Positions 1-64,000 of a DNA stretch of 64,000 nucleotides are shown one piece after another. The DNA lies in the NCBI GenBank assembly GCA_963762115.1, contig CAVXJH010000006.1, positions 352,001 through 416,000 of the forward strand. The letters run 5' to 3'. The stretch is from Candidatus Babeliales bacterium. Lineage in GTDB: Bacteria > Babelota > Babeliae > Babelales > JANWKD01. The position numbers and the translations under genes were made by a program. How positions within the stretch are numbered: position 1 is the stretch's first letter; each line of letters begins with the position of its first letter. The notes under the pieces are model-generated. The model did not search any database. It had not been told where the DNA came from and worked only from the letters and a program-made list of their open reading frames with translations.

Positions 1-1
1 T

Positions 2-121
2 GTTTGCGGTTATGCGCCAAAGGAACGGAGTAGTTTGTTAAGGCATTTGAAACATGCTAAACATCGCCGTGTTCCGAAAAATCCGGCATCTATTAATTTT
101 AAATTAGGGGAAATTATATGA
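2..121 (+). CDS. 3' end of a C2H2 zinc-finger array paralog (truncated by window edge)
   Basis: Frame from base 2 reads VCGYAPKERSSLLRHLKHAKHRRVPKNPASINFKLGEII*, matching the C-termini of downstream paralogs; its TGA overlaps the next ATG (ATGA 118-121). Confidence 0.9.
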   Translation, partial: VCGYAPKERSSLLRHLKHAKHRRVPKNPASINFKLGEII

Positions 122-969
122 AAAAAATAGTTATTATATTAGCATTTATTTTTGTTGGCATGGTTAATGCTATGGAACAACGGTCATTATTAGATGGTAA
201 TGAAGTTCATAAATATGCACATAGTGATGAAGAAATTGCTTATCAAAAAGAGATACAGGATTTATATCATTGTATTCAACAACGAGAATCACGTACTCAA
301 AAAGAAATTCAATCAGAAGGTCCTACTCGCGGACCAGGTATTGAACAAATATTTTCTTTTCTTGCGCCAGTGCAGAATCATAATGTTTCTCACGCAAAGC
401 CATTAATTCGTGATTTTTGTTCAGTAGAAAATACTGAAGGGCAACAGGATCGAGCGACTGCTGATCGCCGAGAAAAAGAATTAGAAAAGCTGCAGTCCAT
501 TTTTTTCTGGCAAATAAAAGATCTTAGAAAAAGAACATGTGAAGAAGCCGCTTCATCTGATGAAAAAAATAGAGGCCTCCCTGAGGAACCTGTTGCAAGT
601 AAACGAGCTGCAAATAAAAGTTCAACATCGTCAGAAGATAAGGAAATATGCGGTATTAATGGTTGTCAATATCAAACAGCTTTTAGTTGTGAAATGGATG
701 TTCATAAAAAAGGCCCACATGAGTTGACAGTATGCCCTTATCCCGGTTGTAGTGCTCCTCCTTATCTGTTTTATAGCGATTTTTTGCAACATGTTAAGGA
801 TGCTCATCCAGAAATACGTTGTGATGTTTGTCATTATGCGCCAAAGGGACAGAATGCGAAAAAGAGTCAGCAAAGGAATGATTTATTAAGGCATTTTCAA
901 AGTATTAAACATCGCAAGAATCTGGCATTTATTAATTCTAAGGAAGGACAAATCGTATGGAAAAAATAG
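118..969 (+). CDS. Secreted triple C2H2 zinc-finger protein (array member)
   Basis: Signal peptide MKKIVIILAFIFVGMVNA|ME; basic LRKRT...SKR; fingers CGINGC..H..H, CPYPGC..H..H, CDVC..H..H. Confidence 0.88.
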   Translation: MKKIVIILAFIFVGMVNAMEQRSLLDGNEVHKYAHSDEEIAYQKEIQDLYHCIQQRESRTQKEIQSEGPTRGPGIEQIFSFLAPVQNHNVSHAKPLIRDFCSVENTEGQQDRATADRREKELEKLQSIFFWQIKDLRKRTCEEAASSDEKNRGLPEEPVASKRAANKSSTSSEDKEICGINGCQYQTAFSCEMDVHKKGPHELTVCPYPGCSAPPYLFYSDFLQHVKDAHPEIRCDVCHYAPKGQNAKKSQQRNDLLRHFQSIKHRKNLAFINSKEGQIVWKK

Positions 970-1889
970 TTATTATATTAGCATGTATTTTTGTTGGCAT
1001 GGCTAATGCTATGCAATCATCATTATTAGATAGTAAAGATATGCGTCAATATGTACATAATGATCCTGAAAAAATTGCTTATCTAAAAGATATAGAAGAT
1101 TTATATAAATGTATTCAACAAGAAGATGTTCAATCAGAAAGCCGCATTGGTGGACCAGGTATTGAACAACTATTTTCTTTTCTTGCGCCAGCGCAAAACC
1201 ATGAACAAGATTTAGTTAATATTTTTGGATTAAATGCTGTTAATAAAATTGATCATAGCCAGAAGTCACCTGCAGGAGATCCTTATTTGACTGGACATGA
1301 AAATGCTAAAAAAAAGAAAGTTCCTGCGTCATTAATTTTTGGTTTGTTGCAAGAAGCTTCCGTAGGAAATGTTGAAGAACAGCAAGGTCGAGCGATTGCT
1401 GATCGCCAAGAAAAAGAATTGGAGAGTATGCAATTCAATTTTTTGTGGCAACCAGAAGAGAAAGGTAAATCAAGAAAAAGAACATTAGAAGAAGCCGCTT
1501 CATCTGATGAAAAAAATAGAGGCCTCTCTAAAGAACCTGTTGTATCAAATACAAGCAAAAAGGTTGCAAGAAAAAGATCAAAGGTATCAGAAAATATGGA
1601 GATATGCGGTATTAATGGTTGTAGCTTTAGTACAGTATTGAGTGAGTGTATGAGGTGTCATAAAAAAACACCGCATGAACAAAAACAATGCCCTTATCCT
1701 GGTTGTGCTTTTCACCATCAATCCAGAGCTGAGTTATTACAACATATTAAGGGGTGCCATCCAGAAAAATCTTGTATTGTTTGCGGTTATACGCCAAAGA
1801 AACGGAGTAATTTATTAACGCATTTTCGACGCGTTAAACATCGTTACACTTTGAAGGATCCTGCATCTATTAATTTTAAATTAGGATAA
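957..1889 (+). CDS. Secreted triple C2H2 zinc-finger protein (array member)
   Basis: Signal peptide ending ANA|MQ; SRKRT...KKVARKRSK; three C-terminal C2H2 motifs. Confidence 0.88.
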   Translation: MEKIVIILACIFVGMANAMQSSLLDSKDMRQYVHNDPEKIAYLKDIEDLYKCIQQEDVQSESRIGGPGIEQLFSFLAPAQNHEQDLVNIFGLNAVNKIDHSQKSPAGDPYLTGHENAKKKKVPASLIFGLLQEASVGNVEEQQGRAIADRQEKELESMQFNFLWQPEEKGKSRKRTLEEAASSDEKNRGLSKEPVVSNTSKKVARKRSKVSENMEICGINGCSFSTVLSECMRCHKKTPHEQKQCPYPGCAFHHQSRAELLQHIKGCHPEKSCIVCGYTPKKRSNLLTHFRRVKHRYTLKDPASINFKLG

Positions 1890-1894
1890 ATCGC

Positions 1895-2656
1895 ATGAAA
1901 AAAATATTTATTGTATTAGCATTTATTTTTGTTGGCATGGCTAATGCTATGCAATGGTCATTATTAGATGGTAATAAAGTTCGTCAATATGTACATACTG
2001 ATCCTAAAGAAATTGCTTATCTAAAAGGTATACAAGATTTATATAAGTGTATTCAACAGCGAGAATCACGTACTCAAGGAGCAGTTCAATCAGAAGGTCC
2101 TACTCGTGGACCAGGTATTGAACAAATATTTTATTTTCTCAAGCCAGTACAGAATCATAATGCAGAACCATTTGAGAGAAATTCTTATTTGACTGAACAT
2201 GAAAATGATAAAAACGAGGAAAGTAACCCCAGAAAAAGAACATTTGAAGAAGCCGTTGCATCTGATGAAAAACATAGGGATCTCTCTAATGAACCTGTTG
2301 TATCAAATACAAGCAAAAAGGTTGCAAGAAAAAGATCAATGTTATCAAAAAAGATATGCGGTATTAATGGTTGTAGCTATAGTTCAGTAGATTGCATGAA
2401 GCGTCATCAAAAAACACTGCATGAGCAAAAACAATGTCCTTATCCTGGTTGTGCTTTTCATCATCAATCCCAAGGTGAGTTGCTTCAGCATATTAAGAGG
2501 TCTCATCTAGAAAAATCTTGTCCTGTTTGCGGTTATGCGCCAAAGGGACAGATTAATTTACGGAGTAATTTATTAAGGCATTTGCAAAATGCTAAACATC
2601 GCCATGTTCCGAAAAATCCGGCATCTACTAATTTGGGGAAAGGAAAAATCGCATGA
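1895..2656 (+). CDS. Secreted triple C2H2 zinc-finger protein (array member)
   Basis: Same architecture; PRKRT...KKVARKRS; three fingers. Confidence 0.88.
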   Translation: MKKIFIVLAFIFVGMANAMQWSLLDGNKVRQYVHTDPKEIAYLKGIQDLYKCIQQRESRTQGAVQSEGPTRGPGIEQIFYFLKPVQNHNAEPFERNSYLTEHENDKNEESNPRKRTFEEAVASDEKHRDLSNEPVVSNTSKKVARKRSMLSKKICGINGCSYSSVDCMKRHQKTLHEQKQCPYPGCAFHHQSQGELLQHIKRSHLEKSCPVCGYAPKGQINLRSNLLRHLQNAKHRHVPKNPASTNLGKGKIA

Positions 2657-3594
2657 AAAAGATATTTATTGTATTAGCATTTATTTTTGTTGGCATGGCT
2701 AATGCTATGCAATCATCATTATTAGATGGTAGTGGAGTTCGTCACTATGTATATAATGATCCTGAAGAAATTGCTTATCTAAACGATATAGAAGATTTAT
2801 ATAAACGTATTCAACAAGAAGATGTTCAATCGTGTACTCAAGAAGCAGTTCAATCAAAAGGCTGCACTGAAGGACCAAGGATTGAAGAAATATTTTCTTT
2901 TCTCGCGCCAGTGCAAAACCATGAACAAGATTTAGTTAATATCTTTGGATTAAATGCTGTTAATAAAATTGATCATAGCCAGAAGTCATCTGCAGGAAAT
3001 CCTTATTTGACTGGACATGAAAAAAATGAAGTTTCTGTGCCATTAATTCTTGGTTTTTTGCAAGAAGCTTCAGTAGAAAATGATGAAGAACAACAAGGTC
3101 GAGCGATTGCTGATCGCCAAGAAAAAGAATTGGAGAGTATGCAATTCAGTTTTTTGTGGCAACCAGAAGAGAAAAGTAAATCAAGAAAAAGAACATTAGA
3201 AGAAGCCGCTTCATCTGATGAAAAAAATAGAGACAAGGAACCTGTTGTATCAAATACAAGCAAAAAGGTTGCAAGAAAAAGTTCAACGTCATCAAAAAAT
3301 ATGGAGATATGCGGTATTAATGGTTGCCAGTATCATGCAACGGTGAGTAGGCATATGAAGGATCATAAACAAACAGAGCATGAGCAAAAACAATGTCCTT
3401 ATCCTGGTTGTACTTTTCACCTTCAATCCAGAGGAGAGTTGTTGCAACATATTAAGGAGAACCATTCAGAAAAATGTTGTAATGTTTGTGGTTATTCGCC
3501 AAGGGAACGGGGTGATTTATTAAAACATTTGCAACGCGCTAAACATGGCTCTGTTTCGAAGAATCCGGCATTTATTAATTTTAAATTAGGATAA
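2653..3594 (+). CDS. Secreted triple C2H2 zinc-finger protein (array member)
   Basis: Same architecture; ATGA overlap with previous gene. Confidence 0.88.
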   Translation: MKKIFIVLAFIFVGMANAMQSSLLDGSGVRHYVYNDPEEIAYLNDIEDLYKRIQQEDVQSCTQEAVQSKGCTEGPRIEEIFSFLAPVQNHEQDLVNIFGLNAVNKIDHSQKSSAGNPYLTGHEKNEVSVPLILGFLQEASVENDEEQQGRAIADRQEKELESMQFSFLWQPEEKSKSRKRTLEEAASSDEKNRDKEPVVSNTSKKVARKSSTSSKNMEICGINGCQYHATVSRHMKDHKQTEHEQKQCPYPGCTFHLQSRGELLQHIKENHSEKCCNVCGYSPRERGDLLKHLQRAKHGSVSKNPAFINFKLG

Positions 3595-3599
3595 ATCGC

Positions 3600-4601
3600 A
3601 TGAAAAAGATGTTTATTATATTAGCATGTATTTTTGTTGGCATGGCTAATGCTATGGAGTTGCCATTATTCGATGATAATGATGTACATACTGATCCTGA
3701 AGAAATTGCTTATCTAAAAGATATAGAAGATTTATATAAAGGTATTCAACAAGAAGATGTTCAATTAGAAAGCCGCACTGGTGAATTAGACATTGAACAA
3801 CTATTTTCTTTTCTTAATCCTGTTTTTCCTGACTATATTCAACAAGAAGATGTTCAATCACGTACTCAAGAGGAACGTACGAGCGGACCAAGTATTGAAC
3901 AAATCAAGCCAGCGCAGAATCATACTATAGAACCATTTGAGAGAAATCTTTATTTGACTGAACATGAAAATGATGAAAAGAAGGAAGTTTCTGCAGCGTC
4001 ATTAATTTTTGATTTTTTGCAAAAATCTTCAGTAAAAAAAGAAGAAAAGCGACAAAATAGAGCGATTGTTGATCGCCAAGAACAACAAGATCGAGCGATT
4101 GCTGATCGCCAAGAAAAAGAATTGGAGAGTATGCAATTCAGTTTTTTGTGGCAACCAGAAGAGGAAAGTAACCCCAGAAAAAGAACATTAGAAGAAGCCG
4201 CTTCATCTGATGAAAAAAATAGAGGCTCTTCTAAAGAACCTGTTGTATTAAATACAAGCAAAAAGGTTGCAAGAAAAAGTTCAACGTCATCAAAAAATAT
4301 GAAGATATGCGGTATTAATGGTTGCCAGTATCATGCAACGGTGAGTAGGCATATGAAGGATCATAAAGAAACACCGCATGAGCAAAAGCAATGTCCTTAT
4401 CCTGGTTGTGCTTTTTACCATCAGTCCCAAGGTGAGTTGTTTCAGCATATTAAGAAGTCTCATCCAGAAAAATCTTGTCCTGATTGCGGTTATGCGCCAA
4501 ATCTACGGAGTAATTTATTAAGGCATTTGCAACAGGTTAAACATCGCCGTGTTCCGAAAAATCCGGCATCTATTAATTTTAAATTAGGGGAAATCATATG
4601 A
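3600..4601 (+). CDS. Secreted triple C2H2 zinc-finger protein (array member)
   Basis: Same architecture, with internal duplications (IQQEDVQ twice, RAIxDRQE twice). Confidence 0.88.
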   Translation: MKKMFIILACIFVGMANAMELPLFDDNDVHTDPEEIAYLKDIEDLYKGIQQEDVQLESRTGELDIEQLFSFLNPVFPDYIQQEDVQSRTQEERTSGPSIEQIKPAQNHTIEPFERNLYLTEHENDEKKEVSAASLIFDFLQKSSVKKEEKRQNRAIVDRQEQQDRAIADRQEKELESMQFSFLWQPEEESNPRKRTLEEAASSDEKNRGSSKEPVVLNTSKKVARKSSTSSKNMKICGINGCQYHATVSRHMKDHKETPHEQKQCPYPGCAFYHQSQGELFQHIKKSHPEKSCPDCGYAPNLRSNLLRHLQQVKHRRVPKNPASINFKLGEII

Positions 4602-5392
4602 AAAAAATAGTTATTATATTAGCATTTATTTTTGTTGGCATGGCCAGTGCTATGCAACAACGGTCATTATTAGATGGTAATGATATGCGTAAATATGTAC
4701 ATACTGATCCTGAAGAAATTGCTTATCTAAAAGGTATAGAAGATTTATATAAACGTATTCAGCAACGAAAATCGCATACTCAACAAGCAGTTCAATCAGA
4801 AGGCCCTACTGGTGGGCCCGATCTTGAACAAATATTTTCTTTTCTTAAGCCAGTGCAGAATCATAATGTTTCTCACGCAAAGCCATTAATTTTTGGTTTT
4901 TTACAAGAAGTTTCCGTAGGGAATGTTGAAGAACATCGAGAAGAGTTCAATGAGGAAAGTAATCCCAAAAAAAGAACATTAGAAGAAGCCGCTTCATCTG
5001 ATGAAAGAAATAAAGATTTTCCTGAGGAATCTATTGTCTCAAAGGTAAGCAAAAAGGTTGCAAGAAAAAGCTTAACGGTATCAAAAAATATGGAGATATG
5101 CGGTATTAATGGTTGTAGCGTTAGTACAGCATTGAGTAATGCCATGAAGCGTCATAAAGAAACACTGCATGAGCAAAAGCCATGTCCTTATCCTGGTTGT
5201 GCTTTTCACCATCAATCCAAAGGTGAGTTGCGTGAGCATATTAAGAGGTCTCATCCAGAAAAATTTTGTCCTGTTTGTGGTTATACGCCAAAGGAACGGG
5301 GTAATTTATTAAAACATTTGCAACATGCTAAACATCGCCCTGCTTCGAAGAATCCGGCATCTATTAATTTGGGGAAGGGAAAAATCGCATGA
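4598..5392 (+). CDS. Secreted triple C2H2 zinc-finger protein (array member)
   Basis: Same architecture; N-terminal ~95 aa nearly identical to the next gene. Confidence 0.88.
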   Translation: MKKIVIILAFIFVGMASAMQQRSLLDGNDMRKYVHTDPEEIAYLKGIEDLYKRIQQRKSHTQQAVQSEGPTGGPDLEQIFSFLKPVQNHNVSHAKPLIFGFLQEVSVGNVEEHREEFNEESNPKKRTLEEAASSDERNKDFPEESIVSKVSKKVARKSLTVSKNMEICGINGCSVSTALSNAMKRHKETLHEQKPCPYPGCAFHHQSKGELREHIKRSHPEKFCPVCGYTPKERGNLLKHLQHAKHRPASKNPASINLGKGKIA

Positions 5393-6222
5393 AAAAAATA
5401 TTTATTGTATTGGCATTTATTTTTGTTGGCATGGCCAGTGCTATGCAACAACGGTCATTATTAGATGGTAATGATATGCGTAAATATGTACATACTGATC
5501 CTGAAGAAATTGCTTATCTAAAAGGTATAGAAGATTTATATAAACGTATTCAGCAACGAAAATCGCATACTCAACAAGCAGTTCAATCAGAAGGCCCTAC
5601 TGGTGGGCCCAATCTTGAACAAATATTTTCTTTTCTTAAGCCAGTGCAGAATCATAATGTTTCTCACGCAAAGCCATTAATTCTTGGTTTTTGTTCAGTA
5701 GGAAATGCTGATGAACAACAAGATCGAGCGATTGCTATTCATCAGCAAGAAAAACCAGAGAAAATGCAGTTAAGTTTTTTGTTACAACCAGAAGAAAAAA
5801 GTAACCCCAAAAAAAGAACATTTGAAGAAGCTGCTTCATCTGATGAAAAAAAGAGAGATCTCTTTAATGAATCTGTTGTATCAGATGTTGATAACGTTGC
5901 AAGCCAAGGCCCAATATTGTCAGAAAATAGGGAGATATGCGGTATTAATAGCTGTAAATTCCATGCAGATAAGCGTGGAATTATGAGTATTCATAAAAAA
6001 AGACGGCATACGCAAAAACAATGTTATTGGCCTGGTTGTGCTCTTCTCTGTCAATCCAGAGGTGAGTTATTACAACATATTAATAGATGCCATCTAGAAA
6101 AACATTGTATTGTTTGTGGTTATGCGTCAGAGAAGCGGGGTGATTTATTAAGGCATTTTCGACGCGCTAAACATGGCTACATTTTGAAGGATCCCCCATT
6201 TATTAATTTTAAATTAGGATAA
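5389..6222 (+). CDS. Secreted triple C2H2 zinc-finger protein (array member)
   Basis: Same architecture; fingers CGINSC, CYWPGC, CIVC. Confidence 0.88.
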   Translation: MKKIFIVLAFIFVGMASAMQQRSLLDGNDMRKYVHTDPEEIAYLKGIEDLYKRIQQRKSHTQQAVQSEGPTGGPNLEQIFSFLKPVQNHNVSHAKPLILGFCSVGNADEQQDRAIAIHQQEKPEKMQLSFLLQPEEKSNPKKRTFEEAASSDEKKRDLFNESVVSDVDNVASQGPILSENREICGINSCKFHADKRGIMSIHKKRRHTQKQCYWPGCALLCQSRGELLQHINRCHLEKHCIVCGYASEKRGDLLRHFRRAKHGYILKDPPFINFKLG

Positions 6223-6227
6223 ATCGT

Positions 6228-7046
6228 ATGAAAAAAATATTTATTGTATTGGCATTTATTTTTGTTGGCATGGCTAATGCTATGCAATTACGGTTATTAG
6301 ATGGTAATGAAGTTCGTCAATATGTACATACTGATCCTGAAGAAATTGCTTATCTAAAAAGTATACAAGATATTCAACAAGAAGATGTTCAATCGCGTAT
6401 TGAACAAGAAATTAAATCAAAAGGACGCACTGCTGGACCAGGTATTGAACAAATATTTTCTTTTCTCGTGCCAGTGCAGAATCATAATGATTCTCATATA
6501 AAACCACTAATTCTTGGTTTTTTGCAAAAAGCTTTCGTAGAAAATGTTGAAGAACATCGAGAAGAATGCAATGAAAAAAGTATATCCAAAAAAAGAACAT
6601 TTGAAGAAGCTGCTTTATCTGATGAAAGAAATAAAGATGTTCCTGAGGAATCTGTTGTCTCAAATGTAAGCAAAAAAGCTGCAAGAAAAAGCTCAACATC
6701 AAAAAATATGGATATATGCGGTATTAATGGTTGTCAGTATCGTGCAGCTAAGGATGAAACTATGAATATTCATAAAGGAACACTACATGAGCAAAAGCAA
6801 TGTCCTTATCCCGGTTGTACTTTTCATCGTCAATCAAGAGGTGAGTTATCACAACATGTTGATATGTACCATCCAGAAAAATATTGTACTATTTGTGGTT
6901 ATACGCCAAAGAGACGGTGTGATTTATTAAGGCATTTGCAATTTACTGATCATTCAAAAGACCTTTTTTGTAAATACAAATATTGCAAAGAAAAGCTTTT
7001 AAATATTACTGATTTAAGGCAGCATTACGCAAAATATCATAAATAA
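6228..7046 (+). CDS. Secreted four-finger C2H2 zinc-finger protein (array member)
   Basis: Three family fingers plus an extra CKYKYC...LRQHYAKYH finger. Confidence 0.87.
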   Translation: MKKIFIVLAFIFVGMANAMQLRLLDGNEVRQYVHTDPEEIAYLKSIQDIQQEDVQSRIEQEIKSKGRTAGPGIEQIFSFLVPVQNHNDSHIKPLILGFLQKAFVENVEEHREECNEKSISKKRTFEEAALSDERNKDVPEESVVSNVSKKAARKSSTSKNMDICGINGCQYRAAKDETMNIHKGTLHEQKQCPYPGCTFHRQSRGELSQHVDMYHPEKYCTICGYTPKRRCDLLRHLQFTDHSKDLFCKYKYCKEKLLNITDLRQHYAKYHK

Positions 7047-7069
7047 GTTTTAAAATTTAGGATAAATCG

Positions 7070-7960
7070 ATGAAAAAAATATTTATTGTATTGGCATTTA
7101 TTTTTGTTGGCATGGCTAATGCTATGCAATTGCCATTATTAGATGGTAATAAAGTTCGTCAATATGTACATACTGATCCTAAAGAAATTGCTTATCTAAA
7201 AGGCATACAAAATATTCAACAAGAAAATGTTCAATCGTGTACTCAAGAAAAAATTCAAGCGGAAGAACGTACGAGTGGACCAGGCATTGAACAAATATTT
7301 TCTTTTCTCAAGTCAGTGCAGAACCATGATGTTCCTCATATAAAACCATTTGAGAGTGATTCTTATTTGATTGAATATCAAAATGATGAAAAAAAAGAAG
7401 TTTCTGCGCCATTAATTCTTGGTTTTTGTTCAGTAGAAAATGCTGATGAACAACAAGGTCGAGCGACTGTTGATCGCCCAAAAAAAGGATTGGAGGGTAT
7501 GCAGTTCAGCTTTTTGTTGCAACCAAAAGAGAAAAGTAATTCTAAAAAAAGAACATGTGAAGAAGCAGCTTCATCTGATGAAAAAAAGAGCGGTCTCTCT
7601 AAGGAATCTGCTGTATCAAATGCAAGCAAAAGGGCTGCAAATAAAAGTTCAACATCGTCAGAAAAAATGAAGATATGCGGTATGAATGGTTGTAGCTTTA
7701 GTGCAGTATTGCGTGATACCATTAGGCGTCATCAAGAAACACGGCATGAGCAAAAGCAATGCCCTTATCCTGGTTGTGCTTTTCACTATCAATCCAAAGC
7801 TGATTTTTCGCAACATATTGATAATGCCCATCCAGAACTATGTTGTACTATTTGTGGTTATGAGACAAGGAAACGGTCTTGTTTATTACAACATTTTCAA
7901 AGTATTAAACATCGCAAGAATCTGGCATTTATTAATTCTGGGGAAGGACAAATCGTATGA
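7070..7960 (+). CDS. Secreted triple C2H2 zinc-finger protein (array member)
   Basis: Same architecture; C-terminus HFQSIKHRKNLAFINS shared with 118..969. Confidence 0.88.
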   Translation: MKKIFIVLAFIFVGMANAMQLPLLDGNKVRQYVHTDPKEIAYLKGIQNIQQENVQSCTQEKIQAEERTSGPGIEQIFSFLKSVQNHDVPHIKPFESDSYLIEYQNDEKKEVSAPLILGFCSVENADEQQGRATVDRPKKGLEGMQFSFLLQPKEKSNSKKRTCEEAASSDEKKSGLSKESAVSNASKRAANKSSTSSEKMKICGMNGCSFSAVLRDTIRRHQETRHEQKQCPYPGCAFHYQSKADFSQHIDNAHPELCCTICGYETRKRSCLLQHFQSIKHRKNLAFINSGEGQIV

Positions 7961-8538
7961 AAAAAATATTTATTGTATTAGCGTTTATTTTTTGTAGTGT
8001 GTTGTATGGTATGGAAGAATCAACTGAAGACTATGTTGAAAGAAAATTAAGCGAAGCATTTTCTTTGCTTGATAAAACGATGTTGTTATCACGAGATTCA
8101 AACGGAGCTTCAAAGAGTATTGATGATGAGGAGTTATTTTTAACTGAAGCTGATCTAGTTGATGTATTATACCCAAATACTCCAAAACCAAATACTAAAT
8201 CTTCAAGCAGGGGATTAAAAAGAAGCTTCGAAATGATGATTAATAGTGATCATGTAAGAGATCAAGATTTTGATGATCATAAAGATCAAGATATAAAATG
8301 GCAAGGTAAGGATGAAAAAGAGTGTTCTTTGTGTGGTAAAATTATAGCTAATCTTAGGTATAAAAAGTCGCATGAATTGTGGCATAGGAAAACTGTAGAA
8401 AAAAATAAACGATGTGATGCATGTAAATATGCATTTGAGTCTAGGAGTGGTTATTATTCTCATAATAAATCAACTATTCATAATCGCGTAATTTCCTATA
8501 GAGCATTTAAGGTTGAATCTATTTCTTGTGGGAATTAG
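7957..8538 (+). CDS. Secreted C2H2 zinc-finger protein, second subfamily, prematurely terminated
   Basis: Signal peptide ...VLYG|ME; acidic region, GLKRSFE, two fingers (CSLC..H..H, CDAC..H..H); paralog of 8711..9607, stop where the paralog has GAG. Confidence 0.85.
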   Translation: MKKIFIVLAFIFCSVLYGMEESTEDYVERKLSEAFSLLDKTMLLSRDSNGASKSIDDEELFLTEADLVDVLYPNTPKPNTKSSSRGLKRSFEMMINSDHVRDQDFDDHKDQDIKWQGKDEKECSLCGKIIANLRYKKSHELWHRKTVEKNKRCDACKYAFESRSGYYSHNKSTIHNRVISYRAFKVESISCGN

Positions 8539-8705
8539 AGACATTTTGAGATCAGCGGCGCAAATGCAATGCAGCCAATTAAGAGAGTTTTCATGAAGAC
8601 AAAAAATGTCATAATTGCAGTCACGTGTTTTTGAGTCGATCAGCACTCAACCAGCATAAAAGGGATTGTAAGGATCCGGCATTTATTAATTTTAAATTAG
8701 GGTAA
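8539..8705 (+). pseudogene. Decayed 3' tail of 7957..8538 encoding a further finger
   Basis: Aligns to the 3' part of 8711..9607; after a 1-nt deletion and a CAA>TAA change it reads ESFHEDKKCHNCSHVFLSRSALNQHKRDCKDPAFINFKLG*. Confidence 0.8.
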
Positions 8706-8710
8706 ATCGT

Positions 8711-9607
8711 ATGAAAAAAATATTTATTGTATTAGCGTTTATTTTTTGTAGTGTGTTGCGTGGTATGGAAGAACCCCCTGAGGACTATGATAAAAGAAAA
8801 TTAAATGAAGAAATGGCTTTGTTTGATCAAGCGATGTTGTTATTACAAGGCCAAAACGGAGTTTCAAATAATATTGATGATGATGAGTTATTTTTAACTG
8901 AAGCTGATTTAGTTGACGTATTATATCCAAATATTCCGGAGCCGGATACTGAAGCTTCAAGCAGGGGATTAAAAAGAAGCTTCGAAACGATGATTGATAA
9001 TGAACATGAGAAGGGTCAAAATTTTGATAATCATAAAAATCAAATGGTAGAATGGAAGGGTCTCGATAAAAAAGAATGTTCTTTGTGTAGTAAAATTATA
9101 CCTATGCGGAGCTATCAAAAACCGCATGAACTGTGGCATAGGAGGCGAACTAATGTTTCAGAAAGTGATGGACTTAGATGTGATGCATGTAAATATGTAT
9201 TTGGATCTAGGAATGGTTTTAATTCTCATTATAAGTCAGATGTTCATTACGACGTAATTTCCTATAGAGGATCAGAGGTTGGATCTATTTCTCGTGAGAA
9301 TGAGAGTTATTTTGAGATCAGCGATGTAAATGCTGTGCAGGCCAATCAAGAGAGCCTTCATGAAGAAAAAAAATGTCAATTTTGTTCAGCTTCCATTCAA
9401 TCTTTAGATCATTTAAAAAAGCATTTTAAAGATTCTCATGCAAAAGAAAGATCGTGCCCTATCTGTGGTTGGAAAGTGAAACAATTAATGATTTTGGCAA
9501 AACACTTATTTGAAGATAAGCATGAAGAAAAAGAATGTTATAATTGCAGTCAAGTGTTTTTGAGTCGACCAGCACTTAATCAACATAACAAGCATTGTTT
9601 AGAATGA
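8711..9607 (+). CDS. Secreted five-finger C2H2/C2HC zinc-finger protein, second subfamily
   Basis: Signal peptide ...VLRG|ME; five CxxC...H..H/C motifs including FxSRxALNQH-type helix. Confidence 0.88.
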   Translation: MKKIFIVLAFIFCSVLRGMEEPPEDYDKRKLNEEMALFDQAMLLLQGQNGVSNNIDDDELFLTEADLVDVLYPNIPEPDTEASSRGLKRSFETMIDNEHEKGQNFDNHKNQMVEWKGLDKKECSLCSKIIPMRSYQKPHELWHRRRTNVSESDGLRCDACKYVFGSRNGFNSHYKSDVHYDVISYRGSEVGSISRENESYFEISDVNAVQANQESLHEEKKCQFCSASIQSLDHLKKHFKDSHAKERSCPICGWKVKQLMILAKHLFEDKHEEKECYNCSQVFLSRPALNQHNKHCLE

Positions 9608-9614
9608 AAACTAT

Positions 9615-9648
9615 AAAAAAATCCCTCCAACTTAGATAAGCTGAAGGG
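9615..9648 (-). terminator. Intrinsic terminator on the minus strand
   Basis: Minus strand CCCTTCAGCTT-ATCT-AAGTTGGAGGG-ATTTTTTT; 11-bp stem with two G.U pairs that form only on this strand. Confidence 0.75.
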
Positions 9649-9722
9649 TTAGGGGGTGAACAATACAAAAAGAATGAGTATTGTTCATTTAGGGACATTT
9701 TATATCAAAATTTATTAAAGTC
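9615..9722 (-). ncRNA. Candidate ~110-nt small RNA convergent with the zinc-finger array
   Basis: Bounded by a sigma70-type promoter and a terminator; internal 10-bp hairpin (9657-9666/9678-9687); C-rich single-stranded motifs; no ORF with an RBS. Confidence 0.55.
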
Positions 9723-9728
9723 AGGCAA

Positions 9729-9757
9729 ATCCTAACAACCCCTTAGTGCATTGTCAA
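9729..9757 (-). promoter_or_regulatory. sigma70-type promoter with extended -10
   Basis: Minus strand TTGACA-17 nt-TAGGAT, preceded by TGn. Confidence 0.65.
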
Positions 9758-9864
9758 GAAATTTTTATTTGGTGTTGATTAGATTGAGGGATAAAGGGGG
9801 CCTTTTGTCATGGTAATTTTGGTATGATATACTCATATAAAGTTACTCATGTTTGGAGGTCCTT

Positions 9865-11148
9865 ATGTATACTATTCGCGCTCTTGTTTTTACCTTATTT
9901 ATTACTCTTTTTCAAAGTTCTTCTCCTGAAGTTCATGCTTCCCATAGAGTAAAAAAGTTAATACCAACGTTATTGACTTCTTTGCCGAAAAAGAGTCAAA
10001 AAAATAGTTCCGAAGTTACGCTAGAACAATTTAAGCAGGCTATTGTTGAATATGCTCATTGTTCAAAAAAAGAACTATTATTTAACCCATGGTTATGTGA
10101 TAAAAATCCATGCAATGAATCTTTTTTTACGCTAACGATGCCCGCTTCTTTTACGCCATTTGCGCAAAAAGTAGTCGTTCCTAGCGGCAGTAAAGTAGCT
10201 TTTTTCGGGGATTTACATGGTAATATTGATTCAGTAGTGAAAATTTTAACGTTTCTTAAAAAAAATGCCTATCTTGATGACAATCTAAAAATTATCAAAA
10301 AAGATTTTTATATGATGTTTCTTGGTGACTATGTTGATCGTGGGTCTCATGGCGTTGAGGTTATGTACTTGTTATTATCATTAAAAATTGCAAATCCAAA
10401 CAATGTTTTTTTAGTACGTGGTAACCATGAAGATCGCTTATTAAATACTGTTTACGGTTTCAGAAATGAACTTCGTTCAAAATATCCGCTTATGCAGCAT
10501 GATGAAATTGAAAGTGTTTTTCGCTGTTATGATTTTATGCCTACCGTTATTTTCTTGGGTTCTGGTGCTAGCAATGACTTTATTCAATGTTGTCATGGCG
10601 GTATGGAAATTGGCTATTGTGCTAAAGAATTATTAAATATGCCTTATTCGATTGCCTATCAAGCGTTGGGCACTATTTCACGTATTGAATCAGTGCGAGA
10701 GCTTCCTGGTGGGTTGAAACAAGAAGTGCTTAAAAAAATTCCACAAAAAGAGATTGCTAATTTCATGCCAACACAACCGACGCAGCCAGTTACTCTTGGT
10801 TTTATGTGGAACGACTTTATAGAACAATCAGAAAATTATAGTTCTGCGCTTATTGATTATAGTAACGGGCGTGGATGGATTTATGGTAAACAATTAACAG
10901 CACTTTTACTTGCAAAAAATAGTTCAAAAAATGCTCGAATTCGCGCTGTCTTTAGAGCTCATCAACATCATGGTGGCATGCTCAAATTATTACAGCAAGA
11001 AAAAGGTATTGTAAAATTGTGGAATGGTATGGTGCATACTTTTCTAACAGCTTCGTTGCCAAATGTCGATTTTGCACATACCTCATTGGGAATTTTAACA
11101 ACAGCAGATCAGTATCAAAATTGGTCATTGGAACATAGTATTCTTTAA
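9865..11148 (+). CDS. Exported PPP-family Ser/Thr protein phosphatase (metallophosphoesterase)
   Basis: GDLHG, GDYVDRG, RGNHE, HGG, MWNDF, RAHQ motifs; N-terminal signal peptide; GGAGG RBS before ATG 9865. Confidence 0.85.
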   Translation: MYTIRALVFTLFITLFQSSSPEVHASHRVKKLIPTLLTSLPKKSQKNSSEVTLEQFKQAIVEYAHCSKKELLFNPWLCDKNPCNESFFTLTMPASFTPFAQKVVVPSGSKVAFFGDLHGNIDSVVKILTFLKKNAYLDDNLKIIKKDFYMMFLGDYVDRGSHGVEVMYLLLSLKIANPNNVFLVRGNHEDRLLNTVYGFRNELRSKYPLMQHDEIESVFRCYDFMPTVIFLGSGASNDFIQCCHGGMEIGYCAKELLNMPYSIAYQALGTISRIESVRELPGGLKQEVLKKIPQKEIANFMPTQPTQPVTLGFMWNDFIEQSENYSSALIDYSNGRGWIYGKQLTALLLAKNSSKNARIRAVFRAHQHHGGMLKLLQQEKGIVKLWNGMVHTFLTASLPNVDFAHTSLGILTTADQYQNWSLEHSIL

Positions 11149-11236
11149 GTTTCTGTACTCTTATTATTATTTTTTGCTATCTTCTTGAACAGATTAATAA
11201 TTATTGCTGTATGCTATTTATCTGGTGAGAGAGATT

Positions 11237-12220
11237 ATGAAGATGCTTTTTTTTGAAGTTGATGAAAAACAAGAATTATATTTTAAAAAAGCATTTCCGC
11301 ATGATGAGCTTTATTTTTATACAAATCCTTTAACAGCCAAAACAATTCCTGCTCATCAAGCTGATGCGCAGGTGATTTCTATTTTTGTGCATTCGCACAC
11401 AACAAAAACAATCTTAGATCAATTTCCCAAACTTGCCTTGTTGCTTACAAGAACAACGGGATTTGATCATATCGATTGCGTAGCTGCAAAAGAGAGAAAT
11501 ATTTGTGTGTATGCGTTGCCAACCTATGCAACACAAGCGGTTGCAGAATATACTTTTGCATTACTCTTAGCATTATTAAAAAAAATAGTAGTTGCTTGTA
11601 AAAAAAATGAAGAACATGATTATGATCTTTTGCAAGGCACAGAATTGGCAGGCAAGACTATAGGCATTATTGGGCTAGGCATGATTGGAACAGCAGTTGC
11701 GCGTATTGCAAATGGTTTTTCAATGAAAGTGATTGCTTATGATCCATGTTGTAGTTCATCTGAAGTGCCCGTTTCTTTTGTCTCATTAGGTGATCTGCTG
11801 CAGCAAGCCGATGTTGTCAGTTTGCATGTTCCTCTTAATGCTACGACAAAACATATGCTAAATCGTGAATCAATGAAACAATGTAAGCAAGGATCATATC
11901 TCATTAACACAGCGCGTGGTGGTGTTATTGAAACAGCGGCGTTAATTGAATTGTTAGAAAATAACACCTTAGCAGGTGTTGCGCTGGATGTTCTTGAAGA
12001 AGAATTTTTTACTCATCATATTTTAGCATTATTGCGATCTGCTGAGTCAACCGGAGAAGAATGCAAAGTAGTTATGGAAAATATGTATCTTATGCAACAT
12101 CCGCGAGTAATTATTTCTCCTCATAATGCTTTTAATTCAACAGAGGCGTTGGATCGCTCAATGAAGGAAACGGTTGAGCGTATTGAAGCATGGAAAAAAA
12201 ACAGAGAAACTATTTCATAG
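11237..12220 (+). CDS. D-isomer-specific 2-hydroxyacid dehydrogenase (D-lactate dehydrogenase-like)
   Basis: TGFDHID, GIIGLGMIG, SLHVPL, INTARG, LDVLEEE, SPHNAF motifs. Start codon uncertain (ORF opens at 11204). Confidence 0.9.
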   Translation: MKMLFFEVDEKQELYFKKAFPHDELYFYTNPLTAKTIPAHQADAQVISIFVHSHTTKTILDQFPKLALLLTRTTGFDHIDCVAAKERNICVYALPTYATQAVAEYTFALLLALLKKIVVACKKNEEHDYDLLQGTELAGKTIGIIGLGMIGTAVARIANGFSMKVIAYDPCCSSSEVPVSFVSLGDLLQQADVVSLHVPLNATTKHMLNRESMKQCKQGSYLINTARGGVIETAALIELLENNTLAGVALDVLEEEFFTHHILALLRSAESTGEECKVVMENMYLMQHPRVIISPHNAFNSTEALDRSMKETVERIEAWKKNRETIS

Positions 12221-12314
12221 TATGGCATCAGGGGAACAGTGGCTTTTTACTGTTGCTATAACAGCACCTATTATTTCCTGGAAAGAGGTTAGAAAATATA
12301 TTTTAAGAAAATTA

Positions 12315-12344
12315 TTGACAATCTGAAACTAAAAGTGTTAACCT
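12315..12344 (+). promoter_or_regulatory. Putative promoter of the tmRNA-like RNA
   Basis: TTGACA (12315-12320), 18 nt, TG-n-TAACCT (12339-12344). Confidence 0.55.
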
Positions 12345-12350
12345 GAGAGT

Positions 12351-12682
12351 AAGATGGTAGAGAAATCTACTACTCTTGACCAATGGAGGTCAAAAAGCTT
12401 TCCCAAGAATGTTTAAGAAAGCATGCCGAAGTTTGTTCAATTCTTCGTAAAAAAAACAAGCAAATCAGCTAAACGATTATTCTACTAATTTAAGCTGGTT
12501 TGAAGAAAAGTAGAATATTCACGGAAGGTTAACATAGTTTTGTACCGTGAATGTAAAAAACAAATTATGTGGAATATACCCGATCTCGTCTTTAGGAGGT
12601 ATATGGCAATTAAAGACTAAGCATGTAGAGCCTTAAGCATTTTGATGGGGAGAGAAATCTCGTCAAACTATTCTTATCTCAT
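12351..12682 (+). ncRNA. ssrA: tmRNA-like RNA with degenerate tRNA-like domain
   Basis: GCATGCCGA (12421) and CTAAGCATGTAG (12617) helix 2 hallmarks; pk1 CGAAG/CTTCG + TTGTT/AACAA; hairpin TATTCTACT/AGTAGAATA; pseudoknots ATTCACGG/CCGTGAAT + ACATAGTTT/AAATTATGT and ATATACC/GGTATAT + GTCTTTA/TAAAGAC; AATGTTTAAG/CTTAAGCATT. Ends approximate. Confidence 0.72.
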
Positions 12683-12772
12683 ACTTCATTTTAATCTAAA
12701 AAAAAGTGTATAATTATCATATCTGTTCATATTATATTTATATTTTACTATTTTTAGTTCAAAAGGCTTTGG

Positions 12773-13138
12773 ATGAGAAAAAAAATTATTTCAATAATAT
12801 TGTTTTTATCGGTGTTTGGGTGCATGAACCTTTTTGCGGGAAAAACTAGAAAAGCTCCAGCAATTCAGTGGAGAGAGCATACAACAAAAAATTGTAAGCC
12901 GCCATCCAGACAGAAGATGGATAAAAATTCTCCTGTACATCAAAAATCTAATTGCTCTTGTTGTGAAGGAGCTTTTGCTATTATGGGTGGTTTTTTGGGG
13001 GGTGCAGCAGGTTGTTGTTTTGCAGCCCATGAAAGCGCACCAAATATTATTGCCTTAACTACTACTTGTGGGTGTGCAGGTGCGTGTCTTGGCGTTGCTC
13101 TTGTTCAGAGAATTGACGGAAAAAAGAAAAATAATTGA
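12773..13138 (+). CDS. Small exported/membrane protein, Cys/Gly-rich hydrophobic C-terminus
   Basis: Signal peptide; two small-residue hydrophobic segments with Cys clusters. Confidence 0.7.
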   Translation: MRKKIISIILFLSVFGCMNLFAGKTRKAPAIQWREHTTKNCKPPSRQKMDKNSPVHQKSNCSCCEGAFAIMGGFLGGAAGCCFAAHESAPNIIALTTTCGCAGACLGVALVQRIDGKKKNN

Positions 13139-13295
13139 TTTTTTTTCATAAAAAATTTTCATGATTCCTTTTTTATTAATAATAAAAAACCATTTTCGTT
13201 ATTGAAGATGGTTTTTTTGTTTGTTTGACGCTTTTTGATAAAGAGGTAAACTACGTTTATGTATAAAATAGATAAGATTATTTAGAAAGGTGAGT

Positions 13296-13898
13296 ATGAA
13301 AAAATTAGCTTTGGCATTAGTTTGTGCCTTTAGTATGAATAACGCTTTTGCAGCAGACGTAAATAAAAGTGCTGCAATAACCCCAAACTTAAAACTTCCT
13401 GAGCAAGGTGCCAAAGTAGGTTTTGTTGATCCTTATAAAGTTATGCAAGGTCTTGATCAAGGAAAAGATGAAGGCATGAAAATACAGAAGGAATTACAAG
13501 GTAAAGGTGAACAAATTGAAGCAAAAAAAACTGCTTATACTACTAAGATGAATGCATTGCAAAGTATGGGAAATACTGCAAAGCCGGAAGTTGTTACAGC
13601 AAAAAGCGTAGAATTAAAGCAGTTAGAAATAGAAATAAATGCTTTGACGCAGGCATTGCAAGAACGTGCTGAACGTGTTTCACAAGAAGCGCAAATGGCC
13701 ATATTCAAAGAAATTGAAGCAACAGCACAAGAAATTGCTTTTGAAAAAGGACTTGATATTGTGTTGGCAGGCGGCGTGTTATTTGTTTCTGAAAAACTTG
13801 ATATTTCAACTGAAGTGGTAACAAAAATGAATGCCAAATATGCACAGAAGAAAAAACAAGATCAAAAAACAGCATCTGCAAAAACCATTACAAAATAA
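13296..13898 (+). CDS. skp: OmpH/Skp periplasmic chaperone
   Basis: Signal peptide, KVGFVD motif, long helical coiled coil, GLDIVL...DISTEV C-terminus. Confidence 0.82.
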   Translation: MKKLALALVCAFSMNNAFAADVNKSAAITPNLKLPEQGAKVGFVDPYKVMQGLDQGKDEGMKIQKELQGKGEQIEAKKTAYTTKMNALQSMGNTAKPEVVTAKSVELKQLEIEINALTQALQERAERVSQEAQMAIFKEIEATAQEIAFEKGLDIVLAGGVLFVSEKLDISTEVVTKMNAKYAQKKKQDQKTASAKTITK

Positions 13899-13901
13899 AG
13901 T

Positions 13902-14450
13902 ATGAATACTGCTGAGCAAAAAATATCGCTACGTGCCATTATTGGCTTAGGAAATCCTGGAGAAAAATATGTGTATACACGGCACAATATCGGGTTTCGC
14001 GTAATTGATGCATTAGCAGAATTTCATCACGTTGAATTTAAAAAAAATGATCATATGTTATTGAGCACCATTGATTGTAATGGTGCCCAAATCTTTTTGA
14101 TAAAGCCGCAAACATTCATGAATGAATCTGGCAAAGTGATATCCTTCTTACAAAAAAAAGGTATCACCGCTGATCAAATTTTGGTCGTGCATGATGAACT
14201 AGAATTGCCCTTTGGTGAGGTTAAATTTAAAACAGGCGGCAGTGCAAAAGGGCATAATGGTTTGAAATCAATCATACAATTTTTGGGTGCTGATTTTCAT
14301 CGATTACGTGTTGGTATAGGGCGACCAATTCATAAAGAAGAGGTTCCTGATTATGTTCTTCAAAAATTTAAAGAATCTGAAATATCAGTGCAAGAGGTAG
14401 TTGATCGTTGCGTTACTCTTGTGGAACATATTCTTGCTCCCAACCATTAA
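13902..14450 (+). CDS. pth: Peptidyl-tRNA hydrolase
   Basis: GLGNPG, TRHNIGF, KPQTFMNESG, VHDEL, GHNGLKS, RLRVGIGRP. Confidence 0.96.
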   Translation: MNTAEQKISLRAIIGLGNPGEKYVYTRHNIGFRVIDALAEFHHVEFKKNDHMLLSTIDCNGAQIFLIKPQTFMNESGKVISFLQKKGITADQILVVHDELELPFGEVKFKTGGSAKGHNGLKSIIQFLGADFHRLRVGIGRPIHKEEVPDYVLQKFKESEISVQEVVDRCVTLVEHILAPNH

Positions 14451-14497
14451 ATTTCGCTATTGTATAATGAGTGGGGAAGGTTTTAAAGGGATGTGTT

Positions 14498-15463
14498 ATG
14501 AAGCAAAATAAAAAAAATATATGTTTTCTTTTCGTTTTGATTGTGTTTGACTGTTTTGCGGTGAAAGAGCAGAATGAGCAAACTTCTTTTTTTTCATATC
14601 TTTCTCATCCCACTACTTTATTGTGTACTGGTCTCGCATCATTAGGTGGTTATTGTCTCTATAATAAAGAATCTTCTGCATATGCATATGAATGGCTTAA
14701 GCAACGTTTTGATGAAACGCCAACTATAATAAAATGTACTGGCATTGGGTTAGGATTTATAAGTTGTTATGCCTATTTTTATAACAAAAAGCATGCTGTT
14801 CCTGCTGTGCCTAGAAAAAAAATTAAAAAAATGCGTAGTCAACTATCGAAATTAAAAGTAAATAATGAAGAATTAAAACTACAATTGGATAGTTTTATAG
14901 ATACTTCTGCTATTGAAACTGTAGCTTGGAAGCGTAAATTTCAATTAGCTTTAGAAGAAAATACTGGGCTAAAAGATCGTTTAGTTCTTTTAGAAAAAAA
15001 TGATGCTGAAAATCAAGAACACAAAAGAGATCTTAAAAAATATTTTGAAGAAAATGGTATAGAATTATTTAATGAAAAAAATAAAGATGAACTCATTACG
15101 AAACCTGAAGCTTTAAAAAATAAAGACCAATTCGAACCAATGGAACATATAACATTTCCAAAAGCAACGTGGGTTAATTGGGGAAATAGATTGCGCAATT
15201 TAGAGATTATTGTTTTAGGAGATGAAACTAATGAGCATTCATTTAGTATTGAAGCTCCATTGCGTCCAAGTAGGTTTGATAGTTTTGAGCAACAATTAGT
15301 AGAACATAAGGTAAGGTTAGATGCTATGCAACACAGTACTATGGAAATTAAGTTAAAACTTGCGCCACTACTAAAAACTGCACAATCGGTAAAAGAAAGA
15401 CCGTTACCATTGTCACCGAATAAAAAAGGTGATGAGGGCGATGAGGGTGAAAAATATAATTGA
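14498..15463 (+). CDS. Hypothetical exported/membrane coiled-coil protein
   Basis: Signal peptide, two related hydrophobic segments (CTGLxxLG..Y), heptad-rich C-terminal half. Confidence 0.7.
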   Translation: MKQNKKNICFLFVLIVFDCFAVKEQNEQTSFFSYLSHPTTLLCTGLASLGGYCLYNKESSAYAYEWLKQRFDETPTIIKCTGIGLGFISCYAYFYNKKHAVPAVPRKKIKKMRSQLSKLKVNNEELKLQLDSFIDTSAIETVAWKRKFQLALEENTGLKDRLVLLEKNDAENQEHKRDLKKYFEENGIELFNEKNKDELITKPEALKNKDQFEPMEHITFPKATWVNWGNRLRNLEIIVLGDETNEHSFSIEAPLRPSRFDSFEQQLVEHKVRLDAMQHSTMEIKLKLAPLLKTAQSVKERPLPLSPNKKGDEGDEGEKYN

Positions 15464-15464
15464 T

Positions 15465-15707
15465 TTAACTTGTTAAAATAATGGTAGCTTCTTGGCGGGT
15501 GATATGCAAAATGCCGCCTCCTTCAATAAGCATGGATTCCTCTTTACCATTTTGCAGGCAATATATGATAGGTTGTTGCGATGCAAGAAGAAGAATCATT
15601 GGTGCATGACCGCGTTGCATAACAAAATTGCCAACAGAACTATTAACTTCTAGCCAAGCAACTTCAAATGTTTGCTTGTCTGTGGTACTTACTAACGTGA
15701 GCTTCAT
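15465..15707 (-). CDS. atpC: ATP synthase F1 epsilon subunit (short, N-terminal domain only)
   Basis: G..GHAPM motif; immediately downstream of atpD. Confidence 0.8.
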   Translation of the reverse strand: MKLTLVSTTDKQTFEVAWLEVNSSVGNFVMQRGHAPMILLLASQQPIIYCLQNGKEESMLIEGGGILHITRQEATIILTS

Positions 15708-15713
15708 AGTACA

Positions 15714-17198
<1,485 letters not shown>

Positions 17199-17297
17199 TT
17201 AATCTTTATTTTTTAATGCTAAATGAAGAGTTGGCAATTGTAAAGAATTTTTGTGCATTGATCGAGTTTTTTTATAATAATCAATAAAATAATCCGT

Positions 17298-17687
17298 CTA
17301 TATTAAAGGATCAATGATAGTACCTTTTTTATTGACTAATTGTTTGTTTTCATATGACAGTTTTCCGGTGAGATTAACTGCATCATAACATACATGGTTG
17401 ACAAAAAAGTAACGGCCTTCTTGTTCAATGTTGATTTCTTCTGGTGCAATTATAACTAATGCATTGGTAATTCTAGTTTTTAAAGATCGACGTCGTTTTT
17501 TTGTCATTTGCGTACTATTAGGATCGAAAGCGAGTATTTCTAAAAGAGAAGATCCTACGCTGGTAAAGAAGCTTAAAATAACTTGAGTAGCGCTTGGAGA
17601 TAATTGTTCAGAAGTTTTTTGCATGCTGTGAGCACAAAAACTAAAAAATAAAAGGAAGGTGAGTGAAATATGAGATGTTGTTTTCAT
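17298..17687 (-). CDS. Hypothetical secreted protein
   Basis: Signal peptide ...AHS|MQ; TKKRRR basic patch. Confidence 0.65.
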   Translation of the reverse strand: MKTTSHISLTFLLFFSFCAHSMQKTSEQLSPSATQVILSFFTSVGSSLLEILAFDPNSTQMTKKRRRSLKTRITNALVIIAPEEINIEQEGRYFFVNHVCYDAVNLTGKLSYENKQLVNKKGTIIDPLI

Positions 17688-17885
17688 GGTAAAAATCCCT
17701 TTTTTTGAGAATTAGTAAGTAAATCCTCTTGTTAGTGTACTAAAATTATTATCGATTATTGAAGCAAATAATTGTTGTTCTGTTTTTTTATTTCTAAAGA
17801 AATTATTATCAGAATGCAAAAAAATATATTTTTCTTTATACTGAGGCCAAAATATGTTTTGTGCTCAAATTTAAGCTTGAGGTTT

Positions 17886-19883
17886 ATGATGAAAAAAAGA
17901 GTATTTCTTATCATGTTTTTTATTGTTACATCATTAGAATCAGCAAATAGTTATAGAAAAACGTTTCAAGAAAATTCAGCCACTCTTGTTTGGGAAGATG
18001 AAGAATGGCCAAATGAGTCATTCTCAGAGTATTTGCAACGCTGTTATACCTATCAACGTGATTTGCAAGAATTCAAAAAAAGAAAAGGAACGGCACAAAT
18101 TCTTGATGCTGTTGAGGTAAACAATGATGCACATAATGTTCTTTATGATGCAATTACTGCTCGAGATATTAACTTATTGTGCGGAAGCAAAATAGGGGAT
18201 TCATATGTTGCACAACTTGTTGATCGTACTGATACTATTTTTGGTAGAATGGCTTTATTTACTTTGCTTAATAATCCTACAAACGATGTTGCCGTGCTTC
18301 TTGAGCGACAAGCATTAATTAAAAAATTAGTAGATGATGAAGCATTATACGAACAGCTGAAAAAAGAAGTTTTTGTACCTTTAGCTAAAACAGAAAACAT
18401 GATTCTTTCTTTTTGGCTTCATGATGGTTTTTTGCAATCGAGTAAGCGTTGTTATTATAATGTGCCCTATTTTACTTCATTTGATGCTTTTATGAATAGT
18501 TCGCCTTGGGCCTTGGAATTGAAATCACTCTTGGGACACCAAGGAAGATTTTTATCGGCATCAATTAGTTGTTGTGCAACATTTATTTTGCCGTTATACC
18601 TTGCCTCGCTTGCAACAAAAAAACAACTTCCTGATTTCATAAATCAGTTGGCGTATCGCTTTCAAGGTGAAGGTGGACCTATTTTGGCAGTGCTTGCGTG
18701 CTCAACAAATGCCTATATTGCTGCTGCGGGTATTGGTGCAACAACGGCGCATGTGGGATTTAATAGCAAAGAAAGCCTTGATTGGGCTGTTGATTGTGTG
18801 AAATTAGAAAGTCTTCTGCAAAAAAAAATGATGGAAATTGCAAAGTTTTTTAAATGCATACATCGTTCATTAGCTATTTTTAGAAAATATCCAGAATTTG
18901 TTGAACTATGTCCTGATGCACAACATATGCAGCAACATATGCAAAAAATAATGAAAAATAACGAAGTAAAGAAGTTAATCGACTTGCTATTTACCAGAAC
19001 TTTTGTAGGTGAATCTTCTCTTACATCATTTCAAGGAAGAGTATTAGTTGCGTATCGCCTCATGCATGCAATAAAAACAGCATTCGAACCCTTGCTGTTA
19101 CACCTGGGCAACATTGATGCGGCGCTTTCATGTGCAACATTGTATAAAGAATTTTCACATAAAAGGGTGCATTATTCATTTGTGGAATATCAAGAGTCAT
19201 CAACCCCAACGATTAATGCAATAAATTTTTGGAATCCGTTAATTAATGTTGATGTTGTTGTGCCAAATTCATTGCAGTTGGGTGAGCAACAACGAAGAAA
19301 TATGATCATTACCGGCCCTAATGCGGGAGGAAAATCTTCGCTTATCAAAGGCCTTGTAATTAATCTTATCTTAGCGCAAAGCATTGGCCTTGTTGCGGCG
19401 GATAAAATGGTTATAACGCCATTTCATACTATTGCTACCTATTTGAATATTGTTGATGATATTGCTTCAGGAAATTCTCTTTTTAAAGCACAAGTATTGC
19501 GAGCACAAGAAATGGTGTTTTTGGCAGAAAATACGTCACCGCATTTGTTTAATTTTATTGCTCTTGATGAAATGTTTAATGGCACTTCTCCTGAAGAAAG
19601 CGAAGCTGCGGCTTATAGTGTTGCGCATTATTTGGGCACATTTGCTAATAGTATGTGTGTGTTGGCGACTCATCATCCTCAGATGACATTATTAGAAAAA
19701 GAGAGTGATTGTTTTGCTAATTACAAAGTTTCTGTGGTTGTACATCCGCTTAAAGGCATTTATTATCCTTTTAAGCTTGAAACTGGCATTTCGCAACAAC
19801 ATATTGCGCTAGATATTTTAAAGCAAGAAGGCTTTGATAATGCCATTATTCAGCATGCATTGAAGTTGTTATATAATTCTTGA
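17886..19883 (+). CDS. MutS-related protein (core + ATPase domain V) with signal peptide
   Basis: ITGPNAGGKS, SLFKAQ, LDEMFNGTSPEE, ATHH; no mismatch-recognition domain I seen; hydrophobic N-terminus. Confidence 0.85.
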   Translation: MMKKRVFLIMFFIVTSLESANSYRKTFQENSATLVWEDEEWPNESFSEYLQRCYTYQRDLQEFKKRKGTAQILDAVEVNNDAHNVLYDAITARDINLLCGSKIGDSYVAQLVDRTDTIFGRMALFTLLNNPTNDVAVLLERQALIKKLVDDEALYEQLKKEVFVPLAKTENMILSFWLHDGFLQSSKRCYYNVPYFTSFDAFMNSSPWALELKSLLGHQGRFLSASISCCATFILPLYLASLATKKQLPDFINQLAYRFQGEGGPILAVLACSTNAYIAAAGIGATTAHVGFNSKESLDWAVDCVKLESLLQKKMMEIAKFFKCIHRSLAIFRKYPEFVELCPDAQHMQQHMQKIMKNNEVKKLIDLLFTRTFVGESSLTSFQGRVLVAYRLMHAIKTAFEPLLLHLGNIDAALSCATLYKEFSHKRVHYSFVEYQESSTPTINAINFWNPLINVDVVVPNSLQLGEQQRRNMIITGPNAGGKSSLIKGLVINLILAQSIGLVAADKMVITPFHTIATYLNIVDDIASGNSLFKAQVLRAQEMVFLAENTSPHLFNFIALDEMFNGTSPEESEAAAYSVAHYLGTFANSMCVLATHHPQMTLLEKESDCFANYKVSVVVHPLKGIYYPFKLETGISQQHIALDILKQEGFDNAIIQHALKLLYNS

Positions 19884-20009
19884 AGTTGCAAATAAAACTG
19901 CTAAGCATATGAGGGGTTTTTTTTGCAACAAGTTGAATAAAATTCTTCTAAAACTATACTAAAAAAAGTATCTTTTTTTATTTTTTTGTTGTGTTATTAG
20001 GTTTTATCA

Positions 20010-22115
20010 ATGAAATTAAATCTTTGGATTGTATTATTTCTTTGTTCAGGTTCTTTTCTCAATGCGATGGAGCAACAAGAAGAAACAATTCCATTTCAAA
20101 CAATGAATGGAAAAACTTTTTTGGTAAAAAAAGGAGTTGCCAAAAATTTTTGTGCAATTCGATCTTTATTTGAAGATGATAAGGATATTTTTCAGTCATT
20201 AAAAAATCAATCAAGCGAACCAATACCTCTGAGCGAAGTAACACCGCGAGCTTTTGGGGAGATTATTGATTTTTATGAAAATGACCATGTTCCTGGTATG
20301 AATTGTTTCAATAGTCTTCATCAAGAAACATTAATTGAAATTATTAATGCGGCATATTATTTGAATTGTAAATCTGTTTTACAAGTTGCTTGTAGTGCAT
20401 ATGCAAAAAAATATGTTAAAAATGTTGGTAATGGTGAATGGGGGGAAAGGCATAAAAATCTCTTAGTAGATGTCGATCGCATGGTTGCTAACATTATTTT
20501 GAATAAATATACTGCTTTTGACGATTTTTTTAAATCAACACGAAATCTTTCATTAAAGGAAAGTCTTCTGGCTTTTCCACGAAGAAAATTTGTTGTTAAG
20601 AGTGTCAATGCAGAAAGCATTACTCCTCTTGCAATTTCATCTAAAGGTTCTTATCTTTCAGTTGCTGTTGAAGGAAAGCATTCACAATTATTTGATTTAA
20701 AAAACAATGTATTACAAAAACCTTTAAAAAAAAATTCATTAAACAATGCTGAAAGAATGTATGGTAATTTTTCGCCATCATTTCGACAGGTAAGAAGTGA
20801 CTTTAATCTTGCTGCTTTTAGTCCTGATGAATCGTTGTATTGCCAAGTTTACCCTTATGAGACGTTGAGGCAAAAAAGTCCTCAAAGATGTTTGATTGTT
20901 TGGAGAACAACTGATGATGAAGTATTAATGGAGCAAGAAGGTGATTTTATGTTGCCAGGCTTTAGTCCTGATAATAAAATTTTGGCAGCAATTGAGCAAA
21001 GTAATGATGCAGAAGATGAAAATGCAGAAATTTTTATATGGAATTTAAAAAAATTACAAAAACAGCCCATAAAAAAGTTGCCAACTATTAGTAATTATAG
21101 AGTGAAACAAAATTATGCATTTAGCACACAGGGTGAATTGGCCTATCTTAAAGATAAAACAACATTAGCTTTATGGGATCCAAAAACCAATCAAGAAACT
21201 GAAGTTCCTTGTTATGGAAAAAATTGTAAAAGAAAAAATTATCATATTTATTCATTTCATTTTAGCCCGGATGGCTCAAAGTTGGTTTTTTTAGCCGCTG
21301 ATCGTGAATTAAATTATGGACCACAAAAGCAGTATAGTATTGATCCCAATGCTGTGATACAGGTTTATGATCTCAAAAAACAGACGCATAATTATTATCC
21401 TTTTAAGAATGAACGCCCTTTTGATCTTGATTTTTCAGATGATGGTAAATACTTTGTTGTTTCAATACATAATTATGATTCTCCTGTGATGAAATATATC
21501 TTTGATCTTGATTTTTTTCTTGATTTTTTTGGTGATCATCCTTACTTAGTTCATTCAGTATTATGGCCTAAGGGCAAATATGCTTTAAAAAATTATAATG
21601 GGCTTTTGCATTATTTAGAATGGGGTGAAAGAAAAATTGTAAGAGGCAAAGAAAAGATTTCTGATACCAGAGGACCTCATTTTGATGTTAGAGAATTTAT
21701 GTTTTTGGAAGGTGTTCCTTCTTATCATTCAAGTCGCTCCTCTATTCAACTCATTGACAGAAATTTTTTAGTTCTAAAAAAAGCTTGTAAAGGTACAATT
21801 ACTATTTGGGGGCCTTTTTTTGATTCATTTCAATTAAAAGAAGATTTAGAGAAGTTATCATCATTACAGGTTGCTTTTATGAAAACGTTATGGAAGCGTA
21901 AAAAACCTTTGAGTATTAAAAGAAACAAGCTTCCTTCTGGAAAAACAATTCCTTTTGATTCACCATTATGGCGAATATATAAAAGTCTCCCTTATGCTGT
22001 ACGGCAACGTTTATATGGAAAAGTTATAGAAAAAGATGTTAAGGCAATTTTAGTAAGAGGAACATCTTCTGAAACATATGCTGTTAGCGGCTTGAAAAAT
22101 CATTTAATAGAATAA
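20010..22115 (+). CDS. Secreted Skp1/POZ-like + WD40-like beta-propeller protein 1
   Basis: NA|ME signal; GKTFLV..VAK...IRSLFED...IPLSEV...LIEIINAAYYLNCKSVLQVAC resembles Skp1; repeated FSPD..L and IW motifs. Confidence 0.78.
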   Translation: MKLNLWIVLFLCSGSFLNAMEQQEETIPFQTMNGKTFLVKKGVAKNFCAIRSLFEDDKDIFQSLKNQSSEPIPLSEVTPRAFGEIIDFYENDHVPGMNCFNSLHQETLIEIINAAYYLNCKSVLQVACSAYAKKYVKNVGNGEWGERHKNLLVDVDRMVANIILNKYTAFDDFFKSTRNLSLKESLLAFPRRKFVVKSVNAESITPLAISSKGSYLSVAVEGKHSQLFDLKNNVLQKPLKKNSLNNAERMYGNFSPSFRQVRSDFNLAAFSPDESLYCQVYPYETLRQKSPQRCLIVWRTTDDEVLMEQEGDFMLPGFSPDNKILAAIEQSNDAEDENAEIFIWNLKKLQKQPIKKLPTISNYRVKQNYAFSTQGELAYLKDKTTLALWDPKTNQETEVPCYGKNCKRKNYHIYSFHFSPDGSKLVFLAADRELNYGPQKQYSIDPNAVIQVYDLKKQTHNYYPFKNERPFDLDFSDDGKYFVVSIHNYDSPVMKYIFDLDFFLDFFGDHPYLVHSVLWPKGKYALKNYNGLLHYLEWGERKIVRGKEKISDTRGPHFDVREFMFLEGVPSYHSSRSSIQLIDRNFLVLKKACKGTITIWGPFFDSFQLKEDLEKLSSLQVAFMKTLWKRKKPLSIKRNKLPSGKTIPFDSPLWRIYKSLPYAVRQRLYGKVIEKDVKAILVRGTSSETYAVSGLKNHLIE

Positions 22116-22202
22116 TAGTGAAATTTGTTGAAGAAAATATACCAAGGGTTATGTATTTTCAGTGAGTACAAGAAACTTTAAAAACAGGAATGACATTTCG
22201 AT

Positions 22203-22355
22203 ATATTGTCAGTTGTATTTGCTTAATTAGTTCTTTAAATTTTTTATCGAATTTGTAATCTAATATTTTTTGCAACAAGTTGAATAAAGCTTCTCTAAAA
22301 CTATACTAAACAAAGTACATTTTTTTATTTTTACGATGTTTTTTAGGTTTTATCA
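22203..22355 (+). promoter_or_regulatory. Duplicated upstream/promoter region of the Skp1-propeller genes (copies at ~24737-24891 and, partly, ~19918-20009)
   Basis: Near-identical DNA in front of all three genes, containing TTGAAT-16-TATACT. Confidence 0.7.
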
Positions 22356-24509
22356 ATGAAATTAAATCTTTGGATTGTATTATTTCTTTGTTTGGGCTCT
22401 TTTCTTAATGCGATGGAACAACAAGAAGAGACAATTCCATTTGAAACGGGTGATGGAAAAATTTTTTATGTTAAAAAAGAAATTGCTGCTAATTTTAGTG
22501 GCATTCGAGCGCTGATTTCAGGTGATTTTGTGCCATTGCATAACCAAGAAACTCAATCGATACCTTTTAATGAAATTGTAAAAAATAAAGCTTTCAAAAC
22601 TATTGTTGATTTTTATGAAGGTGAAAAAGATATTAATTTTTTTAAAGATTTTCCTCAAAAAAAATTAATTAAGGTGATTAATGCCGCTCATTATCTTGAT
22701 TGTGAAGAAGTTTTGCGAGCAGCATGTAAAATATATACAAAAAAATTGTTCAAATATATAAGTGATGCAAAAGGAATAAAAAGGCACAAAAAGCTTTTGA
22801 TAGATGTTGATCATGATATTACAAATGCAATTTTAAACAAAAAAACTGAGAATTCATTTGCGATTTATGAGTCTTATAAAGTAAAACATAAAACTCAAAA
22901 AGTGTCGCTAAAAGAAAATATACTTACCTTTATACTGCATAAAACGATCGACGTGCAAGATAAGAGTCTCTATTGGAAAGGTCTCTATAATTGTGCAGAA
23001 ACAGGGAATCCTCTTATTATGTCTCCAAAAGGTTCCTATTTAGTACTTTACTTTACGTGTGGGGAGATGCGGCTTTTGGATTTAAGAGCTAATGTATTGA
23101 AAGATCCTTTAATGGTTCAAAATGTAAGATTAAAATTCTGTAAATTTGCTAGGTTTTATGAAAATCGAAATGTAACATTTGATTCTGATGAATCTTTGTA
23201 TTGTGGCATTTATAGTTCTGGAAAAAATAAGCGGGAAAAGTGCCTTGTTGTTTCAAGAACAATAAATAATGAAATCTGCATGAAGCAAGAGGGAGATTTT
23301 GTATTACCAGGCTTTAGCTCAAACAATACTTTTTTAGCTGCTGTTGCATTAAATAAAGAATATGAAATAAAAGCTGCTGAAAATGCACATGTATGTGTAT
23401 GGGATTTATCAACAAGTCTCTTATTAAAAAAGTTACCAACTATATTTAATAAGAAAGTAATACAAAATTATGCATTTAGTTCACAAAATGCATTAGCGTA
23501 TCTTAAAAATAAAACAACATTGGCTGTATGGCATCCATCATCTAATCGAGAAATAGAAGTCCCTAGTTATGGCAATTGTTATAATGATAAAAACAATTAT
23601 CACATTTATGAATTCAGTTTCAGTCAAGATGGTACGAAGCTTATTTTTTTATCGAGTGATCGTGTTTTGGATGTTGGTCCGCAACAACAGTATGTTACAT
23701 TGCCAAAAAGCATTTTGAATATGTACGATATAAAAAACGATAAGCTTTGTTATTATGAATTCGAAAACGAAAAACCATTTGATCTTGGTTTTTCGCAAGA
23801 AGGTAAATATTTTTTTACGAGTGAATCTAGACCGTACTATACTAGTTTACAGATGTGCAATTATGATCGATTCTTAAAGGTTTTTAGCGTGGATAGTTTT
23901 GAAGATACGCCATATGTAGGCCATAGACTTGATAGTTGTAAGAGGCCTTTTCTGGTACATACAGATGCTAAAGATAGATTAGGGCTTTTAGAATGCATGG
24001 GAAGAAAAATTTTTCGAGGTTACGCTAGAAAATATGGTAGCGAGCCGAATTTTGGGATTAATGAATTAGCGTATATAAATAATTTACCAAAAGAATTGTA
24101 TAGAGAAGTAAAGGTTTTTGATGCTAAAGGAAAATTTTTTTTCGTAAACGTTGAATTAGACAAAGAAGATGAATATCATCAAAAAATTAACATATGGGGG
24201 CCTACGATAGACCCATTTCAATTAGAAGAAGATGTGCAGTCATTATCTTCTGAGCATTTGACTTTGGTTCAAGCGTTATTAAAACGAAAAGATCCTTTGT
24301 TAATTGAAAAAATACACCTTCCTTCAGGTAAAAAAATTCCAATGACTTCTCCTGTTATTTCACTATACAAGAGTTTACCCAAAAGTGTTAAAGAACGTTT
24401 ATATGGAAAAGTTATAGAAAAAGATGTTAAGGCAATTTTAGTAAGAGGAACATCCTCTGAAACATATGCTGTTAGCGGCTTGAAAAATAATTTAATAACG
24501 CGAATTTGA
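22356..24509 (+). CDS. Secreted Skp1/POZ-like + WD40-like beta-propeller protein 2
   Basis: DGKIFYV..IA...LIKVINAAHYLDCEEVLRAAC; propeller-type repeats; paralog of protein 1. Confidence 0.78.
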   Translation: MKLNLWIVLFLCLGSFLNAMEQQEETIPFETGDGKIFYVKKEIAANFSGIRALISGDFVPLHNQETQSIPFNEIVKNKAFKTIVDFYEGEKDINFFKDFPQKKLIKVINAAHYLDCEEVLRAACKIYTKKLFKYISDAKGIKRHKKLLIDVDHDITNAILNKKTENSFAIYESYKVKHKTQKVSLKENILTFILHKTIDVQDKSLYWKGLYNCAETGNPLIMSPKGSYLVLYFTCGEMRLLDLRANVLKDPLMVQNVRLKFCKFARFYENRNVTFDSDESLYCGIYSSGKNKREKCLVVSRTINNEICMKQEGDFVLPGFSSNNTFLAAVALNKEYEIKAAENAHVCVWDLSTSLLLKKLPTIFNKKVIQNYAFSSQNALAYLKNKTTLAVWHPSSNREIEVPSYGNCYNDKNNYHIYEFSFSQDGTKLIFLSSDRVLDVGPQQQYVTLPKSILNMYDIKNDKLCYYEFENEKPFDLGFSQEGKYFFTSESRPYYTSLQMCNYDRFLKVFSVDSFEDTPYVGHRLDSCKRPFLVHTDAKDRLGLLECMGRKIFRGYARKYGSEPNFGINELAYINNLPKELYREVKVFDAKGKFFFVNVELDKEDEYHQKINIWGPTIDPFQLEEDVQSLSSEHLTLVQALLKRKDPLLIEKIHLPSGKKIPMTSPVISLYKSLPKSVKERLYGKVIEKDVKAILVRGTSSETYAVSGLKNNLITRI

Positions 24510-24561
24510 TACGTTAAAAATATGAATTTAGCCTAAAGAAAAAAACATAAAAATCAGCGTT

Positions 24562-24727
24562 GTCATTGCGAGCCAACATTGTTGGCGTGGCAACCCAGCA
24601 TATAAAATTCTTTTTATTTTTCCTAATTAATTTTGATTTACTGATTCAATAAGTTTTAATTTTAAGGATTTCATTAATGAGAACATTATAATCTGGATCC
24701 CCACGGCACAATGTGCCTCGGGAAGAC
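24562..24727. repeat. Inverted doublet of REP/RPE-like palindromes
   Basis: GTCATTGCGAG-hairpin-CGTGGCAACCCAG at 24562-24598 and reverse-oriented GTCTTCCCGAG-hairpin-CGTGGGGATCCAG at 24693-24727. Confidence 0.8.
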
Positions 24728-24891
24728 ATTTTGGGTATATTGTTAGTTGTATTTGCTTAATTAGTTCTTTAAATTTTTTATCGAATTTGCGTAATCTAAT
24801 ATTTTTTGCAACAAGTTGAATAAAACTTCTCTAAAACTATACTAAACAAAGTACATTTTTTTATTTTTACGATGTTTTTTAGGTTTTATCA

Positions 24892-26844
24892 ATGAAACTA
24901 AATCTTTGGATTGCATTATTACTTTTTTCAGGCTCTTTTCTTAATGCGATGGAACAACAAGAAGAAACAATTCCATTTCAAACAATGGATGGAAAAACTT
25001 TTTTGGTAAAAAAAGAAGTTGCCAAGAATTTTCGTGCAATTCGATCTTTATTTGAGGATGATAAGGATATTTTTCAGTCATTAAAAAATCAATCAAGCGA
25101 ATCAATACCGCTTAATGAGCTTGTGAGCGCTAAAATTTTTCAAAGTATTCTCAATTTTTATGATGCTGAAGATAAGAATTTTTATTTAGATGAACTTTCA
25201 GAAGAAAATTTAATAGATTTTATACAGGGGGCTTTTTATCTTGATGATGAAGTGGCGCAAAAAATGGTATTAATGAAAATAACTTTAGATGATGATCTTT
25301 ATCGAATGGAGCGCAGGCTTAGGGATATAACAAATAGGGGTATAGGTGATATAGTCAAAATAAATTCTGATGCAATGAAAAAGGTTATTTTTAAGACAAA
25401 AAATAGTCAATTAAGAGGTGGTGGTATAACGTTTAAAGAGCATCTTTTAAAGTTGGTTCCCATACACTATTTAGGTGATTCACAAGATTCTGAAAACAAA
25501 ATTGCACAACGCGCTTTTAATATTTCTGCTCAAGGATCATTTGTTGCGGCATGCTTAGATAAAACTTTTCAAATTCGTCTTTATAATGTTCATGCTAATA
25601 CGAGTATTCTCTTTAATTGCTACCGCAGTGACTTAGTGTTTAGCGATGATGAACTATTGTGTTGTTATCAAGCTAAAGAAGATTGTTTAGTGGTAAGAGA
25701 GACTGCAACGGGGAAAATATGCAATACATTTAGGGGACCTTATTTCAAATCTCATTTTAGCCATGACGGTAAATTTCTTGCTGCTGTAAAAAAAATTGCT
25801 AATTTTGATTGTGAAATAGTTTTGTTGAATTTAAAAAAAAATCGAGAAGAATATATATTTAAATCAATAGGTCATAATGACCTACATAGAAATTATTTGT
25901 TTCATAAGAATGGTTTATTTGTTTATTATAAAAGTTTCCGTACGCTTGGCCTATTAAATCTTAATGATGTTGATCAGTCAGAAAGTATAGTTTCTATTTC
26001 TCATGAAAGTAATGGACATCTCACTCTTTTTGAAATAAGCCCTGATGGGAAAAAATTAGTTTTTTTTGGAAGATATCCAGGTTTCTCACTGCCCGGTACC
26101 CAGGGGTATTGTAAGAAAGGTAAGAATGGAATATATCTTTATGATATTGCAACCAAAACATTGGCATTCCATGAAGAGGCTTCGTCGCATAGGCTTATTT
26201 TTTCTCCTGATTCACAATTTGCATTAACATTTATTAAGGGTAATTTGCACAAAATTACTCTTGATTCATTGAGTGTAACATCCAGAGGTTTAGATAAATC
26301 AATTAAAGAATCAGATTTTATATCGCTAGCTCATAATTCAAAAAAAGATGGCTTATTATCATTATTGGTTTGTTCTTATGAGTCTCTAATCTGTTTTAGT
26401 AATTTAGAAGGTACAAACAAAAAAAAGATTACTATTGAACGCAATGGATATTGGAATAAGCCCAGTATAATCTCTCAAAATGGCATTTTTTTTCTTGAGC
26501 AAAGACATTATAATCTAATTGAATGTTATGGGCCTTGTATTGATTTACTAAAATTAAAAAAAGATATTAAAAAACTTTCGCTTGTTCAGCTATTTTTTTT
26601 GAAAAAATTTTTTTTATCTTCTGAACCAGTTCCTTTATATTCTTATAAAACATTACGGGGTATGAAAGTTGCAGAGCCAATATATGAACAACTTCCTTTA
26701 ACTTTGAAGCAAAAATTTTCTAATCAAGCTCGTTTTAACGAACCTTTTGCGGTGGCGAGAGGAAGTAGTTCTTCTATATTGTCAGACACATTTTTAGAGA
26801 GCAAAAAGCGTATTGATAGATATTTTCAAAATGGCGAGAAGTAA
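24892..26844 (+). CDS. Secreted Skp1/POZ-like + WD40-like beta-propeller protein 3
   Basis: First ~70 aa nearly identical to protein 1; LIDFIQGAFYLD; FSHDGKFLA, ISPDGKKLV, FSPDSQF repeats. Confidence 0.75.
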   Translation: MKLNLWIALLLFSGSFLNAMEQQEETIPFQTMDGKTFLVKKEVAKNFRAIRSLFEDDKDIFQSLKNQSSESIPLNELVSAKIFQSILNFYDAEDKNFYLDELSEENLIDFIQGAFYLDDEVAQKMVLMKITLDDDLYRMERRLRDITNRGIGDIVKINSDAMKKVIFKTKNSQLRGGGITFKEHLLKLVPIHYLGDSQDSENKIAQRAFNISAQGSFVAACLDKTFQIRLYNVHANTSILFNCYRSDLVFSDDELLCCYQAKEDCLVVRETATGKICNTFRGPYFKSHFSHDGKFLAAVKKIANFDCEIVLLNLKKNREEYIFKSIGHNDLHRNYLFHKNGLFVYYKSFRTLGLLNLNDVDQSESIVSISHESNGHLTLFEISPDGKKLVFFGRYPGFSLPGTQGYCKKGKNGIYLYDIATKTLAFHEEASSHRLIFSPDSQFALTFIKGNLHKITLDSLSVTSRGLDKSIKESDFISLAHNSKKDGLLSLLVCSYESLICFSNLEGTNKKKITIERNGYWNKPSIISQNGIFFLEQRHYNLIECYGPCIDLLKLKKDIKKLSLVQLFFLKKFFLSSEPVPLYSYKTLRGMKVAEPIYEQLPLTLKQKFSNQARFNEPFAVARGSSSSILSDTFLESKKRIDRYFQNGEK

Positions 26845-26855
26845 TTATAAATTCG

Positions 26856-27962
26856 CTAGATTTTAAATTTTTGCAATAACGAAAAATTAAGTTTTTCTGC
26901 TTTTTTTTCAAGTTCTTCTCGTGTCAACAATCCGGTTTTTGCACCAAGGTGACTTATCACTGAAGTGCTATTCAGTAATCCGTGCATGATTGCTTGTTCA
27001 ATTGAATTTTTTTGCAATAAACTGGCAACAAAACATGAGCCAAAAGCATCGCCAGCTCCAAGTGCATTGACTAATTTTACCGGTAAGCTTGGATGATAAT
27101 AAATAGTATTATGAGTATAAACATAGACTCCATGAGCCCCATCAGTTACCACAACAATTTTAGGACCAAGTTGCTCAATTGTTTTGAAGTATTGTATTAG
27201 ATTAAAACAAATATTTTTGCATTGCCATGGTGTTGCAAGAAGAACAGGAAGTGGTGTGTGTTTATTTTGAGTTGGTACGATATATTCATTGGTATCTGGC
27301 GCAATAACTTTGGAAAGCGACATCATGAATTGTTGCGCTTCGCTGTTATTTAAGATGAAAACATCAATCGAAGGTAAGGATGTTTTGAGGGCTTCAATTC
27401 CTGATGATAGCTGACTAATGCCAGGGTTATTAGCAACAAAAACACCATGTTCTTTGGCATACTTTGTCACGGGCAATAAAAGTTGAGATGAGGTCCCACT
27501 TAATGAAGTAATATAAAGACAATCACTTTCTTCTAGCGCACTAAAAGGAAATTCTTCTTGCGAAATATGGGCATTTGCGCCACGAAAAGCAAGCACGGTA
27601 TTGTCGCCATCTGCTGCAGGAATAATATATGACATGCCGGTGGAAATTGGTGCCGTTGTGCAGGCATGAGTTTCAATGCCTTCGTGTTGTAATTCTGCAA
27701 GAATGGCATTGCCTTGTTCATCTTTGCCAACTTTTATGATTGAGGTTACGTCAAATCCTAAACGCTTAAATGAGGTGGCGGAGTTAACTGCTCCGCCACC
27801 TGTTGAATATTCGATTGAACTTATTTCTATTTTTGTTCCCTCTTGAAGAAGCAAAAAAGATTTAATTTCTTGTTTACTTGACCATTCAATTGTTTGTGCA
27901 TTTTCATAATGAATAAAAATATCTCGCGTTGCACCGCCAAAAGTAATTATTTTCATATGCAA
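26856..27962 (-). CDS. PfkB-family carbohydrate kinase
   Basis: GGGAVNSA, VVTDGAHG, NALGAGDAFGS. Confidence 0.92.
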   Translation of the reverse strand: MHMKIITFGGATRDIFIHYENAQTIEWSSKQEIKSFLLLQEGTKIEISSIEYSTGGGAVNSATSFKRLGFDVTSIIKVGKDEQGNAILAELQHEGIETHACTTAPISTGMSYIIPAADGDNTVLAFRGANAHISQEEFPFSALEESDCLYITSLSGTSSQLLLPVTKYAKEHGVFVANNPGISQLSSGIEALKTSLPSIDVFILNNSEAQQFMMSLSKVIAPDTNEYIVPTQNKHTPLPVLLATPWQCKNICFNLIQYFKTIEQLGPKIVVVTDGAHGVYVYTHNTIYYHPSLPVKLVNALGAGDAFGSCFVASLLQKNSIEQAIMHGLLNSTSVISHLGAKTGLLTREELEKKAEKLNFSLLQKFKI

Positions 27963-27980
27963 TAATCAAGCTTTCTTTTG

Positions 27981-30323
27981 TTAGTTTTTTATCAAAACAT
28001 GTTCAAGAACTTCTTCAGCGGTATTTACCCAAATAACATTAATATCCTGAGTAATATTCTCCAACCCAACAAGATCCTTTTTGTTCTTTAAAGGAAAAAT
28101 GACATTGAGAAGTTTGTTACGTTTTGCTGCTAATAGTTTCTCTTTAACGCCACCAATTGGCATAACATCTCCACGTAAATTAAGCTCTCCTGTCATAGCA
28201 TAGTTTGCATTTATTGGTTGGTGTGTCAAGGCTGATAGGATTGAAGTCAGCATAGTTACTCCTGCTGAAGGCCCATCTTTTGGTACACCGCCAGCGGGTA
28301 CATGAATGTGCAAATCATAGTGAGTGAACATTTTGTTTGGTATGCCAAACTCTTTTGCGTGAGAGCGAACATAGCTTAATGCTGCTTGAGCTGATTCTTG
28401 CATCACAGAACCTAATTGGCCGGTTAAGGTAAGTTTACCTTTGCCAGGCATAATCACGGCTTCAATTTTAATAATTTCACCGCCATAAGCAGTCCAAGCA
28501 AGACCGTTGGTGATACCAATTTGTGATTCTTCCAATACATAATCATCCATAAATTTGCGCGGTCCTAAATAAAGATCTAAATTATCTTTGGTAAAGGTGA
28601 TCATATTATTAGATTCAACAATTGATCGTGCAGCTTTGCAACACAATTTGCGAATGGTGCGTTCAAGTTGGCGAACACCAGCTTCTCGTGTGTAATTCAT
28701 AATTAAATCTTGGAGTACATCATCTGAGAAATTGATACTTGAAGATTCAAGGCCACAATCATTGACTGCTTTTCTGATTAAATGCAGTTTGCTTATGTGC
28801 AATTTTTCTTCTTGGGTGTAGCCTGAAAGTTGGATAATTTCCATACGATCACGGAGTGGTTCAGAAATGGTATCAAGATTATTTGCCGTTGCAATAAAAA
28901 TTACTTTTGAAAGATCAAAAGGAACTCCTAAATAATTATCATAAAAGGTTTTGTTTTGGTTTGGATCAAAAACTTCAAGCATTGCCGCTGAAGGATCACC
29001 ACGAAAATCTGCACCAATTTTATCAAGTTCATCAACAATGATGACAGGATTGCTTGAACCGACTTTGCGGAAACCTTGTATAAATCTTCCTGGTAAAGCA
29101 CCAACATAGGTTCTTCTATGCCCACGAATTTCTGCTTCATCTTTAACGCCACCAAGTGAAACGCGGAAATATTCGCGACCTAAACTTTTTGCAATTGATT
29201 TGCCAAGAGAAGTTTTGCCTGTTCCTGGAGGGCCAGCAAAACATAAGATTGGTGCATAGCCATCTTCTTTTAGGTTTTTGATAGAAATAAAATCAAGAAT
29301 TCTTTCTTTGATATCAGAAAGACCATGATGATCTTCATCAAGAATTGATTTTGCATGTTTTATTTCTAAGTTATCAACCGTTTCTTTGCCCCATGGTAAG
29401 GCGAGCATCCATTCAATATAATTTCTGGTGACAGCTGCTTCCATAGAATCTTGTGCTGTGCGTTCAAGGCGATTTATTTGGCGATGTAATTCAACTGATG
29501 CTTCTTCGCTTAAAACTAATTGTGTTGCTTTAGTGCGCATTGCTTCAATTTCTTCTAAATCATCTTCGCCAAGTTCTTTTTTGATTGCTTTTAGTTGTTC
29601 TCGTAAATAAAACTCTTTTTGAGACTTATTCATTGATTCACGAGCTCTATTTTTTATGCGTTCTTGTACTTCAGCAACTTCTAGCTCTCGTTGTAAAAAG
29701 AAATAAATGCCTTCAAGAAATTCTAAATTGGTTTTTTTTTCTAATAAAACCTGCGCATCTTCAACATTGAGATTAAGATGTGACAAAATAAAATCAGCAA
29801 TTTTTTGAGCATCATGCATTTTGGAAAGAATAATATGAAAATCAGGGCTAAATGATTGTCCTGAGTTGCTCATCTTCTCGGCTAATTCTTTTATATTTTT
29901 AATTTGAGCCGTTGTTTCAGGATCATTATTATTTGATTCTTGGTCAAATGCTTCAATGAGAACATTTAATGAATCATCACTGGTGAGAATTTCTTTAACA
30001 TTTGCTTTGCATAACCCTTGCACAAGTATTTTGATTCCTCCCTCAGGGATTTTAATAAGGCGCATGATCGAAGCAACAGTGCCAACAGAATAGAGATCTT
30101 TGGTGCCAATTGCGCCTTGATAATCATCAAGTTGTTTTTTGGCTGCAAGGAGCATAATAATTTTTGATCCTTCAACTGCTTCTTGGATTCCTTTGATGAT
30201 TCTTTCATCGAGTACCAGTAAAGGTACAATCATTTGTGGAAATACTACAACATCCATCGTTGGAATGACTGGGAGTATTTCCGGAATTTTTTCTTGGATG
30301 TTTTTGATTGATAATGTTTTCAT
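27981..30323 (-). CDS. lon: ATP-dependent Lon protease
   Basis: GPPGTGKT, GHRRTYVGALPG, PKDGPSAG, IGGVKEK. Confidence 0.97.
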   Translation of the reverse strand: MKTLSIKNIQEKIPEILPVIPTMDVVVFPQMIVPLLVLDERIIKGIQEAVEGSKIIMLLAAKKQLDDYQGAIGTKDLYSVGTVASIMRLIKIPEGGIKILVQGLCKANVKEILTSDDSLNVLIEAFDQESNNNDPETTAQIKNIKELAEKMSNSGQSFSPDFHIILSKMHDAQKIADFILSHLNLNVEDAQVLLEKKTNLEFLEGIYFFLQRELEVAEVQERIKNRARESMNKSQKEFYLREQLKAIKKELGEDDLEEIEAMRTKATQLVLSEEASVELHRQINRLERTAQDSMEAAVTRNYIEWMLALPWGKETVDNLEIKHAKSILDEDHHGLSDIKERILDFISIKNLKEDGYAPILCFAGPPGTGKTSLGKSIAKSLGREYFRVSLGGVKDEAEIRGHRRTYVGALPGRFIQGFRKVGSSNPVIIVDELDKIGADFRGDPSAAMLEVFDPNQNKTFYDNYLGVPFDLSKVIFIATANNLDTISEPLRDRMEIIQLSGYTQEEKLHISKLHLIRKAVNDCGLESSSINFSDDVLQDLIMNYTREAGVRQLERTIRKLCCKAARSIVESNNMITFTKDNLDLYLGPRKFMDDYVLEESQIGITNGLAWTAYGGEIIKIEAVIMPGKGKLTLTGQLGSVMQESAQAALSYVRSHAKEFGIPNKMFTHYDLHIHVPAGGVPKDGPSAGVTMLTSILSALTHQPINANYAMTGELNLRGDVMPIGGVKEKLLAAKRNKLLNVIFPLKNKKDLVGLENITQDINVIWVNTAEEVLEHVLIKN

Positions 30324-30532
30324 TAAGCTCCCCCTCTAATAAATATACTTGCAAACAAATATGTAGGCCCATGGTGTTTCCATATTCTTTGCTGTCCCTT
30401 ATGACTATTTTAATAGAGCATTATCAACAAAAACAAGAATTCACATTTCTATTGCCTTTTAAAGGGATCTCCATTATACCTTTAAGCCTGAAGAGAAAAT
30501 AAGATGATATTTTTTATAAATTAGGATGAATT

Positions 30533-30877
30533 ATGAAAGTAGGAAAATTAGCATTGCTTTTTTTGTTGGTGGTTATTCAAAATATAGTTTGTATGGATAA
30601 TTTTGTTCGACAAGCTCTTGCATTTAAAGAAAGTGGTGAACTTGAACAAGAATTATTAGATGCAAAATTTGATATGATGATGCATAAATTTGAAGAATAT
30701 CATAGAAAAATTACGAAACAATATTTAGATGAAGTAGTTGATACGATTGAAAAAGGGCTTTATACAAAAGAAAAATGGCAATCGGGAGAAATTGAATCTT
30801 TGTTTAGTGGACTTTTTAGTGCAAAATTTCCCGAGGAAACGGTGGAAGAAGCTATTGAACGTTTTGAACAAAGTTAA
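30533..30877 (+). CDS. Hypothetical secreted protein
   Basis: Signal peptide ...IVC|MD; acidic helical body. Confidence 0.65.
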   Translation: MKVGKLALLFLLVVIQNIVCMDNFVRQALAFKESGELEQELLDAKFDMMMHKFEEYHRKITKQYLDEVVDTIEKGLYTKEKWQSGEIESLFSGLFSAKFPEETVEEAIERFEQS

Positions 30878-30911
30878 AATATAATTAAAAAAATTATTAT
30901 TGAGGAGAATT

Positions 30912-31451
30912 ATGAAAATACATAACGTAAGTATATTTTTTATGATGAGTATTTTATTGCAAGCTCATTTAGCATTTTCGATGCATAGTGAAGAAATTGC
31001 TGAAAAAGAAAAGAAAAAAAGTGAACAAGAAACTCCAGAATATGTCGAAGAATATTCTTCACCGTTTATTAATGCTCTTGTAGGCGTTATAGCTGGGAAT
31101 TTTTATTTTAGACACAAAGAATCAGGCTTTGAGAGTATAATAGTTCAAGTAAATCCTCATGATGAATCAAATAAATTTAGTGTAATTGCACTTGACGCAT
31201 GGAAGCCAGCTAAAAATTATACTAAAAATACTGGGTTGTCAGAACATTTTCAAGCAACTCAAATAATAAGTATCCCTTTTGCAAAAATAGCACAACACAT
31301 GAATTTGCAAGGTGCTTCGGCTTCACATTTAAAAGTATATAGGAACAAAGATAGGGCGTTTTTTACCGTAAGAAGTGAAAAATATAATAAAGAGGCTATT
31401 GTTGCTGTTATAAGTCTTAATGACAAAAGTCCAAAAAAAGCTAATCTATAA
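30912..31451 (+). CDS. Hypothetical secreted protein
   Basis: GAGGAG RBS; signal peptide ...AFS|MH. Confidence 0.65.
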   Translation: MKIHNVSIFFMMSILLQAHLAFSMHSEEIAEKEKKKSEQETPEYVEEYSSPFINALVGVIAGNFYFRHKESGFESIIVQVNPHDESNKFSVIALDAWKPAKNYTKNTGLSEHFQATQIISIPFAKIAQHMNLQGASASHLKVYRNKDRAFFTVRSEKYNKEAIVAVISLNDKSPKKANL

Positions 31452-31496
31452 AACATGTTTTTAAATATATTTTATTAAAACGATAGTTATATTGTT

Positions 31497-32171
31497 GTGA
31501 ATAAAGCACAGATTTCTGTACACAATTTAAAAAAAACATTTATACAAGCCGGTAGCCCCGTTCATGTTTTGAATGGGGTTGATATTTTTTTTGAACAAGG
31601 GAAAAGCTACGGCATAACTGGTGCATCAGGTGCTGGTAAATCAACGTTGTTACATATTTTAGCCGGTCTTGAAAAACCAACTGATGGTCATGTTGCATAT
31701 AATAATGAACGACTTGATCATTTTTCCTCGATACAAAAAGAGCTCTTTTTTAATCAACATATCGGCCTTGTCTTTCAATCACCATTTTTAATTCATGAAC
31801 TTTCTGTGCTTGAAAATGTTATGATTAAAGGCATAATTGCAAAAAAATCTCAAGCGCTTGTTCAAGAAGAAGCAGTTGCTTTACTTGAGCGTGTAGGCAT
31901 TGCCGATAAAGCGCGTGTATTGCCTGGTACCTTGTCTGGTGGTCAACAACAACGAGTTGCTTTAGCACGTGCGTTAATGAATAAACCAACTTTTTTATTA
32001 GCAGATGAACCCACTGGCAACTTAGATGCAAAAACAGCGGCAATGATTATTGATCTTGTGCTTGCGTATCAAGAAGAGTATGCTATGGGTCTGATTATTA
32101 GTTCGCATGATGCTGCAATTAAGGCTCGTATGAATAGTATAATTACCGTAAAAGATGGTCTTTTTGTTTGA
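31497..32171 (+). CDS. ABC transporter ATP-binding protein, LolD-like
   Basis: GASGAGKST, LSGGQQQRVA, LADEPTGNLD. Confidence 0.9.
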   Translation: MNKAQISVHNLKKTFIQAGSPVHVLNGVDIFFEQGKSYGITGASGAGKSTLLHILAGLEKPTDGHVAYNNERLDHFSSIQKELFFNQHIGLVFQSPFLIHELSVLENVMIKGIIAKKSQALVQEEAVALLERVGIADKARVLPGTLSGGQQQRVALARALMNKPTFLLADEPTGNLDAKTAAMIIDLVLAYQEEYAMGLIISSHDAAIKARMNSIITVKDGLFV

Positions 32172-32190
32172 ATCAAGAACAAGGATATTC

Positions 32191-33873
32191 ATGCATACCA
32201 AACAAGCAACAGTTGCCTTTGATAAAAAAGGTGTCGTAAGAAAAACAATTCAAGTTGGCAGTTCAACTCTTTTGAGCAGATTAACAGGGCTGGTTCGAGA
32301 AATTTTATTGGTAAAATTTTTGGGTGCAGGGGCGCTTTCCGATGCCTTTTTTACTGCCTATAAAATTCCAAACTCGCTGCGAAAAATATTTGCTGAAGGG
32401 GCACTAAGTTCAGCATTAGTGCCAACGCTTGTTGGTCTTATTAAAAAAGAGCGAAGAGATCTTGTCAGTTCGTTAATGTCCCTTACATTTTTAGTATTTG
32501 AAAGTATTTTGGTTGCTTTATGTTTATTTATTTTTTGGAACGCAGAACTTGTGGTTCGTTGTTTGGCTCCTGGTTGGTATTTAGAAATTGTAACAGAGCG
32601 ACTTCATTCAGCAGTGCCACTTATTGGATGGATTTTTGAATATTTATTTCCTGCGTGCTATGTTCCTGGGCCTAATCCAGAAATTGCGCAGTATGCAATT
32701 AATTATTTGAAGTTGCTTTTCCCGGTGATTTTATTTTTTTCAAGTGGCGCTATTTTGGCAGGTGCATTACAATCAGTGCACCATTTTTTTATTCCAGCAA
32801 TTGCTCCCGTTTTATTTAATATTGTGTATATTACAGGGCTTTTAAGCTGTTTGCGTTTTGGTCTGTCAGTTAATGCTCTTTGCTATTGTTTGTTGATAGC
32901 AAGTTTATTTCAATTTTTATTGCATATTTATATGTATTTTAAACTTAACTTTAGTTTTGCAAGAATTGATCAAGAAACACGAAATCATTTTAGAGAATTA
33001 TTAATAAAGTTTGTGCCATTTTTATTTAGTATGAGCATTATGGAAGTTAATTTGGCAATTATCACCACCGTTGCAACGTATTTGCCGCATGGTTCAATTT
33101 CATTTTTAAATTATGCAAATAGATTTATGGGTATTCCTTTGGGTGTTTTTGCAACAGCATTTTCCACCATTTTGTTGCCTTATTTCTCTCGAGTAAGCAC
33201 GTATGCACCAAAACGATTAAGTGTATATTTATTAGAAGCGGCAAAGGTTGTTTTTTGGATTACCATGCCTGCTATGATTATGATGATGTTGTTATCGGAG
33301 AAAATTTTTCATACCTTATTTTTATCAGAGAAGTTTACGGTTGCCCATGTAGCAAAAGCAAGTGATGTTTTGGTTGCATTTTTGGCTGGTTTATTTTTCT
33401 TTTCTTTGTATAAAATTATTTTGAATCTTTTTTATTCATTAAAGGGTTCAACGTCTTCAATTATTATTGTTTCATTGTCGGCGATCGTTGCTAACTATAC
33501 TTTTGGTAAACTCTTAATGCCTTTTTGTGGTGCCGTTGGTTTGGCGTTAGCTATGGTTCTCTCATGTGTTATTCAAATTGTTTTGTTGCTTTGGTTTTTG
33601 CATAAACATTTCGATATTAAAATATATATGAAGCCGTTCCTGTTATTTATGATTGCTGCAGGTAAACAAATGAGTGTATTAATACCGTTATTTGTGCTTG
33701 TCTATCAAGTTGGCATTGTTTTGATTGGATTTTCTTGCCCATCATATATAAGTCATTTTTTGCTCTACAAAGTTGGTTTTTGGTTGTGGGCAGGCCCTTT
33801 ATGTGTTTTTATTGCGTATCTTTTTTATCGCACCCGAAAAATGTTTGCTCTTAATTTGTATTTCTTAGATTAA
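32191..33873 (+). CDS. murJ: Lipid II flippase MurJ
   Basis: SRLTGLVRE, DAFFTAYKIPNSLRKIFAEGAL, many TM segments. Confidence 0.93.
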   Translation: MHTKQATVAFDKKGVVRKTIQVGSSTLLSRLTGLVREILLVKFLGAGALSDAFFTAYKIPNSLRKIFAEGALSSALVPTLVGLIKKERRDLVSSLMSLTFLVFESILVALCLFIFWNAELVVRCLAPGWYLEIVTERLHSAVPLIGWIFEYLFPACYVPGPNPEIAQYAINYLKLLFPVILFFSSGAILAGALQSVHHFFIPAIAPVLFNIVYITGLLSCLRFGLSVNALCYCLLIASLFQFLLHIYMYFKLNFSFARIDQETRNHFRELLIKFVPFLFSMSIMEVNLAIITTVATYLPHGSISFLNYANRFMGIPLGVFATAFSTILLPYFSRVSTYAPKRLSVYLLEAAKVVFWITMPAMIMMMLLSEKIFHTLFLSEKFTVAHVAKASDVLVAFLAGLFFFSLYKIILNLFYSLKGSTSSIIIVSLSAIVANYTFGKLLMPFCGAVGLALAMVLSCVIQIVLLLWFLHKHFDIKIYMKPFLLFMIAAGKQMSVLIPLFVLVYQVGIVLIGFSCPSYISHFLLYKVGFWLWAGPLCVFIAYLFYRTRKMFALNLYFLD

Positions 33874-33885
33874 TTGAGTTTTTTT

Positions 33886-34317
33886 ATGAAAAGAGAATTT
33901 TCTGCTGGGGTTGTTGTCTATCATCAAACACCGCAGCATCGTTATTATTTGCTGTTACAATATGGGGCGGGTCATTGGGATTTCCCTAAAGGACATATTG
34001 AAAAAGGTGAGAATAAGCAAGAAGCAGCATTGCGAGAATTGAAAGAAGAAGCAGGTCTTGAATTAACGTTGCAAGAAGGTTTTGAGCATTCATTTTCTTA
34101 TTTTTTTAAAAATCCTAAAACGCATGAATTAATACTCAAAGAAGTGTATTTTTTTATTGCTTCAAGTCCCCACAAAAAAGTTACTTTGTCATTTGAGCAT
34201 ACTGATTTTGCCTGGCTGCCGTTTGATAAGGCTCTTGAGCAGCTTACCTATAAAAATGCACAGGAGTTGCTTACGGCAGTCGATGCTTGGTTAAGTAACA
34301 TGAAAAGTAAAAATTAG
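33886..34317 (+). CDS. Nudix hydrolase, Ap4A hydrolase-like
   Basis: HWDFPKGHIEKGE...AALRELKEEAG Nudix box; LSFEH. Confidence 0.9.
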   Translation: MKREFSAGVVVYHQTPQHRYYLLLQYGAGHWDFPKGHIEKGENKQEAALRELKEEAGLELTLQEGFEHSFSYFFKNPKTHELILKEVYFFIASSPHKKVTLSFEHTDFAWLPFDKALEQLTYKNAQELLTAVDAWLSNMKSKN

Positions 34318-34348
34318 TATTTTGCATAAAAATAAGAAAAACAGAGGT

Positions 34349-34473
34349 GTCTTCCCGAGGCACATTGTGCCGTGGGGATCCAGATTATAAAATTCTTTTG
34401 ATTTTTTTATTAGAACATTATTATCTGGGTTGCCACACCTACTCAGTTAAAAACTTCGTAGGTTCGCAATGAC
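34349..34473. repeat. Inverted doublet of REP/RPE-like palindromes
   Basis: GTCTTCCCGAG...CGTGGGGATCCAG at 34349-34383 and reverse-oriented GTCATTGCGA...GTGGCAACCCAG at 34425-34473. Confidence 0.8.
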
Positions 34474-34671
34474 AATTCGATGATATTGTCAGTTATATTT
34501 GATTATTAAGTTTTACGGGTTTTTAATTGACTGGCCTCTGATAATTCTTGAAAAAACAATTAATTACCCTATAATTATAATAATTGAAAAATTTATTTAA
34601 ATATAATTTCCTCAATTTAACTATATAAAATTTCTATTAATCATAAAAAATCTTATTTCGATTGATATATC

Positions 34672-35484
34672 ATGAAAATAAGTCGCAACTCGCTTATACT
34701 ATTTATTCTGATCATATTTAGCGGTCTTTTTTTTGCACGTGAAAATATACGCATGTTTCTTGATGGGTATGCGGTAAAACTGGCCCAAGATCGTTTTGGT
34801 TCACAATCACTTGCGCCTGAACAAGAAGAAAAAATAAGGCACATTGCCCAGGAAATGAATATATTTGAACCGATTATTATTCGCAAAATGAACCATCAAG
34901 CGCTTTGCACAATGGGCTATTATAATGCATTTGCCTACTTTCCACAGTTTTTAAACTGTATTCCTCTCAGCAATCAGCCATTTTTGTTTTTCAGCGAGGG
35001 TTTTTTCCAAGATTTATCGCCTGAGGAGCAGCGGTTTTTAATTGGCCACGAATTAACGCATATCAAAGAGCATCACTTTCAATATCTAAATCTTATGTGG
35101 CTTTTTGTTGTCATTTCGTTGCTTTTAATGGTGTGGTGGTTAAAAAGAAATTGGATGACCCATATTGTTTGCAGTCTCGTCCCTCTTAACTATCAACCCT
35201 ATGCAATAGTAGGATGTGCTTCTTTATTGGTTTATATGAGTTTATTAATTCCTAATTTGTGTAGCATGGCCTATAGAAGACACAGTGAATGGGTCGCCGA
35301 TGAAACATCTCTGAATGTGCTTAATTCTCATGATGGAGCTCTTAAGCTTTTTGAAAAATGGCAAAAAGATTTTAAAATGCCTGATTATTATCCTTATTAT
35401 GGATTGCTTGCAACTCATCCTGATCTTAAAGAACGAAAAATATATTGTTTAAATCTCAAAAACAAGTCGGAAGAAATTTTATGA
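34672..35484 (+). CDS. M48-family membrane zinc metallopeptidase
   Basis: YNAFA, IGHELTH, EWVAD, ATHP..ER. Confidence 0.88.
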   Translation: MKISRNSLILFILIIFSGLFFARENIRMFLDGYAVKLAQDRFGSQSLAPEQEEKIRHIAQEMNIFEPIIIRKMNHQALCTMGYYNAFAYFPQFLNCIPLSNQPFLFFSEGFFQDLSPEEQRFLIGHELTHIKEHHFQYLNLMWLFVVISLLLMVWWLKRNWMTHIVCSLVPLNYQPYAIVGCASLLVYMSLLIPNLCSMAYRRHSEWVADETSLNVLNSHDGALKLFEKWQKDFKMPDYYPYYGLLATHPDLKERKIYCLNLKNKSEEIL

Positions 35485-36227
35485 AAACAATGAAACTTAT
35501 CGTAATGTGCGGAACATTTTGCCTTACTGTGTTGAGCAGCGTTCAAGCGAAAATGGTGGAACATCCAGAAAATGCCTATTCGGTACAAGCTTCACAAGAT
35601 TTAGTAGCCCTTGCGCAAAAAGCGGCAACTATCGTTGATTTTGATACTTATTATGAAATTGGAATGCCTACAAAGGCGGGTATTGCAATAAATCCTTTAA
35701 GCAATTTTGTGGTATATGGAATCAATCCACTTACGAAAAATCCTTTTATAATAGCTAACCCTGAATGGCTTGCCAAAATGCCTGAAGAACAACAACTTTT
35801 TTTCTTTGCGCGTAATTTTTTAACATTTAAGGAAGGAAAACCTCTTTTGATGAAGGTTGTTCCCTACTTATATATTCTTTTTTCTATTTTATTGTCGATT
35901 TTTCTATTCTTTGCATTAGGAAAAACACCATTAAAAAATCAGAGGATCTGGGTACGTGTGCTATTAGTTATTGCTCTTATGATGGCTTCTGAATTATTAA
36001 TCACCGACAGATTAGAAGCGGCAATGTTGCGTTATTTAGGTAAACGTTTTGACATCAACATACTTGAATTAGTAGTGCAAAAAACAAAAGATAGAGATGC
36101 CGCAGTAAAAGCTTTGGAATTTTATGACTCTTCAATACAAGATGAAGCGCATAATGATGAAAAGTTCTGGGCACCATATAAAAATTTGTTTGCAGAATAT
36201 GCACAGGAATTAAAAAAGAATAGCTAA
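35481..36227 (+). CDS. M48-like membrane protein lacking HExxH
   Basis: Same layout as the upstream gene (PF....EEQ.F...), HELTH replaced by RNFLT; ATGA coupling. Confidence 0.65.
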   Translation: MKTMKLIVMCGTFCLTVLSSVQAKMVEHPENAYSVQASQDLVALAQKAATIVDFDTYYEIGMPTKAGIAINPLSNFVVYGINPLTKNPFIIANPEWLAKMPEEQQLFFFARNFLTFKEGKPLLMKVVPYLYILFSILLSIFLFFALGKTPLKNQRIWVRVLLVIALMMASELLITDRLEAAMLRYLGKRFDINILELVVQKTKDRDAAVKALEFYDSSIQDEAHNDEKFWAPYKNLFAEYAQELKKNS

Positions 36228-36244
36228 TTTTTTGTGTAAAAAGC

Positions 36245-36289
36245 TAACTCCCTGCTTTATAAAATTATTATAGAGCGGGGAGTTTTTTT
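36245..36289. terminator. Terminator hairpin between convergent genes
   Basis: AACTCCCTGCTTTATAA...TTATAGAGCGGGGAGTT followed by a T run. Confidence 0.7.
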
Positions 36290-36304
36290 ATGTAGGTTGT
36301 TGTT

Positions 36305-36616
36305 TTATCCGGCTTTATTGCTTGCAACAATAATTTGTTGAATATCTGATAGCAAGCAAATGCCGCCATATTTTTCTAATTCACTTCGAATAACGCTGAC
36401 CAAATTTTCTGTTTTGTCAGGTTCGCAAATAATCATAATATAACTATTGGCCGAAACGTCGGTGAAATCTTGAGCATCATGAATGCCATGCAATCCTCTG
36501 CCAGCTATGCCGTTAATAATGGTATAACCAGGAAGTGAGAGTGCTTCAAAAGCATCTAAAACATAGGGAAGATAAATCGATTCGATAATGATCTCTATTT
36601 TTTTTGCATTTTTCAT
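36305..36616 (-). CDS. sbtB: P-II-like regulator, SbtB-type
   Basis: KKIEIIIE, GYTII..IAGRG..G, GGICLLSD; directly downstream of the SbtA-like gene. Confidence 0.78.
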   Translation of the reverse strand: MKNAKKIEIIIESIYLPYVLDAFEALSLPGYTIINGIAGRGLHGIHDAQDFTDVSANSYIMIICEPDKTENLVSVIRSELEKYGGICLLSDIQQIIVASNKAG

Positions 36617-36619
36617 TCT

Positions 36620-37588
36620 TTATATCCAAAAATAACGAATAATAAACATATATAAGGGTAACCCAATTATGATATTAAAAGGAAAGGTTATTGCCAATGC
36701 CATAGGAATATACAGACCGGGATTTGCTTGGGGAATTGAAATTCTCATAGCAGCAGGTACGGCAATATGTGAAGCGCTTGCGGTGATTGCGCTCAAGAGG
36801 AGACTGTTGCCGATTGAAAGATTTAAAAAGTATGCAACTACTATGCCCAATAATCCATTGATTAAAGGAATGCCGATTGCAAAAGGAATCAAAAAAGTAG
36901 CGGATTTTTTTAAATCCTGTAATCGTTTAGCTGCTAAAATGCCAATATCAAGCATAAAGAAAGTGAGTATTCCTTTAAAAATATCATGGGTAAATGGCTT
37001 GAGTGCAAGATAACCTTGATGGCCAGAAATAAAGCCAATTAATAAACTGCCAAGGATCAAAAAAACAGAACTATTTAAAAATGCCTCATGAAGAATTGAA
37101 AAATTTTTCACCGTAGGATTTTTTTGAGGGGCAAATTTTTTCGCCAAATAAAGCCCAAGAATAATCGGTGGTGATTCAACTAATGCCAATGCTGCAACCA
37201 TGAAGCCATCAAATTGATAGCCGAGCAACTGTAAAAAATTTGTGGCTGATATAAAGGTGACTGCTCCAACAGATCCATAGGTTGCTGCAATGGCAGCAGA
37301 ATCATACACATTCAATCGTGTGCGGAGCAAAAAGAAGGTATAAAGAGGAATTATGCATGATAAAAGTGTAGCAGCACATAAAGGAATAATGGCTGCAATA
37401 GTGATGCCAGCATGATGCAACTCTACTCCTCCTTGAAAGCCGAGTGCAAACAAAAGATACAATGAAAAAAAGCGTGCTATCGGGTTTGGTATCACTAAAT
37501 CAACATGCAATAAACAAGCACATGCGCCAAGAAGAAAAAAGAGAATTGGTGGACTAATGAGATTGAGAAAAATAAATGATAAATCCAT
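36620..37588 (-). CDS. sbtA: Sodium-dependent bicarbonate transport family permease, SbtA-like
   Basis: SPPILFFLLG, AATYGSVGAVTF, ESPPII, ASASHIAVPAAMR, TFPFNIIIGLPLY. Confidence 0.85.
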   Translation of the reverse strand: MDLSFIFLNLISPPILFFLLGACACLLHVDLVIPNPIARFFSLYLLFALGFQGGVELHHAGITIAAIIPLCAATLLSCIIPLYTFFLLRTRLNVYDSAAIAATYGSVGAVTFISATNFLQLLGYQFDGFMVAALALVESPPIILGLYLAKKFAPQKNPTVKNFSILHEAFLNSSVFLILGSLLIGFISGHQGYLALKPFTHDIFKGILTFFMLDIGILAAKRLQDLKKSATFLIPFAIGIPLINGLLGIVVAYFLNLSIGNSLLLSAITASASHIAVPAAMRISIPQANPGLYIPMALAITFPFNIIIGLPLYMFIIRYFWI

Positions 37589-37776
37589 ATTTTTGTTTCC
37601 GTTTAAAATATCAACAATAATAAATACTGATTGTAGTTTAACGAATTTTGACTGTTTATTCTATTGAACTTGGCTATGTATTCAGGAACTTTCTTGCTGA
37701 ATTTTTTTATATAAAGTATTTTTGTATAAGAAAGTTGCTCATTATTAATAAGTTATTCACTTTGAGGAGAAATAAT

Positions 37777-38718
37777 ATGAATTGTATGCATTTTATTTTG
37801 TTATTTTTTGCTTTCATGCAGATGGTTAGCGTGCATGCTATGGAAGTTGCATCATTAGAAACTCGTAAGTTGCTTATGCAAGAACCTGACATTGCAAAAG
37901 CAGCTAGCATTTTTGGCGATGTGGGAATTATTGCTGCTCAAGATTTTTTGATTCATGATACAAAATTTAAAGAAAGAAAAGATGAAGGATTAACGTTGTT
38001 GGGGCAACTTTTTGATGTTGCGAGTAATTATGATGTTCTTGTTGATATGACAAATTGTGTTATGACGGAACATGTCAATTATTTACCTTATATTTATGGT
38101 GATAAGACATATGATGAATTTGAAGGTGATATTAAAAATAATTACAACAAGCTTTTTAAATTTGCAAAGCAAAAAAAACATGATGATGTTAAAGCGCAAG
38201 CACTTTTTGCTGATGCTCTTTATACTATGGAAAATACAAGGGTTATGAGAGAAGGTATAAAGAGAGTATTATTAGAAACAAGGGTAGTTGAAATATTAAG
38301 AGGCTATCAAAACAAAATTAATGAATGTGTATGGCGTGCTACTCAAAAAACAAATCTTGAAGCGGTAGAAATACTATCGCAAGAATATAAACGTTGTATA
38401 AAAAATTGTCATTTTGAAGATGCAAAAATAGATGCTCAAAAAAACTATATTAAAATGTGTTATGACTTTTCTTATTGTGCTTGGTTGCAAAATTCTCATG
38501 ATATAGCATTGAAATATGGCAAAGAAGCTTCAGATAAAGCATTGGAATGGGGTCAAAATGAGCCCATTTCGCAAAAAATATTGATTAATTGGCACAGTAC
38601 CCTTTCTGGTAAAAAGCATAAAGAATTTTCAGCAAGACCAGCAAAAACATCCTTCAGGAAAAGAAAACTTCCACGGCCAAAGCCATTTGAAAAAAAACAA
38701 AAGATGTTTACTGAATAA
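37777..38718 (+). CDS. Secreted helical-repeat (Sel1-like) protein with basic C-terminal tail
   Basis: VHA|ME signal; AQ..(F/Y)..(L/C)Y helices; FRKRKLPRPKPFEKKQK tail. Confidence 0.65.
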   Translation: MNCMHFILLFFAFMQMVSVHAMEVASLETRKLLMQEPDIAKAASIFGDVGIIAAQDFLIHDTKFKERKDEGLTLLGQLFDVASNYDVLVDMTNCVMTEHVNYLPYIYGDKTYDEFEGDIKNNYNKLFKFAKQKKHDDVKAQALFADALYTMENTRVMREGIKRVLLETRVVEILRGYQNKINECVWRATQKTNLEAVEILSQEYKRCIKNCHFEDAKIDAQKNYIKMCYDFSYCAWLQNSHDIALKYGKEASDKALEWGQNEPISQKILINWHSTLSGKKHKEFSARPAKTSFRKRKLPRPKPFEKKQKMFTE

Positions 38719-38727
38719 TGTTATCTA

Positions 38728-39930
38728 TTATTCATGTTTTTCAACTTCTTTTTGTTGGCGCATAAACGTTGGCACATCAAGATCATTTAAATCAATGACC
38801 TCATAATTTTTTTCAACATGTTTTTCTTGCGCGGTTTCTACAACCTGTTCAAGGTGTTCAGCAACAGGAATTTTTATCAATTGAACTTCAGGTTGTGGTG
38901 ATTGCTTAACTATTTGTTCAATAGCAGGTTTAAATTTTTGTGACTCTTGAACTATGTTCATTTCATGATTAAAACCAGTTGCAATCACGGTGATAATAAT
39001 GTCATCAGCAAGAGCTTCATCAATGACCGATCCAACAATAATGCTCGCGTTTTCATCTGCTTGTTCAGCAATAACGGAAGCGGCAACGCCGATTTCATGC
39101 AGGCTTAGATTAAGGCCGCCAGAAATATTAATTAATATACCGCGAGCGCCTTTGATGTTCATATTTTCAAGTAATGGGGAAGATATTGCTTGATAAGCTG
39201 CATCTAAAGCACGATCTTTGCCTGTAGCTTTTCCGGTTCCCATAATTGCCAAGCCCATATCTTTCATGATTGTTCTTACATCAGCAAAATCAACGTTGAT
39301 GTGACCTGGCTTGGTGATAATATCAGCAATACCTTTTACTGATTGATGTAAAATCGTATTAATCATGCCAAATGCATCGATCATTGATACATTTTGATCG
39401 ACCGTTTCAAGTAATTTTTGATTGGGGATAATGAGTAGGGTATCAACTTCTTTTTTTAATGCTTCAATTGATTCTTGTGCAATTGCTGCTCTTTTTTTTC
39501 CTTCAAAAGTAAATGGTTTGGTGACAATTGCAATCGAAAGAATATTTTTTTCTTTAAGTGCGCGAGCAATAACAGGAATTGCGCCTGAACCAGTTCCTCC
39601 ACCCATGCCGGCGGTTAAAAAAACGATATCAGCATCTTCAAGAAGATCCATGATTTTACTCAAATCTTCTTCAGCTGCTCTTTTTCCTAATTCAGGATTT
39701 GCTCCAGCACCGAGTCCCTTTGTTGATTTGAGACCAAGTTGAATTTTGTGAGATGCCTTTGAAAGATTCAGTGCTTGTGCATCGGTATTTGCTACAATAA
39801 ATTCAATGCCGTGATATTGTTGTGCGTCAATCATGCTATTAACCGTGTTTCCGCCAGCACCACCAACTCCTAAAACTTTAATGCGTGCAGAAGGAATCTC
39901 ATCATGATGAGTAACTTCAAATTCAAACAT
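38728..39930 (-). CDS. ftsZ: Cell division protein FtsZ
   Basis: GVGGAGGN, GMGGGTGSG, NVDFADV, LDVPTFMR. Confidence 0.98.
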   Translation of the reverse strand: MFEFEVTHHDEIPSARIKVLGVGGAGGNTVNSMIDAQQYHGIEFIVANTDAQALNLSKASHKIQLGLKSTKGLGAGANPELGKRAAEEDLSKIMDLLEDADIVFLTAGMGGGTGSGAIPVIARALKEKNILSIAIVTKPFTFEGKKRAAIAQESIEALKKEVDTLLIIPNQKLLETVDQNVSMIDAFGMINTILHQSVKGIADIITKPGHINVDFADVRTIMKDMGLAIMGTGKATGKDRALDAAYQAISSPLLENMNIKGARGILINISGGLNLSLHEIGVAASVIAEQADENASIIVGSVIDEALADDIIITVIATGFNHEMNIVQESQKFKPAIEQIVKQSPQPEVQLIKIPVAEHLEQVVETAQEKHVEKNYEVIDLNDLDVPTFMRQQKEVEKHE

Positions 39931-39945
39931 GTCCTCTCCTCTTTT

Positions 39946-41184
39946 TTAAAAAAACTCCGATACCCATGATTTCATCCGCCCTATAATGCGTGAAGCAAGG
40001 GGACCGGTGAATCTGTTAATGGAAGTAGTATCCTGTTTTTTTAATGCATGAAGCAAGAGTCCGTAACCAGTTGCATACATTGGATTTTGTAAAAAGGGTG
40101 AAAATGTTGATTGTGTATGGGGAATTCCAATGCGCACGGGCATATTAAAAATGTTTGTTGCGAGTGATTGCATGCCTTTAAGAAGTGCTCCACCGCCGGT
40201 CAGCACAAAGCCACTTGGCATGAAAGAGTAAAGAGAATGTTTTTTGCATTCTTTATCAATGAATCTGAAGAGTTCTTGTGCGCGTGGTTGTAAAATAGCT
40301 AAAAGTTCGCTTTGTAAAATTAATTGTGTTGATTGTTCACTAATGCTTGCCAGTTCTATGCAGGTATCTTCACCTAATAAGTTTGGATCAACAATACCAT
40401 ATTCTTTTTTTATTTCTTCAGCAGCTTTAATTGTTGTTCTCAATCCTATTGCAATATCTTTGGTGAAATGATTGCCAGCAATTGGTAAAACCATGGTATG
40501 CCTAATAGTGCCTTTGTGATAGATTGCCAGATCAGAAGTGCCACCGCCGATATCAAGCATCCCAACACCGAGTAGTTTTTCGTCATCGGTTAATACGGCA
40601 TCGGCAGAAGCAAGTTGCTCTAATACAATATCATTGACGGTGATGCCTGCAGATTCACAACATTTAACTAAATTGTGCACTGAGGCAACTGATCCGGTGA
40701 TGATATGAACATGTGCTTCCAGTCTGACCCCAAACATGCCAAGAGGGTCAACGACTTTTTCATGGGAATCTATAATAAAAAATTGTGGCAACACATGAAG
40801 GATCTGTTGTCCTTCGGGTAAGGCAACGGCGCGAGCTGCCATTGTTGCTTGTATAATATCATAGTTTCTTATTTCACCGCGATTAATTGGTACCATGCCA
40901 CTAGAATTACGTGATTGAATATGTGCACCCGAAATGCCAATGGTGGCTTGTTGAATGGCGCAGCCTGACATTAATTCTGCTTCGCGTAAGGCATTTTTTA
41001 TTGAATGCACTGTTTTTGCTACATCGACAACAACACCTTTTTCTAGACCTTCTGAAGGTGCTTTGCCAATGCCAATTAATTCAAACGAATCATTGCTCAT
41101 TATTTGAGCAACTAAAACACAAATTTTTGTAGTGCCAATATCAAGTGCAACCAATAATTGGTCAGGATGAATAGATTGTTTCAT
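39946..41184 (-). CDS. ftsA: Cell division protein FtsA
   Basis: LDIGTTKI, DIGGGTSD, LTGGGA, C-terminal W..EFF amphipathic tail. Confidence 0.97.
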   Translation of the reverse strand: MKQSIHPDQLLVALDIGTTKICVLVAQIMSNDSFELIGIGKAPSEGLEKGVVVDVAKTVHSIKNALREAELMSGCAIQQATIGISGAHIQSRNSSGMVPINRGEIRNYDIIQATMAARAVALPEGQQILHVLPQFFIIDSHEKVVDPLGMFGVRLEAHVHIITGSVASVHNLVKCCESAGITVNDIVLEQLASADAVLTDDEKLLGVGMLDIGGGTSDLAIYHKGTIRHTMVLPIAGNHFTKDIAIGLRTTIKAAEEIKKEYGIVDPNLLGEDTCIELASISEQSTQLILQSELLAILQPRAQELFRFIDKECKKHSLYSFMPSGFVLTGGGALLKGMQSLATNIFNMPVRIGIPHTQSTFSPFLQNPMYATGYGLLLHALKKQDTTSINRFTGPLASRIIGRMKSWVSEFF

Positions 41185-41957
41185 GCTACCCCCTCGTGCA
41201 TTGTATGCACTATAAATTGATTTTTAAAGCGTATATCAACGCCCCATTTTTTTTGTTCTTTTTGATTTTTTTGTGTGTGCTGCGTGAAAAGTTGATTTTT
41301 TATACTATTGCATTGGCTAAAGCAGGGATGTGAGGGATTTTTTGCCGCGTGTGTAATAATGCAAAAATTGGGTACTGATTTATCGCATAATTGAATGCGC
41401 GTATGATCAATCCAACGAATGGTATAAAGAGCAAATAATTCTGAAGAACAATTTTCAAGCCACCGTTTTAGGTGAAAAGCAAACTTTTTTGAACTAATTT
41501 TTTCTTTTTCTTCAACAAGTATAGTTGGTAATTCTTGGATTACTGTTTGTTGAAAGATGGTTGTTGAAGCTATGGCGCCATTTTCAAGCATAACGTGTTG
41601 ATCATTAATGCGAATAATAGGATTTAGGGTTCTTAGCGAAATATGCACATAGCCGGGGCTGATGTAACGAGCATTCACCGCACCCAAAAAATCAAAATGA
41701 GATTTTAGTGTGGTGAGCGAATGTTCATCAAAAATTGTATGTAACACATTTTCATGGGCATAGGTGTTAATTTCTGTATTGGTTTTTTCGGAACAAAGAG
41801 AATCAAGAGTAATCGTGTAGCGCTGAGTCACAAAAAGATAGTGCCAACAATGCCAAAGCCCACTGGCAATCATGATGGCAAGAAAAAAATAAACAAGAAG
41901 ATGCTTCTTGCTAACAACTATTTTTTGTAAGCAGTTTGCTGCAGCAGACATCTTCAT
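41181..41957 (-). CDS. Divergent FtsQ/DivIB-like protein
   Basis: Single N-terminal TM, VDIRFKNQFIV C-terminal motif, position before ftsA. Confidence 0.65.
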   Translation of the reverse strand: MKMSAAANCLQKIVVSKKHLLVYFFLAIMIASGLWHCWHYLFVTQRYTITLDSLCSEKTNTEINTYAHENVLHTIFDEHSLTTLKSHFDFLGAVNARYISPGYVHISLRTLNPIIRINDQHVMLENGAIASTTIFQQTVIQELPTILVEEKEKISSKKFAFHLKRWLENCSSELFALYTIRWIDHTRIQLCDKSVPNFCIITHAAKNPSHPCFSQCNSIKNQLFTQHTQKNQKEQKKWGVDIRFKNQFIVHTMHEGVA

Positions 41958-42144
41958 ATTCTCCCCCTAGAATCTGTCCCTGAATTGATAATGAGTAAAA
42001 GAATATTCCTAAACAATACTCTTTTCTATAATTATTAACTTTTTGTCATTAGAAAAGTCAACAATTATGAAGTTTTTTTTAATATGATTATAGTTGTTAA
42101 ATTTAATAACATATATTTTTACGAGAGCTGGGATAGAAAGGTAT

Positions 42145-42179
42145 GTCATTGCGAGGCACATTGTGCCGTGGCAACCCAG
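42145..42179 (+). repeat. REP/RPE-like palindrome
   Basis: GTCATTGCGAGGCACATTGTGCCGTGGCAACCCAG. Confidence 0.8.
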
Positions 42180-42336
42180 CTTATGAAATTCTTTTTATTT
42201 TTCCAATTTAAGATCGAATTTTTTTATTTTTAATATCATTCGGCCCTATGCGGGCAGCACAAAGGTATTGTTTGCCCAATACCTTTGATACAAGGGCCCC
42301 AACGTTCCGTTGGATCAAATCTCCCGCGCGTATATG

Positions 42337-43798
42337 CTACTCTTTACCCACATTTTTACTATAATTAACGAGATACAGAATTAATATATCAAAAAAAGAA
42401 AAGTAAAAAATGATTAAAGAATTGTGGGCAGCAAATGAAACTAATCGTATGTCATTAAAAGATAAACGCAGAAATGAAAGAGTTAGAATACTTCTAGAGG
42501 CAGTTGCCGATAGCCCATCAGCAAGCATTTTACAAGCTTGCAACGGAGAAAATGCACAAGCAAAAGGTGCTTACCGTTTTCTTGCCACAACAGAAATTGA
42601 TGAACAAGATATTCTCGAAGGACATTATCAAGCAACCGTCGAAAGAGCTGAAAATGCTGATGGAAAAGTCATTATCGTTAGCGATGGCATGGATGCATCT
42701 TTTAAGAATCTTAAAAAAACTGAGGGACTAGGAACTCTCTCTAATTCAAAAACTTCACTTGGAATAAAGGTTCAAAATACCTATGTATTTAGTGAAAATT
42801 TTATTCCATTAGGTTTAATAAATCAAAAATATTGGGTACGTAATAAAGAAGATTATGGCAAAAAAAAACATAGGCTAAGGCTGCCTACAATAGAAAAAGA
42901 ATCTTATAATTGGGTTGAATCAATTTATCAAATAGAAAAAAAGCTTTCCTTAAATAAAAGCTATCTATTTATAGGTGATGGTGGTGCAGATATTTATGAT
43001 TTACTGATAGCAGAAAGGCGTGTAAATAGCGATTTACTCATTCATCTTGTGCAGAACAGAAATATACAGAATGAGAAGGAGCGTCTTTTTGAATTACTGG
43101 AAAAACAATCAGTACTAGGCGTTATAACGAAAGAATTAGAACGTACAAAAACTCATTCTAAGAGAACTGCAAAATTAGCAATTAGAGTCAAAGAAGTTGA
43201 AATTTGTCCTCCTCTTAATCGAAAAGACAAAAAATTATCAACCATAAATTTAACAGCAATTTATGTACAAGAAATAGAAAATGACAAAACAATAAATGAT
43301 CCAATAGTATGGCGACTTATTACTACGATTAAAATTCAATCATTGGAAGAAGCTGAAAAGCTTATTGCTCTTTACTCAAAACGTTGGCTCATTGAACGTT
43401 ATCACTATATTTTAAAAGAAGGTTGTCGAATAGAAAAATTTCAAATGGAATCGGTTGATAATCTAAAAAGAACCTTAGCTGTTTACTCAATTGCTGCTTG
43501 GCGTTTAATTTATATCACTTATCTTGCAAGAATTAAACCTGATGCCCCATGTAATTTAATTCTTACAATCGATGAAGCTGATGCGTTATATTGCACACAT
43601 CATAAAACTCTTACATTGCCCCCCAAATCTTTTTCTGTTAAAGAAGCAACTCAAATGATAGCAAAATTAGGAGGTTTTCTTGGCAGAAAAAATGATAAGG
43701 ATCCTGGTGCAAAAGTTTTGTGGCAGGGACTATTTCGGCTAGAAGCCATCACACAAGCTTATCTTTTATTTAAAGAACTAAATGTGGGTAAAGGGTAG
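42337..43798 (+). mobile_element. IS4-family (IS50/Tn5-like) insertion sequence
   Basis: 19-bp terminal inverted repeats CTACTCTTTACCCACATTT / AAATGTGGGTAAAGGGTAG (1 mismatch); 10-bp target duplication CGCGTATATG at 42327-42336 and 43799-43808. Confidence 0.95.
42410..43798 (+). CDS. IS4-family DDE transposase
   Basis: AYRFL, EKESYNW, YSKRWLIERYHYILK (YREK motif), IAKLGGFLGRKND..PG..VLWQG. Confidence 0.95.
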   Translation: MIKELWAANETNRMSLKDKRRNERVRILLEAVADSPSASILQACNGENAQAKGAYRFLATTEIDEQDILEGHYQATVERAENADGKVIIVSDGMDASFKNLKKTEGLGTLSNSKTSLGIKVQNTYVFSENFIPLGLINQKYWVRNKEDYGKKKHRLRLPTIEKESYNWVESIYQIEKKLSLNKSYLFIGDGGADIYDLLIAERRVNSDLLIHLVQNRNIQNEKERLFELLEKQSVLGVITKELERTKTHSKRTAKLAIRVKEVEICPPLNRKDKKLSTINLTAIYVQEIENDKTINDPIVWRLITTIKIQSLEEAEKLIALYSKRWLIERYHYILKEGCRIEKFQMESVDNLKRTLAVYSIAAWRLIYITYLARIKPDAPCNLILTIDEADALYCTHHKTLTLPPKSFSVKEATQMIAKLGGFLGRKNDKDPGAKVLWQGLFRLEAITQAYLLFKELNVGKG

Positions 43799-43948
43799 CG
43801 CGTATATGCACCACACATCATGATGCTGCGCATCATTCTTTCGGGTGCACAACGCACTACCGGACTAACTTATTTATAAATTTTTTATTGTGTGACTTCT
43901 CTAAATAACGTGAACTTGATGTTCAAAATGAGCAAAATAATCACCGCT

Positions 43949-43978
43949 GTCATTGCGAGCGCATGCGTGGCAACCCAG
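43949..43978 (+). repeat. REP/RPE-like palindrome
   Basis: GTCATTGCGAGCGCATGCGTGGCAACCCAG, followed by the same TATAAAATTCTTTTTATT tail as the copy at 24562. Confidence 0.8.
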
Positions 43979-43997
43979 CTTATAAAATTCTTTTTAT

Positions 43998-44792
43998 TTA
44001 AATCTTCGAATCAGTTTCTTTAAAGTTCTGATTATTAGTAATCGAGTTGCAAATTGTTGTACTATTTCTTTCATCTTGATAAATAGTATCTAATTTCTTT
44101 TGTGCCAAAAGATAATTTTTTGCAGCCGCAAGTGAATAATAATGTTTTGCTTTTTCTATATCGCCTATATTTTGATAATACTCCCAAAGAGCAAATAAAG
44201 CTGAAGTTTCACCTTGATTAGCAGCAAGTGAATAATTACGTATTGCTTCTTCTATATTTCCCTCTTTGAAATTAAGCACCCCTAAATTATATTGTCCAAT
44301 AGGATAACCTTGATTAGCAGCAAGGGAATAATAATGCTTCGCTTTTTCTGTATCCCCTTTTTGAGAATACAGTATTCCTTGGTTAACTTGACACCATGGA
44401 TCATTTGGGTCGAGTGTAAAATAATCAGCATCATCATTGTCAAAAAGAGGTTCTACTGATCTCCAAATTAGCCATGCAGTAAGTGCAGTAAATACCACCC
44501 CAAAATTACGCTTATTAATTAAATTAACTTGATTTGATGCCGTAGTTACGATAGTTGAAGTAATCGGATTTTGGCTCAATGATTTATTTCTTTGATTCGT
44601 CGCAAAAATTTCTTTTTTTGTTAAGTACTCGTTTGAGTGTATTGAAGATAGTGGTAAAGTATGGCGAAGCAATGCTGGTCGAAAGTTGCTTTTAAGGGAG
44701 GATTTAGTGACATCTTTTGATTTATGCATAGCATCTAACTGCTCAGAAATCAAAAAAATTACAGTAAGTAAAAAAAACAACCTTCTTTTCAT
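43998..44792 (-). CDS. Secreted Sel1-repeat protein
   Basis: LDA|MH signal; three repeats of the form Q.NLG....GD.EKA..YYSLAANQG. Confidence 0.88.
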   Translation of the reverse strand: MKRRLFFLLTVIFLISEQLDAMHKSKDVTKSSLKSNFRPALLRHTLPLSSIHSNEYLTKKEIFATNQRNKSLSQNPITSTIVTTASNQVNLINKRNFGVVFTALTAWLIWRSVEPLFDNDDADYFTLDPNDPWCQVNQGILYSQKGDTEKAKHYYSLAANQGYPIGQYNLGVLNFKEGNIEEAIRNYSLAANQGETSALFALWEYYQNIGDIEKAKHYYSLAAAKNYLLAQKKLDTIYQDERNSTTICNSITNNQNFKETDSKI

Positions 44793-44922
44793 TTAAACTC
44801 CTGAAGAATTAATTTGACATAATATTGTTTGTAAATATTTTTTAATATAAAGCGCGTTCAGATTATAATCATATACGGCTAATTTGCAAGATATTAGTCT
44901 GAATCTAAGATTGAATCTATTA

Positions 44923-45087
44923 ATAAATAAGTTAGTCCGGTAGTGCGTTGTGCACCCGAAAGAATGATGCGCAGCATCATGATGTGTGGTGCATATACGC
45001 GCGGGAAAATGATCCAACGGAACGTTGGTGCCCTTGTATCAAATGTATTGGGCACGCAATACATTTGTGCTTGGCCCGCATAGGGCC
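44923..45087 (+). repeat. 165-bp GC-rich structured element, intact copy 2 (candidate ncRNA or MITE-like repeat)
   Basis: Five nested or adjacent stems; G.U pairs favour the + strand; compensatory change relative to copy 1. Confidence 0.8.
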
Positions 45088-45147
45088 TATTTTTTATAAA
45101 TATTTATTTGCAAATCAACTTGATGTTAATCCTGCAGCAGTAGCTTT

Positions 45148-45879
45148 CTATGCTTGTGATTGGCTGATAATAAACAACAAAATCCCAGCAGCAACAGAAG
45201 CATTATAGGAAATATCAGGTGAGCGTTGAGGTAAGGTAATGAGTGTGCCTGTGTTATGAATTTCACGAGAAATTCCTAAAGCCTCACTGCCAATAACCAA
45301 ACACAACGGTTTTTGATACTGAACCTGTGTAGCATTTTTGCCGTTATCAACAACTGATAAATATATTGAATACCCAGCTTTTTTTAATTCTTGAGCAGCC
45401 ATGGAAGCTGAAGGGGCCATATAAATTTCCACATGTTCAGCAAGCCCTGCAGAGGATTTGATGGCACTTGCATTGAGCGGTGCACCATGTTTGGTGATCA
45501 TAATAACGCCATCAACACCGGTGCAATACCCTGAACGCAAAATTGCCCCTAAATTCCTGACATCTTGGATGCCATCAAGCATAAGAAGGAATTTTTCTCG
45601 TGTTGGATCAAAGAACTTTTTGCGGATGACAAAAGGTGAGGCATAGGCAACGATGCCTTGATGATCGGTGGTGTTTGCCAATTTATGCAAAACTTCACGA
45701 TCAACATATTGAATCTGTATGCCTTTTGGGAGGAGTTTTTCTATCTCCTGAAAGCCTTTTGGTGTTGGTCTTGTAGTGTATAAGATGACCAAACGACGTC
45801 TTTTTGCCTTGAGGAGCTCTAAAATGGGGTGAATGCCAAAAATAAGTTCATTATCTTTGTATTGTATTTGTTTTTTCAT
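45148..45879 (-). CDS. rlmB: 23S rRNA Gm2251 methyltransferase (TrmH/SpoU family)
   Basis: FGIHPI, HQGIVA, LDGIQDVRNLGAILRS, IGSEALG, SYNASVAAGI. Confidence 0.9.
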   Translation of the reverse strand: MKKQIQYKDNELIFGIHPILELLKAKRRRLVILYTTRPTPKGFQEIEKLLPKGIQIQYVDREVLHKLANTTDHQGIVAYASPFVIRKKFFDPTREKFLLMLDGIQDVRNLGAILRSGYCTGVDGVIMITKHGAPLNASAIKSSAGLAEHVEIYMAPSASMAAQELKKAGYSIYLSVVDNGKNATQVQYQKPLCLVIGSEALGISREIHNTGTLITLPQRSPDISYNASVAAGILLFIISQSQA

Positions 45880-46071
45880 AGGTATAAGTATATAAAATAC
45901 TGATCAAATAAGCAAAACATAGTAAATTTTCTTTATAGAGGTTTTTTATGGGTATTTGTCGAATTTTTATAAAAATGCAAGGTATGTCCCATTGAAAATG
46001 ATGTGCTATTTTGTTACCATTATCTAGTAAGAAAAAATATAATAATTATTCCTTTTGCAAAGGAGGATTTT

Positions 46072-46680
46072 ATGCAAAAACAAATTCACTTTTCAACAAA
46101 AGTTTTAATGCTTATCGCTTCTTTGATGGGCACACAAATGGTGCGTTCAGATTTTGGTCTTGATGGTGCGTTGCAAGAGATGACGCGTTCTGTTGAAAAA
46201 ATTCAAAAGAAGTTCACCAAAATAAACAACTCAATGCATACAAGCATGAATAATTTTATGCAAGGAGCTTTTTCAGCGCAAGTTGGCACGCTTACTATTG
46301 CAACGCAAGATGCTCATGTTGTTATTACGGTTGCTATGAACGATCTTGATAAAGATTCAATTAAGGCAGTAGTTCATAATAATGTCTTAACCATTAATGC
46401 GCGCAATAAGCAAACTGAAATGGAACTTGTTGTTGATGCTCATTCGGCAAAATTGAATATGCAGCAAAAAGTTGAAGTGGCATCAGAAGAAGTGGATAAG
46501 AATGGCGATAAGAAATCTTCACGTGTTTCTTTTAGTTCACAACAAAATAGGCAATCGTTACCTGTTGAAGTTGGCCTTAGTGATGTTGCTGTTGAATATG
46601 AAAATGGTGTTTTAACCGTTAAGCTTTCTCGTGTTGAGCCGGTTGTTTCGCCAAAAGTTATTCAAGTAATTAAGAAATAA
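46072..46680 (+). CDS. Hsp20/alpha-crystallin family protein with signal peptide
   Basis: LDKDSIK...NVLTI, SLP..V...V.VEYENGVLTVKL; AAGGAGG RBS. Confidence 0.75.
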   Translation: MQKQIHFSTKVLMLIASLMGTQMVRSDFGLDGALQEMTRSVEKIQKKFTKINNSMHTSMNNFMQGAFSAQVGTLTIATQDAHVVITVAMNDLDKDSIKAVVHNNVLTINARNKQTEMELVVDAHSAKLNMQQKVEVASEEVDKNGDKKSSRVSFSSQQNRQSLPVEVGLSDVAVEYENGVLTVKLSRVEPVVSPKVIQVIKK

Positions 46681-46710
46681 TCAAAAAAATAATGTGTAGG
46701 GACTGCATTA

Positions 46711-47376
46711 ATGTATATTCTTGAAGGCAATATTGGTGCAGGTAAATCAACCTTTTTAAAATTGCTTGCACAAAATATTTCAGCTATTTCCGTTGGATTT
46801 GAACCGTTGCATAATTGGCAAAGTAAGGTGCATGGGCAATCTTTATTGAGCAATTTCTATGAAAAGCCACAGCGATGGGCTTATAGCCTTGAGACCTTTG
46901 CTATGATTTGCCGTGTTTATGAACATCTCAAAGATCAAGAATATGAACATGATATTATTATTGAACGTTCAATTTATTCGGGCCATTATGTTTTTGCGGT
47001 TAATGGGTATGAACAAGGTTTTATGAGTGATATTGAATGGCATATGTATAATCAATGGTTTAATGCACTCGTCTCAACACATTGCAAAAAACCTCAAGGG
47101 TTCATCTATTTGCGCGTTGATCCTGCTATTGCCTATAAACGAATTAAGAAACGGAATCGTTTAGCGGAAAAAAAAATTACCTTGGCGTATCTTAAACAAA
47201 TTCATGCATGCCATGAAAAGTTTTTACGAGAAAAAGTTGGTATTTTGTCTGAACTTACTTCTGTCCCTGTTTTGATACTCGATTGTAACGAAGATTTTGA
47301 GAATGATGAACGTGTTTTACAATCACATCTTGATCTTGTCAAAGATTTTGTTATAAAAAGTAATCTTATAGTTTAG
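46711..47376 (+). CDS. Deoxynucleoside kinase
   Basis: EGNIGAGKST, EPL..W, IERSIYS, IYLRVDP, RIKKRNR..E. Confidence 0.92.
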   Translation: MYILEGNIGAGKSTFLKLLAQNISAISVGFEPLHNWQSKVHGQSLLSNFYEKPQRWAYSLETFAMICRVYEHLKDQEYEHDIIIERSIYSGHYVFAVNGYEQGFMSDIEWHMYNQWFNALVSTHCKKPQGFIYLRVDPAIAYKRIKKRNRLAEKKITLAYLKQIHACHEKFLREKVGILSELTSVPVLILDCNEDFENDERVLQSHLDLVKDFVIKSNLIV

Positions 47377-47869
47377 CATTCCCATTTATTTTAGCTTTTT
47401 TATTTCTTTTTTGGGCATTAATGGTGATGGCAATAGTTATTCCGTCAACAGGCATTTTTTTTGTATAGGCAAAAAGTGGCTTTTTTTGCATAAGTTCTGG
47501 GTATGTTTCGGTGAGAATGTTTTGTACTATTCTTTGTTTTTTTGGATTATTAACCAGTATTCGGCAACGGGTGATATCACCACAAGTCATGCCATTATTT
47601 TTGAGTTCTTGCAAAGCTGATTTTACCACTTCATGCGTTTGTGTTTCAGTGGTTTTATGTTTTTCTTCTACGACAAATACTGGTGTTTTAATAAATTCTA
47701 TCTTTTTACCGTATTCTGTTGTGGTTTCAGTCATAAGATTTGCAAATCTTTTCTCTAAGGAAATTAATATTTTTTCGGCCAAATCATATATAGGTCCTGA
47801 ATCCATCCCAAATAGTGCAGTAGGCATTATTGCGACTAAAAGAAAAAATGATAGGTGAAATTTATTCAT
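47366..47869 (-). CDS. Secreted protein, possible RidA/YjgF-like fold
   Basis: LFG|MD signal; ETQT..V.....L...G....DI.R..I.V ... P....I.I...A spacing resembles Rid proteins. Confidence 0.5.
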   Translation of the reverse strand: MNKFHLSFFLLVAIMPTALFGMDSGPIYDLAEKILISLEKRFANLMTETTTEYGKKIEFIKTPVFVVEEKHKTTETQTHEVVKSALQELKNNGMTCGDITRCRILVNNPKKQRIVQNILTETYPELMQKKPLFAYTKKMPVDGITIAITINAQKRNKKAKINGNAKL

Positions 47870-48045
47870 AATCTAGCCTTATTGGTTTAAATAATTAATT
47901 TAATTTGTAATTAATTGTTGATAATAAGTATGCCAGGTTTAAAAAAAATGTAAAACGGGGTTTTTCCAAGCAGTTTTTGCAATTTTTTTTTTGATCGTAG
48001 TATGATGATGAAAAATATTTTTTTAAAATTTTCATCTAAAAGGAG

Positions 48046-48564
48046 TTGCGTATGTGGTTCATTCTTTTGTGTCTAGCGGGACTTTTTATGAATGCTCAGG
48101 CAATGGAAAATGAAGAAGGAAAAAAGTTTGGAAATGCTCCGGTTAAAACATATTTGCAAGAATGTGGTAAAAAAGATTTAAAAAAAGATGGGTTATGTCG
48201 TTATGTTTCAAGTAAGGGGGTCACCATTTCTGCACGGAAACAGGGGGCTACCATAAAATTGACAACTAAAATCCACAAGGCAACTGATACTGCAAGTGAA
48301 CCTGAATTTGGTAATGCTAAAGCCGATAATGATGCATTAGGTTATTCACTTGTTGGTTTACGGGCTTTAATGCATGCATATCGCAATAATGATAATCCTG
48401 ATAGAAAAACAGAGTGCACAACAAGGCATTCTTTGTATGTTGAAAAATATTCTGGGCGGACGCAAAGCTATTCTGATCGAGAATGTGTCACCTATATTTC
48501 TGCTAAAAAAGTATATAAGTTAAATGGTGTTAAAAAGAAAAAAGATTATGGAATTGGTGAGTAG
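48046..48564 (+). CDS. Hypothetical secreted protein
   Basis: AQA|ME signal; basic C-terminus KKKK. Confidence 0.7.
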   Translation: MRMWFILLCLAGLFMNAQAMENEEGKKFGNAPVKTYLQECGKKDLKKDGLCRYVSSKGVTISARKQGATIKLTTKIHKATDTASEPEFGNAKADNDALGYSLVGLRALMHAYRNNDNPDRKTECTTRHSLYVEKYSGRTQSYSDRECVTYISAKKVYKLNGVKKKKDYGIGE

Positions 48565-48622
48565 ATGTTGTCTTAATTCAGGTAATCATTCAAGAGAAGA
48601 TTGATCTTATATTTTTTAAAAA

Positions 48623-48653
48623 TTAAGTAGGAGCATTTTAAACTCCTACTTAA
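48623..48653. terminator. Hairpin between convergent genes
   Basis: TTAAGTAGGAG...CTCCTACTTAA. Confidence 0.6.
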
Positions 48654-48667
48654 TTAAAATCAAATGA

Positions 48668-51361
48668 TTAACTGATTATACAGCGTTCTTTTTTTTCTAA
48701 TAAATCGAGTGCTTCTTTATTGTTATTTTCTAATAAATCAAGTGCTTTTTTATTCCCGGCCTTTATTGCCCATCCATGAATTTTATGTTTGCTTTCTTCA
48801 TCAAGATTTGGATGATGGGAGAGAATGCATTTGAGAATTTCAATACATTTAATATCTTCGGTTACCCATTGAAGTATTGTTATAGAGGTATTCGCTTTGT
48901 ATGGAACGTTTACATTGGCGCCAGCTTCAATCAATAATTGAGCAACTGGGAGTTTTTTTCTCCAATATATGGCGTGCATTAGAGGGCTTATTCCCCTATT
49001 ATCAGGTGTATTGATATCAGCGCCTTTGGCAATTAGCAATTGTGCAATTGTGTTTTTTTCTCTGTCTATAGCATATATTAAAGGTGTTATTCCGTGGTTA
49101 TCAGGCGTATGAATGTCAACGCCGTTTGTAATTAACAATTGAGCAATTGTAGTGTTTTCTCCCCAGTATAATATGGCGAACATTAAAGGAGTTATTCCGT
49201 TATTATCAGCCGTATGGATATCAGCGCCTTTAGTAATTAACAATTGAGCAATTGTATTTCTTTCTCTGTCTATAGCATACATTAGAGGAGCTCTTCCCTT
49301 GTTATCAGGCATACGGATATCTGCGCCTTTGGCAACTAGCAATTGAGTAATTGAAAGATCTCCTTGGTCGATGGCGTGTATTAGAGGAGTTCTTCCATTA
49401 TTATTAGCTTTATGAATATTAGCACCTTTGGCAATTAGCAATTGAGCAATTGAGAGATTTCCTTTGTTTATAGCGTATATTAGAGGAGTTCTTTCTTCGT
49501 TATCATGCATATGAATATCAGCGCCTTTGGCAATTAGCAATTGAGCAATTGAGAGATCTTTATTTGTAGAGGCACACATTAGAGGAGTTCTTCCTTCATT
49601 ATCATGCATATGAATATCAGCGCCTTTGGAGATTAGCAATTGAGCAATTATGGGATTTTCATCGTCTATGGCGTGTATTAGAGGAGTTCTGCCCTTGTTG
49701 TCAGGCATATGGATATCAGCACCTTTGGCGATTAACAATTGAGCAATTGAGAGATCTGTACTATTCATAGCGTACATTAGAGGAGTTCTTCCATTTTTAT
49801 CAGGGGTATGGATATTAGCGCCTTTGGCAATTAGCAATTGAATAATTGAAAGATCTCTTTTGCCTATGGCGTGTATTAAAGGTGTTCTTCCATTATTATC
49901 AGCTTTATGAATATCAGCGCCTTTGGCAATTAGCAATTGAATAATTGAGAGATTTCCTTGGTCTATGGCGTGTATTAAAGGTGTTCTTCCATTATTATCA
50001 GCTTTATGAATATCAGCGCCTTTGGCAATTAATAATTGTGGAATATGTGCAATATGCGAAAAGTGGCTAAGGTTGATTGTGGTTATCAATGGTGTATAGC
50101 TAAATAATTGATCGGTTTTATTAATATTAGCATAGCCTGTTTTCAATAACCATTGAACAATTTTAGGATTAATATTTAAAGTTCTGCAAGAGGTGTGTTG
50201 AGTAAATACCGTGTCAGTCAAAATAAGAATGCTTGTCTCATGATCATGAACTGCAAGATTAATATCAATCCCATGTAAAATTGCATCTTGGATTGTATCA
50301 AGATCATTACTTTCAAATGCTTTTATAAGTTTGCTTGAAAGATCAGAATTTTCGTCAAAGTAGTAGTTTGATGTTTCTTTGATAGTAATATTTTTATTTT
50401 GGGCTACAGATCTTAAAAACTTTACTATTGCTTGATTAATTTTATGAACTGGATTTAGAGGGCTAGTTTCTATTGATTCATCTTCAATAATTGCACCAAG
50501 ATTGACTAATTTTTTAATCAAATCAAAGTTATCTTTTTCGGCAGCATAAACCAAGGGAGTTTTCTTGTAGCGATCGCAAGCATTAATCAATGCCCCTTTG
50601 TTAATTAAATAATCAATTATTTCAAAACAATTAAAACTTATCGCATACATTAAGGGTGTTATTTGATCATTATTGCATGCATTTGGATTAGCGCCATAAG
50701 CAAGTAACAATTTAACAAGTTCAAAATTCTTAATTGCAATCGCATGCATTAACAATGTTAAACCATCTTTACAACGTATATCAATACCGGTAATAGTATT
50801 AGTTAATAAAAATTGAATAGCTTTTTCTAAGTCGATATTCTCTTTGCACAAAATATCATAGGCTGTTTTAAAATTTCTATCCCTTAATGCAATAACAATT
50901 TTTTTAAGACTAATATTGTTTTTATTTGATTGTTGATTCCCAGCAGGCGCAACAGATTGTCCTTCTGAAGTAAACTGTGTACCCTCTGCAAGAGCACCAT
51001 CAAACTCTTCATCTGAATATTCTAAATCAGGCATTTCTTCCTGAGTTAGTTCTCCTTGAATTTTTTCTTTACCATCTTTAATACCACTTCGAGCACCATT
51101 ATCTATCAAATAATTAACAATTTTGAAGTCGCCACTCTTTTGGCACATTTGAATTGCTTTCAAAAGAGCAGTTGACCAATCCAAGTCTTGCTCATTAATA
51201 TCGGCACCGGATTTAACAATCGCTTGAACAAGATCAAAATCATTCTGCCGAACAGCAGAAATTAATGGTGTTGTCTCACTATTATCAGCTTCCATGGCCA
51301 AAATGGGCGAAAGATTAGCGATAGTGAGAAAAATGGTTAAGAAAATAATATGTTTTTTCAT
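48668..51361 (-). CDS. Secreted ankyrin-repeat protein with C-terminal CaaX motif
   Basis: ILA|ME signal; many TPL..A...LL..GAD repeats, 11 of them near-identical 99-bp units; ends KKERCIIS*. Confidence 0.93.
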   Translation of the reverse strand: MKKHIIFLTIFLTIANLSPILAMEADNSETTPLISAVRQNDFDLVQAIVKSGADINEQDLDWSTALLKAIQMCQKSGDFKIVNYLIDNGARSGIKDGKEKIQGELTQEEMPDLEYSDEEFDGALAEGTQFTSEGQSVAPAGNQQSNKNNISLKKIVIALRDRNFKTAYDILCKENIDLEKAIQFLLTNTITGIDIRCKDGLTLLMHAIAIKNFELVKLLLAYGANPNACNNDQITPLMYAISFNCFEIIDYLINKGALINACDRYKKTPLVYAAEKDNFDLIKKLVNLGAIIEDESIETSPLNPVHKINQAIVKFLRSVAQNKNITIKETSNYYFDENSDLSSKLIKAFESNDLDTIQDAILHGIDINLAVHDHETSILILTDTVFTQHTSCRTLNINPKIVQWLLKTGYANINKTDQLFSYTPLITTINLSHFSHIAHIPQLLIAKGADIHKADNNGRTPLIHAIDQGNLSIIQLLIAKGADIHKADNNGRTPLIHAIGKRDLSIIQLLIAKGANIHTPDKNGRTPLMYAMNSTDLSIAQLLIAKGADIHMPDNKGRTPLIHAIDDENPIIAQLLISKGADIHMHDNEGRTPLMCASTNKDLSIAQLLIAKGADIHMHDNEERTPLIYAINKGNLSIAQLLIAKGANIHKANNNGRTPLIHAIDQGDLSITQLLVAKGADIRMPDNKGRAPLMYAIDRERNTIAQLLITKGADIHTADNNGITPLMFAILYWGENTTIAQLLITNGVDIHTPDNHGITPLIYAIDREKNTIAQLLIAKGADINTPDNRGISPLMHAIYWRKKLPVAQLLIEAGANVNVPYKANTSITILQWVTEDIKCIEILKCILSHHPNLDEESKHKIHGWAIKAGNKKALDLLENNNKEALDLLEKKERCIIS

Positions 51362-52152
51362 GGGGGGTTCTCCTTGTTTTTGAACCTGAAAAATAGTAAA
51401 AATATCAATTTTAATATAATTAAATGATAGCATATATATAAAAAATAGCAAGTAGTTAATTTCCTAATTGAAAATAAATCAAGTTGAGTTTTGTGATAAT
51501 AATTTAGAAAGGTTATTTTCCTATGTTTTTTTGAGAAAAAAATCTTAAGGTTAATAACAAGGAAGCAAATGAAGGTAAAAAATTCAATTAGTTAAAAATA
51601 TATAATATTTCATTATGCATATTGATTATATTTTTATATATTTTATACTTATTATTGTCTGATATTGTTAGTTTTTCAGTGTAAGAAGGAAATGCTCGTG
51701 AAAAAATCTATTTTATATGCCTTAATTTTTGGTTTTTGTGTTGGAAATGTGCTCAATGTTTGTGCAATGGAAGAAAAATCAACGGAGACTCTCAATCAAA
51801 AAGAAGCTCCTGAAATAACTGTTGAGGTTGGTTTGGAAAGCCTTGACAGTAAATGGTTTTTTGAAAATCAAAAAAATAAGGATTTTGGTGCTGCGCGAGG
51901 TTCTGTTAGAGCTTTAAATGCTATAAAAAAATATGACAATAACGCGAAATCTGAATATGAGCTTTATCCAAATTCTATTCCAAAGTACAGAGCGCTTAGG
52001 GGAAAATTATGCAGAAAACAAAAAGTATTTGATGCATTTTTTAACATACAAGTTCGAGATGTTCCAGAAGAAAAAAAAGTGATTGCAGCTGGTAGTGCTA
52101 AAATAAAAGAGCGTAGAATAGAATGGGATGCAACTGAATTTATTTCGTATGA

Positions 52153-52711
52153 CAGAAAACCCCAGGGTTTTAAACCTGGGGATGAATGTCATCAAATGCG
52201 CGAGCGAAGCAAAAATGTAAATTTTTGCGAAGTGAGGTTAGTTTTGTCATACTAATTGACATGACAAAGAAATATTGGCACGGAGCGCATACAACTCATA
52301 GGCATATGTATCATATAGTTTGGTTACCTAAATATAGAAAAAAAGTATTAGAAGGCAAAGTTAAGAGCAGGTTAGAAGAACTTTTGCGAGAATGTGCGGA
52401 AATTAATGCATGGGAAATTCAAGAACTAAATATTCAGATAGACCATGTGCATCTTGTAATACAATTACCACCAAGTGTGAGTGTGAGCAAGGCCGTTCAA
52501 TTACTCAAGGGAATTTCAAGTAAAATGCTCAGAGCTGAATTACCTGAAATAAAGAAATTTTTGTGGGGTAACGATTTTTGGGCAGATGGATATTTCTCTG
52601 AAACATTTGGACAATGTTCAGAAGAGACAATTCTCAATTATGTTAGAAATCAATAAAAAGCTTTCATCTCGTGCTTCTAAATCCACGGCTTTTAAGCCGT
52701 GTGTTGTTTAA
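52153..52711 (+). mobile_element. IS200-type element (tnpA only)
   Basis: Subterminal hairpins CCCCAGG..CCTGGGG (left) and CACGGC..GCCGTG (right); no TIR or target duplication; ends uncertain by 1 nt. Confidence 0.85.
52261..52656 (+). CDS. tnpA: Y1 HUH transposase
   Basis: YHIVWLPKYRKKVL, DHVHL (HUH), LKGISS, FWADGYF, catalytic Y in NYVRNQ. Confidence 0.95.
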   Translation: MTKKYWHGAHTTHRHMYHIVWLPKYRKKVLEGKVKSRLEELLRECAEINAWEIQELNIQIDHVHLVIQLPPSVSVSKAVQLLKGISSKMLRAELPEIKKFLWGNDFWADGYFSETFGQCSEETILNYVRNQ

Positions 52712-52951
52712 TGATGCAATTCTTGAAGAGTTTGTTCTTACTGAAGCATATGAAAAAGGCTTTGATGAGCTTGCAAAAACAGCTCATGCTAAAGAAGTTC
52801 TTGCTGCTGAGCGCAAGCGTAGAGGTTTTTTTAATAAAGATACTTTGATTGGTATAGGTATTGGAGCAACTCCAATGGCAGTAGCAGGGTGCTATTATGC
52901 AGCGAGATATTTTAGGGCGAAGTAAATAAGTTAATTTTTAGAAAATTTATT

Positions 52952-52992
52952 AAGGCGGATAAGGAAAAATGTTCTTTATCCGCCTTTTTTTT
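52952..52992. terminator. Terminator hairpin between convergent genes
   Basis: AAGGCGGATAAGGA...TCTTTATCCGCCTT plus T run. Confidence 0.75.
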
Positions 52993-52995
52993 GCG

Positions 52996-54204
52996 TCATT
53001 CAATATGATAAATTCTATGCTTCCCAACTTTCACATGCATGCCAGATTTCCAAGAAATCATTGCTTTGAAATCAGTTATTTTTTGATCATCAATGGCAAC
53101 AGCGCCAGCTTCAAGTAATCGTTTAGCTTCCGAAGAAGTTTGTAGGGCGCCGAGCAGTTTTAAAAAATCAACTATCCAGATTGGATTGGCTGTTTCTTTT
53201 GGTAACGTTACCGGTGTTGCTTGTGAATAATCTTTTTTCTGAAATACTGCTTCAAATTGCTCTTGCGCGATATCAGCATCAACAGGGGACCAGAATTTGG
53301 CAATAATAGCATGTGCCATTTCTTTTTTGAGTTCCATAGGATGAGCGGTTCCTGAAGCAACTCGTTCCTGTAAGCTACTAATTTCTTGTTTGTTTTTACG
53401 CAATAAGAGCGCAAAATAACGCCACATAAGTGTATCGGAAATCGACATCAGTTTGCCATATGCTTGCGGCGCAGGTTCAGCGAGCCCAATATAATTGCCG
53501 AGTGATTTGGACATTTTTGCAACGCCATCAAGACCTTCTAAAAGTGGCATAGTGATGACAATTTGTGGTTCTTGGCCATAATGCTGTTGCAGTTCTCTAC
53601 CCATTAATAAATTGAAAGTTTGATCAGTGCCACCAATTTCAACATCAGCGTTAAGGGCAACTGAATCATATCCTTGAAAGAGAGGGTATAAGAGTTCGTG
53701 AAAACTAATTGGCTGTTGTTTTTCAAGGCGATTTTTAAAATCTTCTCGTTCAATAAGACGCGCGACGGTTGTTTTTGCACATAACTCTATGATTTGTTGC
53801 GCAGTTAAATGACCCAGAAGCTCAGAGTTGAAACGAATTTTGACCAAAGCAGGATCAAGAATTTTGCTTACTTGCTCAAAATAGGTCGCCGTATTTTCGG
53901 CAATTTGTGCTTGCGTGAGTGGCGGTCTTGTTTTTGATTTTCCCGTGGGGTCGCCTATTTTGGCGGTGAAATCGCCAATTAAGAAAATAACTTCATGACC
54001 TAAATCTTGAAAGTCTTTTAATTTTGATAATACAACAGCATGACCCAAATGCAAATCGGGTGCTGTTGGATCAGCGCCTAATTTTATTTTTAAAGGTTTT
54101 CCACGCGCAAGGCGTTTTGCTAATTCTTCTTGATTAATAACGAGTTCTGCGCCTTCTTGAATGCGTTCAAGAGCAGCCGCACTCGTTGAGTTTAAGGTTT
54201 TCAT
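52996..54204 (-). CDS. tyrS: Tyrosine--tRNA ligase
   Basis: [27 protein letters not shown]-terminal S4-like domain. Confidence 0.97.
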
Positions 54205-54911
54205 ACAAATGTTCCGCCAAGTAAACGAGTGAGATGGTAAGCAAGGACAATAATGATATCAACGGCTTTGTGGCGTAAAGGATCAGCCAAAAACACAATG
54301 AGCAGAATAGGTATGAAAAATTCTAAATACCCTGCACCCAAACTTTCTTGAAAGAAAAAGAGAATTATCAAACGTACTGTGTTAACAATGAGATTTAGTA
54401 CGGCAAGTAATACACAAAGATAGATGATTGCAGCCAAAATAATGGCAAGAGTTAGGGCAAATGAAGATTTATCAGGATAATATTGTGCCAAAATAGGCAG
54501 GGCAATATGTTGATAAAAAATCATGGGTTTTACCAGCTCAAGCATAGTCAAGCCGAATGATTTTAATAAGATAACCAAAGCAAGTAATGCTAAAACCAAT
54601 CGAGCAAAGGTGTCGGAAAAATAAGCAATGGTAATTTTTAATTTTTGAAATGGTTCGTGAATATTAAGGTGATTAATCGGTATATAACGCCCCCAACCAA
54701 AATTATAAAGAATGAGAAAGATTACGCCGACAAAATCGATATGCACTAAGGGGTTGAGGCTTAGGTAGCCATTGCGTTCAGGACCATCATCACCCATTTT
54801 TTTTGCTACCCAAGCACGAAAAAAACCGCAGCTTGTTTCAGTAATAATATAGGCAATAAACATGGTGACAAGACTCATGAAAAATTCTATGCTTCTTAAA
54901 TTTATGTTCAT
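54201..54911 (-). CDS. Site-2 protease (M50)-like membrane protein with degenerate active site
   Basis: A..MGD......[12 protein letters not shown]...FGW...PIN is typical of small M50 proteins; HExxH is TETSC and PxDG is missing. Confidence 0.7.
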
Positions 54912-55103
54912 CTGAGTGTCCTAAAATTCATATATATTTTTCTTAAATTTACCATTTTATTAATACTCTTGTAGTCTAGACCATTCAATAAAAGGGGTCA
55001 AACCTTTGCATGAACGGACAATTCTTTCACTCGACAAAATTAGATGATGCAGTAGAATGTCAATCAAAAAAGAATAGTACCTATGTTGCTAAAGGAAAGT
55101 AGT

Positions 55104-57377
55104 ATGAAAAAAAATAGATTAGATAAAAGAAATAATGCATCATATCAACTTGCTATAGTTCCGTTTGATTGGTGGCAAATTTCGCTTATTCCCCTTGCTC
55201 TATTACCACTTTTAACCTTTCTTTTTTATTACCCTTCTTTGCATTATAACTTTCAGTTTGATGATTTGGCCAATATTACCAAGTTTTTCAATATTCGACA
55301 TGCTACTTTCAGCGGCCTGTTTTTTTCAGGAACACGTTGGATTAGTTATTGGATTAACACGATTCATTATTCGTTAGGAAAGTTTGATCCGTTTACTTAT
55401 CGTTTTGGCAATGTTACTTCACATACTATAACGGGCATTGTGCTTTATTATTTTTTGTTGTTGTCGCTTTCGCGAGTAAAAAATCATCTTTTTGTTTCTT
55501 CAAACGCTTTTTTAATTGCATTCACCACAGCAGCACTCTTTTTATTGCATCCGGTGCAAAGTCAAACAGTATCATATGTGATTCAAGGTCAATTGGAAGG
55601 TATTGCAACATTGTGCATTATGATAATGTCATTGAGCTTATTGCTTTTTGATCGAGCAAAAACCATGGGCAGTAAAATAGTGTTTATTGCTCTTCTTTTC
55701 ATCGTTGGCATTTTATCATGCGGCACTAAAGAAATCACTATCGTTTCTCCGGTATTATTGTTGTTAGTTGATTGGTTTTTTATTGCGCAAGGCGATATGC
55801 AATCATTGAAAAAAAGATTGTGGATTTATGGTGTTTTGACGGTGCTTGTCTTTAGTATTTATATTTACTTTCTTAAATTTGCCTTTTTTTCAAATCTTGT
55901 AACGTTGAAAATGGAAGCGCGCAATAATATTGGTAATGTGTTAACCGATAAAGCAAGTGATAAAATTTTGCCGCTTCATTTTTTTATTTCTCAATTTAAA
56001 GTGATTCTTCATTATTTATGCATGTTTTTATGGCCATTTAACATTAGTGTTGAATATGATTGGAAATTAGTTAAAAGCTTTTTTGCGAAAGATTGTATTC
56101 TTCCTCTCTTGGCATTATGTAGCATTGCCGGCGGCGTGTATTTTTTACTGAAAAAAAATGTAACATCAATTATTGCTTTTGCTTTTTTGTGGTTCATTGT
56201 TGCCATAGCGCCACGTTCATCTTTTATTCCTTCTTCGGAATTATTAACTGATTATAAAACATATTTAAGTTCTCCAGGCATTATGCTTTTGCTTGCGCTT
56301 GCTTTGGTAAAATTGCTTACTCTGCTTTTTTCCTATGAAAAATTGCCACCGTTTATTATCACCTATCGTCATCAGTTTCGCTTAGGCGTATTGATGATTT
56401 GTTTGTTTTGTATTGGTTTTTTGGTGTATCAACGTAACAAAGTGTGGCGTTCTGGTGAAGAATTTTGGTTTAATATTATTCAAAATGCACCGGGCAAAGC
56501 GCGAGCGTATAACAATTATGCAGTCGCGCTTTCTGAAAAAGGTTTGTATAAAGAGTCTATACCGTATTATGAAAAAGCCATTGCAATGGATGCCCATTAT
56601 CCAGATCCTTTGAATAATTTGGCAGTTGCGCATTCATTTATGGGTAATATGGATCATGCCATTGCTGCCTTGCAACGGAGTATTACTATTCAACCCCATT
56701 ATCCTGAAGCATATAATAATCTTGCTTCCTTTTTAATTGTAAAAAATGATCTTGATGGTGCGGAAAAAGCATTGAATGTTGCCTTGCAATTGCGGCCATA
56801 TTATGGAAAAGCATTCTTTAATATGGGCAAAATCTGGCTGTCGCGTAATAATGCAGAAAAAGCATTAGAATGTTTTAAGAATGCTTGTTTTAAGGCAGAT
56901 CTTGATACGGCAGATGGTTTTAAAATATGCACTAAAGTAGCGCTTTCTATGAAGAAATTTGAAGATGCCATTCTTGCGGGTAAAAAGTTGTTGGAACTTG
57001 AACCTTCTGCTGAAAACTGTTTTATGTTGGCGACCGCTTATCAAATGAGTAATAAACTTGAAGATGCTAAACGGATTTGTTTGCAAGCAGCTAAGATGAA
57101 ACCTAATGATTTTGGGCTTTGGTATAATTTAGGAGAATTGTCTATTCAACTGAGTAAGCATGAAGAAGCGGTTACGTATTTTAAAAAAGCAAATCAGTTG
57201 AATCCTTCTCAGCCACAAACACCTTTTAAGATTGCGTATTGTTATGTGCAAATGCAAAAGAAAGAAGAAGCAAGAAATCAACTTCAATCTATTATTGATG
57301 GTTCAATTTTTAATGAGCAAATTAAAGGATTAGCGCGACATGAACTCACGCAGCTTGGAAAAGTCGTTTCTGTTTAA
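55104..57377 (+). CDS. Multi-TM GT-C-type glycosyltransferase with TPR repeats (TMTC-like)
   Basis: FQFDD after first TM, LFLLHPVQSQTVSY, KE motif, RNKVW before a TPR array. Confidence 0.8.
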   Translation: MKKNRLDKRNNASYQLAIVPFDWWQISLIPLALLPLLTFLFYYPSLHYNFQFDDLANITKFFNIRHATFSGLFFSGTRWISYWINTIHYSLGKFDPFTYRFGNVTSHTITGIVLYYFLLLSLSRVKNHLFVSSNAFLIAFTTAALFLLHPVQSQTVSYVIQGQLEGIATLCIMIMSLSLLLFDRAKTMGSKIVFIALLFIVGILSCGTKEITIVSPVLLLLVDWFFIAQGDMQSLKKRLWIYGVLTVLVFSIYIYFLKFAFFSNLVTLKMEARNNIGNVLTDKASDKILPLHFFISQFKVILHYLCMFLWPFNISVEYDWKLVKSFFAKDCILPLLALCSIAGGVYFLLKKNVTSIIAFAFLWFIVAIAPRSSFIPSSELLTDYKTYLSSPGIMLLLALALVKLLTLLFSYEKLPPFIITYRHQFRLGVLMICLFCIGFLVYQRNKVWRSGEEFWFNIIQNAPGKARAYNNYAVALSEKGLYKESIPYYEKAIAMDAHYPDPLNNLAVAHSFMGNMDHAIAALQRSITIQPHYPEAYNNLASFLIVKNDLDGAEKALNVALQLRPYYGKAFFNMGKIWLSRNNAEKALECFKNACFKADLDTADGFKICTKVALSMKKFEDAILAGKKLLELEPSAENCFMLATAYQMSNKLEDAKRICLQAAKMKPNDFGLWYNLGELSIQLSKHEEAVTYFKKANQLNPSQPQTPFKIAYCYVQMQKKEEARNQLQSIIDGSIFNEQIKGLARHELTQLGKVVSV

Positions 57378-58446
57378 TGTTATTTTTTTTCTGACTTTTT
57401 TATATTTTTTCCCCCTACATGCGATGGAAAAACATATTTCTGGCTATTGGAGCGATGAAGCGCATGAGCAGGAATTATTGTTGCCCAAACAAGAAAAAAA
57501 GAAGAAAGAAGAAACGCAGGATGATTCAGTTATTTTTCGTAAAGGTGATTGCCTTTTAAAGAAATTAGATCCTGAAATAACGGCATATATTTTTTCGTTT
57601 TTGCCAGCTGATGGTAAAGATCTCAATACAGTAATGCGATGGGATGGCTTTCAGCCAAAAACAAATCCTGTAGAAGCTTCGCCTTTTTATGCAGTTGTAG
57701 AACGCATTAGAAATGCACATTCAAATTATATTTTTAAACGGTGTGAGCAGTCAATCAATAGGTTTGCGTATGATAGGGATTATGGAGTATTTTCTTTGAT
57801 GTGTTCTTTCATGAGAACTACTAAATATAAAGAAAATAAAAAAAATACTTTTTTCTGGTCAGATGTTCACGAGTTGAATGCATTAATATCTGATCATGTT
57901 TCTGCACAAGAGCTTGGTGCAAATGAAGAGCAATTAAAGGATGTATTGCATAGATTTGTAGCTGAAACAGAGGAGCGGTATTATACATCGATCTATTTTA
58001 ATAGCGGAAAAAAAATGCGTAGTCATGATTTTGAGCCTCGAGATATTTATCATTTTGCGCGTCAAAGGATTTTAGCAGAATTCAAAGAGCGCTTAAGGAG
58101 CAATCAGGATTGGTATGATTATGATGAAGAGATGCTTCATGGTTGCTGTGAAGGGGTAGCGCCTCGTTGGGCGTGTGGTTGTTCTCTATGTTGCCTTCTT
58201 AGTACAGGGTTGACGGCTTTTTTTTGTGGAGTGCATGCACCAATAGGATATATCGTGGGTACTGGCGCAATGAATATTGTAACTGGTTTTTGTGCAAGTG
58301 CATCTCTGGGGCGCGTGGCATGGGAAAGAAAAATATATTATGAGCAGAAACCTGGGCGAGATAAGGTTTGGCAAAGTTATCTTTTATTATCTGATGCTTG
58401 TGAAGAGCTTCAAGATATAGGGCCATTAAAAAAACTATTGATTTAA
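57340..58446 (+). CDS. Secreted F-box-like protein with Cys-rich membrane hairpin
   Basis: LHA|ME signal; LKKLDPEITAYIFSFL resembles L..LP.EI...IFSFL; hydrophobic Cys-rich C-terminal region. Confidence 0.65.
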   Translation: MNSRSLEKSFLFNVIFFLTFLYFFPLHAMEKHISGYWSDEAHEQELLLPKQEKKKKEETQDDSVIFRKGDCLLKKLDPEITAYIFSFLPADGKDLNTVMRWDGFQPKTNPVEASPFYAVVERIRNAHSNYIFKRCEQSINRFAYDRDYGVFSLMCSFMRTTKYKENKKNTFFWSDVHELNALISDHVSAQELGANEEQLKDVLHRFVAETEERYYTSIYFNSGKKMRSHDFEPRDIYHFARQRILAEFKERLRSNQDWYDYDEEMLHGCCEGVAPRWACGCSLCCLLSTGLTAFFCGVHAPIGYIVGTGAMNIVTGFCASASLGRVAWERKIYYEQKPGRDKVWQSYLLLSDACEELQDIGPLKKLLI

Positions 58447-58567
58447 TAAAATTAATGACGAGAATTTAAATTTAAGAAAATATTTTCACGTTTTTTAATT
58501 TTGACCGCTTTCTTCTTTATCAGTAGACTAAAAATTAAAAATATTTTTAGGTAGCAAAAGAAAAATT

Positions 58568-61018
58568 ATGGAAAAACAGTACGATCATCATCTTCATGAG
58601 AAAAAAGCTCAACAGTTGTGGCTTGAGCATCACACCTATGCAGCCAAGAATAATCCTGGGCAATTGTATAGTATTGATACGCCGCCGCCAACTGTCTCAG
58701 GCTCTTTGCATATTGGTCACATTTTTTCCTATACGCATACTGATATCATGGCGCGTTATAAACGTATGAGTGGTTATTCAGTATTTTATCCTTTTGGTTT
58801 TGATGATAATGGATTGCCAACAGAACGTTTTGTTGAAAAGAAGCTTGATATTCAAGCGCATAGTATGAAACGTTCCGATTTTATTGCTACTTGTTTACAA
58901 GAAACCGTTGCGGTAGAACAAACATTTAAAGAACTATGGCAGCGTATGGGGTTATCAGTTGATTGGAACTTAGATTATTCAACGATATCAAAAGAAGCCC
59001 GTAAAATTTCTCAAGAATCGTTTATTTTATTGTATAAAAAAAGGTTTGTGTATAGAAAATATGAACCTGCTTTGTATTGTACGATGTGTAGAACTTCAGT
59101 TGCACAAGCAGACCTTGATGATGTGGAAAAACCATCTTTTTTTAATGATATTCTATTTAAACTTGCTGATGGAACATTGTTAACCATTGGCACAACGCGG
59201 CCGGAATTACTTTCTTCATGTGTTGCACTTTTTTATAATCCTGCCGATGATCGTTATAAACATTTGGCTGGTAAAGAAGCATTCGTTCCTCTTTATAATA
59301 ATGCGGTGCCAATTTTGCCAGATGATCAAGTGGTGATTGAAAAAGGCACGGGCCTTGTGATGTGCTGTACCTTTGGTGATAAAACTGATATTTATTGGTT
59401 CAAAAAACATAATTTACCGTATCGTCAATCAATTGGCATTGACGGTAAATGGGTTGCAAGTACCGGCATTTTAGCAGGACTTTCAGCGCATAAAGCACGT
59501 GAAACAATTTTGCAAGCACTTAAAGAGCAAGAATTATTAGTTGCACAAAAACCAATTATGCATACCGTTAATGTGCATGAACGGTGTAAAAGAGAAATTG
59601 AATATGTTGCTTTATCACAATGGTTTTTGAATATTCTTTCGTATAAAAAAGAATTAGTAGCCTTAGCTGATTCTATTAATTGGTTCCCTGCTTTTATGAA
59701 AACACGGTATACCAATTGGGTTGAATCGTTGGGGTGGGATTGGTGCCTTTCGCGACAACGTTTTTATGGCATTCCGTTTCCCGTGTGGCATTGCCAAAAT
59801 GGTCATATTCTTCTTGCTGATATTCAACAGTTGCCCATTGATCCACAAGAAACAAATTTTGTTGGTAGTTGTCCAGAATGTGAAAGTAAGGTGATTACTC
59901 CTGATACTGACGTTATGGATACCTGGAACACATCATCATTAACGCCACAAATTTGTTATTCACTTTTTGATAAAGCTTCATCGCCTTTTGATGCACAAGC
60001 AACAAAAGAATTTATACCGATGAGTATGCGGCCCCAAGCGCATGATATTATTCGTACGTGGGCTTTTTATACGATTATCAAATCATGGATGCACTTTGGA
60101 ACAATTCCATGGCGCGATATTGTCATTTCTGGTCATGTTTTGACTGATACTAAAGAAAAAATTTCAAAATCAAAAGATAATAATAAAGTTGCGCCGGAAA
60201 ATTTATTGCAACAATATCCTGCTGATGTTATTCGGTATTGGACCGCATCGGGTCAATTAGGTCATGATGTAGCATTCTCAGAAAATCAGCTGAAAATTGG
60301 GCAACGCTTAGTGACAAAATTATGGAATGCATTCCGGTTTATGTATGAACATATTCCTGCATTTGAACCTGAACGACCAAAAAATCTTGGTGTGGTGAAT
60401 GAGTGGATTTTGCATCAAAATAATGTATGTTTTGAAAAATTTAGTAACTATTTGAATGAATATGAATTAAGTATAGCGCTTGATGCCGTTGAACATTTTT
60501 TTTGGCATGATTTTTGCGATAATTATATTGAACTGGTTAAAAATCAAATTTTCAATCCGCAAGAATATACTCCTGAAACACTTGAGGGAACCCGTTGGAC
60601 ATTATACAAAGTGGGATTGCGTCTTTTGCAATTATATGCGCCTTATTTACCCCATGTGACAGAAACTTTATATCAAATGGTGTATCAGCGAGATGAAAAG
60701 TTCTTATCATTGCATCAAACTCGCTTTGATCATATTCATTATTCGTTTGAAAACAGTGCGCGCATTATGCAGCATTGCATTGCCTTAATAACGCAAGTTC
60801 GTGCAATCAAAACAAAGCAACAATTATCACTTAAAGTTGAATTGCAACTCTTGGAAATCATTTGTTCAGATCAAGCAGTGCTTGATGATCTTATGAGTAT
60901 TGAGCAGATGGTGAAAGGGGTTACACAAGCAAAAGTTATTGTGTATTCACCAAGCGGTGCGCAAGAATCGAGTTTGTTGCAAGAAAATGATTTGTGGCAA
61001 GCAAAAATTGTGCTTTAA
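58568..61018 (+). CDS. valS: Valine--tRNA ligase (short, archaeal-like type)
   Basis: DTPPPTVSGSLHIGH, DWCLSRQR, DVMDTW, MRPQAHDIIRTW, KISKS. Confidence 0.96.
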   Translation: MEKQYDHHLHEKKAQQLWLEHHTYAAKNNPGQLYSIDTPPPTVSGSLHIGHIFSYTHTDIMARYKRMSGYSVFYPFGFDDNGLPTERFVEKKLDIQAHSMKRSDFIATCLQETVAVEQTFKELWQRMGLSVDWNLDYSTISKEARKISQESFILLYKKRFVYRKYEPALYCTMCRTSVAQADLDDVEKPSFFNDILFKLADGTLLTIGTTRPELLSSCVALFYNPADDRYKHLAGKEAFVPLYNNAVPILPDDQVVIEKGTGLVMCCTFGDKTDIYWFKKHNLPYRQSIGIDGKWVASTGILAGLSAHKARETILQALKEQELLVAQKPIMHTVNVHERCKREIEYVALSQWFLNILSYKKELVALADSINWFPAFMKTRYTNWVESLGWDWCLSRQRFYGIPFPVWHCQNGHILLADIQQLPIDPQETNFVGSCPECESKVITPDTDVMDTWNTSSLTPQICYSLFDKASSPFDAQATKEFIPMSMRPQAHDIIRTWAFYTIIKSWMHFGTIPWRDIVISGHVLTDTKEKISKSKDNNKVAPENLLQQYPADVIRYWTASGQLGHDVAFSENQLKIGQRLVTKLWNAFRFMYEHIPAFEPERPKNLGVVNEWILHQNNVCFEKFSNYLNEYELSIALDAVEHFFWHDFCDNYIELVKNQIFNPQEYTPETLEGTRWTLYKVGLRLLQLYAPYLPHVTETLYQMVYQRDEKFLSLHQTRFDHIHYSFENSARIMQHCIALITQVRAIKTKQQLSLKVELQLLEIICSDQAVLDDLMSIEQMVKGVTQAKVIVYSPSGAQESSLLQENDLWQAKIVL

Positions 61019-61028
61019 AGTAAGAAAA

Positions 61029-61394
61029 TTACTGAAAAATACATTTTTTTTTAGTTGGTGCAGGCACAGGTTCAGGTTCTTGAGCTTGAATTGCATCTAA
61101 AAAGAATTTTAATCCTATCTCCTGGTTGGTAATAGTATTATTTGATAGAAATACTATATTCGAACTTGCATAAAATTCTGCTTTGGTACATTCGTTGAGC
61201 CTATAAATTGCCTTACCATTTTCAGCAAGAAGAGCTTGGTTCATAGCAAAATGTACTTCGGTGGTTTTTCCAATCCATGGAAAAAAAAGATCTTCAAGTT
61301 CTTCTTGGCTAAGATGCATGCAATAACTAAATTGTATACTTAAAAAAAATATGATTTTGGTTACTTTTAAACTATTTTTTAAAAAGAAAATCAT
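61029..61394 (-). CDS. Small secreted protein with C-terminal polybasic CaaX motif
   Basis: SYC|MH signal-like N-terminus; ends TKKKCIFQ*. Confidence 0.65.
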   Translation of the reverse strand: MIFFLKNSLKVTKIIFFLSIQFSYCMHLSQEELEDLFFPWIGKTTEVHFAMNQALLAENGKAIYRLNECTKAEFYASSNIVFLSNNTITNQEIGLKFFLDAIQAQEPEPVPAPTKKKCIFQ

Positions 61395-61471
61395 TATAAA
61401 AAAGTCCCTTGTTTTTATATTGTTTGTGATTAATTCGTTTAAGGATACTAAAAAACATACAATAAATGCAA

Positions 61472-61680
61472 TTAAGATTGTTTTTTTATGGTTTTTATAA
61501 ATTCACCAGAAGCAATTGTTTCAAGGCCATAAGCAGATTTATTTTGTTTTTCTTCTTTTGAAGCTTCAAATATTTGTGTCCATTGAGGAGGTTCTTCCAT
61601 TGCATCACATGAAAGATTGAGACAGAAAAAAACAATACTATAATTGAGCTCCAATGCGTATTGAAGAGAGCATTTTCCAT
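61472..61680 (-). pseudogene. Small secreted-protein gene frameshifted in a T7 run
   Basis: GGGGAG RBS before ATG 61680; one extra T in the run at 61626-61632 joins MENALFNTHWSSIIVLFF to FCLNLSCDA|MEEPP. Confidence 0.5.
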
Positions 61681-61855
61681 AATAAATAATCTCCCCCATT
61701 ATCTTTGCGTTAGATAAAAAGAAAAAAATTTTTTATGATCTATTTTTTTAAAAAATGGAGAAGGAGGAATGCCTTGAGGCGTTTCTTTTTTTGTGTTAAG
61801 TTACCAATATAAACTTTATTAAAATATTTTATTATGCTCAGCAAAACACGAAAGA

Positions 61856-62698
61856 TTGATTATGTTTTATTTTGCACCATTTTTACTGGTGTTATTATTT
61901 TCTTGTGCGATGCCCACAATAAGTCATGCTATGGAAGAGGATGATGTGAGCCATGAACAAGGAGAAGATGAAGTGCTAGAAGTAATGAATCAGCTTAATG
62001 TACATAAACTTGCGAGCACTTATTTGCACATTCTCGAACAACTTCCCTATGCAAAGTTAAAAACGATTGATGCTAGTTTGGTAATGGAATATCAAGATTA
62101 TGATGTTGCAATGAAATTCTTAGTTATGCGAGATAAAAAAAGAAATGCACAGTATGAGAAATGTGTAGAAAAAATTATTTCCAAGAATCGACCTGTTAAT
62201 AGATTATATGAAAAGTTGGATCATAATACGCCATTAGTTGCTTCATTTTATACAGGGTCGAAGGCATTGGAATTTATCGGCAAATGTATAGAGAGAGGCG
62301 CAGATGTCAATTATGCACATAGACAAACCTCTTGGTCTCCTTTGATGATCGCCGTTGAAATGCTTCCTGGGGCGGTAGAGCCATTATTATTGGCAAAAGC
62401 AGATCCTAATAAGAGGTCTGGTTGGTGTAACGAAGGCCATAATACATCATTAATGTTGGCAACTGGATTTAATAAACCTGAAGTTGCTGAAATCTTAATT
62501 AAACATGGAGCTACAGTAAATTTTAGAGATGAGAATAATTATAGTGCATTAACATGTGCAATAGATAATGAGAATGTGGAAATGGTTGATTTTTTGTTGC
62601 AAAAAGGTGCTTCAGTAATGCCTACTGAAATAGCTGGTGTTCATGCAATAGAAAATGAGAAAAAAAAGTTGGAAGTTTTTGAGATATTATCGAAATAA
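61856..62698 (+). CDS. Secreted ankyrin-repeat protein
   Basis: SHA|ME signal; GADVN, SPLMIA, TSLMLA, SALTCA ankyrin motifs. Confidence 0.9.
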   Translation: MIMFYFAPFLLVLLFSCAMPTISHAMEEDDVSHEQGEDEVLEVMNQLNVHKLASTYLHILEQLPYAKLKTIDASLVMEYQDYDVAMKFLVMRDKKRNAQYEKCVEKIISKNRPVNRLYEKLDHNTPLVASFYTGSKALEFIGKCIERGADVNYAHRQTSWSPLMIAVEMLPGAVEPLLLAKADPNKRSGWCNEGHNTSLMLATGFNKPEVAEILIKHGATVNFRDENNYSALTCAIDNENVEMVDFLLQKGASVMPTEIAGVHAIENEKKKLEVFEILSK

Positions 62699-62788
62699 GC
62701 GTTAATAAGGTGGTATGAATTTGGGCGGCGATTAAGATTGTTTTTTTAATTGTTGCATAAATTTACCAGAAGTAATTGTTTTGTAATT

Positions 62789-62841
62789 AAAAAGTTCCTT
62801 GTAAAATCTAAATCTAATTTAGATTTTACAAGGAACTTTTT
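62789..62841. repeat. Long palindrome, homologous to 63474-63518
   Basis: AAAGTTCCTTGTAAAATCTAAA-TCTAA-TTTAGATTTTACAAGGAACTTT. Confidence 0.75.
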
Positions 62842-62881
62842 CTTTTTTCAGAGTTAGGATTCATAAAAAACTTGCAATCAT

Positions 62882-63328
62882 TTACTTTTTTTCTTCAATT
62901 ATAAATTGAGCAACATTAGATGGAACGGTTGGTTTTATATTTACTTGATAATCTTTTTCTTTGGGGTTATTTATAATTGGGCTGGGGGAAATGAATTCTT
63001 GATGTGCTTTAAAAACTCCGAACACCATCAATGAGTTGTTTTCTGCATCAATTCCATAATCACCTACTTCAAAAAGCCGTGTTTTAGGATCATTTGAGTT
63101 TGATTTTGCTTCAATGAGTATTCCAATTTGATCAGCGCCGGTAAGAGTCTTATTAAATACTGAGGGAGAATCATAACCCGCAAAGCTTGCTCGTACCATT
63201 ATTGGATAGTCAGTTGTATTAATAATTTTATTTTTTTTGAACCAAGTAGGCAGAGTAAAAGTGGTTGTTGCAGGTATTATATCGAAAGTGGCTAATGACA
63301 GTAATGTAATAAAAAATAATTTTTTCAT
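62882..63328 (-). CDS. Hypothetical secreted protein
   Basis: AAGGGG RBS, MKKLFFITLL signal-like N-terminus. Confidence 0.7.
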   Translation of the reverse strand: MKKLFFITLLSLATFDIIPATTTFTLPTWFKKNKIINTTDYPIMVRASFAGYDSPSVFNKTLTGADQIGILIEAKSNSNDPKTRLFEVGDYGIDAENNSLMVFGVFKAHQEFISPSPIINNPKEKDYQVNIKPTVPSNVAQFIIEEKK

Positions 63329-63473
63329 AATATCCCCTTTTTATTTCTTGATTAAACAGTATGTATAATTTTTAAATATGTAATAATTGTAATAAAATGT
63401 AGATATAAAAATCAATGGATATTATAGGATTTTTTCTCTATAATTCAGTATTTTTTTGCTGTTTTATAGCGCA

Positions 63474-63518
63474 TTGTCCTTGTAAATCTTGAATTGGATT
63501 TAGATTTTACAAGGACAA
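63474..63518. repeat. Long palindrome, homologous to 62789-62841
   Basis: TTGTCCTTGTAAATCT...AGATTTTACAAGGACAA. Confidence 0.7.
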
Positions 63519-63628
63519 ATGAGTAAATAATGGTATTTTTGACTTATCGGTGATTACATCTAATGATTAGAACTATAAAATTTTTACCCTGAAATTGCGT
63601 GAAGCACTGTTTTGATTGAAAGGAAAAA

Positions 63629-64000
63629 ATGCTTACTTCTGTTGCGATTACTGTTTTATTAGGTCTTCAACTTACTCCAGATTTAGCTGAAAAGTTATTG
63701 CCGACGTGGCTTGATGCTCTTAAAGAATATCCAGTATTAGCTCAAGGATCTATTGAAGGAGGAAGAGGTTATCTTGCTACTTTTGCCAAAGAAGAACACG
63801 GAGCAGTTATTCTTGCAGAGGCTGGTGCCAAAAATTTAGCAGGATTTGTTGTAGGAATTCCATTTGCAAAATATCAATTTGCTGACATGAGTTTATTTCA
63901 GGAATCGGAATATTATTATTTGAGTGATGCTATTGTTTCGCCACATTATAGAAAGCAAGGTATTGTAAAAAAACTGATAAAAAAATTAGAAGAGCATGCG
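63629..64000 (+). CDS. GNAT-family acetyltransferase (truncated by window edge)
   Basis: AAGGA RBS, ATG 63629, open to the end; YYLSDAIVSPHYRKQGIVKKL matches GNAT motif A. Confidence 0.82.
   Translation, partial: MLTSVAITVLLGLQLTPDLAEKLLPTWLDALKEYPVLAQGSIEGGRGYLATFAKEEHGAVILAEAGAKNLAGFVVGIPFAKYQFADMSLFQESEYYYLSDAIVSPHYRKQGIVKKLIKKLEEHA

Follow-up and report, generated by a model that had tools for sequence, protein, structure and literature searches.

A tandem array of C2H2 zinc-finger genes with predicted signal peptides in a probable Babelota genome: a candidate repertoire of host-directed effectors

Layout and origin of the array

The open reading frames reveal a 15-gene tandem array on the + strand, which extends from contig position 348543 through position 9607 of the window (the whole 64-kb stretch of DNA analysed; positions below refer to it unless the contig is named). 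A preliminary description had claimed at least 12 genes running off the left edge. The array is larger (n = 15), and it does run off that edge: four genes begin to its left, and the window holds 11 full ORFs (118–9607) and, at 1–121, the 3′ terminus of one more. Neighboring array genes mostly overlap or are separated by a 5-bp gap. The proteins share one plan, in which a signal-peptide-like start is followed by a low-complexity middle and then by 2–5 C2H2 fingers; the middle and the C-terminal fingers (46 over 15 genes) had been described correctly. The genes are as follows.

Array gene 1: contig 348543–349049, +, ORF without the KR motif, left of the window
Array gene 2: contig 349268–350167, +, ORF, left of the window
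Array gene 3: contig 350164–351156, +, ORF, left of the window
Array gene 4: contig 351153–352121 (3′ end, window 1–121), +, 322 aa, 3 fingers
Gene 5: 118–969, +, 283 aa, signal-like start, RKRTC motif, 3 fingers, finger 3 with an 8-residue insertion
Gene 6: 957–1889, +, 310 aa, RKRTL and KKVARKR clusters, 3 fingers, structure modelled
Gene 7: 1895–2656, +, 253 aa, RKRTF and KKVARKR clusters, 3 fingers
Gene 8: 2653–3594, +, 313 aa, 3 fingers
Gene 9: 3600–4601, +, 333 aa, 3 fingers
Gene 10: 4598–5392, +, 264 aa, 3 fingers
Gene 11: 5389–6222, +, 277 aa, 3 fingers
Gene 12: 6228–7046, +, 272 aa, 4 fingers
Gene 13: 7070–7960, +, 296 aa, 3 fingers
Gene 14: 7957–8538, +, 193 aa, second subfamily, acidic N-terminal segment, KRSF motif, 2 fingers
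Gene 14, out-of-frame remainder: 8539–8710, +, one finger remnant and the gene-end sequence usual for the array
Gene 15: 8711–9607, +, 298 aa, 5 fingers

Gene 14 corresponds to a truncated gene 15 (62% identity); its last finger is found in another frame, at about 8590–8670. An Rfam scan of the 64-kb window found no family, and a promoter/terminator scan of the left end stayed at the chance level (24 found, 22 expected).

An assembly artefact is an unlikely source of the array, because the paralogs are only 59–75% identical to gene 6 and because related sequence occurs elsewhere: a short-read soil run yielded 12 matching pieces (11 at 99% or better) that touch 13 of 30 bins, none spanning the array, and four related proteins sit on other small metagenome contigs. 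This soil run may be the source sample. Eukaryotic contamination was rejected, since the array lies on a 586-kb contig with bacterial genes on both sides and synteny with a congener. The genome (1.5 Mb) encodes 3 ATP/ADP translocases and is matched exactly by a Babelota 16S primer. The producer is a host-dependent bacterium, most likely of the Babelota (Dependentiae), which parasitize protists; an origin outside host-associated bacteria, the possibility that would have undermined the preliminary description, was not borne out.

Finger fold, export signals and basic motifs

The fingers conform to C-x2-4-C-x12-H-x3-5-H, most having the 12-residue spacing; the ligands are invariant, and L, M or F occupies helix position 4 in the hydrophobic core. 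Pfam matches of the array proteins are below the cut-off, while a finger-region profile has matches to CTCF (E 4e-9), GLI and TFIIIA. The AlphaFold2 model of gene 6 contains three small strand-plus-helix units with three helices (mean pLDDT 86), a predicted hairpin-plus-helix arrangement that agrees with the earlier assignment to C2H2 fingers. Among the Foldseek matches listed, nearly all are C2H2 proteins, none at E ≤ 0.001, and the ESM Atlas returned generic C2H2 clusters only. A classical C2H2 fold is supported by the model, and we infer zinc binding from the ligand invariance.

The packing of the fingers is a separate feature. The array linkers have 4 residues in 21 of the 30 counted, against 7 in the relatives described below, and TGEKP is absent. 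When the modelled three-finger unit is compared with DNA-bound arrays, TM is about 0.3 and the rmsd mostly 9–12 Å, again without any E ≤ 0.001; its top hits by VIA are two-finger packings of weak score (Z 4.7, 4.0 and 3.4), and the weak matches of this type include the Zap1 finger pair, JACKDAW and TFIIIA-RNA. Finger 3 and the fingers of genes 1, 14 and 15 end in H-x5-H, a form that often binds RNA, and genes 14 and 15 give sub-threshold matches to zf-met and zf-C2H2_jaz. All these features favor an alternative in which the proteins reach the host nucleus or cytosol and bind RNA or host proteins there as decoys or adaptors, not promoter DNA. We consider it rather unlikely: finger 3, which reads R-S/G-N/D-L-L-R/K-H, aligns with CTCF fingers, and two further points are given below.

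A Sec-type signal peptide, claimed for every gene, is predicted for all 15 array proteins by a heuristic, and neither a lipobox nor a membrane anchor was found in them. By a similar heuristic, 521 of the 1244 ORFs of the same genome (about 42%) look exported. This genome carries 2 secretins and 2 type II/IV ATPases; markers of type III, IV or VI secretion (e.g., FHIPEP) were not found in it, which counts against host delivery. It has a VKOR gene, which suggests an oxidising periplasm that the cysteine fingers would have to cross; an argument from a reducing periplasm failed, VKOR being present although DsbB was not found. The high exported background and the missing injection system would suit proteins confined to the periplasm, the surface or a vacuole and useful to the bacterium there (zinc buffering or surface variation), or proteins that target co-infecting bacteria or viruses. 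Such a role seems improbable to us, given the lack of any lipobox or anchor, the order-specific enrichment of KR (see below), and a diversification of base contacts that has no obvious use in an envelope.

The basic cluster ascribed to every gene is found in part. The KR[TS][FLC] motif occurs in 14 of 15 proteins and is absent from gene 1, and the KKVARKR cluster is complete in two genes only; the quoted SRKRTLEE...SKKVARKRSK lies in 957–1889, and GLKRSFE in both 7957–8538 and 8711–9607. Among the array proteins, one of 15 falls in a strict NLS class (relatives, 26/98; controls, 39/651), the exact KRx(W/F/Y)xxAF is found in 0/15, and K(K/R)x(K/R) in 4/15 compared with 46/91 secreted controls. 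Acidic activation-like windows are present in 4/15 only, and an eh1-like repressor motif, searched with a pattern from general knowledge, in 0/15 and in 4/67 proteins of the relatives. Importin-alpha prefers a KR pair at its minor site, according to the portion of PMC3946659 available to us.

Divergence and mosaicism of the copies

Substitutions were counted by parsimony among the 12 close paralogs, with dN/dS given as a range over tree and kappa. Three features were found. One is that the zinc ligand codons show 0 non-synonymous versus 9 synonymous changes, which supports purifying selection on the ligands; the signal peptide is also constrained (dN/dS 0.34). Another is that the 69 non-ligand finger codons have a dN/dS of 1.26–1.68 (p 0.04 to 3e-5), and the region N-terminal of the fingers likewise evolves near 0.8–1.2; because of this latter value relaxed selection accounts for part of the divergence. 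The last is that helix positions −1, 2, 3 and 6 accumulated 6.1–6.8 replacements per site versus 4.3–4.5 elsewhere (permutation p 0.006–0.01). This excess comes from fingers 1 and 3; the recognition positions of finger 2 are conserved (0.34–0.45), and the recognition class overall (1.0–1.5) is not above the other non-ligand finger sites (1.35–1.74). Variation over the whole finger surface, not over the helix alone, would fit the binding of RNA or proteins, while the peak of the per-site rate at the helix positions speaks against it.

The array genes are mosaics of one another: the finger 1 DNA of genes 8 and 9 is 96% identical, genes 10 and 11 have a common identical 198-bp 5′ tract, and in gene 15, fingers 1–2 resemble genes 1 and 14 while fingers 3–4 resemble the 12 core genes. 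The array might also have arisen by largely neutral duplication of one small exported finger gene, its copies decaying thereafter. A whole-gene pairwise dN/dS of 0.86, the truncated gene 14, the numerous in-frame indels, and a congener with one single-finger gene at the same site, compared with 15 here, are all in line with this. We nevertheless judge it very improbable: 14 of 15 frames are open although the pairwise dS is about 0.27, the ligands and signal peptide are constrained as above, and runs of at least three such genes recur in 12 of the 42 genomes examined.

Relatives, known systems and proposed function

A profile search across the Dependentiae revealed the trait to be widespread: of the phylum's 261 genomes, 100 have a PF00096 (zf-C2H2) match, 59 over the cut-off, versus 1 of 14 control genomes. 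In the loci fetched, which were chosen by best finger matches and include kin that are not independent, a signal-like start was found in 97 of 109 complete multi-finger ORFs (41 of 42 genomes). The Babelota proteins have 2–12 fingers and occur in tandem arrays, and 54 of 97 proteins of the relatives have TGEKP-type 7-residue linkers, a canonical DNA-reading architecture that also weighs against RNA or protein binding. Entropy over 358 of their fingers peaks at positions 6, 3 and −1, and in 18 of 19 genomes positions −1, 2, 3 and 6 vary more than the remaining positions. In the protein parts other than the fingers, KR pairs outnumber RK pairs in 27 of 41 genomes (14 ties, the reverse in none), with an observed/expected ratio for KR of 4.5 versus 1.3 in secreted controls. 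These counts support a phylum-wide association of multi-finger arrays with putative signal peptides and KR-type basic motifs. The full-length profile recovered the 12 own proteins and 4 others only, among 7080 candidates of 139–583 aa. Scans of metagenome and viral contigs found no close homologs, and a genome-contig scan with one relative's protein returned its own locus only. No paper on a Babelota C2H2 family was found, including among Babelota genome papers and PMC12644861; a prior mention is possible, because supplements (e.g., of PMC6561590) and subscription papers lay outside the search scope.

The earlier view that bacteria have C2H2 proteins only of the single-finger Ros/MucR type proved wrong: for other host-associated bacteria, annotations of multi-finger genes already exist, among them ones on Burkholderia, Salmonella and Cardinium plasmids, one Burkholderia plasmid carrying four in tandem with 6–17 fingers. 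Kistimonas is described as enriched in zinc fingers, and the supplement lists PF00096 counts of up to 205 in the Endozoicomonadaceae, as far as the consulted part of PMC12491435 goes. Like the Babelota proteins, these are bacterial, TGEKP-type, multi-finger proteins of host-associated lineages; unlike the array, six plasmid proteins have no Sec-type start by eye, and the likeness is known from the fingers alone. Ros/MucR proteins share a bacterial origin and C2H2 zinc coordination with the array, but are cytoplasmic and have a single finger with 9-residue spacing, in contrast to the 2–5 fingers, mostly 12-residue spacing and signal-like start here; no Ros/MucR Pfam match at E ≤ 1 was obtained.

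Among eukaryotic proteins, CTCF, GLI, TFIIIA and KRAB-ZNF share the finger fold and 12-residue spacing (profile E 4e-9, as above), whereas the array is bacterial, has signal peptides and 4-residue linkers without TGEKP, and carries no known effector domain. KRAB-ZNF clusters evolve by birth and death with variable recognition helices, a further point of likeness. In Magnaporthe oryzae, the secreted nuclear effectors MoHTR1 and MoHTR2 lower host gene expression, and MoHTR2 combines a signal peptide with an NLS and a C2H2 domain, a plan that the array proteins may share; it differs in being fungal, about 110 aa long and single-domained, compared with the 2–12 fingers in tandem of bacterial Babelota (PMC12488382, in the sections accessible to us). 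TAL effectors were in 2017 the single effector family known for direct DNA targeting, by the part of PMC5570926 consulted. Those of Xanthomonas, as far as the sources seen describe them, are multi-gene bacterial repeat-protein repertoires with variable base-contact residues, delivered and NLS-bearing, and the array may resemble them in these respects; the array differs in its C2H2 fold, Sec-type instead of type III signal and protist host, with DNA binding and activation putative. It has no helical RVD repeats of 33–35 residues and no TAL-type Pfam match, and FHIPEP was not found in the genome. The analogy to TAL effectors drawn earlier is closer for the TGEKP-linked relatives than for the array, whose 4-residue linkers and modelled packing differ from those of DNA-bound three-finger arrays. 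RipTAL and Btl are relatives of TAL effectors.

The reading we prefer, at a probability of roughly 55%, is that the array proteins are exported into the host, carried to the nucleus, and act there as DNA-binding mimics of transcription factors. The proteins would be exported by Sec and cleaved before M(E/Q) at residue 19, and then released via a type II-like secretin system or vesicles. After zinc loading, they may bind importin-alpha through KR-T/S-F/L/C-x-x-A and the downstream basic cluster. Fingers 1 and 3, variable at the recognition helix, would bind host DNA, the conserved finger 2 serving to space them, and the disordered acidic middle could confer activation, repression or competition. 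New specificities would arise as copies duplicate and recombine with one another.

A broader proposal is put forward more tentatively, at somewhat less than even odds: Babelota may have adapted eukaryotic C2H2 fingers into phylum-wide, Sec-exported proteins that read host genomes sequence-specifically, a second programmable DNA-targeting effector class beside TALEs, in repeatedly expanded arrays where duplication and recombination drive change in the recognition helices and importin-type signals; the present one would represent a short-linker branch that binds in a geometry of its own. If true, it would add to the very few known families of bacterial effectors that read host DNA directly, and would supply a library of naturally occurring bacterial zinc-finger arrays. 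It would also suggest a possible role for the multi-finger genes, so far uncharacterised, of Endozoicomonadaceae, Cardinium, Burkholderia and Salmonella, and, for the Babelota themselves, a concrete mechanism by which they take over their hosts.

Organization of the array and its predicted fingers

On the + strand, eleven complete ORFs were found at 118–9607, and 1–121 is the 3′ end of a twelfth. The preliminary description had proposed at least 12 genes running past the left edge, each with a signal peptide and 2–5 fingers, and all of this was borne out: the array comprises 15 genes (C6:348543 to 361607; C6 is a contig of G000, the genome under study), four of which start left of the window at C6:352001–416000, the signal-peptide heuristic is passed by 15/15 proteins, and the 46 fingers are distributed at 2–5 per gene. 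The start of every protein is a basic-hydrophobic segment whose last residues are A/G-M-(E/Q/H/N), and no lipobox was found in any of the 15. Among the 14 junctions between the genes, 8 overlap and 3 have a 5-bp gap, and a purine-rich stretch precedes every gene start, which suggests co-transcription. Twelve genes are core paralogs (59–75% to gene 6, at 957–1889), each with three core fingers; gene 12 (6228–7046) has one additional finger. The remaining genes, 1, 14 and 15, are less closely related: gene 15 (8711–9607) combines both finger types, and gene 14 (7957–8538) is truncated, with an out-of-frame finger remnant downstream. Other features of the window are as follows.

9853–11148: signal-bearing calcineurin-like phosphoesterase, directly 3′ of the array; same position in the congener
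20010–26844: three tandem signal-bearing paralogs (650–717 aa); by eye, they look like a BTB/SKP1-type N-terminus plus beta-propeller, and like another effector-like expansion
42410–43798 and 52186–52656: transposase-like genes (IS4-like and IS200-like by eye), neither adjoining the array

The Pfam scores of the array fingers are under the cut-off. The best match of the finger-region profile was CTCF (E 4e-9), followed by GLI, TFIIIA and ZFAT. AlphaFold2, the structure prediction proposed earlier as a check, gave pLDDT 80–91 in the finger region and <50 elsewhere (86, with pTM 0.62, for the finger region by itself). Foldseek matches of this model were almost all C2H2 proteins (TM about 0.3), none at E ≤ 0.001, and the highest Z in the VIA structure comparison was 4.7. 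These results indicate that each unit is a predicted C2H2 finger, but that the modelled packing differs from that of DNA-bound arrays. The linker length is 4 residues in 21 of the 30 counted array linkers, and 7 residues in 251 of about 290 linkers of the relatives (finger genes of other genomes in the phylum). For an array with such short linkers, binding of RNA or protein instead of DNA is a serious rival, albeit a rather unlikely one.

Relatives and evolution of the array

In a full-length profile search, close homologs were confined to G000 and small metagenome contigs. The HMM search suggested earlier extended the trait across the phylum: PF00096 matched 100/261 genomes (59 above the cut-off) versus 1/14 controls, the former being a lower bound because PF00096 hardly detects G000 itself. 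The array's own finger profile matched 32/261. In loci taken around the best finger matches from 42 genomes, a signal-like start was found in 97 of the 109 complete ORFs with at least two fingers. These proteins carry 2–12 fingers, with TGEKP-type linkers in 54/97, and runs of 3–8 finger genes occur in 12/42 genomes. By eye, the N-terminal parts seem unrelated from genome to genome, which points to repeated local expansion. The helix-position code for base contacts is well established; in the relatives' fingers (n = 358), the entropy maxima are positions 6, 3 and −1, and in 18/19 genomes there is more variation at the four contact positions than at the others. One relative (L086:769–1758) encodes a signal-bearing fusion of ankyrin repeats (identified by eye) with an acidic segment and three C2H2 fingers. 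Elsewhere in G000, at least seven further C2H2-pattern ORFs were found (six signal-like, 1–7 fingers, two in a tandem pair), with N-termini unrelated to the array; their positions on contigs C3, C6 and C7 include:

C3:39310–40503
C3:88130–89011
C3:494526–495296
C6:9389–10279
C6:326447–327659
C7:102624–103430

Between the same flanking genes, the congener (G001) has a single gene, which encodes a signal-bearing protein of 163 aa with one finger; its similarity to gene 1 is not significant (E 0.029). The core paralogs have a mosaic structure, with trees and closest neighbours differing from region to region, and genes 10 and 11 (4598–5392 and 5389–6222) have 198 identical bases in common. The zinc-ligand codons show 0 replacements and 9 silent changes. 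For the other finger codons dN/dS is 1.26–1.68, no higher in the recognition class than at other finger sites, and for the region ahead of the fingers it is 0.8–1.2. Positions −1, 2, 3 and 6 have more changes per site (p 0.006–0.01), owing to fingers 1 and 3; finger 2 conserves S-x-G-E-L-x-Q-H. All these figures are weakened by recombination among paralogs and by parsimony counting. The array is real and under selection, and the trait is phylum-wide; neutral amplification fits less well and is very improbable.

Candidate nuclear signals and predicted export

The proteins had also been described as NLS-bearing. KR[TS][FLC] occurs in 14/15 of them versus 4/91 secreted controls, a pattern derived from the array itself, whose copies are kin. 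KR-x-(F/L/C)-x-x-A, in 12 proteins, is close to the minor-site class KRx(W/F/Y)xxAF; the exact form was found in none of the array proteins, and the 3/98 relatives' proteins that have it belong to two genomes. Any strict NLS class, the definitions other than class 3 being general knowledge, occurs in 26/98 relatives' proteins versus 39/651 controls. General definitions are given in PMC13311002, and every residue of the minor-site motif matters (PMC3946659; both in part). The KR/RK order is a fairer test than the array-derived pattern: outside the fingers, KR is the more frequent order in 27 genomes and RK in none, with 14 ties, and the KR rate is above that of same-genome secreted controls in 27/32. 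In the array the difference is small (27 vs 21). Acidic, aromatic-rich windows, at customary thresholds, are more frequent in relatives (9.0%) than in the array (3.6%) or in controls (<0.8%), weakly suggesting candidate activation domains. A MALSFILN/MAISFFVN-like motif, which resembles the eh1/Groucho-type repressor motif, lies just after the signal in four relatives' finger proteins (versus 1/582 controls), including:

L014:659–1881
L053:1375–1992
L010:1321–2130

G000 is a 1.53-Mb genome (95% complete) whose 16S gene exactly matches a published Babelota primer; in the same source, protists are the hosts of all cultured Babelota (PMC12172432, in part). G000, which is most likely a member of Babelota, carries three ATP/ADP translocase genes, two secretins and two type II/IV ATPases; no match to FHIPEP, VirB4 or VipB was found in the genome. 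Translocases and two secretins are on record for TM6 genomes (PMC4776705), type II is described as the sole secretion system of Babela (PMC4378268), and Chromulinavorax, with 44% of its proteins signal-bearing, replicates in the host cytoplasm (PMC6561590; all three in part). Since 521/1244 ORFs of G000 are predicted to be exported by the heuristic, a signal peptide by itself is not distinctive. At the probable cleavage site, M(E/Q/D/K) follows a small residue in 182/521 signal-like proteins versus 45/723 others, and in 62/97 relatives' finger proteins; ME at the mature N-terminus might serve as a mark for sorting. VKOR is present and DsbB was not found in G000; the former implies an oxidising periplasm.

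Going beyond the sequence facts, we infer that the proteins would be exported by Sec, released into the host, enter its nucleus in an importin-dependent manner and bind DNA there, with the disordered middle serving regulation (probability about 0.55). Delivery is the weakest step, because no injector was found and VKOR implies an oxidising periplasm. An envelope or inter-microbe role fits less well and is improbable.

Comparison with known systems

Known bacterial C2H2 proteins had been held to be single-finger, which proved incorrect: multi-finger genes are not unique to this array. A relative's protein matched 5/72,556 plasmid records, among them the Burkholderia plasmid described next, and PF00096 counts reach 205 in Endozoicomonadaceae (PMC12491435, in part). 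Burkholderia sp. MS455 plasmid NZ_CP041780.1 (L082:15273–29291) encodes four tandem finger proteins (716–1496 aa, 6–17 fingers) with a common N-terminal region; they adjoin insertion sequences and a very large gene annotated as cycle-inhibiting factor. On a conjugative Salmonella plasmid, a six-finger gene (L084:10025–10807) is flanked by fimbrial and type IVB pilus genes; a Cardinium plasmid carries a three-finger gene (L083:7222–8049) close to an ankyrin gene. The array does not belong to Ros/MucR (PMC9779718). Its proposed mode of action resembles that of TAL effectors (PMC5570926) and of the fungal MoHTR effectors (PMC12488382; all three in part), but it is a member of neither group. The literature covered, mostly outside subscription journals and including Babelota-related genome papers, did not describe any Babelota with exported C2H2 arrays. 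The array proteins are candidate transcription-factor-mimic effectors and, if this is true, the array would represent a further form of that idea.

Follow-up and report, generated by a model that had tools for sequence, protein, structure and literature searches.

Examination of a 64,000-nucleotide stretch of Candidatus Babeliales DNA (the window; element numbering below follows window positions, and the genome holding it is G000) reveals a second tmRNA-derived copy that has kept the ring of four pseudoknots but lost both the end that accepts alanine and the message for the tag. It is one of nine such tmRNA paralogs, found in seven genomes and on two metagenome contigs, and we estimate a probability of roughly 85% that it is a functional tmRNA paralog that takes no part in trans-translation. 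The first-pass annotation of this locus had left open whether another ssrA and smpB exist in the genome. The contig carries a canonical ssrA beyond the limits of the window (148 bits, with normal ends), and smpB is intact, so the element is not the working tmRNA; the possibility that it is the cell's only tmRNA is thereby ruled out.

Architecture and transcription of the element

The standard tmRNA model (RF00023) matches the element at 12421-12629 (35.9 bits, E 2.9e-12, below the gathering score of 47) over model positions 45-320 only, so the tRNA-like ends are absent, and ARAGORN, in default and relaxed modes, makes no tmRNA call at the locus. Together with the permuted model discussed below, these searches return a body match only, and recover no normal acceptor stem or T arm that the first-pass annotation might have overlooked. 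The element has a fold z-score of -3.66 and adjoins a 2-hydroxyacid dehydrogenase gene on one side and a small unknown ORF on the other, beyond which lie an OmpH/Skp gene and then a peptidyl-tRNA hydrolase gene.

All parts of the element are on the forward (+) strand. The predicted sigma-70-type promoter, noticed already at first pass, has a -35 hexamer TTGACA at 12315-12320 and an extended -10 (TG-N-TAACCT) at 12336-12344, which would place the start at 12351, 7 nt past the -10. The corresponding pattern, TTGAC(A/T)-TGn-TAnnnT, lies before all eight members with upstream DNA, whereas of 5000 windows drawn at random from the genome 3 contain it; a simple promoter scan missed the promoter of the element, and the family pattern recovered it. 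Directly after the -35, the string A(A/G)TAGAAA occurs in four of the eight promoters (L013, L014, L029, L058) and is a possible regulator site.

The predicted fold has a leader hairpin with a GAAA tetraloop (12356-12371), which is the same in the metagenome contig L097 and is matched by GNRA hairpins of similar form in L013 and L084, and a terminator-like GAAA-tetraloop hairpin at the T-arm position (12641-12667); the similar hairpins described earlier at both ends are thus present and of the GNRA type. A local hairpin TTGACC/GGTCAA (12376-12393) captures in the fold the orphaned acceptor 5' strand GGAGGTC (12385-12391), which has A at position 3 and, as had been claimed, pairs with nothing at the 3' end, its partner strand having been lost in G000. 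The former D-loop segment TTTCCC and the helix 2 5' strand follow at 12399-12417, and TTTCCC is predicted in the minimum-energy fold to pair with 12647-12652. There is neither a T loop nor a 3' CCA, also as first described. A further complementarity, between 12345-12354 and 12673-12682 in G000, has a counterpart of different sequence in L097, and is relevant only if transcription begins a few bases before the predicted start.

Helix 2 pairs as previously proposed, at 12408-12417/12632-12641 and, in helix 2d, at 12421-12425/12622-12626, with the 5' strand GCATG of the latter invariant in all nine members. Between its strands come pk1 (12427-12460), which is conserved less well than the other three (cells paired at 70% and 58%, figures partly due to misalignment); pk2 (12465-12515), with the stems TCAGCT/AGCTGG and TTCTAC/GTAGAA, the second of which is 100% paired with 4/6 pairs changed on both sides; pk3 (12516-12569; 98% and 90% of cells paired, both-side changes in 4/8 and 3/5 pairs); and pk4 (12574-12617), which carries AGGAGGT in its loop. 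The GACTAAGCATGTAGA motif and the 3' strands of helix 2d (12622-12626) and helix 2 (12632-12641) close the ring at 12615-12641. The first-pass annotation had counted pk1, a helix 5 analogue and two more pseudoknots; four pseudoknots are present instead, and the supposed helix 5 is pk2, which by alignment, core length and a profile of canonical genes sits directly past pk1. Nothing of a resume codon, tag or helix 5 is left between 12460 and 12465.

This deletion is a property of the family. The core, measured from helix 2d to helix 2d, is 205-218 nt long in eight of the nine paralogs, whereas the 33 canonical cores that could be parsed, out of a comparison set of 40 distinct canonical genes from 50 loci, measure 262-362 nt, and a resume-type context is found in 1/9 paralogs as against 36/40 canonical genes. 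When the paralogs were aligned against a profile built only from 24 canonical cores, their nt 1-46 (helix 2d and pk1) fell on positions 1-45, nt 62-210 of the G082 member (pk2 onward) fell on positions 125-275, and the stretch with resume codon, tag and helix 5 had no counterpart, from which it follows that the 'helix 5' is pk2 and that both tag frames read at first pass are spurious, being frames through pk2. Helix 2 and pk1-pk4 are present in 8/9 members. The exception is the member in G003 (L014:1480-1610, minus strand; 132 nt from G1 to C72), from which pk1-pk3 have been cleanly deleted. It has kept its promoter, an outer stem of 12 bp and helix 2, and pk4 is the only pseudoknot of its 62-nt core.

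The ends of the paralogs likewise depart from those of a working tmRNA. An outer stem starting GGAG/CTCC is seen in six of the nine members, all with A3-U70, and is lost in G000, G001 and L097; all 40 canonical genes have G3.U70. This G3.U70 is described as the identity pair of alanyl-tRNA synthetase (AlaRS) (PMC3968760). The canonical D-loop motif is found in none of the nine, and the corresponding segment is mostly paired in the member folds, with the 3' arm or locally. A GNRA hairpin occupies the T-arm position in 4/9, and 3/9 have a TTC(A/G)A string on the 3' side, in two of them downstream of the stem and in the third without a clear T stem. The suggestion of a highly divergent working tmRNA is not supported, as canonical ssrA genes are present in 7/7 carrier genomes and both the tag region and G3.U70 are missing.

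Evidence of transcription comes from public sequencing runs. Seventeen contain part of the window region 11900-13200, of which 14 are RNA libraries; seven of the latter, from seven studies, were examined in detail together with one DNA run. Contigs on the element were present in 7/7 of these RNA libraries, namely contigs of 187 and 160 nt with 0 differences, of 195, 189 and 158 nt with 4, and of 155 nt with 3, with pieces over 12372-12515 in the RNA run X14; the loose contig ends show further variants of the paralog family. For the flanking genes the RNA runs gave no contig from this organism, with one unrelated 36-nt piece, and the X14 flanks gave short pieces, of which the listed ones have loose ends and fall within the ATP synthase gene. 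In the DNA run 21/30 bins were covered, and missing cover in the RNA contigs was not counted as support. The contigs carry neither strand nor level and could include DNA carry-over, so transcription of the element is likely only. In two of the RNA studies the contigs end at 12647 without a loose end and the DNA contig continues past this point, a weak hint that the 3' end lies there.

Spread, descent and selection of the paralog family

BLAST over 61 relatives found homologs in G001, G003 and G004. An exact motif search of 261 genomes gave 32 places, and among the 19 examined of the 28 further places were two paralogs (G082, G130) and 17 canonical genes. A covariance model from five members then found, outside its training set, the G070 copy (97.9 bits, 205 nt); in its first run, over 151 genomes, this was the one new member and the short G003 copy was missed, and a second run over 40 genomes gave no new member. 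These two runs caught canonical-type matches in about half of the genomes, so divergent members may have been missed, and the other short matches were inspected only in part. A relaxed pattern drawn from seven members is present in 7/261 genomes of the phylum, a count that is circular (the pattern comes from those seven members) and a lower bound. The carriers belong to three families: G000 and three of four others in f1, 2/41 genomes in f3 and 1/10 in f11. G069, a congener of the carrier G070, has a canonical-length match only, and this patchy distribution implies that the paralog is dispensable.

Among 17 matches in a metagenome scan were two paralogs (L084, L097), 11 canonical tmRNAs (nine called by ARAGORN, two partial) and four unrelated sequences. 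A strict paralog pattern run over all species genomes gave four records, two from Ca. Babeliales, which agrees with the Dependentiae affiliation assumed at first pass, and two from an 'uncultured bacterium', and two scans of viral contigs gave no paralog match. RF00023 scored 57.1, 46.6 and 18.2 bits on three of five other members scanned and did not match the remaining two. Besides the canonical ssrA, smpB is present in 6/6 carriers tested (G130 lay outside the test). Neighbouring genes are common only within close kin (G000/G001; G003/G004). The gene next after the G082 paralog codes for an Hsp20 (L029:880-1302), and the G070 paralog is followed by a convergent gene for a ferritin-like (Dps-type) protein and an integrase gene (L058:827-1456); such stress-gene neighbours are not common to the other members.

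The paralogs share with standard tmRNA (RF00023) helix 2, pk1-pk4 in order and the conserved motif before helix 2d, and by this likeness appear clearly to descend from a Babeliales-type ssrA. A tree built from the stretch between pk2 and helix 2 puts eight full members on one side of a branch and 33 canonical genes on the other with support 93/95, which is not starred; the tree leaves out the short G003 member, and it was their likeness to one another by which the members had been identified. Likeness between the G000 paralog and the ssrA of the same genome is only 70%, and with the tree this would fit a single old origin better than recent decay that happened repeatedly.

Comparison of G000 with G001 bears on whether the element is, as the first-pass annotation had offered as one choice, a decaying second copy. 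The paralog cores are identical at 182/209 positions (87%) and the pk2-helix 2 regions of the canonical ssrA genes at 147/168 (88%); the four-fold degenerate sites of three neighbouring genes are identical at 36%, 58% and 43% (pooled 61/138, 44%), and the downstream spacers are no more alike than shuffled sequence (0.53 vs 0.54). Across families, between G000 and G130, the figures are 75% for the core and 77% for ssrA. The paralog core is thus under purifying selection as strong as that on ssrA, which makes decay unlikely for the core; erosion of the ends is, however, seen in the G000 lineage.

Covariation points in the same direction. In a model-fitted alignment of the nine members, both-side changes occur at 22/54 pairs, where shuffles give 12.1 +/- 2.2 (0/500) and slid controls give 5-10; the alignment leans to nested stems, and kin members are not independent. 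The second stems of pk2 and pk3, which are absent from the model, covary as well (4/6 and 3/5 pairs), and pk1 has the weakest support of the four pseudoknots. Together, covariation, tree, core identity, promoter and RNA contigs support the other choice of the first-pass annotation, a repurposed tmRNA whose ring is still under selection.

Unlike standard tmRNA, the paralogs are devoid of G3.U70, T arm, D-loop motif, CCA, resume codon, tag and helix 5, and the element is a second copy beside an intact ssrA. Mitochondrial tmRNA is little more than a tRNA-like domain. The mitochondrial (RF02544), Mallomonadaceae plastid and mycobacteriophage DS6A forms are similarly tmRNA-derived without a tag frame, and the plastid and DS6A forms likewise amount to about the tRNA-like domain alone; the paralogs are the mirror image, with the ring kept and the tRNA-like domain disabled (PMC11915505, PMC4131195). 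The same sources also name, without detail, two possibly tag-less bacterial groups. tmRNA pseudogenes and island-split fragments such as the Carsonella ruddii PC ssrA resemble the paralogs in their unrecognisable termini and tag and are rejected by curated searches (PMC4131195); unlike them, the paralogs have a core that covaries and is under purifying selection, keep the promoter and recur in three families. Curated tmRNA searches are described as rejecting candidates with faulty acceptor stems (PMC11915505), and hence other such paralogs may be hidden. A literature search with most subscription journals outside its scope returned no description of a ring-only tmRNA paralog, and one supplementary file of PMC11915505 contains no Dependentiae, Babelota or Babeliales; the sequence database of that work could hold a G070-like member.

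Possible roles of the retained ring

What has been lost served AlaRS, EF-Tu, the SmpB elbow contact and decoding, and what has been kept is the ring; we therefore tentatively propose, at somewhat less than even odds, that the paralog is a stable non-coding RNA with no part in ribosome rescue that acts through putative binding of ribosomal protein S1, whether free or 30S-bound. The family would then be a new class of ncRNA born from tmRNA, its ring freed from trans-translation to serve as an abundant putative S1/30S ligand controlling translation in an obligate protist parasite, a view that we hold equally tentatively. The paralog may go back to one old duplication of ssrA, after which the mRNA-like domain was deleted and G3 changed to A, and the remnants of D-loop and T-arm may have zipped into a plain rod. 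Such a rod would remove the sites for AlaRS, EF-Tu and the SmpB elbow, so that the RNA would not compete in trans-translation, and with the nuclease-sensitive mRNA-like part gone a stable RNA would be left. The retained ring could then sequester or store S1/30S and damp translation initiation, plausibly in an inactive extracellular stage.

Consistent with this proposal, S1 is reported to interact with the mRNA-like domain and the pseudoknots and not with the tRNA-like domain (PMC1168896), its strongest interaction being with PK2 (PMC3968760), which also contacts uS3 (PMC8363625). Pseudoknots are reported to halt degradation, the mRNA-like part being cut first (PMC4174442), and a related organism has been suggested to pass through an inactive extracellular stage (PMC6561590). 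G000, G001 and G070 each have an S1 gene with six domains; the S1 of G004 has five domains in one frame and a separate piece. Against the S1 reading, the S1 gene of G130 reads in pieces, the G003 member is devoid of PK2, the strongest S1 site, and the mRNA-like domain, which is also bound by S1, is deleted; moreover, a ring without tag and helix 5 is probably unable to wrap the 30S beak as tmRNA does. An HPF-family hibernation factor is encoded by 5/5 carriers tested, which rules the element out as an HPF stand-in. The 6S RNA model (RF00013) matched 0/5 genomes, one of them a non-carrier, in a search whose control matched only 5/14.

An unlikely alternative places the RNA outside translation, either as a decoy absorbing a nuclease or sensor (of phage, toxin or protist host origin) that recognises the ring, or as a signal exported to the host. 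Patchy spread with differing neighbours is typical of genes involved in biological conflicts. The paralogs show such a spread, over three families and with differing neighbours, and the G070 copy has an integrase gene two genes away. In Vibrio fischeri, SsrA is reported to be exported and to act on host cells (PMC7665748), and related Dependentiae are described as host-dependent protist pathogens (PMC6561590). However, the loci have no partner gene in common, the viral contigs yielded 0 matches, and the deletion has removed precisely the mRNA-like part, the target of cleavage that is best known (PMC4174442).

We regard it as improbable that the paralog is a sink for SmpB that tunes trans-translation through the pk1/pk4 site rather than the tRNA-like elbow. 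A contact of SmpB with PK1/PK4 of about 3 nM affinity has been reported in vitro (cited in PMC4174442), the minimal G003 member retains just helix 2 and pk4, and a phage RNA consisting only of the tRNA-like domain is reported to inhibit tmRNA, perhaps by titrating SmpB (PMC4131195); yet the main SmpB site, the D-loop/T-loop elbow, is lost in 9/9 members.

tmRNA has moonlighting roles. Another such role, by antisense pairing, by binding of a DNA-binding protein or by docking to the 16S tail through the GGAGG of pk4, seems to us still more doubtful. A GGAGG is found within the last 50 nt of the core in 7/9 paralogs as against 2/33 canonical genes, and G000 carries a 16S-tail-like anti-SD sequence; but the pk4 GGAGG is absent in G082 and G130, six of its seven carriers are close kin, and it is partly paired in pk4. 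An ATG behind it opens only 1-6 codons with no peptide in common, and both the tag frames and a small peptide behind the GGAGG were ruled out, as no frame is shared across the nine members.

There is a small chance that the element is a decaying ssrA pseudogene, still transcribed and persisting because pseudoknots resist nucleases. The eroded ends in G000, G001 and L097, the large deletion in G003 and the 254/261 genomes without a pattern match would be in keeping with it, and duplicate tmRNA pseudogenes are known (PMC4131195). The core, however, is as conserved as that of a working ssrA with four-fold sites and spacers near saturation, a comparison by which this reading is largely refuted; the compensatory changes, the constant length and the promoter in 8/8 members also speak against it, as does the grouping of the members with each other and not with the ssrA of their own genomes. 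Weakest by far is a permuted two-piece (RF04321, RF01849-RF01851) or otherwise working tmRNA with a missed acceptor stem: a leader hairpin and then seven bases with ACCA superficially recall a T arm and acceptor end, but there is no RF04321 match at the locus, relaxed ARAGORN finds nothing, tRNA-like Rfam families have no match in 12300-12430, no tag region exists, and the ACTCTTG-ACCA feature, whose strands are unpaired, occurs in just 2/9 members (G000 and its near relative L097), in accord with its earlier dismissal as a permuted end.

If the reading of the element as a functional, non-trans-translating paralog holds, tmRNA would here have undergone neofunctionalisation. A ring working by itself as an S1/30S ligand would be the first natural evidence of a selectable function for the ring itself, which is largely dispensable for tagging. 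In tmRNA, pk2-pk4 are described as replaceable or swappable without serious effect on tagging (PMC3968760). Why tmRNA keeps them is an open question, for which the paralogs represent the complementary natural deletion. They thus offer a natural construct for asking what the ring binds, and the 62-nt core of the G003 member narrows the question to helix 2 and pk4.

Canonical ssrA genes and other features of the window

The canonical ssrA of G000 (L003:1501-1956, minus strand) is missed by ARAGORN, and its predicted tag of 40 aa ends in GYC without a terminal Ala, possibly owing to a frameshift or an assembly error. About 130 nt past its 3' end lies an IS110-family transposase gene on the opposite strand (L003:430-1371). 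Very long tags are also predicted for G001 (36 aa), G004 and G130 (33), G003 (29) and G002 (28), as against a median of 15 aa over 36 tags; the long-tag loci besides L003 are L020, L021, L022, L023, L024, L033 and L036. In G004 two canonical ssrA genes, both complete and with different tags (13 and 30-33 aa), are separated by about 1.8 kb (L042:5233-5600 and 7384-7823), and with its paralog this genome thus has three tmRNA-derived genes. In G211 (L038) a duplicated ssrA 5' end lies about 110 nt upstream of a complete ssrA. A YWTTGAM motif, which we take to resemble the boxA antitermination signal, is found no more than 45 nt upstream of 33/40 canonical genes, and three paralogs (L013, L084, L029) retain a similar motif.

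Elsewhere in the window, a tandem array of five ORFs at 5389-9607 codes for proteins with a common N-terminus, MKKIFIVLAFIF, and Cys/His-rich C-termini. One of these ORFs, when scanned, gave weak C2H2 zinc-finger matches below the cut-off. The products of the array look like secreted, host-directed proteins.
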